Part shown: positions 1 through 32,000 of the stretch, one piece after another
Position numbering within the stretch: the stretch's first letter is position 1
How the letters are laid out: each line of letters starts with the position of its first letter
From: Caedibacter taeniospiralis
GTDB lineage: Bacteria; Pseudomonadota; Gammaproteobacteria; Francisellales; Francisellaceae
Direction: 5' to 3'
Length of the DNA: 32,000 nt
Assembly: GCF_002803295.2 (NCBI RefSeq)
Contig: NZ_PGGB02000005.1
Coordinates: 61,969 to 93,968, forward strand
The notes under the pieces: model-generated
The model's database searches: none
Told to the model about the DNA's origin: nothing
Seen by the model: only the letters and a program-made list of their open reading frames with translations
Translations under genes and position numbers: made by a program

Positions 1-234
1 CAAACCTTTTGGCATAGAATCAAGTATTATGCTGAACTGGCAGGGATCAATAAAGAGATTTCGCCACACACCTTGCGTCATGCCTTTGCGACACATTTGC
101 TTAATCACGGTGCAGATTTGCGTTCTGTACAAATGTTATTAGGGCACAGCAGTGTCTCAACGACAACGATTTACACGCATGTTTCCCAAGTGCGTTTGTT
201 GCAGTTATATAAAATTCACCATCCACGGGCTTAG
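1..234 (+). CDS. xerD: Tyrosine recombinase XerD, C-terminal fragment (5' end lies outside the window)
   Basis: Frame 1 reads ...[41 protein letters not shown]...YKIHHPRA-stop. This contains the RHxxATHLL / LLGH / TxIYTH catalytic box of tyrosine recombinases and the XerD-type HHPRA terminus. It is absent from the ORF track because no start codon lies in the window. Confidence 0.85.
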
Positions 235-710
235 GCTTTATTTTCACTACTTTCCAGAAGCTTGCGCACTTTCACGACTTTAATCCAGTAGATAATGTAG
301 ATGACAATACACGCGATAGAAGCAAACGGTGAAATAATGGGAACAAAGGTGACAATAGGTAAAATTACCAGGGCAAGACCCAGAATAAACAGGGTGTCAC
401 CGCGAAGTTTAATCGCCATATCCTGATATTTTTTAAGGGCATTGCCAACGCCAAATGGTAAGACAATCCACTGAAAAACATAGCCAACAACAGGTACAAG
501 AAATAACCAGGCAAACCATGGTTTACTGATTTGCTTATCATTGTCGATGACTTTTAAGAGTTTGTAAACGCTCCATGAAAATAGAATGGAGAAGAGATAA
601 AAAACAACGATCATTATTAAAAGTGCAATTCCAACACCCATGATGGAATAGGGATCAGTTGAAGTTGTCGTGCTTTGGATGCTGATGTTGGTGACGGTTT
701 CCTGATTCAT
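231..710 (-). CDS. Small multi-pass inner-membrane protein of unknown function
   Basis: 159-aa ORF with about four hydrophobic helices. AAGGAG lies 9 nt upstream of the ATG. No family recognised by eye. Confidence 0.55.
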
Positions 711-802
711 GGGTTTAGGCTCCTTATTTTAACCTCAATAAATGTGTGCTAAGTATGGCAAAATCCTGCTGATTTTAAAACTATGATAACGACCAAATGA
801 GA

Positions 803-1513
803 TTAAACAGTTAAGCTTACCAGGGAAATATTTTCATTCGTGTCAATATGAATATAACTTCCGCTGTTAAACCAGTCCCCCAGCACATAACGGGTATACC
901 CTTTTTCATAATGTACATTCAACATGTGTGTGTGCCCATGAATAAGGGTTTGATACTGATTCAGGTATTTTTGAATGCCTTTTTCGGTGACATCAATGAC
1001 TTTATATTGAGCATTTTTGTGTTTGCTTTGTCTGCGAATTTTCTGCGCAATTTTTTGCCTTAATGGGCGAGGTAATGCCAGGTAAAGCTTTTGAATGAGT
1101 CTGCTTCTGACAAATTGACGAAAAATCTGGTAGCTTTTGTCATCGGTGCAAAGCAGATCGCCGTGCATAAGCAAAATGGCTTTATGCTCAAGGTTTAATA
1201 CATAGGGATCAGGAATAAGTTCGAGCTTAGCCTTCCTGGCAAATGTTTTTCCAATGAGAAAGTCGCGATTGCCGTGCATAAAGTAGACCTGTAATCCTTG
1301 ATCATGCGCGTTGGACAGCAGTTTAATAATATGTTGCTGGAAATCACTGATAACATCATCACCTACCCAATAGTCAAAGAAGTCTCCTAATATAAACAGT
1401 GTATTATCCGTGATGCTGATTTGTGATAGAAACTCTGCAAATAAGGAAGTCGCTTCAGGGCGGGCTTCACTTAAATGCAAATCTGCGATGATGTAATAGT
1501 TTTGATAACTCAT
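803..1513 (-). CDS. lpxH: UDP-2,3-diacylglucosamine diphosphatase (lipid A pathway)
   Basis: 236 aa carrying the calcineurin-like metallophosphoesterase motif series typical of LpxH: IADLHL, GDFFDYWVGDD, GNRDFL, MHGD, GHTH. Confidence 0.85.
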   Translation of the reverse strand: MSYQNYYIIADLHLSEARPEATSLFAEFLSQISITDNTLFILGDFFDYWVGDDVISDFQQHIIKLLSNAHDQGLQVYFMHGNRDFLIGKTFARKAKLELIPDPYVLNLEHKAILLMHGDLLCTDDKSYQIFRQFVRSRLIQKLYLALPRPLRQKIAQKIRRQSKHKNAQYKVIDVTEKGIQKYLNQYQTLIHGHTHMLNVHYEKGYTRYVLGDWFNSGSYIHIDTNENISLVSLTV

Positions 1514-1692
1514 TTAGTGTTTTTAGTGCTTTGTTTATTCAATAACGCGTGTTTAGTATAACAAGGATCCCGTCTATGAAAATCATTAATTCAGGTCAAT
1601 TGTGTAATCCATTGACCAGTGGTGGTATCCGCTACAATTTTGGTAGTGTTTGGTGTAGTATTTGGCGCATTGCAAAGAGGGTAAACAGAACA

Positions 1693-3111
1693 ATGCAAAG
1701 CAATTTACAAAAAGCGCGTGTCTTAGTCGTGGGCGACTTAATGCTGGATCGTTATTACTATGGTGCCACTGAACGTATTTCTCCTGAGGCACCCGTGCCT
1801 GTGGTACATGTTAAAACGATTCAGGATCGAGCAGGAGGGGCAGGTAACGTCGCACTGAATATTGCTTCACTTGAGGGTAAGGCGGGTATTTGTGCGATGG
1901 TGGGTCAAGATGAACCTGCTCAAATCTTAGAAAAATTTTTCGCTGAGCAATCGATTCAAGCACATTTAATGGGAACACATTTACCAACGATCACTAAATT
2001 AAGGGTGTTATCACAAAAGCAACAACTTTTGCGTTTGGATTTTGAAGAAGGATTTAGCCAGATTGATGGTGCTTTATTGGCAAAGAATGTGAGTAAAGTT
2101 ATCGGGCAGTATAATGTGATGATTTTATCGGATTACGGCAAAGGTACATTACAGGATGCTAGAAGCTTAATTGCCTTGGCAAAGTCACGTGATATAGCCG
2201 TACTTGTTGATCCTAAAGGCAATGATTTTAGTATTTATCAGGGAGCGAGCTTAATTACTCCCAATCGCAAAGAATTTGAAGCAGTTGTGGGTAAATGCCA
2301 TGATGAAAAAGAGCTCGTTGAGAAAGCCAGAGGGCTCATTAGAGCATGTCAATTGGGTGGCTTATTGATTACACGCAGTGAAGAGGGGATGACACTTGTG
2401 TTAAACACAGGTGAGCTCACAACGATCCCCACTGTTGCCAAAGAAGTGTTTGATGTAACTGGTGCGGGAGATACCGTGATTGCCGTGATGGCGATGGCTA
2501 TCTCTTGTGGTTATGATCTAATTTCAGCGATGCGCTTAGCTAATGCTGCTGCGGGCGTTGTCGTGGGTAAAGTGGGAACTGCGACGCTTAATGCTCAGGA
2601 ACTGCACGATGCACTTCATGCGCAAACAAGGGTTGATAAAGGAATTTTAAGTGAGAGTGCACTAAAAAAAGCCATGAATGAAGTGCGTCTTCAAGGTGAA
2701 AAGGTGGTAATGACCAATGGATGTTTTGATATTTTGCATGCAGGACACGTGGAATATTTACAAAAAGCACGTGCACTGGGAGATCGGCTTATCGTTGCTG
2801 TCAATACGGATGAATCAGTAAAGCGCATTAAAGGGAATACACGTCCTTATGTGGGTTTACAGTCAAGGATGGAGGTTTTAGCGGCGCTATCTTGCGTTGA
2901 TTGGGTGGTCGCATTTGATGAAGACACCCCTAAACGGATTATATCTGAGATTTTACCCGATATTTTAGTCAAGGGTGCTGACTATGAGATCGATCAGATT
3001 GCGGGTGCCAGGGAGGTCATGGCAGCAGGGGGAGAGGTTAAAACCATCACCTTAAAACCAGATCACTCCAGCACATCAATTATTGAAAAAATTAAGACAA
3101 CAATAAACTGA
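1693..3111 (+). CDS. hldE: Bifunctional D-beta-D-heptose 7-phosphate kinase / heptose 1-phosphate adenylyltransferase
   Basis: N-terminal ribokinase-like domain (VLVVGDLMLDRYYYG, DVTGAGDTV) and C-terminal cytidylyltransferase domain (TNGCFDILHAGHVEYL). The start is set at the ATG at 1693 (MQSNLQKARVLVVGD), preceded by AGAGGG, which gives 472 aa. The track ORF start at 1549 is an upstream extension. Confidence 0.9.
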   Translation: MQSNLQKARVLVVGDLMLDRYYYGATERISPEAPVPVVHVKTIQDRAGGAGNVALNIASLEGKAGICAMVGQDEPAQILEKFFAEQSIQAHLMGTHLPTITKLRVLSQKQQLLRLDFEEGFSQIDGALLAKNVSKVIGQYNVMILSDYGKGTLQDARSLIALAKSRDIAVLVDPKGNDFSIYQGASLITPNRKEFEAVVGKCHDEKELVEKARGLIRACQLGGLLITRSEEGMTLVLNTGELTTIPTVAKEVFDVTGAGDTVIAVMAMAISCGYDLISAMRLANAAAGVVVGKVGTATLNAQELHDALHAQTRVDKGILSESALKKAMNEVRLQGEKVVMTNGCFDILHAGHVEYLQKARALGDRLIVAVNTDESVKRIKGNTRPYVGLQSRMEVLAALSCVDWVVAFDEDTPKRIISEILPDILVKGADYEIDQIAGAREVMAAGGEVKTITLKPDHSSTSIIEKIKTTIN

Positions 3112-3146
3112 CATTTACACAAGTTTTATAAAGGGTATTAAACGAT

Positions 3147-4523
3147 ATGAAGCATGTTCATATACTGGGTATTTGCGGCACATTTATGGGTGCGCTTGCT
3201 ATTTTGGCGCGTGAAAAGGGCTATAAAGTCACAGGAAGTGACCAGAATGTTTATCCACCTATGAGTACGTACCTAAATAACCAGGGGATTGAATTAATTG
3301 AGGGTTATGACTATGACCTTTTAGCGCTTAAGCCTGACCAGGTTGTTGTTGGTAATACCATGCGTCGTGGCATGCCGATCATTGAGGATTTATTAAATAG
3401 TGATCAAGTGTATTTTTCAGCACCTCACTGGCTTTATGAAGAAGTTCTAAAAGATAAAAGGGTGATTGCCATTGCTGGAACTCATGGCAAAACTACAACG
3501 ACCTCATTGGTGATTAAGCTATTAGAAGATGCAAGTCTAAATCCAGGTTTTTTAGTGGGCGGAATCAGCCAGGATTTTGGCATTTCTTCTCGCTTAACGG
3601 ATTCCCCCTATTTTGTTATTGAAGCGGATGAGTATGATACGGCGTTTTTTGATAAAAGATCGAAATTCATGCACTATCACCCATGGATTTTAGTGATTAA
3701 TAATTTAGAGTTTGATCATGCCGATATCTTTAACAGCATGGATGACATTTATCGTCAATTTCATCATTTACTAAGAACGATGCCTGGAAAATCGATGGTT
3801 ATTTATCCAGAAGACGACCAGAATATCCTGCATCTCTTGAATATGGGGTGCTGGTCAAAGCGTATTACAGTTAGGACAAAGTCACTCGACATTTCCTCCG
3901 CCAAAGCAGATTTTAGCGAGTTTTTCCTCATTGATGAAGATAAAACGGAGCTTGTACAATGGTCAATGCTGGGGGAGTATAATGCGAGAAATGCGTTATC
4001 TGCCTATGCGGTTGCCAAAGTGCTTGGATTGTCGCTGACTGATGTGGTGCCAGGTTTCACCCATTTTAAAGGAGTAAAGCGGCGTTTAGAGTGTATTTTT
4101 CACCATGATAATTGTGCCATTTATGATGATTTTGCGCATCATCCAACGGCGGTAAGAGAAACCTTAATGGCGATGAAAGCAAAAGCTCAAACTCAAGAAA
4201 AAGTCGTGGCGATCCTGGAACCTCGATCAAACACCATGAAAATGGGGGCGCAAGAAAGTGAGCTCATCAAGGCGCTTGGCATCGCAGATGAGGTGTGGTT
4301 TTATCAAAATGGTACGATGCAGTGGCAGGCAAAGATCCACCAAAAAGAACATTTTTTAGTCTTTGATTGTGTTGATGACATTGTTGCATACTTTACTAAG
4401 CATTCAAAAGAAGACGTATTTACGCATTATGTGTTGATGAGTAATGGCTCTTTTGACGGCTTGCATCAAAAGCTGGTCAATGCAAAACAGTGGCTAATAG
4501 AAAATAGCAGAGCAGGAAAATAA
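3147..4523 (+). CDS. mpl: UDP-N-acetylmuramate:L-alanyl-gamma-D-glutamyl-meso-diaminopimelate ligase (murein peptide recycling)
   Basis: 458 aa. The N-terminus HILGICGTFMGALAILAREKGYKVTGSDQNVYPPMS is near-colinear with enterobacterial Mpl. It carries the Mur-ligase P-loop GTHGKTTTTS. Confidence 0.9.
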   Translation: MKHVHILGICGTFMGALAILAREKGYKVTGSDQNVYPPMSTYLNNQGIELIEGYDYDLLALKPDQVVVGNTMRRGMPIIEDLLNSDQVYFSAPHWLYEEVLKDKRVIAIAGTHGKTTTTSLVIKLLEDASLNPGFLVGGISQDFGISSRLTDSPYFVIEADEYDTAFFDKRSKFMHYHPWILVINNLEFDHADIFNSMDDIYRQFHHLLRTMPGKSMVIYPEDDQNILHLLNMGCWSKRITVRTKSLDISSAKADFSEFFLIDEDKTELVQWSMLGEYNARNALSAYAVAKVLGLSLTDVVPGFTHFKGVKRRLECIFHHDNCAIYDDFAHHPTAVRETLMAMKAKAQTQEKVVAILEPRSNTMKMGAQESELIKALGIADEVWFYQNGTMQWQAKIHQKEHFLVFDCVDDIVAYFTKHSKEDVFTHYVLMSNGSFDGLHQKLVNAKQWLIENSRAGK

Positions 4524-5730
4524 GGCTAAGCAGCGATCCTATCAGGAAGAATGAGCAAAAGCGAAAGGCAAAAATCTTCATTTTTTCAGCGTATTGGAAG
4601 ATAATGACATTACTTGCAGCTCCAAGCATACTTAAATTTCCTGCCAGCGTACTGCCAATACTCAAAGCAATGAGTAGCTCCGTTGAGTGGCTATTGTACT
4701 GATTAAGGACAGGCAAAAGAAGCATTACCGCAGGAACGTTGGATAAAATCTGGCTAAGCACAAAACCAATAATCACAAGGCTTAGTGGATGAATAAGCCA
4801 GTGTTGGTGTATATCCAAAAACGCCTGGGTTATCCCCGTGAGCCACACAGCGTGCATAAAAATAAACATCGCAATAAAGAAGAGTAAACTATACCAGTCA
4901 ACACCTTTGATGACCCTAAAGCGCCTAGGGTAGAATAACAAAATAGGCAGACAAGCCAGCAAGGCAATCATGCTAAGCGACAGGAAAAAATGTAGATCAA
5001 GCACGGCAAACAGTATTTTTAAAATGATTAAAGAAATAAAGATTGTCATGGCTAAATAGATAGGGACAATTTTTCGTGTTTCAAACTTGGGTGTTTCAAT
5101 GGCTGATTTTTCGATAGCTATGGGGTTTTGCAACTGCTTGTGGTAGATAAAAGTGATAATTTTATAGCAGGCATATAGGCTGATAAGACTGGGAATAATC
5201 AAATGGGTAAAAAAGCTGATAAAAGGCGAGTCAAGATATTGTGCAATTAATAAATTCTGTGGGTTGCCAACTGGGCTAAATGCGCTGCCGATTGTCATGC
5301 TAAAAGCCAGTGTGTACAAATAGGGTTGAGGCGTGAGATTAAACCGTCTGATAAGACTAATCACCGTCCCAATGCCGATGATGGCAATGGTATCGTTAAG
5401 GAGTAATGCAGAGAGTAGACCACTGCTAAAGCAGAGGACAAAAAGGAGTTTCTGTTGTGATATTTGATGGGATAAATAGTTAAACAGCAGGGTTTCAAGT
5501 AGTTTGCTGTCGTGAAGAGCGCTACCTATAAAAAATACAGCCAATAGATAGAAAATCGTTGCAAAATTAATGGCATTAAAAGCCTGCTTCAGTGTAATGT
5601 TTCCACTGATCAAAACCGCTAATGCACAGGCAGACATCACAAGCCAGATAGGTAATGAGAACTGCCCAATTTTTCGCATCGAAGCGCCTATGAGAACAAA
5701 TAAAAGTAAAATGAGTGGGAAGTATTGCAA
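4477..5730 (-). CDS. ArsB/NhaD-superfamily (YbiR/citrate-transporter-like) anion permease
   Basis: 417 aa with about 11-12 TM helices and the GNPQNLLIA motif characteristic of the ArsB/NhaD permease fold. The start is TTG. The 3' end overlaps the convergent mpl 3' end by 47 nt. Confidence 0.6.
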   Translation of the reverse strand: MQYFPLILLLFVLIGASMRKIGQFSLPIWLVMSACALAVLISGNITLKQAFNAINFATIFYLLAVFFIGSALHDSKLLETLLFNYLSHQISQQKLLFVLCFSSGLLSALLLNDTIAIIGIGTVISLIRRFNLTPQPYLYTLAFSMTIGSAFSPVGNPQNLLIAQYLDSPFISFFTHLIIPSLISLYACYKIITFIYHKQLQNPIAIEKSAIETPKFETRKIVPIYLAMTIFISLIILKILFAVLDLHFFLSLSMIALLACLPILLFYPRRFRVIKGVDWYSLLFFIAMFIFMHAVWLTGITQAFLDIHQHWLIHPLSLVIIGFVLSQILSNVPAVMLLLPVLNQYNSHSTELLIALSIGSTLAGNLSMLGAASNVIIFQYAEKMKIFAFRFCSFFLIGSLLSLIFLLCYFLLATVLH

Positions 5731-5799
5731 TTAAGACTCGAATCGCTCTGTTATAAAGTTTTGGGATTATATATCAGCTATGAACTATTTTGCAGAGAT

Positions 5800-5828
5800 T
5801 TCACTGCTATCTTCCAGGGTCATATACT
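5800..5828 (+). promoter_or_regulatory. Candidate sigma70 promoter for the malQ-glg operon (TTCACT-17 nt-TATACT)
   Basis: TTCACT at 5800-5805, a 17-nt spacer, then TATACT at 5823-5828. The -10 element lies inside the left arm of the 48-bp palindrome. Pattern match only. Confidence 0.25.
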
Positions 5829-5866
5829 ACCCCAAACTGTCAAGACAGTTTGGGGTAGTATATGAC
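5819..5866. repeat. 48-bp perfect inverted repeat (23-bp arms, 2-nt centre), candidate operator or hairpin
   Basis: The sequence is GTCATATACTACCCCAAACTGTC AA GACAGTTTGGGGTAGTATATGAC. The arms are exact reverse complements, checked base by base. Confidence 0.9.
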
Positions 5867-5910
5867 AGCAACTATGCTTTTTGTGTGCCATTATGAAAAC
5901 CTTTTTGGCG

Positions 5911-5960
5911 GCGAGCAGCCTTGCTTGCTTGTGGAGTCAGCTGCTCGCGTCAAAAGTTTT
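5911..5960 (+). promoter_or_regulatory. Leader stem-loop followed by a T-tract (attenuator or terminator-like) upstream of malQ
   Basis: GCGAGCAGC (5911-5919) pairs with GCTGCTCGC (5940-5948) across a 20-nt loop. Flanking TTTTG/CAAAA can extend the stem. TTTT follows at 5957-5960, about 115 nt before the malQ start. Confidence 0.35.
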
Positions 5961-6074
5961 CGTATAACAATTAAAATCCCTTGCAAAAGGGAGAAAGTCC
6001 ATATATGGTCAGACCTGCGAGGCGAGGTAGTGCAGCAAAAATGCGTAACGCCCATCAATAAACAGGGACAAAGG

Positions 6075-7457
6075 ATGAATCAACAACGAAAAGCGGGGGT
6101 TTTGTTACACCCTACCTCGTTACCAAATGGTGTATTGGATCAACATGCTTATAAATTTATAGACTGGTTGAGTGAGTCTGATTTGGGTATATGGCAAATG
6201 TTACCTCTGACGCCACCTGTTGATGGTATCTCTCCTTATCACAGCGACTCAGCCTTTGCATTGAATACGGCGTTGTTACCAGACGACTGGCAGGTGCATT
6301 TTGATCATAAAAAATTTCAGCAATATCTTCAAAATCCCCCAGAATGGCTAGAGGATTATGTACTTTTTCAGATATTAAAAAATAAATACCATACACCTTG
6401 GTCAAAGTGGCCCCATGAATATTGCTTTAGAGACTCAAAAGCGCTGCTAAGTTTAAACATGACATTTGCAGCCGAAATATTGCAGCATAAAAAGCAGCAA
6501 TTTGCGATCTTTGACGTATGGCAAAAAGTTAAGCGCTATGCAAACCAGAAGGGTATTCAGCTTTTTGGTGATATTCCCATATTTATTACCTACAATAGCG
6601 TCGATGTGTGGGCAAATTTATCTCAATTTAAGCTCGATCAGAATCTTCAGCCACTGGTGGTCACAGGAGTCCCTCCTGATTATTTTTCTGAAGAAGGGCA
6701 GTTATGGGGAAATCCTCACTACGACTGGGGCAGGATGGAAGAAAATGGCTTTAGATGGTGGGTGAGCCGAATTGAAGAGGCATTCAAATATTTTGACCTG
6801 TTGCGTATTGATCACTTTAGGGGGCTTCAGGCGGTATGGGAAATTCCAGCAGATTCTCATACTGCAAGAAATGGACAGTGGCATAAGGTGCCTGGCAGTG
6901 CGCTATTAGATAAACTCCAGCAAAAATTCCCGGAAATGCCGTTTATCGCAGAGGATCTTGGGTTTATTACACCAGAGGTTGTGGCGTTAAAAAACAAATA
7001 TGACTTGCTGGGAATGTCTGTTTTGCAGTTTGGGTTTAATGGACATGCGAACAACCCTCATGCCCTGTATAATCAGAGTGCAAATGCGGTGGTATATACA
7101 GGAACACATGATAATGACACCTCCCTTGGCTGGTTTAATAGTTTAGATGAACCAACCCAAAAAATAGTGCTTGATCAGCTATCAGCAAAAGAAACACCTA
7201 TGCCTTGGCCTTTGATTGATGCAGCACTGGCTTCACCTGCTAGGTTATCGATTATCCCTATGCAAGACTGGCTTGGCTTTGGAACTTCGACCAGAATGAA
7301 TACGCCAGGAACGATTTCAAATAATTGGAGTTGGCGGTTTCAATGGCATGATGTACCCGAACAATTAAGCAATAAAATAAAGGCATTAGTTGAAAAGACA
7401 CAAAGATCAGAAAGTGTGATGGCTAATGCAGGTAATGAAGGGTTTCCTCATGGATAA
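6075..7457 (+). CDS. malQ: 4-alpha-glucanotransferase (amylomaltase)
   Basis: GH77 motifs are present: RKAGVLLHPTSLP at the N-terminus, LRIDHFRG, IAEDLG, YTGTHDNDT. The start is placed at the ATG at 6075 (MNQQRKAGVLLH), giving 460 aa. The track start at 5862 lies inside the palindrome. Confidence 0.9.
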   Translation: MNQQRKAGVLLHPTSLPNGVLDQHAYKFIDWLSESDLGIWQMLPLTPPVDGISPYHSDSAFALNTALLPDDWQVHFDHKKFQQYLQNPPEWLEDYVLFQILKNKYHTPWSKWPHEYCFRDSKALLSLNMTFAAEILQHKKQQFAIFDVWQKVKRYANQKGIQLFGDIPIFITYNSVDVWANLSQFKLDQNLQPLVVTGVPPDYFSEEGQLWGNPHYDWGRMEENGFRWWVSRIEEAFKYFDLLRIDHFRGLQAVWEIPADSHTARNGQWHKVPGSALLDKLQQKFPEMPFIAEDLGFITPEVVALKNKYDLLGMSVLQFGFNGHANNPHALYNQSANAVVYTGTHDNDTSLGWFNSLDEPTQKIVLDQLSAKETPMPWPLIDAALASPARLSIIPMQDWLGFGTSTRMNTPGTISNNWSWRFQWHDVPEQLSNKIKALVEKTQRSESVMANAGNEGFPHG

Positions 7458-7486
7458 AATGGAGCAATGTATACAGCAGTTACAAA

Positions 7487-9394
7487 ATGGCAGTTATCAT
7501 GATTATACTCCCCCCCCCTGTTTTAGGTGATTTAGATCTGCACTTATTTGGTGAAGGGAAACATTGGCGTATTTATCGTAAGATGGGTGCTCATTGCATG
7601 AGCATCAATGCAATAGAAGGAGTGTACTTTTGTGTGTGGGCTCCCTCAGCAAAAAGAGTTTCTGTGGTTGGAAGCTTTAATAACTGGAATGGTCTGCGGC
7701 ATTTAATGCGTGGTCTTGGCAACTCTGGTGTCTGGGAAATATTTATCCCCGAAGTGCAAGCGGGAGATGCGTATAAGTACGAAATTTTAACGCAAAAAGA
7801 TCAGTGTCTGATCAAAACTGACCCGTATGCAATGTCTATGGAGCTTAGACCCTCGAGCAATTCTATTGTCAGCACGTCTGGGTATTTATGGAAAGATAAG
7901 CATTGGCTACGTGCTCGCAAACAATTTCAGTGGCAACATGAGCCGATCAATATCTATGAGGTGCATTTAGGCTCCTGGCAACGTGAGAGTGATGGTCGGT
8001 TTTTAAATTATAAAGTGTTAGCACATAAATTGGTTGAGTACCTTAAATGGATGGCGTACACCCACATTGAATTGCTGCCAATTATGGAACATCCTCTTGA
8101 TGAATCCTGGGGATATCAGGTCTCAGGATACTATGCTCCCACCAGTCGTTTCGGAACTCCTGATGATTTTCGCTATTTTGTCGATTATTGTCATCAAAAT
8201 AATATTGGGGTATTTTTAGACTGGGTGCCTGCCCATTTCCCAAAAGATATATTTGCCTTAGGCAGATTTGATGGCACGGCGTTATATGAGCACGCCGATC
8301 CCCGTCAAGGTGAGCACCAGGATTGGGGGACCTATATTTTTAATTATAATCGCAATGAAGTCCGTAATTTTCTGATTGCAAATGCCTTATATTGGATTGA
8401 TGAGTTCCACATAGATGGGCTGCGTGTTGATGCGGTAGCCTCAATGCTTTATTTAAATTACTCGCGCAAAGAAGGTCAGTGGATTCCCAATGAATTTGGT
8501 GGGCATGAAAACCTTGAAGCCATTGAGTTTTTAAAAACTTTAAATATTGAAGTTCACTCTCAGCATCCAGGTGTGGTGATGATGGCAGAGGAATCGACCT
8601 CGTGGCCTATGGTCTCTAAACCAACGAGTATGGGAGGTATTGGTTTTTCGATGAAATGGAATATGGGCTGGATGAATGATACATTGAAGTATTTCCAATA
8701 TGATCCCATTTATCGCCAGTTTCACCACAATGAATTAACGTTTTCTCAAACCTATGCCTATAGCGAAAATTTCGTTTTACCGCTTTCTCATGACGAGGTC
8801 GTTCATCTAAAGCATGCCCTGATCAATAAAATGCCAGGTGATGACTGGCAAAAAATGGCAAATCTTCGTTTGTTGTTTGGATATCAACAGCTGACACCTG
8901 GTAAGAAGCTATTGTTCATGGGCGCTGAGTTTGCACAATGGAATGAATGGAGTGAAAAAAAAGCCCTTGACTGGTATTTATGTGAACATCCCTCTCACCG
9001 AGGAATTATGCGTTTGGTTCGCGATCTAAATCACTTATATCGACAGGAGAAAGCATTGCATCAGTATGATTTTGAACAACGGGGATTTAGGTGGATAGAC
9101 TGTAATGATCACAGCCAGTCTATTCTAAGTTTCATACGCCAAACAGAAAATGCACAATTAGTTTGTGTGTTTAATTTTACGCCAGTTAAACGCGCTTCCT
9201 ATCGAATTGGTTTGCCTGAGCCTGGTCTTTACAAAGAATTACTCAATTCGGACTCCACTTACTATGGAGGCTCAAATATTGGTTGTTTTGGGCAAGTCCA
9301 TTCAGTAAACATTCCTTGTATGGGTTGCCAAGATTCTGTTGAGATTGTGATCCCTCCATTAGCATTTATCGTATTAAAGAAAATGGCTGAGTGA
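7487..9394 (+). CDS. glgB: 1,4-alpha-glucan branching enzyme (short form lacking the N1 domain)
   Basis: GH13 catalytic motifs are present: GVFLDWVPAHF, GLRVDAVASMLY, MMAEESTSWP, LPLSHDEVVH. The CBM48 region contains FCVWAPSAKRVSVVGSFNNWNG. The start is uncertain; see the C9 finding. Confidence 0.9.
   Translation: MAVIMIILPPPVLGDLDLHLFGEGKHWRIYRKMGAHCMSINAIEGVYFCVWAPSAKRVSVVGSFNNWNGLRHLMRGLGNSGVWEIFIPEVQAGDAYKYEILTQKDQCLIKTDPYAMSMELRPSSNSIVSTSGYLWKDKHWLRARKQFQWQHEPINIYEVHLGSWQRESDGRFLNYKVLAHKLVEYLKWMAYTHIELLPIMEHPLDESWGYQVSGYYAPTSRFGTPDDFRYFVDYCHQNNIGVFLDWVPAHFPKDIFALGRFDGTALYEHADPRQGEHQDWGTYIFNYNRNEVRNFLIANALYWIDEFHIDGLRVDAVASMLYLNYSRKEGQWIPNEFGGHENLEAIEFLKTLNIEVHSQHPGVVMMAEESTSWPMVSKPTSMGGIGFSMKWNMGWMNDTLKYFQYDPIYRQFHHNELTFSQTYAYSENFVLPLSHDEVVHLKHALINKMPGDDWQKMANLRLLFGYQQLTPGKKLLFMGAEFAQWNEWSEKKALDWYLCEHPSHRGIMRLVRDLNHLYRQEKALHQYDFEQRGFRWIDCNDHSQSILSFIRQTENAQLVCVFNFTPVKRASYRIGLPEPGLYKELLNSDSTYYGGSNIGCFGQVHSVNIPCMGCQDSVEIVIPPLAFIVLKKMAE
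7510..7518. repeat. C9 homopolymer at the 5' end of glgB
   Basis: Nine consecutive C residues were counted at 7510-7518. They encode PPP in the glgB frame. Confidence 0.95.
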
Positions 9395-9510
9395 TAAGGG
9401 ATATCAAGTTTAATAAGATACCCATTTGACGGTAGTAGTAGGGTGGAGATCCCTAAACTTATGGGCTTTACGTCATTGTGAGCGAGGATATTGTCCCAAT
9501 GCCAAAAAGT

Positions 9511-9540
9511 CTGCAAAATAGTTTACGATGAGTATATAAT
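9511..9540 (+). promoter_or_regulatory. Candidate internal sigma70 promoter upstream of glgA (CTGCAA-18 nt-TATAAT)
   Basis: A perfect TATAAT lies at 9535-9540 and a weak -35 CTGCAA at 9511-9516, within the 178-nt glgB-glgA spacer. Pattern match only. Confidence 0.25.
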
Positions 9541-9572
9541 GCGGATCATTGAATTATCGATCAACCATCAAC

Positions 9573-11057
9573 ATGCCTAAGTGTTTAAATATTCTGTTTG
9601 CTTCATCTGAAGCGGTGCCTTTTATAAAAACGGGGGGCTTGGCAGATGTAAGCGGTAGTTTGCCAAAAGCGTTAAGTCACTTGGGTCTCGCGGTATCTGT
9701 TATTATTCCTGCGTATCGCGAGGTATTAGCAAGTGTGGTTGATGCAAAAGTGGTGAGTCAATTTAGCGTTTTTGGGTTTGGCAAAATCTATTACGTCAAA
9801 CTGATTGAAGCACGAGTTCCAATTCCAAGCACGTCGCTTACATTCTGGTTTATTGATATCCCAGAGCTATTTGATCGTCCCCATGGTATCTACTTAGCAG
9901 AGGATGGTAAAGACTGGTGGGATAATGGCGAACGTTTTGCCATATTTTCTAAAGCGGTTACTGAAGTCGCCATGAATAGAGTCAAGCTGGATTGGAAAGC
10001 AGATGTTGTGCATAGTAACGACTGGCAAACGGGAGTAATATCAGTTTTTCTTAAACTAGAAAAAAATTGCGCTAAAACCGTCTTTACGATTCATAACATG
10101 GCATATCAAGGCAGTTTTCCGTATGAAGTATTTAAAGCCATGAACCTGCCAGAGCACTGGTGGCATAAGGATGGATTGGAATTTTATGGTAATTTTTCCA
10201 TGCTCAAAGCAGGAATTTTATTTTCAGATATTGTCACAACGGTCAGTCCAACCTATGCAAAAGAAATATGTACGCCCAGGTTTGCTTATGGTCTTGAAGG
10301 GGTAATGCGTCGGTGTCAGCTTGAAGGTAAACTATTTGGGATTTTAAATGGAATAGATCAAGCCCATTGGAATCCGCAAAAGGATACACTCATTCCCTAT
10401 CGGTATTCTGCAAGCTATCGATTGATGGCAAATAAATTTAAAAATAAACAGGCTTTACTGTCAGCACTAGGTGTCGGTGGTGGTATTGTAAACCTTGAAG
10501 CGCCACTATTTGGGTTAGTTGGCAGGTTAATTGAGCAAAAGGGCATCGATTTAATTCTGAGTGTTGTGCCTGATTTACTGACCTACAGCAATGCAAATTT
10601 TGTGTTTCTTGGATCAGGTGATCATCATTTCGAGCACGCTATTAAGTTATTTGCAGAGCATTACCCTGATAGGGTTTTAGTACGCATTGGCTACGCTGAA
10701 AAGTTGGCACATATGATTGAAGCAGGGGCTGATCTGTTTTTGATGCCATCTCGTTTTGAACCCTGTGGACTCAACCAGCTCTATAGTTTGGCTTATGGCA
10801 CGCTACCGATCGTTCACCACACAGGCGGCTTGGCAGATACGGTTGTAAATGCAAGCACAGAAAATATAGCAAGAGGTACCGCAACTGGTTTTGTTTTTTA
10901 TGAGCCTACCGCGTATGCACTCAAAGAAACCATGTATTATGCTATCAGCCTTTTTGCTCAGAAAGAACGATGGAAGGGGATACAAAGAACGGCAATGGCT
11001 CAAAATTTGAGCTGGGAAAACAGTGCTAAAGCGTATTTGGATTTATATTGTTTGTAA
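9573..11057 (+). CDS. glgA: Glycogen synthase (GT5)
   Basis: Motifs ILFASSEAVPFIKTGGLADV (KTGGL), HSNDWQTG and PSRFEPCGLNQLY are present. The start is set at the ATG at 9573 (MPKCLNILF), giving 494 aa. The track start at 9549 is a TTG extension. Confidence 0.9.
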   Translation: MPKCLNILFASSEAVPFIKTGGLADVSGSLPKALSHLGLAVSVIIPAYREVLASVVDAKVVSQFSVFGFGKIYYVKLIEARVPIPSTSLTFWFIDIPELFDRPHGIYLAEDGKDWWDNGERFAIFSKAVTEVAMNRVKLDWKADVVHSNDWQTGVISVFLKLEKNCAKTVFTIHNMAYQGSFPYEVFKAMNLPEHWWHKDGLEFYGNFSMLKAGILFSDIVTTVSPTYAKEICTPRFAYGLEGVMRRCQLEGKLFGILNGIDQAHWNPQKDTLIPYRYSASYRLMANKFKNKQALLSALGVGGGIVNLEAPLFGLVGRLIEQKGIDLILSVVPDLLTYSNANFVFLGSGDHHFEHAIKLFAEHYPDRVLVRIGYAEKLAHMIEAGADLFLMPSRFEPCGLNQLYSLAYGTLPIVHHTGGLADTVVNASTENIARGTATGFVFYEPTAYALKETMYYAISLFAQKERWKGIQRTAMAQNLSWENSAKAYLDLYCL

Positions 11058-11075
11058 ACCTGACTATTCCAGAGT

Positions 11076-11100
11076 AGTCAGGTAAACCTGACTTATTTTT
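11076..11100 (+). terminator. Rho-independent terminator-like hairpin after glgA
   Basis: AGTCAGG (11076-11082) pairs with CCTGACT (11087-11093) around the loop TAAA, followed by TATTTTT (11094-11100). The left arm can alternatively pair with 11058-11066. Confidence 0.45.
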
Positions 11101-11118
11101 CAATAGTCACTAAGGTTA

Positions 11119-13641
11119 ATGGAGTTTTTATTAGAGGTAAAAAATATGGTAAAAAATACAGAAAAAGCTTCTCAGATCATGGCACAGGTTGAGAGCGAAG
11201 TTGATAGTAATAAAGAGCAAATTGCAAAAAGCTTTATCCATTACTTATACAATTCACTGGGTCGAGAAATCGATTCTAAGGCACATTATCTGGAGCATGC
11301 GCTTGTTTATACCATTCGCGATCGACTGATGATTAATTGGAAAAAAACAGAACAAAGATACGCTATCAAAAATTTGAGGAAAGGATACTATCTTTCCATG
11401 GAGTTTCTGATAGGACGTTCTTTGACCAATAGTCTGATCAATCTAGGATTGAAAGATATTACGCTTGCCGCCTTATATGATTTGGGTCTCAACTTTGAAG
11501 AAATTGAAGAGGCTGAGCATGATGCAGGGTTAGGCAATGGCGGTTTAGGAAGATTGGCCGCCTGCTTTATGGATAGTTGTGCCACATTGGCTTTGCCGGT
11601 TATGGGGTACGGATTGCGCTACGAATATGGAATGTTTAGGCAGCATATAAAAAATGGTTACCAGGTAGAAGAGCCTGATCAGTGGTTGCGCCATGGTTAC
11701 TACCCCTGGGGATTAATGCGTAGAGAATATACCAGGGTGGTTAAGTTTGGAGGTAGAACCGTTAAATCAGTTCACCCTGACACAGGACGGCTCATGGTGA
11801 AATGGGAAGATACTTGCCCCGTATTGGCTGTGCCATTTGATGTTCCTGTACCTGGATTTAGCAATAATGTTGTCAATACCTTAAGATTATGGTCAGCGGC
11901 AGCCGTTGAAGCGTTTAATCTCAATGCGTTTAACGCAGGCTCATATGCCTCTTCGGTGGCAGAAAAAAATAATGCAGAAAGTATCACAATGGTACTTTAT
12001 CCAAATGATGCAAGTGAAAATGGTAAGGAATTACGTCTTAAACAGCAGTATTTCCTGGTGTCAGCAAGTCTTCAGGATATTGTTGTGCAATGGGCAGAGA
12101 AAAATAATAATGATTTTACTCAATTTGCTGAAAACAATACCTTTCAACTAAATGATACCCACCCAAGTCTTGCAATTGCAGAGTTAATGCGACTTTTAAT
12201 GGATGAGTATGAGTTAGAATGGCAGGATGCCTGGGAGATAACGAGCAAAACCATGGCGTATACTAACCATACTTTATTGCCTGAAGCATTAGAAAAGTGG
12301 CATGTTTCACTCTTTGAGCGCCTATTGCCACGCCTGTTGGAAGTTATTTATGAGATCAATAAGCGGTTTTTAAATGTCATTGAGCAGAAATGGTCAGACG
12401 ATATCAGTAAACAGCGCGAGCTATCTATCATTGACGAAGATAATATGGTGCGCATGGCACATTTAGCCATCGTAGGCAGTTATTCGGTAAATGGTGTCGC
12501 AGAGCTACATTCTCAGCTGTTAAAAGAGAGTTTGTTTAAAACGTTTTATGATTTATGGCCACAAAAATTTAATAACAAAACCAATGGCGTGACCCAAAGG
12601 CGCTGGCTGGCGGTTTGTAATCCTGAGCTTAAACAGTTATTGGAGGATAAAATTGGAGGGGATTGGATTGTAAATCTTGATGAGTTAAAAAAAATAGAAG
12701 CATTTGCAGAGGAGAGTGCATTTTGCGAGCGCTGGGAGAAAGTCAGACTTGCTAATAAAAAACGTTTAGCTAATTACATTAAAAAAGAAACCGGAGTGGA
12801 GTTTGATCCCAGTGCGTTATTTGATGTTCAGGTAAAACGGATTCACGAATATAAGCGCCAGCTGTTAAATATTCTGCATGTTATTCATCTTTATAACAGG
12901 ATTAAAAGAGGGCAAACTCAACATTGGACTAATCGCTGTGTGATTATTGGCGGCAAAGCAGCGCCAGGTTATTACATGGCAAAGCTTATTATTAAGTTGA
13001 TCAATAATGTGGCAGATAGGATTAACCATGATTTAGAAGTTGGGGATAAGCTTAAGGTTGTTTTTCTGCCAAATTACAGCGTTTCAGCAATGGAAGTGAT
13101 TTGTGCAGGAACAGATTTATCCGAGCAAATTTCTACAGCAGGCAAAGAAGCTTCAGGCACGGGTAATATGAAGTTTATGATGAATGGTGCGATCACCATT
13201 GGCACGCTCGATGGTGCTAATGTTGAAATATTAGAGGAAGTGGGTAACGAGAATTTTTTTCTCTTTGGATTAAAAACAGCTGAGGTTTCTGCGCTGCGCA
13301 AACATTACAACCCTGAGCACTTTATCCAAAATAATAACGACCTTAAACAAGTGATGGATAGGCTTGAGTCTGGATTTTTTAATGAAGAAGAACCGAATAT
13401 TTTTGACAGCATCATAGGTTCATTAAAAAGCCCGTATGATCCCTGGATGACTTTAGCAGATTTTGCAGACTATCTACAGGCACAACAGCGGGCAGCGAAT
13501 ACCTTTCAAAATAAGGCGGGTTGGATAAAAATGAGCATCATAAACTGTGCGCGAAGCGGTCGTTTTTCATCAGATCGCACGATACGTCAATACAATGATG
13601 AAATATGGAAGCTAAGCCCCGTGGGTATAGACAAAACGTAG
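11119..13641 (+). CDS. glgP: Glycogen/maltodextrin phosphorylase (GT35)
   Basis: About 830 aa with the pyridoxal-phosphate lysine motif EASGTGNMKFMMNGA, plus GLGNGGLGRLAAC and TNHTLLPEALE. The ATG at 11146 (AGAGG 8 nt upstream) is an equally plausible start. Confidence 0.9.
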   Translation: MEFLLEVKNMVKNTEKASQIMAQVESEVDSNKEQIAKSFIHYLYNSLGREIDSKAHYLEHALVYTIRDRLMINWKKTEQRYAIKNLRKGYYLSMEFLIGRSLTNSLINLGLKDITLAALYDLGLNFEEIEEAEHDAGLGNGGLGRLAACFMDSCATLALPVMGYGLRYEYGMFRQHIKNGYQVEEPDQWLRHGYYPWGLMRREYTRVVKFGGRTVKSVHPDTGRLMVKWEDTCPVLAVPFDVPVPGFSNNVVNTLRLWSAAAVEAFNLNAFNAGSYASSVAEKNNAESITMVLYPNDASENGKELRLKQQYFLVSASLQDIVVQWAEKNNNDFTQFAENNTFQLNDTHPSLAIAELMRLLMDEYELEWQDAWEITSKTMAYTNHTLLPEALEKWHVSLFERLLPRLLEVIYEINKRFLNVIEQKWSDDISKQRELSIIDEDNMVRMAHLAIVGSYSVNGVAELHSQLLKESLFKTFYDLWPQKFNNKTNGVTQRRWLAVCNPELKQLLEDKIGGDWIVNLDELKKIEAFAEESAFCERWEKVRLANKKRLANYIKKETGVEFDPSALFDVQVKRIHEYKRQLLNILHVIHLYNRIKRGQTQHWTNRCVIIGGKAAPGYYMAKLIIKLINNVADRINHDLEVGDKLKVVFLPNYSVSAMEVICAGTDLSEQISTAGKEASGTGNMKFMMNGAITIGTLDGANVEILEEVGNENFFLFGLKTAEVSALRKHYNPEHFIQNNNDLKQVMDRLESGFFNEEEPNIFDSIIGSLKSPYDPWMTLADFADYLQAQQRAANTFQNKAGWIKMSIINCARSGRFSSDRTIRQYNDEIWKLSPVGIDKT

Positions 13642-13945
13642 CTACCCAGCAGGTCTAAAAATAAGCAGAAAATCGGATTTAAATCTGAATAACTTTGTTT
13701 GAAAAGCAGCTTCACAAAAGAGAATTGACTTATTTGTGAACATGATTGACTTTAAAACACTCTATTTCATGAGCATTTATCATGCTGCTAGGTAGTTACC
13801 AAAGAAGGTACTATCGGAGTTAAAAACCAGGTGCAAAAAGCATTGCAGGTGGCGTAAGGTGAATAGGAATAAGAGTTCTTAAAAAAACTTTCTTGGCAAC
13901 TTGGGGTAGTATCTCTCAGAAATCAGCAAAAGGATGTAACTCGAG

Positions 13946-15739
13946 CTATTGAGTAAGTGCTGCTTCTGCCACAGAGTGATTTGTCAATAAGTAGCGTTTA
14001 GGCGTTTGTGCTAATAGATATCCTTGGTAAGGTTTACCCTGTTTAAAATACGTATCATAGTTATCGTCATCGGTCATTACAAACACACGCTGATCACTTT
14101 GCCAGATAGGCCAAAATTGCGCAGCGGTTCTTAAAGTTTTATCCGCCCCTGAGTCTGGCATTTTCGCTGTATTGGCCAGCTCTCCCTCATTGGCAACAAT
14201 CCAGGTTAAACGATTTAAATAAAACTGAGCGTCATAATAATAACCACCATAGTTGGCAACGATGGCATTTGGATAGGTTTTTAACAATAACGCAACAATG
14301 TTTGTTAATGGCTTTACCGTTTTTTGGGCAAAATACTGCGAGCCAGACCAGCCTAAATTTAAAATAATCATCATCGCAAACACAAAGCACAACATCATTG
14401 CTTTGAGGTTGTTTTTTCTTAAGTAACCAAATCCAACAATCGTTGTGACCAGAGCCACTATTGCCCCTGGCCAATAGAATGCTGCAATTTCACTAAAGAA
14501 CATGGAAAAGTTTGAAATAAATGGCAACACCACAAAGGCAATGGCAATGATCAGGAAAAAAAACAGTGTGATTGCAACACTTGCCTTCGTCGATTTGCGC
14601 ATTTCAGGTTCATTGAGAAGCTTATCAACGCGGCGTGCGATCAAGATGGCAAATGGCGTAATGATTGGAATTAAATAACCCATGAGTATTGATTTTGAGA
14701 AAGCAAAAAACAATAAAATCGCCATACCCCAAATAAATAAAAACCATTCATTTTCATGTTTTTTACGGTTTTCCCATTTCAGTAACACCGATGTGAATGC
14801 CTGTGGTAAAAAGCCAAACCAAGGGAAAAAGCCGATGATAAAAATTCCAGCATAGACAAACTTACTCATCTGTCGCCCCTGCTCATCGGTGGCATAGCGC
14901 AAAATCTGTTGCACGATCACGTAGTAATAGAAAAACTCAGGATGCTGGTTATTCACTGCAATAACCCATGGTGCTGAAATTATTGTAACAATAACCAAAC
15001 CAAGGTAAAGACGGTAATCAAGTAACAGCCTATATTTTCCAACAACGATTGCCCATAGCCCAATAATCATCATTGGAAATACAATACCAATAAGACCTTT
15101 GGTCATTACTGCAAGCCCAGAAAAAATAAAGGCATTCAATAACCAAAGATGTGCTTGCCAGCTCTTTTGAGCATATTGTCTTGATGCCCAGAAGGACAGC
15201 ATTGTGATCGTCAGAAAAAATGCAATGCCGGCATCCAGATTGAGATAGCGACCACCACCTAAATATAAAATTGAGGTTCCCGTAATCAAAGCCGCCCAGA
15301 ATGACACACGCCTTTTTTGGTAGACGATGCGGCAAACAATATAAACAAACCACACCCCAATAATCGATAACACAGGATTTGGCAGTCTTGCTGCCCAGAT
15401 ATTAAAACCAAAAATTTTTAAGGACAACGCCGTCAACCAGTAGATCATTGGCGGTTTTTCAAAATAAATAACCCCATCCAGGTGCGGCACGATGTATTCG
15501 TGATTGACAAGCATCTCACGTGCGATTTCAGCATAACGCCCTTCATCCGGGGTAAACAGCACGGGTACGCCATAAAGGCATAAAGCAATTGCCATGATAA
15601 TAGTCACTATTAATAAATCACACCAAAATATTCGATCCATTTGCCAACGAAGGCGACTCATCTTTTTTTCCATCATATCTACGACCAATGTTTTAAGCTG
15701 GCAAGAGTATACCATCAGTGTGCCATTTTGCAGATTCAA
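13946..15739 (-). CDS. Family-39 glycosyltransferase (ArnT/PMT_2-like undecaprenyl-phosphate-sugar-dependent lipid A/LPS-modifying transferase)
   Basis: Polytopic protein with 12 or more TM helices and the periplasmic-loop signature PDEGRYAEIAREML shortly after TM1, as in ArnT-type enzymes. The true start is probably an internal ATG at 15676 or 15661. Confidence 0.75.
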   Translation of the reverse strand: MNLQNGTLMVYSCQLKTLVVDMMEKKMSRLRWQMDRIFWCDLLIVTIIMAIALCLYGVPVLFTPDEGRYAEIAREMLVNHEYIVPHLDGVIYFEKPPMIYWLTALSLKIFGFNIWAARLPNPVLSIIGVWFVYIVCRIVYQKRRVSFWAALITGTSILYLGGGRYLNLDAGIAFFLTITMLSFWASRQYAQKSWQAHLWLLNAFIFSGLAVMTKGLIGIVFPMMIIGLWAIVVGKYRLLLDYRLYLGLVIVTIISAPWVIAVNNQHPEFFYYYVIVQQILRYATDEQGRQMSKFVYAGIFIIGFFPWFGFLPQAFTSVLLKWENRKKHENEWFLFIWGMAILLFFAFSKSILMGYLIPIITPFAILIARRVDKLLNEPEMRKSTKASVAITLFFFLIIAIAFVVLPFISNFSMFFSEIAAFYWPGAIVALVTTIVGFGYLRKNNLKAMMLCFVFAMMIILNLGWSGSQYFAQKTVKPLTNIVALLLKTYPNAIVANYGGYYYDAQFYLNRLTWIVANEGELANTAKMPDSGADKTLRTAAQFWPIWQSDQRVFVMTDDDNYDTYFKQGKPYQGYLLAQTPKRYLLTNHSVAEAALTQ

Positions 15740-15773
15740 TCATCAGGAAATAAGTTACCGCCTACTTTTACAA

Positions 15774-15793
15774 GGGCGTATTGCAATACGCCC
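15774..15793. repeat. 20-bp perfect palindrome GGGCGTATTGCAATACGCCC
   Basis: The sequence is an exact self-reverse-complement. It lies in the 204-nt spacer between the glnA stop and the GT39 gene start. Confidence 0.9.
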
Positions 15794-15891
15794 CTACGCC
15801 ATCTACCATCATCAGCGAAGATATTGTCCCATGCCTGAAATTTCAAGTGGCGAGTACATGAGCAGTTTATGCTCTCCAAGACAGGCTTCGC

Positions 15892-15911
15892 CCCCTTCAC
15901 AAGTGAAGGGG
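15892..15911 (-). terminator. GC-rich hairpin 33 nt downstream of glnA (possible terminator or 3'-UTR structure)
   Basis: CCCCTTCA pairs with TGAAGGGG (8 bp, 4-nt loop). No clear U-tract follows on the minus-strand transcript, so a terminator function is uncertain. Confidence 0.3.
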
Positions 15912-15943
15912 AATTTAGCGCCCACGAATTTGGAATGGGTCCG

Positions 15944-17356
15944 TTACAGGCTATAATACATCTGAAACTCAATTGGATGCGGCGCCATATTTAACTTCTG
16001 GACTTCCTCCATTTTAAGATCTATATAAGCATCAATAATATCATCAGAAAACACGCCACTTGCCGTTAAAAATTCACGATCCTGATCAAGCGCAGTTAGC
16101 GCTTCCTCAAGGGAGCCTGCTACGGTTGGAATATCATACAACTCCTCAGGTGGCAAGTTGTATAAGTTTTTATCCATTGCCTCGCCTGGATGAATTTTAT
16201 TTTTGATCCCATCAAGCCCTGCCATCACCATGGCTGAAAACGCTAAGTATGGGTTTGCCATTGGATCGACGAAACGCACTTCTATACGACGCGCTTTTTC
16301 ACTATTAACAAAAGGGATACGAATAGATGCCGAGCGATTGCGTGCGGAATAAGCAAGTAATACAGGTGCTTCAAATCCAGGAACCAGGCGCTTGTAACTA
16401 TTGGTCGATGGATTACAGAATGCGTTTAATGCCTTTGCGTGTTTGATAATACCGCCTATGTAGTAAAGTGCTTCTTCTGAGAGTCCAGCGTAACCATTAC
16501 CTGCAAACAGATTCTTGCCATTTTTTGATAAGGATTGGTGCACGTGCATCCCAGAGCCGTTATCTCCTGGAATAGGTTTTGGCATAAAAGTTGCACTCTT
16601 GCCGTAAGCATTAGCCACATTGTGCACTACGTATTTGAATACCTGCGTCTGATCTGCTTTATCGACCAGCGTTGAAAACTTGGTTCCAATTTCACACTGC
16701 CCCGCTGTCGCTACTTCATGATGGTGAACCTCAACCTTCTGTCCAAGCTCTTCTAAAACTGAGCACATTTCTGAGCGAATATCTTGCAATGAATCCACTG
16801 GCGGCACGGGGAAATAACCGCCTTTAACACCTGGTTTATGTCCATTGTTAAGACCATTGGCAAAATCATTTGTGCTCCATGCAGCTTCATGACTCCTGAT
16901 TTTGTATTCAGAGCCTTCCATATCTGATTTATAAGTGACATTGTCAAAAATGAAAAACTCAGGCTCTGGACCAAAAAATGCCGTGTCGGCAATCCCTGTT
17001 GATTTAATATAGGTTTCACATCTTTTTGCAATCGAACGCGGATCGCGATCATAAGCCTGCATCGTTGCGGGCTCCAGAATGTTGCAGCGAATGATCAAAG
17101 TCGGCGCGTCAAAAAATGGATCGACAAGCATCGCTGAAGCATCAGGCATTAAAATCATATCCGACTCATTTATCCCTTTCCAGCCTTCAATTGATGAGCC
17201 ATCAAACATTTTGCCATCATTGAAAAAATCGTCATCCACAGCATGCACGGGAATGGTGACGTGTTGTTCCTTACCTTTAGTATCTGTGAATCGAAGATCG
17301 ACAAACTCGATTCCATATTCACTCACCATGGCTTGATAATGTGTAAAGTCAGACAT
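15944..17356 (-). CDS. glnA: Glutamine synthetase type I
   Basis: 470 aa containing [27 protein letters not shown] and an adenylylation-site-like [12 protein letters not shown]. Confidence 0.95.
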
Positions 17357-17501
17357 ACTGATAACGCTCCTTGAGATTTTGGTTAATGGTTTTGCCGCGT
17401 TCTATTCTATCAGAGTTTTTTTGCAAAATTTAGCAAGATTTTCAAGGAAAAGTTATCTCCTTTACGGTATGCTAAACGGCAGAATGGTACTAGGTTTGGA
17501 A

Positions 17502-17996
17502 ATGATCGTGATAGATCAAGAAGGTTTCAGAGCAAATGTGGCGATCATCATTCTAAATGATCAAAACAAAGTGTTCTGGGGTCGTCGTGTAAACCAAAGT
17601 TCATGGCAATTTCCACAAGGAGGATTGAACTCCGGCGAAACGCCAATTGAAGCAATGTATCGCGAACTCAAAGAGGAGGTTGGTTTGATGCCTTATGATG
17701 TCGAGGTCATTGCTGCAACAAGAACATGGTTGCGATATCGACTTCCCAGATTTTTAATTAGAAGAAATTGTCCTTTGTGTATTGGTCAAAAACAGAAATG
17801 GTTTCTGCTCAGACTTAAATCACCCGAGAGTGCTATTAATCTTAATGCAAACATCAAACCCGAGTTTGATGAGTGGCGTTGGGTAAACTATTGGTATCCA
17901 ACAGGCAAAGTTGTCGCTTTTAAGCGTCATGTCTACCAAAAGGCGCTGGAGCATTTTTTCCCAGTGCTTAAAAATTTTTCACAAGAGCAAGAGTAA
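17502..17996 (+). CDS. rppH: RNA pyrophosphohydrolase (Nudix)
   Basis: The sequence [19 protein letters not shown]...SWQFPQGG is colinear with enterobacterial RppH. The Nudix box is [23 protein letters not shown]. The start is the ATG at 17502; the track start at 17379 is an extension. Confidence 0.9.
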
Positions 17997-18002
17997 GCTA
18001 AG

Positions 18003-20261
18003 ATGTTTTGGCAGGCACTAGTAAAAATCATCGAACTTAAGCAGGATCTTGATGTTGTTCTGTCAATGTTTGCTAAAGATACATGCAAGCTTTTGAATAT
18101 TGATGCGTGCAGTGTATTTATCCTGGATGACACTGAACACATCTACACGTTAAGCGCCTCCACCTTAGTGCCGACACTAAGATCGGGGATGATCTATATT
18201 AACGCCAGGGACGACTTACTTGGCAAAGTCGCCTTGCGTGAAGAAGCACTTGTGGTTGCTGATATGTCTAAAGCGCCAAGCTATAGTGTCCTGCAAACGC
18301 TGTCGCGTAACAAACTTCAGTCACTCTTGGCAGCTCCCGTTGTTCATAAGGGAGAAGTGATCGCCATAATCGCTTTTCAGTTGAGTGACAAAGACAAAAT
18401 TACCGAGAACTTACAGACCGATGTCGCGACCCTTTGCGCTAACCTTTCGTTGCCACTTAATCGTGCGATTCACATTGAGGATATTTCTGAGCAGATTGAA
18501 GACCAGCCTCAAAGCCCGTTGTTCTTTGATGGGATCAGTGCTAATGAAGGCGTGCAAAAGGGGGTTGCTGTTGGTCGCTATAACATCACTGATATTGAGG
18601 AAATTCCCGATAAATTAACTCAGTCTGAGGATGAAGAAAACTTATTTATTGCTGCAGTAAAAGAAGTCAAAGCTTCGCTAAAAGAAATGCTACAACGCAT
18701 AAACTTGCTGGTTGGTAATAGCGAGGCTTCTTTATTTGAAGCTTATTTGCAAATGATTGACAGCAGTCGTTTTTATGATGCCATTATTCATTACATTCGC
18801 CAGGGAATCTGGCTGCAAAGTGCGATTAAACGCGTGGTATTAGAGCAGGTTGCTATTTTTGAACAGATGGATGAGACGTATTTTGCTGAGCGCGCGAGTG
18901 ACATTCGTGATTTAGGCAAGCGTGTTTTACTGGTGCTTGAAAATAAGATTTTGAAAAAGAGTCACTATGCGGTTGACACCGTGCTTGTTGCCAGTGAAGT
19001 AACGGCATCGATGATTGCTGAAGTTCCCAAGGGGCGCCTAAAAGCAATTATCTCCGAACATGGCTCCTCGTACTCTCATGCGGCTATCTTAGCCAAAGCA
19101 TTATCCATTCCCTTTGTCACTGGCATTAAAGCCTTACCTGTTAGTTTTATTGATGGCAAAGAGGTGATTGTCGATGCCTATGTTGGACGCATTTATATTC
19201 AACCCACGAAAGGGCTTAAAACTGCTTATGAGAGATTAATCAAGCATGAAAGCCAAAAAGCGGTTGAGCTGCAAGCGATAAAAGAACTCCCTAGCGAAAC
19301 ACTGGATGGGCATGCTATTGAGCTTAAGGCAAATGTTGGCTTGATTGCAGATCTGGATAGAGCTGTCACCCAAGGGGCTGAAAGCGTTGGTCTTTACCGC
19401 TCTGAAATCCCATTTATGATCCGTGAGCGTTTTCCCAGCGAGGATGAACAGCGGATTATCTACCAGCAAATTTTATCCACATTTCCCAACAAACCCGTTG
19501 TACTGCGTATTTTAGATGTGGGTGCTGATAAGACCTTACCTTATTTTTATGAAGAGGAGCAAAACCCTGCATTGGGCTGGCGCGGTATCCGCATGATGCT
19601 GGATCAATCCAATTTGTTTTTAATGCAAATCAGAGCAATGCTCAAGGCAAGCCTGCACCATAATAACCTGCGCATTTTACTACCAATGATCACCACGATT
19701 GAAGAGGTTAAAGAAGCAAAGAAACTGATTCGCCAGGCCTACAAAGAAGTCGTTGAAGAGGGTTTTGACATTGAGCTTCCTGCGATTGGTGTCATGATTG
19801 AAGTGCCAGCAGCAGCCATTCTTATTGATCGCATCATCGGTTTAGTTGATTTTGTCTCCATCGGTTCAAACGATTTAGCGCAATATATTTTAGCAGTTGA
19901 TCGCACTAACGAAAAAGTTGCTTCGTTGTACGACCAGCTACATCCTGCGATGATTAGAGTACTTTATCACTTAGTTAAAACCACAAAAAAACACAACGCA
20001 GAAATTTCTTTATGTGGTGAGCTTGGTGGCAATCCTCTGGCAACTGCTTTGCTTGTTGGCATGGGCTTTGATAGCTTAAGCATGAATGCCGCTGTACTTC
20101 TTAAGGTGAAACATGTTTTAAGAAATGTTTCCTACAAACAGTGTCGGAATGTCTTAAAACACGTACTCAAACTAGCAACCACTGAAGAGGTGCACACTTA
20201 TTTAGAGAATTTTCTCGTTGAGAATGACTTAGGCGGACTGATTCGCGCGGGGATTAGCTAA
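18003..20261 (+). CDS. ptsP: Phosphoenolpyruvate-protein phosphotransferase PtsP (EI-Ntr, GAF domain-containing)
   Basis: 752 aa with an N-terminal GAF-like region, the phospho-His region GSSYSHAAILAKAL and the PEP-utilising motif IGSNDLAQY. It shows the conserved rppH-ptsP adjacency. Confidence 0.9.
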   Translation: MFWQALVKIIELKQDLDVVLSMFAKDTCKLLNIDACSVFILDDTEHIYTLSASTLVPTLRSGMIYINARDDLLGKVALREEALVVADMSKAPSYSVLQTLSRNKLQSLLAAPVVHKGEVIAIIAFQLSDKDKITENLQTDVATLCANLSLPLNRAIHIEDISEQIEDQPQSPLFFDGISANEGVQKGVAVGRYNITDIEEIPDKLTQSEDEENLFIAAVKEVKASLKEMLQRINLLVGNSEASLFEAYLQMIDSSRFYDAIIHYIRQGIWLQSAIKRVVLEQVAIFEQMDETYFAERASDIRDLGKRVLLVLENKILKKSHYAVDTVLVASEVTASMIAEVPKGRLKAIISEHGSSYSHAAILAKALSIPFVTGIKALPVSFIDGKEVIVDAYVGRIYIQPTKGLKTAYERLIKHESQKAVELQAIKELPSETLDGHAIELKANVGLIADLDRAVTQGAESVGLYRSEIPFMIRERFPSEDEQRIIYQQILSTFPNKPVVLRILDVGADKTLPYFYEEEQNPALGWRGIRMMLDQSNLFLMQIRAMLKASLHHNNLRILLPMITTIEEVKEAKKLIRQAYKEVVEEGFDIELPAIGVMIEVPAAAILIDRIIGLVDFVSIGSNDLAQYILAVDRTNEKVASLYDQLHPAMIRVLYHLVKTTKKHNAEISLCGELGGNPLATALLVGMGFDSLSMNAAVLLKVKHVLRNVSYKQCRNVLKHVLKLATTEEVHTYLENFLVENDLGGLIRAGIS

Positions 20262-20323
20262 CTCCAATAACTAATTTGAAAATCGCGCTTTGACAAAAAT
20301 AAGAATTTAGAAAAGGAAAGAGG

Positions 20324-21178
20324 ATGATAAAAGGGTATGGTTTTGGTTTTCTCTATGTTTTTCTTGTCGCTGCTTCGACCATTTGGCTAAACAGTCTGGG
20401 TCAAGGCATAACCATTCCTATCCTTTTATTTTATACCTCGCTGACCTCAATATTGATTTTCAATTTGGTGAATATTAATCGGTTTAAGCAAAACCATGCG
20501 CTAATTTTGAGTTCCAAGAAAAATTGGCTTTATATGTCAATTTGCCTAATCTTCGTCTGGTATTTTACCTACTATGCAACAATTCACAGTTCTGCTGAAT
20601 TTTTCATTGCGACAGCGTTTTTGACGGCAGCATTTATTTCTTCAGGGCTTGCCAAGAAATATTTTAAAACCTTGGCTTGTGTGTTCTCTTTGGGGTTGGT
20701 TTATTTTTATTCTTCTATCGATTCGCCTATCACTTTAGGGACCGCCATGCTTGCAGGGGCAGCAACTTATGCCTATTACCGAAGTTCTTATCAATTTAGC
20801 CAAGAAACAAAAATGAGTGCGTTGGCAATTCTCTCCATTCGATTTTATCTGGTTTTGCTTTTTGCAGTGCTTTACATTGTGGCTTCAGGCGAGCTCATTC
20901 ATCTAAAAATTTCGATTGATGAAATCGCGGTAATTGTCTTATTTGCATTGGTGAACATGGTAATGCCCGCTTATTTGTCGCAAACCTCTTTGCATGCTAT
21001 CGGTGTCAGTAAGTTTACTTTTTTAAACACGCTCATCCCTGCTTTAACCTTCTTTTTGGATGCCATTTTTAATCATACTTGGCATATTCAAATGCTTGTT
21101 GCTTGTCTTTGTGCTACGCTGACCCTGAATGTAGATCAATGGGGACGGGCATTTAGCGCCCGCCAGCAACGTCAATAA
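20324..21178 (+). CDS. Polytopic membrane protein (about 9-10 TM), possibly a DMT/EamA-like transporter
   Basis: 284 aa, strongly hydrophobic. AAAGAGG lies directly upstream of the ATG. The family assignment is a guess from topology only. Confidence 0.45.
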   Translation: MIKGYGFGFLYVFLVAASTIWLNSLGQGITIPILLFYTSLTSILIFNLVNINRFKQNHALILSSKKNWLYMSICLIFVWYFTYYATIHSSAEFFIATAFLTAAFISSGLAKKYFKTLACVFSLGLVYFYSSIDSPITLGTAMLAGAATYAYYRSSYQFSQETKMSALAILSIRFYLVLLFAVLYIVASGELIHLKISIDEIAVIVLFALVNMVMPAYLSQTSLHAIGVSKFTFLNTLIPALTFFLDAIFNHTWHIQMLVACLCATLTLNVDQWGRAFSARQQRQ

Positions 21179-21899
21179 AACTTCCTGTGACATACGAGGC
21201 TTCATCGGACAACAACCAAAGAATGGCATTTGCTACTTCACCTGGCTCACCACCTCTTTGCATCGGTAAGGAATCTTTGATGCGATCAACCCGATTAGGC
21301 TCACCACCGCTGGCATGGATATCAGTATAAATGAATCCAGGTCTGACACAGTTCACACGAATTCCCTCATTTGCCACTTCTCGTGATAGGCCTATGGTTA
21401 AAGTATCGATTGCTCCTTTTGAGGCGGCATAGTCCACATATTCTCCAGAGGAACCTAAGCGTGATGCGGCAGAGGAAACATTAACAATCGCACCTCCACT
21501 TCCCCCTTGTTTCGTAGACATGCGTTTCACAGCCTCACGTGCGCATAAGAAATGGCTTGTGATGTTGGTCGTGAAAATTCGGTTGAGTCGGGCCATATCC
21601 ATTTGATCAACACGCATTTTTTGCTCTAGGATTCCCACATTGTTGACTAAGGCTGTTAGGAGACCTAGTTCTTTGTCTACCGTTTTAAAGAGCTTTTCAA
21701 CAACGGATTCTTGGCTAACATCCCCTTCAATAGCAATTGCTATCCCGCCAGTTTTTTGGATTTGAGCAACCAAATTCTGAGCTGACTGTTGCTTACGAAG
21801 GTAGTTAATACATACAGCGTAACCTTGTGCTACCGCTTTTAATGCAGTTTCAGCACCAATTCCACGGCTTGCACCTGTGATCAACATTACTTTTTGCAT
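21153..21899 (-). CDS. Short-chain dehydrogenase/reductase (classical SDR)
   Basis: 248 aa with the cofactor motif TGASRGIG, NNVG, and the catalytic S...YAASK. Confidence 0.85.
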   Translation of the reverse strand: MQKVMLITGASRGIGAETALKAVAQGYAVCINYLRKQQSAQNLVAQIQKTGGIAIAIEGDVSQESVVEKLFKTVDKELGLLTALVNNVGILEQKMRVDQMDMARLNRIFTTNITSHFLCAREAVKRMSTKQGGSGGAIVNVSSAASRLGSSGEYVDYAASKGAIDTLTIGLSREVANEGIRVNCVRPGFIYTDIHASGGEPNRVDRIKDSLPMQRGGEPGEVANAILWLLSDEASYVTGSFIDVAGGR

Positions 21900-21934
21900 G
21901 TGGTAGTCCTTTCTCGGTCTGGCACCTCATTATT

Positions 21935-22624
21935 CTAGTCAATATTGGACTTACTGATAATGTGCGTACTCCATTTTTTCTTGAGCAGCAGGCATTTTTT
22001 GTTGAGGTAGTTTAACGGAAAGGGCATGGGGCGCATAATATCAACCATCAAGATAACGCGAATGCTGTCGCTGTGATTCGTGACTTCATGGTCATAGCGA
22101 TCATCAATGATAATGCTTTCACCCATTTTCCAAGTATAGGTCTTGTCAGATACCCTAATAAAAGGAGGGTTGTTTTTGGGGATCGTAATTCCAAGGTGAT
22201 ACCTCAGTATGCCTGCATAAGGGCCCTGATGTGCTGCAAGGCAGACGCCAGGCTCCAGCACAGCGATCGTTACATTAATCGGATCGGGCATGCCTTTGAT
22301 AAGCTCAAGTAGTTTAGGGCAATCTTTTTGGGCATGGGGGTTGATTTGCCACATGAAAGACACATAGTAGAGTTTCCAGTTTTCAGAAACCTCTTTGGCT
22401 CGAATGGGATCAATATCTTTGTAGGCAGTCAAATTTCTGGTTGAGACTAGCTGATCAATTTCTTCTTTAATTTCATCAAAGTGGTCTTCTAATATTTTTG
22501 AGTCTGGAAAAACCTTTTTTGAATCCAAAAAAGGCGGGCGCCTGTCCCAGCCTGCATAAGTTAAAAAAAGAGCATTTAAGAGGCTTCTGAAAAAAGCGCT
22601 ATTCTTACTGATTGATCCCTTCAT
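21935..22624 (-). CDS. Aspartyl/asparaginyl beta-hydroxylase-family Fe(II)/2OG oxygenase (LpxO/AspH-like)
   Basis: 229 aa. The core HQGPYAGILRYHLGITIP ... IIIDDRYDHEV resembles the Asp_Arg_Hydrox fold signature (H...R.HLGL..P). GAGAGGG lies upstream of the ATG. Confidence 0.6.
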   Translation of the reverse strand: MKGSISKNSAFFRSLLNALFLTYAGWDRRPPFLDSKKVFPDSKILEDHFDEIKEEIDQLVSTRNLTAYKDIDPIRAKEVSENWKLYYVSFMWQINPHAQKDCPKLLELIKGMPDPINVTIAVLEPGVCLAAHQGPYAGILRYHLGITIPKNNPPFIRVSDKTYTWKMGESIIIDDRYDHEVTNHSDSIRVILMVDIMRPMPFPLNYLNKKCLLLKKKWSTHIISKSNID

Positions 22625-22635
22625 TTTTCCCTCTC

Positions 22636-23469
22636 TTAATTTCTAGGTTTTCTGGCAATGATATAGCAGAACTGGCCTATTTTTTGTCTGAGTTTATCCC
22701 TGGACTGAATATAGTCATGAATTTTCCCACTTTCTTTTAAAGAGGTTAATTTATTCAGTACCCCATTGAGCTCATCTGGGGTTAATAAGGAAAAATGCGA
22801 GTCGCCATCCCTGAATTCTTTCTTATAAAGAGAGTCAGCATCGAAATATCCATTGTGTTGGATGATGGTAGAAGTGGGTACGATTTTTTCTGGGGTGGCA
22901 TAGCCAAACGTATTGAGTATTTCTACCAATTGATCATCAGATAAAAAGCGTTTTTTCATTCTATCTACGGCAGGCTTAATCAATTCACCCCACCACACGC
23001 CATCATCCAATTGTTCGTGAGTGATGGTGTTGATGATCAATCTCCCATTGGGTTTTAAAGCCTTAAGCGCATATTCAAAAAAGCGTCTGTGATTTTTAAA
23101 GTTTGTGTCTACTTCATCTATGTGATGAAGCGACTGGTTGCACATAATAGCATCGAATGTATTTTCTTTAAATGGAAGCTCAGAAATATCACATCGAATT
23201 AGGTCATCATTTTTCAGGTCTTTTTCTGTATATTTTTCTTTTGCTTTGGCAAGCATTCCCTGGCTAAAATCTGCGGAAATCACATTTGGAATGAATTTTT
23301 TTAAAGGGACTGCATAGTTACCTGTACCACACCCTGCATCCAGAACCTTAATATTTTCCAGTTTCTCCTGTATCGTTAGAATGTAGCCAAGGACAATTTC
23401 AATACCGACTGCGCTTCTGGTTTTATCATAATTTTTGCTGGTTTCGTCATAGCGCTCATACTTACTCAT
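22636..23469 (-). CDS. Class I SAM-dependent methyltransferase
   Basis: 277 aa with motif I VLDAGCGTGNYA and a post-I acidic residue (ISADFS). The start codon overlaps the upstream Trm112-like stop (ATGA). Confidence 0.8.
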   Translation of the reverse strand: MSKYERYDETSKNYDKTRSAVGIEIVLGYILTIQEKLENIKVLDAGCGTGNYAVPLKKFIPNVISADFSQGMLAKAKEKYTEKDLKNDDLIRCDISELPFKENTFDAIMCNQSLHHIDEVDTNFKNHRRFFEYALKALKPNGRLIINTITHEQLDDGVWWGELIKPAVDRMKKRFLSDDQLVEILNTFGYATPEKIVPTSTIIQHNGYFDADSLYKKEFRDGDSHFSLLTPDELNGVLNKLTSLKESGKIHDYIQSRDKLRQKIGQFCYIIARKPRN

Positions 23470-23651
23470 TTGCTTAACTCCTTGTCGCTGATTTTGATTG
23501 CTTCACTGCTGATTAAATTGGGTATGCCATCCTTGATGAGATAGGCGACACCGATCTCTTTTGAGATTAAGCGGTTATTTGCCTCATCATAAATTAGAGG
23601 TTGCCTGGTGGTTGGGCAAACAAGATAATTGAGTAGTTCCTTGTTAAACAT
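23466..23651 (-). CDS. Trm112/UPF0434-family small zinc-ribbon-like protein
   Basis: 61 aa from the ATG at 23651: MFNKELLNYLVCPTTRQPLIYDEANNRLISKEIGVAYLIKDGIPNLI. This matches the LL..LVCP...L......L......YPI.DGIP.L pattern of Trm112p-like proteins. The track start at 23717 is an extension. Confidence 0.65.
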   Translation of the reverse strand: MFNKELLNYLVCPTTRQPLIYDEANNRLISKEIGVAYLIKDGIPNLISSEAIKISDKELSK

Positions 23652-24693
23652 TTTTAGCGTTCTCCGTTGCTGAGTTGAAGTTAATGATAGATTGTAAAGG
23701 TACTGGGGAAAAGCCAAGGCGTTCTTTTATAGCCTGTGTTGTGCGTCCTGCCTCAATGATCTTGTAATTATGTTGTAGGGCATATTGATACAAATTGACA
23801 TACAACATGGTGTAAGGGCTGTATTCAGTTAAGGAGTAATCCACCCCAAGCGCCCAAAAATGCAGCGTGTCATGGTCTAAAAATACGATACCAGCAGCGA
23901 CTCGCTGCTCGCCATGCTTGATCTCAAGTACCGTTGCAATGGCATCGCAGCTTTTTAGAAAATTGTACATCGGGCCTTTCGGATAGTAAGCCCCTGTCCC
24001 ATATTTGTCAGTGGTCTGATGAATCAAATCGACAACCGCTTCTAAATCAGCATCCCGAATGTTGTACCACTTTGCAGAGGAGTCGGTTGCATTGTATTTT
24101 CGTATTTGCCTATTTACTTCTTGTCGCCCATGTCTAGGTAGCTTTGCAATAATTTCATCTAAACTGGAGTGTGGAGCTATCTCTGTCCTAAAACGATTCC
24201 ACATAGGATTGATTTTGTACTCATGCTTGCTAAAAATATCCAAGGGATAGCTTAAGGAATGAGTATCAATATTTAAAACACCGCAGCATTCTATTTGTTC
24301 TTTTTGGCGGATTGCTTTCAAAGAGCTCAAGATTTTTTCAATTACGATGTTTTCATGGCCTTTGGCCGCCAAAATTCTTGAATCGCTAACGTGCATAATA
24401 TGAGAGAAGAGCGCTTTGGTATCAGCAGAAAAATCATAGTTAGTGCTTTGGCTTAGCACTTTGAAGGTGTCTACATTTTTTTGTAGGTATAAAGGGAGAA
24501 AGCCAACAATATCATCCTTGTGTTTAACAACGATGTAGAATGTTTTTAAGGTAGGAAGCAACGGAAATTGCTCAACAGCATTTAAAAGTTCCCAGCTATA
24601 AAATACAGATGCCCCCACAGATTTTTGAAATTTTTCGTATGGAGCGTGTTCAATGCTCTTAAGACCTTCAAAAACAGAAACTTCAAAACTCAA
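23644..24693 (-). CDS. FemAB-like / DUF482-type GNAT-fold acyl- or aminoacyl-transferase
   Basis: 349 aa with a TTG start and GGGGG 7 nt upstream. The C-terminal half (LHFWALGVDY...YTMLYVNLYQYALQHNYKIIEAGRTTQAIKERLGFSPVPLQS) resembles the FemAB-like 'peptidoglycan biosynthesis/recognition' GNAT family. Assignment is by eye only. Confidence 0.5.
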   Translation of the reverse strand: MSFEVSVFEGLKSIEHAPYEKFQKSVGASVFYSWELLNAVEQFPLLPTLKTFYIVVKHKDDIVGFLPLYLQKNVDTFKVLSQSTNYDFSADTKALFSHIMHVSDSRILAAKGHENIVIEKILSSLKAIRQKEQIECCGVLNIDTHSLSYPLDIFSKHEYKINPMWNRFRTEIAPHSSLDEIIAKLPRHGRQEVNRQIRKYNATDSSAKWYNIRDADLEAVVDLIHQTTDKYGTGAYYPKGPMYNFLKSCDAIATVLEIKHGEQRVAAGIVFLDHDTLHFWALGVDYSLTEYSPYTMLYVNLYQYALQHNYKIIEAGRTTQAIKERLGFSPVPLQSIINFNSATENAKNV

Positions 24694-25076
24694 GATCGCC
24701 CCCTAGCTAATTTATATTCTATGGTGTCGTGATTTAATAAATCAATGGCACTACCTCAAGCAAGCACAGGTAAGTAACCACAAGATTTTAATCTCTTCGG
24801 GATATATTTCCCGCTGCTTGCGGCAGGGAGTTTCATTTGAGCCCAGTTTTCAAATTTATTATGATTTTTTGCAAAAAAGCAATCAAATGGAAATGAAACT
24901 TAGGAGCGAATTCTAGCGTAAAACGTAAGGCAATACAAAACAAAAATTAGGTTTTTGCTATTTCAGGGAAGTGTAAGAAAAAGTGATGAAGGTGTTGTTT
25001 AATTCCTGTAAATATTGTAATTTTATGGCAGTTCGCACAAACTTGGCATAGCTCAGGTAAAGAGATAACGAAGTGA

Positions 25077-25462
25077 TTAAGATTCAACTTAATTAGGGAA
25101 GCACAATGCTGTGAAAATGTGCGTAAATTACGTTGGTCAAAGGGCGTGATCTGTGCCCATATTGCCAAGCCCTGTCAGAAGAGATTATGAAGAGAAGGAG
25201 AGTGGGGAAAAGCATGTTCTGTCCACGTTATCGTTGCGAACGATGTCATCAGGACTTTGATGACTTAACTAATAGCATTTTCACAGCGTGCCATCAACCC
25301 CTGAGGGTGTGGATTTTACGCCTTTATTTTATGGGTTTAAAGTTATCCAATGAGCAGATTGCAAAGAAGTTTGTGTATAATGCAAGAAAAAAGAGAAAGG
25401 TCTTACCTGACCACTCTTTAGAGGCTTTTTTATGTAGAAAACCAACATTGGAGAAAGCATGA
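25077..25462 (+). pseudogene. Remnant of an IS1595-family (ISXO2-like) transposase: N-terminal zinc-ribbon region only, frameshifted, DDE domain missing
   Basis: One frame reads ...CCENVRKLRWSKGVIC. An overlapping frame continues LCPYCQ...RYRCERCHQDFDDLTNSIFTACHQPLRVWILRLYFMGLKLSNEQIAK. Together these match the RW..G..CP.C...RY.C..C...F...T.TIF....PL..W pattern of the IS1595 transposase zinc-ribbon domain. Similarity ends after about 100 codons. Confidence 0.5.
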
Positions 25463-26358
25463 CCATCACCTCCCTGAAACACCAAAAGAACCATCTAAAA
25501 AATTAAAGGAACTGCTTTACAGCTCGGAATTAAAATTTTTTATGGAGTCTCATAGTGCATTAAGTGCCAAAATTGCAGAGGATGCAGGATTTGAGGCTTT
25601 ATGGGCCTCACGTCTCTCCATTTCTGCTTCAATGGGGTTAAGTGATAGAAACGAAGCCTCTTGGACACAGGTTCTAGAGGTAGTTGAGTTTATGGCTGAC
25701 CATACTAAAGTTCCTATTTTAATGGATGGCGACACTGGCTTTGGCAACTTCAATAATGTGCGCCGTTTAGTGAAAAAGCTCTCCCAAAAAGGAGTGGCTG
25801 GGGTATGCCTGGAAGATAAGCTATTTCCAAAGCTTAATTCTTTCTTAGGGGATGGTCAGGAATTAGCAGATATTGAAGAGTTCAGTGGAAAAATTAAAGC
25901 TGCCAAAGATAGCCAACTGCATGATGATTTTTGTGTGGTAGCACGTACTGAAGCGCTTGTTGCAGGTCATGGCATGGACGAAGCTTTGAAGCGTGCAGAT
26001 CGTTTTCATGCTGCTGGTGCAGATGCCATCTTGATTCATTCTAAAAAAGATACGGGAGACGAGGTGCTAGAATTTTGTAAACGGTGGGAGAATCGTTGCC
26101 CTGTCGTGATCGTGCCGACAAAATACTACAAAACTCCCACCACCACTTATCGGGAAGCTGGCGTGTCAACTGTAATTTGGGCTAACCATAGCTTGCGTGC
26201 GTCTATTGCAGCGATGAAGCGTGTAACTTCTCTGAATTAAAAAAGAAGAAGCTGTTTCTGGTATTGAGCATGAAATTGCCTCTCTTCACGATGTGTTCTC
26301 ATTAACAAATGAATTTGAAGTGCAGGAAGCTGAAAGAAAATACGGTATGCCATCATGA
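25459..26358 (+). pseudogene. pepM: Phosphoenolpyruvate mutase, interrupted by two single-base frameshifts (three frame segments)
   Basis: The core ORF 25542-26240 has the PepM signature [10 protein letters not shown] plus [26 protein letters not shown] and [15 protein letters not shown]-preceded ATG at 25459 encodes [14 protein letters not shown] in another frame. The C-terminal about 38 aa (EEAVSGIEHEIASLHDVFSLTNEFEVQEAERKYGMPS) is again in that first frame and ends in an ATGA overlap with ppd. The total span is 900 nt, or 300 codons. Confidence 0.85.
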
Positions 26359-27467
26359 TTTGTCCAGAATATTTTACCAATGCTCTCATTGATCGTGGCG
26401 TGCAATTTTTCACAGGGGTGCCTTGCTCCTATTTAACCCCATTGATCAATGAGGTCATCGCTACCGAGGTCACGGATTACGTGATTGCTTCAAGCGAAGG
26501 AGATGCCCTTGCTATGGCTTCAGGAGCATGGCTCGCTGGCAAATTAGGATTGGTGATGTGTCAAAATTCAGGACTTGGCAACATGATTAATCCTTTAACA
26601 TCATTAAATGCCCCTTTTAACATTCCCGTTTTGCTATTGATCACGTGGAGAGGCAAGCCTGGTGAGCCCGATGAGCCTCAGCATGAGGTAATGGGGAAAA
26701 TTACAACAGGTCTTTTAGATTTAATGGGGATTCAATGGAGCTATTTTCCCGAGACTGAAGCCGAGGTTTTGGCATCCTTGGATAAAGCCATGTCAGTCAT
26801 GGGCAATGCCCATTGTCCTTATGCCCTCATTTTACAAAAGGACAGTTTCAAAACAGGAAAGCCAGCGCCTAAAGTGGTTGAAGATGCGCACTTGCCAACT
26901 CGTGAGGAAGTATTGAGCACTTTCTTAAAATCTTTGCCCGATGAGGTCTCTGTGATTGCAACCACAGGAAAAACAGGACGGGAGCTATACACGTTGCAAG
27001 ATCATTCAAAGCATTTCTACTGCGTAGGCTCAATGGGCTATGCTAATGCTTTAGCTCATGGAGTGGCCTTAAATAGCAAAAAACCAGTGTTTGTGATTGA
27101 TGGTGATGGAGCAGCGATTATGCATCTTGGAAATCTCACCAGTATTGGTGCCAGTGCGCCGAGTAATTTAGTACATGTTATTTTAGATAATGGAACGTAT
27201 GATTCTACAGGGGCTCAAGCTACCGTTTCGGAGTACGTCGATTTTGCAGCATTAGCCAAAAGTTTGGGCTATAAAAAACAATTTCGCTGCTCTTCGCTAA
27301 GGGATTTTTCAAATGCTTTGAAAACCGTAGATTCTGGTGGACCTGCATTAATTCATTTGAAAATAAAAAGCGGTTCAATGAAAAATTTAGGGCGTCCAGC
27401 GGTTAAGCCGCATGAAATTGCTCGTCGGTTACGTCAACACATTCAGAAAATGGAACAAGGGGAATAG
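26355..27467 (+). CDS. ppd: Phosphonopyruvate decarboxylase (ThDP-dependent)
   Basis: 370 aa with the N-terminal FFTGVPCSYLTPL and the ThDP motif GDGAAIMHLGNL...LDNGTYDSTG. It sits directly downstream of pepM with an ATGA overlap, the canonical pepM-ppd arrangement. Confidence 0.85.
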   Translation: MICPEYFTNALIDRGVQFFTGVPCSYLTPLINEVIATEVTDYVIASSEGDALAMASGAWLAGKLGLVMCQNSGLGNMINPLTSLNAPFNIPVLLLITWRGKPGEPDEPQHEVMGKITTGLLDLMGIQWSYFPETEAEVLASLDKAMSVMGNAHCPYALILQKDSFKTGKPAPKVVEDAHLPTREEVLSTFLKSLPDEVSVIATTGKTGRELYTLQDHSKHFYCVGSMGYANALAHGVALNSKKPVFVIDGDGAAIMHLGNLTSIGASAPSNLVHVILDNGTYDSTGAQATVSEYVDFAALAKSLGYKKQFRCSSLRDFSNALKTVDSGGPALIHLKIKSGSMKNLGRPAVKPHEIARRLRQHIQKMEQGE

Positions 27468-27470
27468 TTT

Positions 27471-28703
27471 ATGCCAGAAATGATTAAAAAAGCCAAGCTC
27501 AATCCAAGCTTGTTAAACCTACAAATTTACGCTTCTAAAGCTATTTCCTTAGAGGTCAAAAAGAACCCTGACATAGTGGGGCTAAGCTTTGGTGAGCCAG
27601 AGTTTGGTCCCCCCCCTTATGCCCTAAAAGACATTGAAGATAAAGACCTTTCTATCGGCAACTTTTTAAACGCGGTAAAGCGCTATGAGGACCCGAAAGG
27701 ATCATTAGAGCTTAGGCAGGCTATCGCTGCTTGGTATAAGCAGCGTTACAATTTAGATGTGAACCCTGAGAAAGAAATTATGGTGACACACGGAGGGGTT
27801 GAGGCCATTACCCTAGCCATTTTGTCTACCAGTGAAGTGGGTGATATCATTGCGGTGACGGACCCCTCTTACATGCTTTATTCTCGAACGATTACAACCC
27901 TAGAGCGTAAGTGCCATACGATTCATCGTCCAGTAGGCGGGTATGAATATAAGAAAATTCTGGAAGATAAAGCTATTCTGCAGTCAGACTTTGCCAAAGC
28001 AAAAACGATCATTATTAATTCACCAGAAAATCCTTCTGGGTATGTGGTTGATCCTACTGAATGGGAAATGATTGCCGATTACTCCAAAAAAATGGGGCTA
28101 TGGGTCATTCATGATGAGGTTTACGATACAATGGCGTTCGAGCGAAAGCACATTCCATTTCGAGCTAGTTGTTCTTTGCCACCCTATTCAATTATGATCA
28201 ACAGCTTTTCTAAAAAATTTGGTATTCCAGGCTTACGTATTGGCTGGATAGTCGCAAATGAAGAGGTAATTAATTTAGCGAGCAAGATTCATGACTATAT
28301 GTATCTTGGGGTCAATATTCAGTATGAAAAAATTGCAACTCGCTTACTGTCTGACCAAAGAAATATGGAATGGCTGGCAGGCATTACTCAGAAAATAAAG
28401 CAACGCGCAGAAAAAGCAATGCACGTTCTGGGTGAACAGCAAGGGTTTTCCTGGCCTCGTCTGCCTCTTGGCGCAATGTTTCTTTTCCCGAATGTGCGTG
28501 CTTTGTATGATAAAATGCCTGAAGCCTATCGGTCAAAAGGTGTAGTTGTAGGGGATGCTGTAGCACAATATTTGATGAAAGAGAAAAAAGTGGCTGTCGT
28601 GCCTGGTTCAGTGTACGGTTCGGAAAGCAGTGAGCATGTACGCCTGGTATTGTGTACAACTGATAAAGAGTTTGATCTTGCGCTTGACCGCCTTCAAGCT
28701 TAA
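27471..28703 (+). CDS. Class I/II (aspartate-aminotransferase-fold) PLP aminotransferase
   Basis: 410 aa with NSPENPSG and the PLP-lysine motif NSFSKKFGIPGLRIGW. It contains an in-frame C8 tract (27609-27616) encoding PPP. Confidence 0.85.
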   Translation: MPEMIKKAKLNPSLLNLQIYASKAISLEVKKNPDIVGLSFGEPEFGPPPYALKDIEDKDLSIGNFLNAVKRYEDPKGSLELRQAIAAWYKQRYNLDVNPEKEIMVTHGGVEAITLAILSTSEVGDIIAVTDPSYMLYSRTITTLERKCHTIHRPVGGYEYKKILEDKAILQSDFAKAKTIIINSPENPSGYVVDPTEWEMIADYSKKMGLWVIHDEVYDTMAFERKHIPFRASCSLPPYSIMINSFSKKFGIPGLRIGWIVANEEVINLASKIHDYMYLGVNIQYEKIATRLLSDQRNMEWLAGITQKIKQRAEKAMHVLGEQQGFSWPRLPLGAMFLFPNVRALYDKMPEAYRSKGVVVGDAVAQYLMKEKKVAVVPGSVYGSESSEHVRLVLCTTDKEFDLALDRLQA

Positions 28704-28714
28704 GGGCGTCAATC

Positions 28715-29536
28715 ATGAAAACTGAAAAAAATTCCTTGATCGAACAAGGATTTGCTCATTTTAAAAACGCGCTGCATCCTTCTGCATTTTCTGCTTTGAG
28801 TGAGGAATATGAACGTCTGGTTGTAAGAGCGCGAGAAATTATAGCTCACACTAAGAAAGAAAATATCAGTTTGGGAGATTATTACCAGCAGCATGATGGC
28901 GAAATTATTGTTGTACCTGAAGCGGAGCAACCGACCGAGCCTTGCCGTTTTGAATATATTGCGCATTGTTCAAAGCGTTTAAATGATGAGGTTGTTCAGT
29001 ATGTGAAAGATTTAATTGAAACGCTAACTGGCGAGTCATTTGTACTGTTTAAAGATAAGTGCAATCTTAAAAATCCAGGAGGCGGTGCTTTTCCTCCACA
29101 CCAGGATATTACTGCATATCGCCATTTCAAGCCAAAGTTCCATATTACTGCGGCAGTCATGCTGGATGACTCAACCGTAGAAAATGGTTGTTTGGAAATG
29201 GCAAGTAATTATCACCAAAGTCTTGGGACTCAAGCATTAGGCATTCTGGATTTTTATGAGGGAGGTCCTCGCAATGGAGACATTAAGGATGAGATTAGTC
29301 AGCAATTTGATTGGAGGTCTATTCCAGCGGCGCCTGGTGATGTAGTGCTTTTTAATTCCTTTGTGCCACATCGATCAGCAAAGAATACTTCGCAAAAGAG
29401 TCGACGGAATTTCTTTTTTACTTTTAATGTGGCTCGAGAAGGCAACTGGTATGAGCATTATTATGCTGCAAAAAAGCTGGACTTTAATAATCCGATGTTT
29501 CATGTTTCGACCCCAACGCAGCATCGAGGCAAGTAA
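28715..29536 (+). CDS. PhyH-family Fe(II)/2-oxoglutarate-dependent dioxygenase
   Basis: 273 aa with the HxD facial-triad motif PPHQDITAY and a distal His/Arg in FVPHRSAKNTS. Length and layout are typical of phytanoyl-CoA-dioxygenase-like proteins. Confidence 0.7.
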   Translation: MKTEKNSLIEQGFAHFKNALHPSAFSALSEEYERLVVRAREIIAHTKKENISLGDYYQQHDGEIIVVPEAEQPTEPCRFEYIAHCSKRLNDEVVQYVKDLIETLTGESFVLFKDKCNLKNPGGGAFPPHQDITAYRHFKPKFHITAAVMLDDSTVENGCLEMASNYHQSLGTQALGILDFYEGGPRNGDIKDEISQQFDWRSIPAAPGDVVLFNSFVPHRSAKNTSQKSRRNFFFTFNVAREGNWYEHYYAAKKLDFNNPMFHVSTPTQHRGK

Positions 29537-30628
29537 ATGAGTAAACAGGCACGTTTATTTACCCCAGGACCTTTAAATACTTCACAACAGGTTAAGGCAT
29601 CGATGCAGATTGACCTTGGAAGCCGTACCGAGACACTTGCCGATTTGACTCAGAATATTCGGAATGAGCTTGAGTCTATTGCTGAATGCGGGAAAGAGTG
29701 TACCTCTGTTCTGTTGCAGGGAAGCGGCACTTTTGCTGTGGAGGCAATGCTAAGTACGTTGATTCAGGCAGATGATTGTGTATTGGTCATATCTAATGGT
29801 GTATATGGTGACCGGATGGCTAAAATATGCCAGATACATGGACTGCCTTTTTTTGTCTTGCAGCAGGACCCAGCGGCTCCGATTCAGCTTGATGAGGTTG
29901 AGAAATTTCTCAAAAATGAGCCATGCATCACACACATTGGGGTGGTTCAATTTGAGACTGCTGTAGGGATATTGAATAATATCGACGCTTTACTAGTTTT
30001 AGCTGAGCAGCATGCTTGCAAAGTTTTGGTGGATGCAATGAGTTCCTTTGGAGCATTACCATTGCCCTATCAAAGTACTGCTTTGGTTGCGGTAGTATCT
30101 TCGGCGAATAAATGCCTACATGGAGTGCCTGGGTTAGCATTTGTCCTAGTCCGCTTGGAAAGCCTATTGCGTTCTCGCGTAACCCGCTCATTAAGTTTAG
30201 ATTTAAAGGCTCAGTGGAAATCTTTTGAAGATCAGCATCAATGGCGTTTTACTCCACCCACGCATTGTTTGCTTGCTTTTCAACAAGCTTTATTGGAGTT
30301 TAAGCAGGCAGGTGGCATGCAGGCTCGCCTCAAAAAATATCAAGCACTCAATGAGCAATTGATAGCGGGATTAGAGCAGCTTGGCATCTATCCCGCTATT
30401 CCAGAATCATACCGTGTCCCGATGATTACGACCTTTTTGCTCAAGAACATCAAAATCAATTTTAATGATCTGTACACTGCCTTGTTTGAGCAAGGATTAG
30501 TGATTTATCCTAGCAGTTTTCTGGCAGAAAAAAGCTTTCGGGTCGGGTGCATTGGCGAACTTGATGCGAGAGATATCGAGAGATTAGTTTCTGCGATTAA
30601 ACAGGTACTTTTACAAAATGAAAAATAA
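29537..30628 (+). CDS. phnW: 2-aminoethylphosphonate:pyruvate aminotransferase-like class V aminotransferase
   Basis: 363 aa with LFTPGPLNTSQQVKASM at the N-terminus and the PLP-lysine region SSANKCLHGVPGLAF, both matching the PhnW pattern. The start abuts the preceding stop codon. Confidence 0.8.
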   Translation: MSKQARLFTPGPLNTSQQVKASMQIDLGSRTETLADLTQNIRNELESIAECGKECTSVLLQGSGTFAVEAMLSTLIQADDCVLVISNGVYGDRMAKICQIHGLPFFVLQQDPAAPIQLDEVEKFLKNEPCITHIGVVQFETAVGILNNIDALLVLAEQHACKVLVDAMSSFGALPLPYQSTALVAVVSSANKCLHGVPGLAFVLVRLESLLRSRVTRSLSLDLKAQWKSFEDQHQWRFTPPTHCLLAFQQALLEFKQAGGMQARLKKYQALNEQLIAGLEQLGIYPAIPESYRVPMITTFLLKNIKINFNDLYTALFEQGLVIYPSSFLAEKSFRVGCIGELDARDIERLVSAIKQVLLQNEK

Positions 30629-31694
30629 CCGTATTACAGGTCCCACTGATTTGCCCCCTGAGGTAAGAAATGCAATCAATCAACAGATGATCAGTCATCG
30701 CAGTGACGAATTCAAAAGTGTTTTTGCCAGAGCTTCTAAGAAACTTCAAACGCTTCTGCATTCCAAAAATATCCCTTTGTTTTTAAGCTGCTCAGGTACA
30801 GGTGGATTAGAGGCTGCAATTTTAAATACCCTGCAGAAAGGAAACCGAGTGCTTGTGCTGAGTGCAGGATATTACGGGGATTTATTTGCTCAAATAGCAA
30901 AAAAGCACTTAGGTGAGCATGTGATGACCCATCAAGTTACGCCAGGCACAGCAATTAGTCCTGAGAAAGTGAAGGAGATTCTTCAGGAGCAAGATTTTGA
31001 TGCGGTCTTGCTAACACATAGTGAAAGCTCAACTGGAGTTTCAAATCCCGTGCCAGAATTAGCTGAGTTGATTCGGCAATACTCGAATGCTTTAATTCTG
31101 GTGGATGCGATTAGCAGTGTAGGCACAACTGAAATTAATATGGAAAAATGGGGTGTGGATGTCATTGTTACTGTCCCACAAAAGGGTCTAATGGCCCCGC
31201 CAGGCTTATCCATGATCGCGATAAGTGACCGAGCTATGGATATTGTGAACAGTGGCTGCGCTCTAGGTTCTTTTTATTTTGATTTTAAACGTGCTTATGA
31301 GGCTACATTAAAGAATCAACCTGCCTTTACCCCTGCAATGTTTTCTGTTTGGGGGATTGATGCAACTTTAGATTTGATCGAAGCTGAGGGTTCTCAGCAG
31401 GTTTTTGCTAGGCACAAGCGATTATCATTATGCTGTCAAAATGGTGTTCTTGCTGCTGGTTTTACACTTTTTGCAGAGAAAGATTTTCGTGCTCCTGGCA
31501 TTACCTCTTTTCGCGTGCCTGCCTCCACCTCTTCTCATGCACTACAAAAATATCTGGAAGAAAAACATCAAATTTTTGTAGGTGTGGGTGTAGGGTCTTG
31601 GGAAAGTGAAGTAATTCGTGTTGGTCACATGGGGTGGGTCTTTGATCAAGACATTGAATCGGTTTCGCAAGCCTTAGCTGAAAGTTGTCTTTAA
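30618..31694 (+). CDS. Second class V aminotransferase (serine-pyruvate/alanine-glyoxylate aminotransferase-like)
   Basis: 358 aa with ITGPTDLPPEVRNAINQQMISHRSDEF and the PLP-lysine region VPQKGLMAPPGLS. It overlaps the phnW-like gene by 11 nt. Confidence 0.8.
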   Translation: MKNNRITGPTDLPPEVRNAINQQMISHRSDEFKSVFARASKKLQTLLHSKNIPLFLSCSGTGGLEAAILNTLQKGNRVLVLSAGYYGDLFAQIAKKHLGEHVMTHQVTPGTAISPEKVKEILQEQDFDAVLLTHSESSTGVSNPVPELAELIRQYSNALILVDAISSVGTTEINMEKWGVDVIVTVPQKGLMAPPGLSMIAISDRAMDIVNSGCALGSFYFDFKRAYEATLKNQPAFTPAMFSVWGIDATLDLIEAEGSQQVFARHKRLSLCCQNGVLAAGFTLFAEKDFRAPGITSFRVPASTSSHALQKYLEEKHQIFVGVGVGSWESEVIRVGHMGWVFDQDIESVSQALAESCL

Positions 31695-31776
31695 TTTTTA
31701 TTGACCCTCTGCTGTGATAACAGCATAACTGTCAATCACAGGACTAGCATCAATAATGTACGGTTCTGTCGCAGAG

Positions 31777-32000
31777 GTGCGACACGAAGTCGCATATTAG
31801 TGCTGCTTCCCACGTTAAGAGGAAGCCATCTGTGCCACCAGATGAGCCTACCGATCTGAATAAAGAGCGATCGGAACAATGTAATGAAGCGCAGTAATGC
31901 GCGGGGTGAGAATCGCAAGAGGACAACCCTCCTGATAACCATAGATCGGGTGAGTGCTAGGCAGTTAGTATGGCGAATATAGGTGAATCTACGTAGAAAG
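31777..32000 (+). ncRNA. Structured RNA, probably the 5' end (domain I) of a group II intron running off the window
   Basis: The segment begins with GTGCG (31777). It then has a dense series of short perfect helices: GCGAC/GTCGC, GCTTCC/GGAAGC, CATCTG/CAGATG, CCGATC/GATCGG, GCGCA-GTAA-TGCGC (GNRA loop) and GAGG/CCTC. It looks richer in G+C than the flanks, but this was not counted. It has no credible ORF. Confidence 0.4.

Follow-up and report, generated by a model that had tools for sequence, protein, structure and literature searches.

The pepM gene of Caedibacter taeniospiralis 51K, whose enzyme opens phosphonate synthesis, is very probably a genuine pseudogene that was inactivated only recently. 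This reading is favored because three independent lesions, consisting of two single-nucleotide frameshifts and one substitution of a near-invariant glycine, fall in one gene among 23 neighboring open reading frames (ORFs) that are all full length. It is favored further because the assembly is based on Illumina reads, an assembly of a separate read set is identical, and pepM and its neighbor ppd have been lost from a near-identical strain. Recent pseudogenisation was one of three readings offered in a preliminary description of the locus, and it is the one that these observations uphold. All positions below refer to the window, which is the whole stretch of 32,000 nucleotides that was analyzed, and features lie on the plus strand unless stated otherwise.

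The pepM frame and the protein it would encode

The pepM span (25459-26358) is exactly 300 codons long and is divided into three frame segments. A Shine-Dalgarno (SD) sequence, GGAG, can be read directly at 25450-25453, 5 nt upstream of an ATG at 25459, and this ATG opens a 5' remnant in the original frame (25459-25506) that forms an ORF of 15 codons ending with the TAA at 25504-25506. The PepM core follows in the -1 frame (25497-26240), with homology from 25497 onward and a premature TAA at 26238-26240. The C-terminal 40 codons (26236-26358) are again in the original frame and end in a stop that overlaps the ppd start as ATGA. These coordinates, together with an A6 run at 25497-25502 and a WASRLS motif in the core, are as the preliminary description gave them; the displacement of the core by one base and the return of the C-terminal segment to the frame of 25459 are seen directly, and the frames are confirmed by tblastn. 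The core frame is open from 25422 to its stop, and the sole ATG, GTG or TTG within it is the ATG at 25542, from which 232 amino acids beginning MESH could be read. No such codon precedes residue 29, and the stop takes the place of residue 259 of about 299. As it stands, pepM has no uninterrupted ORF that includes a start codon and extends over the whole protein, N-terminal and C-terminal helices included. The ancestral reading frame is otherwise undamaged and contains no extra stops.

With four intact homologues as queries, tblastn returned two HSPs in different frames that follow directly on each other in the query (residue 250, then residue 251), and at their junction, 26234/26236, the DNA has precisely one base too many. 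DNA alignment likewise places a single-base gap at 26235/6 in two orthologous sequences, L013 and L002. The second lesion is a 1-nt insertion that gives AA at 26235-26236 where the orthologues have a single A (CTG-ATT-AAA, encoding L-I-K); it is an A to AA dinucleotide change and involves no long homopolymer. The first lesion would most simply be a contraction from A7 to A6 at 25497-25502, the most parsimonious site for a 1-nt deletion, which would have put the SD-preceded ATG out of frame with the core. Of the one missing and one extra base proposed earlier, the extra A is placed by these alignments, and the position of the missing base is inferred rather than mapped to the base because orthologue homology begins only at KKL (25497). 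Loss of the start codon was considered as the 5' lesion and is the less probable course: the methionine of the orthologues falls on AAA at 25485 in the core frame, two substitutions would be needed, and no SD is present there. Such a substitution path would be less parsimonious than an A7 to A6 change behind GGAG-N5-ATG.

The closest 121 homologues (median 294 amino acids) all read through both junctions, which speaks against an alternative raised earlier, that functional PepM proteins start at MESH and end at VTSLN. The listed homologues of 274-372 amino acids, as well as L013 and L002, are intact across both lesion sites. The two shifts had been called compensating, a word that carries no functional meaning here because about 245 codons separate them and because opposite signs are a 1-in-2 outcome.

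As judged from profile and pairwise matches, the homology of the split gene to PepM is far beyond chance. The frame-corrected translation of 299 amino acids scores 373.7 bits against the equivalog TIGR02320 PEP_mutase (cutoff 319.55) and 204 bits against PF13714 (profile positions 2-237 of 240), and it matches the Mytilus PEP mutase 1M1B over residues 9-291 with an E value of 2e-107. The match to PEP mutase claimed at the outset is thereby borne out; the alignment is not free of gaps, as had been stated, but contains one 1-residue gap against the Mytilus enzyme. The EDKX5NS motif, which is specific to Ppm (PMC8942020), is retained at residues 119-128 of the reconstruction. The core keeps 12 of 13 active-site residues, and W49, S51, L53, D63, D90, D92, E119, K125, N127, S128, R163 and H194 are present and invariant in the 121 homologues. 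The ligand positions of the Mytilus enzyme are taken here to be W44, S46, L48, D58, D85, D87, E114, K120, N122, S123, R159 and H190.

The substitution lies at 25611-25613, where CGT encodes Arg52 within the WASRLS motif and differs from GGT by one G to C change. This column, which aligns to Gly47 of 1M1B, holds Gly in 119 of the 121 homologues and Ser in 2, never Arg, and G52R is the sole departure from any column that is at least 95% conserved among them. A W-x-S-G-L loop with its Gly is absent from C. taeniospiralis pepM. Gly52 (Mytilus Gly47) is presumably a backbone position of this substrate-binding motif; a literature search on the role of Mytilus Gly47 produced no match. In an AlphaFold model (pLDDT 88), residue 52 sits at the N-terminal end of the helix that follows strand 2.

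Compared with the Mytilus edulis PEP mutase (1PYM/1M1B), the reconstruction agrees in EDKX5NS and in all metal and substrate ligands but one. Unlike functioning Ppm/PepM proteins (TIGR02320), however, its frame is broken twice, its core has no in-frame start, and Arg replaces the near-invariant Gly. On its sequence, C. taeniospiralis pepM is a relic of the PEP mutase family and not a functioning member.

The operon, its mobile elements and its relatives

Five genes downstream of pepM are free of damage and full length. They comprise ppd for phosphonopyruvate decarboxylase (26355-27467; TIGR03297, 424.6 bits, profile positions 1-360 of 360), a class I/II aminotransferase (27471-28703), a PhyH-family dioxygenase (28715-29536), the AEP transaminase PhnW/AepZ (29537-30628) and, as the last operon gene, a second class V aminotransferase (30618-31694). 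The ATGA overlap that joins ppd to pepM is also present in the orthologous operon that has stayed intact; ppd has no obvious SD of its own and is probably translationally coupled to pepM. Where other ORFs of at least 100 amino acids have a Pfam match, the profile is covered end to end.

The earlier statement that the rest of the cluster is intact holds at the level of ORFs but not at that of the operon. An ancestral 10-gene operon, which is intact in the more distant relative L013, has been split in Caedibacter by an inversion and is bounded by mobile-element remnants. Synteny with L013 identifies the displaced, inverted distal half on the minus strand at 20324-24693, with a FemAB-like gene (23644-24693), a methyltransferase (22636-23469), an Asp/Asn hydroxylase-like gene (21935-22624) and an SDR gene (21153-21899), all on the minus strand; an EamA-like gene listed with this half (20324-21178) is on the plus strand. 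An IS1595 remnant and a group II intron flank the operon. The former is an N-terminal (Zn-ribbon) remnant of an IS1595-type transposase (25133-25462), whose homologues carry PF12760 (E 1.8e-16, 52% identity); it lies immediately 5' of pepM and overlaps the pepM start. Group II intron domains D1-D4 (31826-31957; Rfam RF02012, 81.8 bits, E 1.5e-15) lie just past the last operon gene and mark the other boundary of the rearrangement. A promoter and terminator scan gave nothing decisive.

The preliminary description had named related loci as a comparison that would bear on pseudogenisation, and they agree with it. Beside the intact operon of L013 stands L012, a 99.8% identical relative (SRR28719869; seen in 5 runs) that lacks the segment 25098-28392 and has in its place a stretch of about 660 nt from a truncated DDE_5 transposase gene. 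Besides the IS1595 remnant, the missing segment takes in pepM, ppd and about 307 aminotransferase codons. The last aminotransferase of L012 carries the derived changes E15A, G60V and Q351*. The comparison indicates that pepM and ppd were lost in L012 independently of the lesions in 51K, and the lineage appears to be shedding the pathway; less probably, L012 could be a second, divergent copy within one genome. A search of genome contigs gave no relative closer than 75%. C. taeniospiralis-like DNA was also missing from JGI metagenome contigs in two exact-pattern scans, one around the R52 codon of pepM and the other at the 3' end of the aminotransferase. When the products of ppd, the class I/II aminotransferase, PhyH and glnA were looked up for exact matches, no record came back.

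Alternative explanations

C. taeniospiralis 51K is an obligate endosymbiont of Paramecium whose 1.3-Mb genome is an ABySS assembly of Illumina MiSeq 2x300 reads, ONT reads being used solely for joining contigs (PMC5773718, PMC7297999). Sequencing indel errors were a second reading proposed earlier, and they are improbable. The true gene would then be intact, with A7 and a single A, for instance because contig joining beside the IS remnant introduced ONT consensus errors. It is true that one indel sits in a homopolymer, that ONT (R9, 1D2) contigs joined the Illumina contigs, that pepM adjoins repeat-like IS debris of the kind at which Illumina contigs tend to break, and that the ancestral frame is otherwise undamaged. 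However, the underlying assembly is Illumina, and a Logan contig from run ERR3813248 (L001) is 100% identical to window positions 25038-26440, including both frameshifts and the CGT codon, a match that lends short-read support but not necessarily independence, as the run may be either PRJEB36201 RNA-seq or the assembly's own DNA library. Literature searches for ERR3813248, SRR28719869 and PRJEB36201 turned up no description of either Logan run, and only the closeness in time between the ERR number and PRJEB36201 is suggestive. The exact match of the ERR3813248 k-mer assembly over 1403 nt, across the junction of the IS remnant with pepM and both indel sites, is not what noisy long reads would yield. 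Moreover, none of 79 homopolymers of 6-9 nt in the other 23 ORFs (28.4 kb) causes a frameshift, the insertion at 26235/6 turns A into AA, the indels are accompanied by the substitution G52R, and pepM is deleted in L012.

It is very improbable that the shortened core ORF, whether of 232 amino acids from ATG 25542 or of 242 from CTG 25512, functions as a PEP mutase or has been neofunctionalised. RefSeq does annotate the product from the CTG start at 25512 as a phosphoenolpyruvate mutase of 242 amino acids (WP_267901799.1, a C. taeniospiralis entry in the same 90% cluster as the 232-residue ORF), and EDKX5NS and the 12 active-site residues are kept. Yet none of the closest 121 homologues is this short at both ends, the internal starts lack a well-spaced SD, and the near-invariant Gly has become Arg. 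In the AlphaFold model, M29 is placed within strand 1, and the premature stop would cut helix 8 (residues 244-263) and remove the two C-terminal helices (276-281 and 284-296). Huang and colleagues reportedly found in 1999 that the C-terminal helices of the Mytilus enzyme participate in a helix-swapped oligomer. The conserved parts that the core lacks can still be read from its flanks in a different frame, the mark of a frameshift rather than of a designed short form.

There is very little probability in leaky rescue or programmed recoding, by which some full-length PepM would arise either from a -1 slip at CUA_AAA_AAU_UAA together with a +1 slip at AAU_UAA_A, or from slippage of the polymerase. 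A_AAA_AAU formally matches X_XXY_YYZ, both shifts occur at a stop codon, AATTAAA is common to the two sites and the downstream frame is undamaged. Nevertheless, RNA folds 3' of the two sites do not surpass those of shuffled sequences (z +1.64 and -0.97), no SD-like stimulator lies upstream of either, and re-pairing of tRNA-Asn is, by codon-anticodon rules, poor in both shifted frames. A slip on the A run is unable to bypass the TAA at 26238, and A6 is below the tract lengths from which useful transcriptional slippage is known. In addition, the frameshifts occur in no orthologue, the product would still carry Arg52, and the sister strain does without the gene. The common AATTAAA was considered as a recoding signal and rejected, as one site calls for a -1 shift and the other for a +1 shift.

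Known recoding systems offer partial parallels. Like dnaX (-1, A_AAA_AAG) and prfB (+1, CUU_UGA), pepM has an A-rich heptamer at its first site and, at each of its two sites, an A-site stop codon; unlike them, it has no stimulatory elements, poor re-pairing, no conservation in orthologues and a need for two opposite shifts per mRNA. Tamas and colleagues are said to have described in 2008 poly(A)-tract frameshifts that are rescued by transcriptional slippage in the insect endosymbionts Buchnera and Blochmannia. Like those genes, pepM belongs to an endosymbiont, is frameshifted in an A run and keeps a conserved frame downstream, but its run is only A6, its second frameshift lies outside a usable tract with a stop that survives slippage, and it carries an active-site substitution.

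That the downstream genes and the ancestral frame are undamaged can be reconciled only with very recent inactivation or with low-level use that continues. Such use could mean that two recoding events on one mRNA yield a trickle of Arg52 PEP mutase while the intact downstream genes are still employed. In a milder variant, host-supplied 2-aminoethylphosphonate (AEP) would make pepM and ppd dispensable, and the retained tailoring genes would act on host AEP. Neither version is at all probable. Finally, slipped-strand phase variation, the third reading proposed earlier, in which A6/A7 toggling would switch the pathway on and off, is barely conceivable: the first lesion plausibly lies in a homopolymer at the extreme 5' end of pepM, but a restored A7 would leave the second frameshift and G52R and hence no "on" state, the only other read set covering the tract shows A6, and contingency tracts are usually longer than that.

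Probable inactivation of the pathway

If pepM is a recent pseudogene, its ancestral form ran from the SD-preceded ATG at 25459 to 26358, in the overlap with ppd; since then a base has gone missing close to the 5' end, an A has been added at 26235/6 and Gly52 has become Arg. Ribosomes that initiate at 25459 would now stop after 15 codons. Initiation at CTG 25512 or ATG 25542, neither of which has a well-placed SD, would give a product without the N-terminal helix and, from the ATG, without half of strand 1 as well. Either product would contain Arg52 and would break off within helix 8, before the two C-terminal helices, and a loss of enzyme activity is inferred from the substitution and the truncations together. 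Translational coupling to ppd would also be gone, with polarity on ppd. From the early stop, the truncated Arg52 products and the lost coupling it would follow that the committing step from PEP to phosphonopyruvate is off and that the operon is silenced at its entry. Relaxed selection may be the cause, which would fit the reductive evolution of an obligate endosymbiont.

The locus resembles the frameshift pseudogenes of obligate intracellular bacteria: it has single-base indels, one of which lies in an A run, it is rearranged and carries IS remnants, and a sister strain has lost these genes separately through a larger deletion. Nothing essential differs; pepM has been caught very early, with its partner genes intact. 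The decay is itself ordinary genome decay and would be unsurprising to specialists in reductive genome evolution, but public annotation misses it. The supplement of the Dual-Seq paper has no entries for PEP mutase or phosphonate genes, and its main text is silent on phosphonates and pseudogenes. The pepM core passes the usual filter for mining phosphonate producers (PF13714 coverage plus EDKX5NS), so that C. taeniospiralis would be entered as a producer in inventories. The committing enzyme of its phosphonate pathway is almost certainly dead. The locus captures, resolved in time, stages of operon decay in a protist endosymbiont, from the intact 10-gene operon of a relative, through the inverted, IS-flanked operon of 51K with its first gene broken, to the deletion of pepM and ppd, accompanied by further erosion, in the 99.8% identical strain. 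The ciliate host perhaps makes its own 2-aminoethylphosphonate lipids, and a host that makes phosphonolipids may relax selection on the pathway of its symbiont.

Reading frames of the pepM locus

The phosphoenolpyruvate mutase gene (pepM, window 25459-26358) is very probably a recent, genuine pseudogene. This reading, the first offered in the preliminary description, best explains the presence of two frameshifts and a G52R change in one gene, their support by short reads, and the loss of pepM and ppd (phosphonopyruvate decarboxylase) from a near-identical strain. Positions 25380-26460 were read and translated in three forward frames. On the plus strand, a Shine-Dalgarno (SD) sequence GGAG (25450-53) lies five bases before ATG 25459, which opens a frame of 15 codons, [15 protein letters not shown], ending at TAA 25504-06; an A6 run occupies 25497-25502. 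The PEP mutase core is read one base back, open from 25422 to TAA 26238-40, with no ATG, GTG or TTG ahead of ATG 25542 (MESH) and with CTG 25512 as the sole other near-cognate start codon. The C-terminal segment, [40 protein letters not shown], returns to the frame of 25459 from about 26236 to the stop at 26356-58, which overlaps the ATG of ppd (26355). From 25459 to 26358 there are exactly 300 codons. Re-reading and translation reproduced each of these features as first described, together with the motif WASRLS. With one A inserted and another deleted, the three segments join into a reconstruction of 299 residues.

The downstream frameshift is sharply located. Searches of the window by tblastn with four intact homologues returned two high-scoring segments in different frames, one ending at 26234 with residue 250 (…TSL, frame +3) and the other starting at 26236 with residue 251 (I, frame +1); since the query residues are contiguous, exactly one base is surplus. 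DNA alignment of the window with two intact orthologues, each showing a single-base gap at CTG-A|ATT, agrees with the extra base proposed earlier. The upstream lesion is less sharply mapped: homology in the core frame starts at KKL (25497), and the orthologues' initiator Met aligns to AAA 25485 of that frame. Most simply, an A7 tract downstream of ATG 25459 and its well-spaced SD would have lost one A; loss of an in-frame ATG through two substitutions would be less parsimonious. Under either history, the core is without a proper start. The heptamer AATTAAA is common to both frameshift sites (25498-25508 and 26235-26245) and both premature stops read AAT-TAA; as the two sites require opposite shifts, we put this down to chance in a coding sequence rich in Lys and in A.

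Ancestry and predicted cost of the lesions

Against the NCBIfam equivalog TIGR02320 the reconstruction reaches 373.7 bits, above the cutoff of 319.55, and against PF13714 it reaches 204 bits; it aligns with the solved Mytilus enzyme 1M1B over residues 9-291 (E 2e-107). Among 5.8 billion proteins searched, 7128 matched, the best intact ones being 79-86% identical and 286-323 aa long; the broken 51K protein itself excepted, that collection contained no PepM above 86% identity. The gapless alignment claimed at first holds from L16 to the end against 19 of the best intact homologues, but not against 1M1B, where a single one-residue gap is needed. In an alignment with the 121 closest homologues, the residues equivalent to those that bind metal and substrate in the Mytilus enzyme are intact. 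The Ppm-specific motif EDKX5NS (PMC8942020) is also kept. The ancestral gene is a bona fide Ppm, of which the locus is a relic: it belongs to the family but lacks an intact ORF and the conserved Gly.

The near-invariance of this Gly in the W-x-S-G-L-S motif, and its replacement, stand as first described. CGT at 25611-13 (plus strand) encodes Arg52, in a column with Gly in 119 homologues, Ser in two and Arg in none, and nowhere else in the whole protein is a column of at least 95% conservation broken. The Mytilus counterpart of Arg52 is Gly47; in an AlphaFold model (pLDDT 88) Arg52 sits at the N-terminus of the helix after strand 2. Since M29 lies within strand 1 of the model, a product from M29 would be without half of that strand as well as the N-terminal helix; one from the CTG would be without the N-terminal helix. 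The premature stop would cut helix 244-263 and remove helices 276-281 and 284-296. Ribosomes loading at the strong start at 25459 would get no further than 15 codons. The internal starts have poor SD support and would give an Arg52 protein truncated at both ends, and ATGA coupling would be lost for ppd.

Sequencing error, short product or recoding

Strain 51K of C. taeniospiralis lives as an obligate endosymbiont in Paramecium tetraurelia and cannot be cultivated. Its 1.3-Mb draft is an ABySS assembly of Illumina MiSeq 2x300 reads (PMC5773718). In version 2, ONT contigs served only for joining Illumina contigs; the RNA-seq data are PRJEB36201 (PMC7297999). Neither genome paper mentions phosphonates or pseudogenes. 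That pepM is actually intact and its indels are errors, as the preliminary description also considered, has a slim chance. The Logan assembly of public run ERR3813248, either an RNA-seq or a DNA library, holds a 1403-nt contig 100% identical to window 25038-26440, covering the IS-remnant junction, both frameshifts and the CGT codon, and this supports the sequence by short reads because exact k-mer contigs do not come from noisy long reads. Across 23 other ORFs of the window (28.4 kb), 79 homopolymer runs of 6-9 nt give rise to no frameshift; other ORFs of at least 100 aa are covered end to end where they match Pfam and agree in length with their orthologues in L013, a more distant relative with an intact operon. 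Two consensus indels and a substitution concentrated in one 900-bp gene look like relaxed selection after a first hit, not error.

It is very improbable that the truncated core ORF is itself functional, for the conserved ends that it lacks persist in the DNA in another frame. RefSeq models the broken gene as an intact enzyme with no pseudogene flag: the 232-aa ORF falls in one cluster with WP_267901799.1, named 'phosphoenolpyruvate mutase [Caedibacter taeniospiralis]', a 242-aa protein (25512-26240) that begins [10 protein letters not shown], with CTG 25512 taken as its initiator Met. This model would pass mining filters based on PF13714 and EDKX5NS.

Recoding, by which ribosomal slips or polymerase slippage would still give some full-length PepM, is likewise very improbable. 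The sequence A_AAA_AAU has the form of a -1 heptamer and a stop codon sits at each shift, but neither site has a stimulatory structure downstream (fold z +1.64 and -0.97) or an SD upstream, re-pairing would be poor, the shifts must be opposite, and no orthologue has either; after polymerase slippage the TAA at 26238 would remain. Slipped-strand on/off switching at the A-tract fails because A7 alone would not restore the gene.

Operon rearrangement and probable loss of phosphonate synthesis

In L013, whose pepM is 80% identical, the ten-gene operon is intact and runs pepM, ppd, class I/II aminotransferase, PhyH dioxygenase, the 2-aminoethylphosphonate (AEP) transaminase PhnW, a second class V aminotransferase, FemAB-like, methyltransferase, Asp/Asn-hydroxylase-like and SDR. 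The cluster adjoins a phage-type integrase and a mitochondrial-carrier-family (PF00153) gene (L013 4436-5698 and 17224-17520), which points to a mobile island whose host is another intracellular bacterium associated with protists. The FemAB-like protein, methyltransferase, hydroxylases and three aminotransferases suggest a tailored AEP-derived product. The window has full-length orthologues of all eleven genes (the ten and a convergent EamA-like gene), pepM being frame-broken. The claim that the rest of the cluster is intact holds to this extent, but the FemAB-to-SDR block, which is the distal half of the ancestral operon, and the EamA-like gene (together 20324-24693) have an inverted orientation and a place upstream of pepM relative to L013 12931-17104. 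An IS1595 transposase Zn-ribbon remnant (25133-25462, plus strand; a 109-aa ORF with CxxC...CxxC, homologues with PF12760, E 2e-16) lies at one boundary of the rearrangement and a group II intron D1-D4 match (31826-31957, plus strand; RF02012, 81.8 bits) at the other. Since the remnant abuts and overlaps the start of pepM, the native promoter region was probably displaced. Elsewhere, the window holds an intact glycogen set (5862-13641, plus strand) of 4-alpha-glucanotransferase, branching enzyme, glycogen synthase and glycogen phosphorylase, complete in this reduced endosymbiont genome.

L012, a 4548-nt Logan contig of SRR28719869 seen in five runs, encodes the exact PhnW protein and is 99.8% identical to window 24655-25097 and 28393-31806. 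In it, about 660 nt with a truncated DDE_5 transposase gene replace 25098-28392, so that in this strain the IS1595 remnant, pepM and ppd are gone, along with about 307 codons of the class I/II aminotransferase. The contig stops just before the intron match, which directly follows the last operon gene, as expected for a repeated element. Five of the seven substitutions in the shared 3.4 kb change proteins; with L002 (a relative from MAG SKS3.bin72, pepM 75% identical) as outgroup, E15A, G60V and Q351* of the last aminotransferase are derived in L012; L142S is derived in 51K. In L002 itself (7158-8074, coverage about 2x), residues 7-238 of ppd run straight into the last 54 residues of PhyH, so that the 3' end of ppd, the whole class I/II aminotransferase and the greater part of PhyH are absent, either because this copy too is decaying or because low coverage led to a misassembly. 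No C. taeniospiralis DNA turned up when JGI metagenomes were scanned with two patterns.

As an early-stage pseudogene of reductive evolution, pepM is a textbook case, and the way the locus works is nothing new. Only the particular case and its setting are new: an unflagged RefSeq model with a CTG start, a rearranged operon and two routes of loss, taken separately by the near-identical strains 51K and L012. Ciliates, Paramecium included, make 2-aminoethylphosphonate lipids; on that basis, host redundancy for phosphonates may lie behind the loss of the symbiont pathway.
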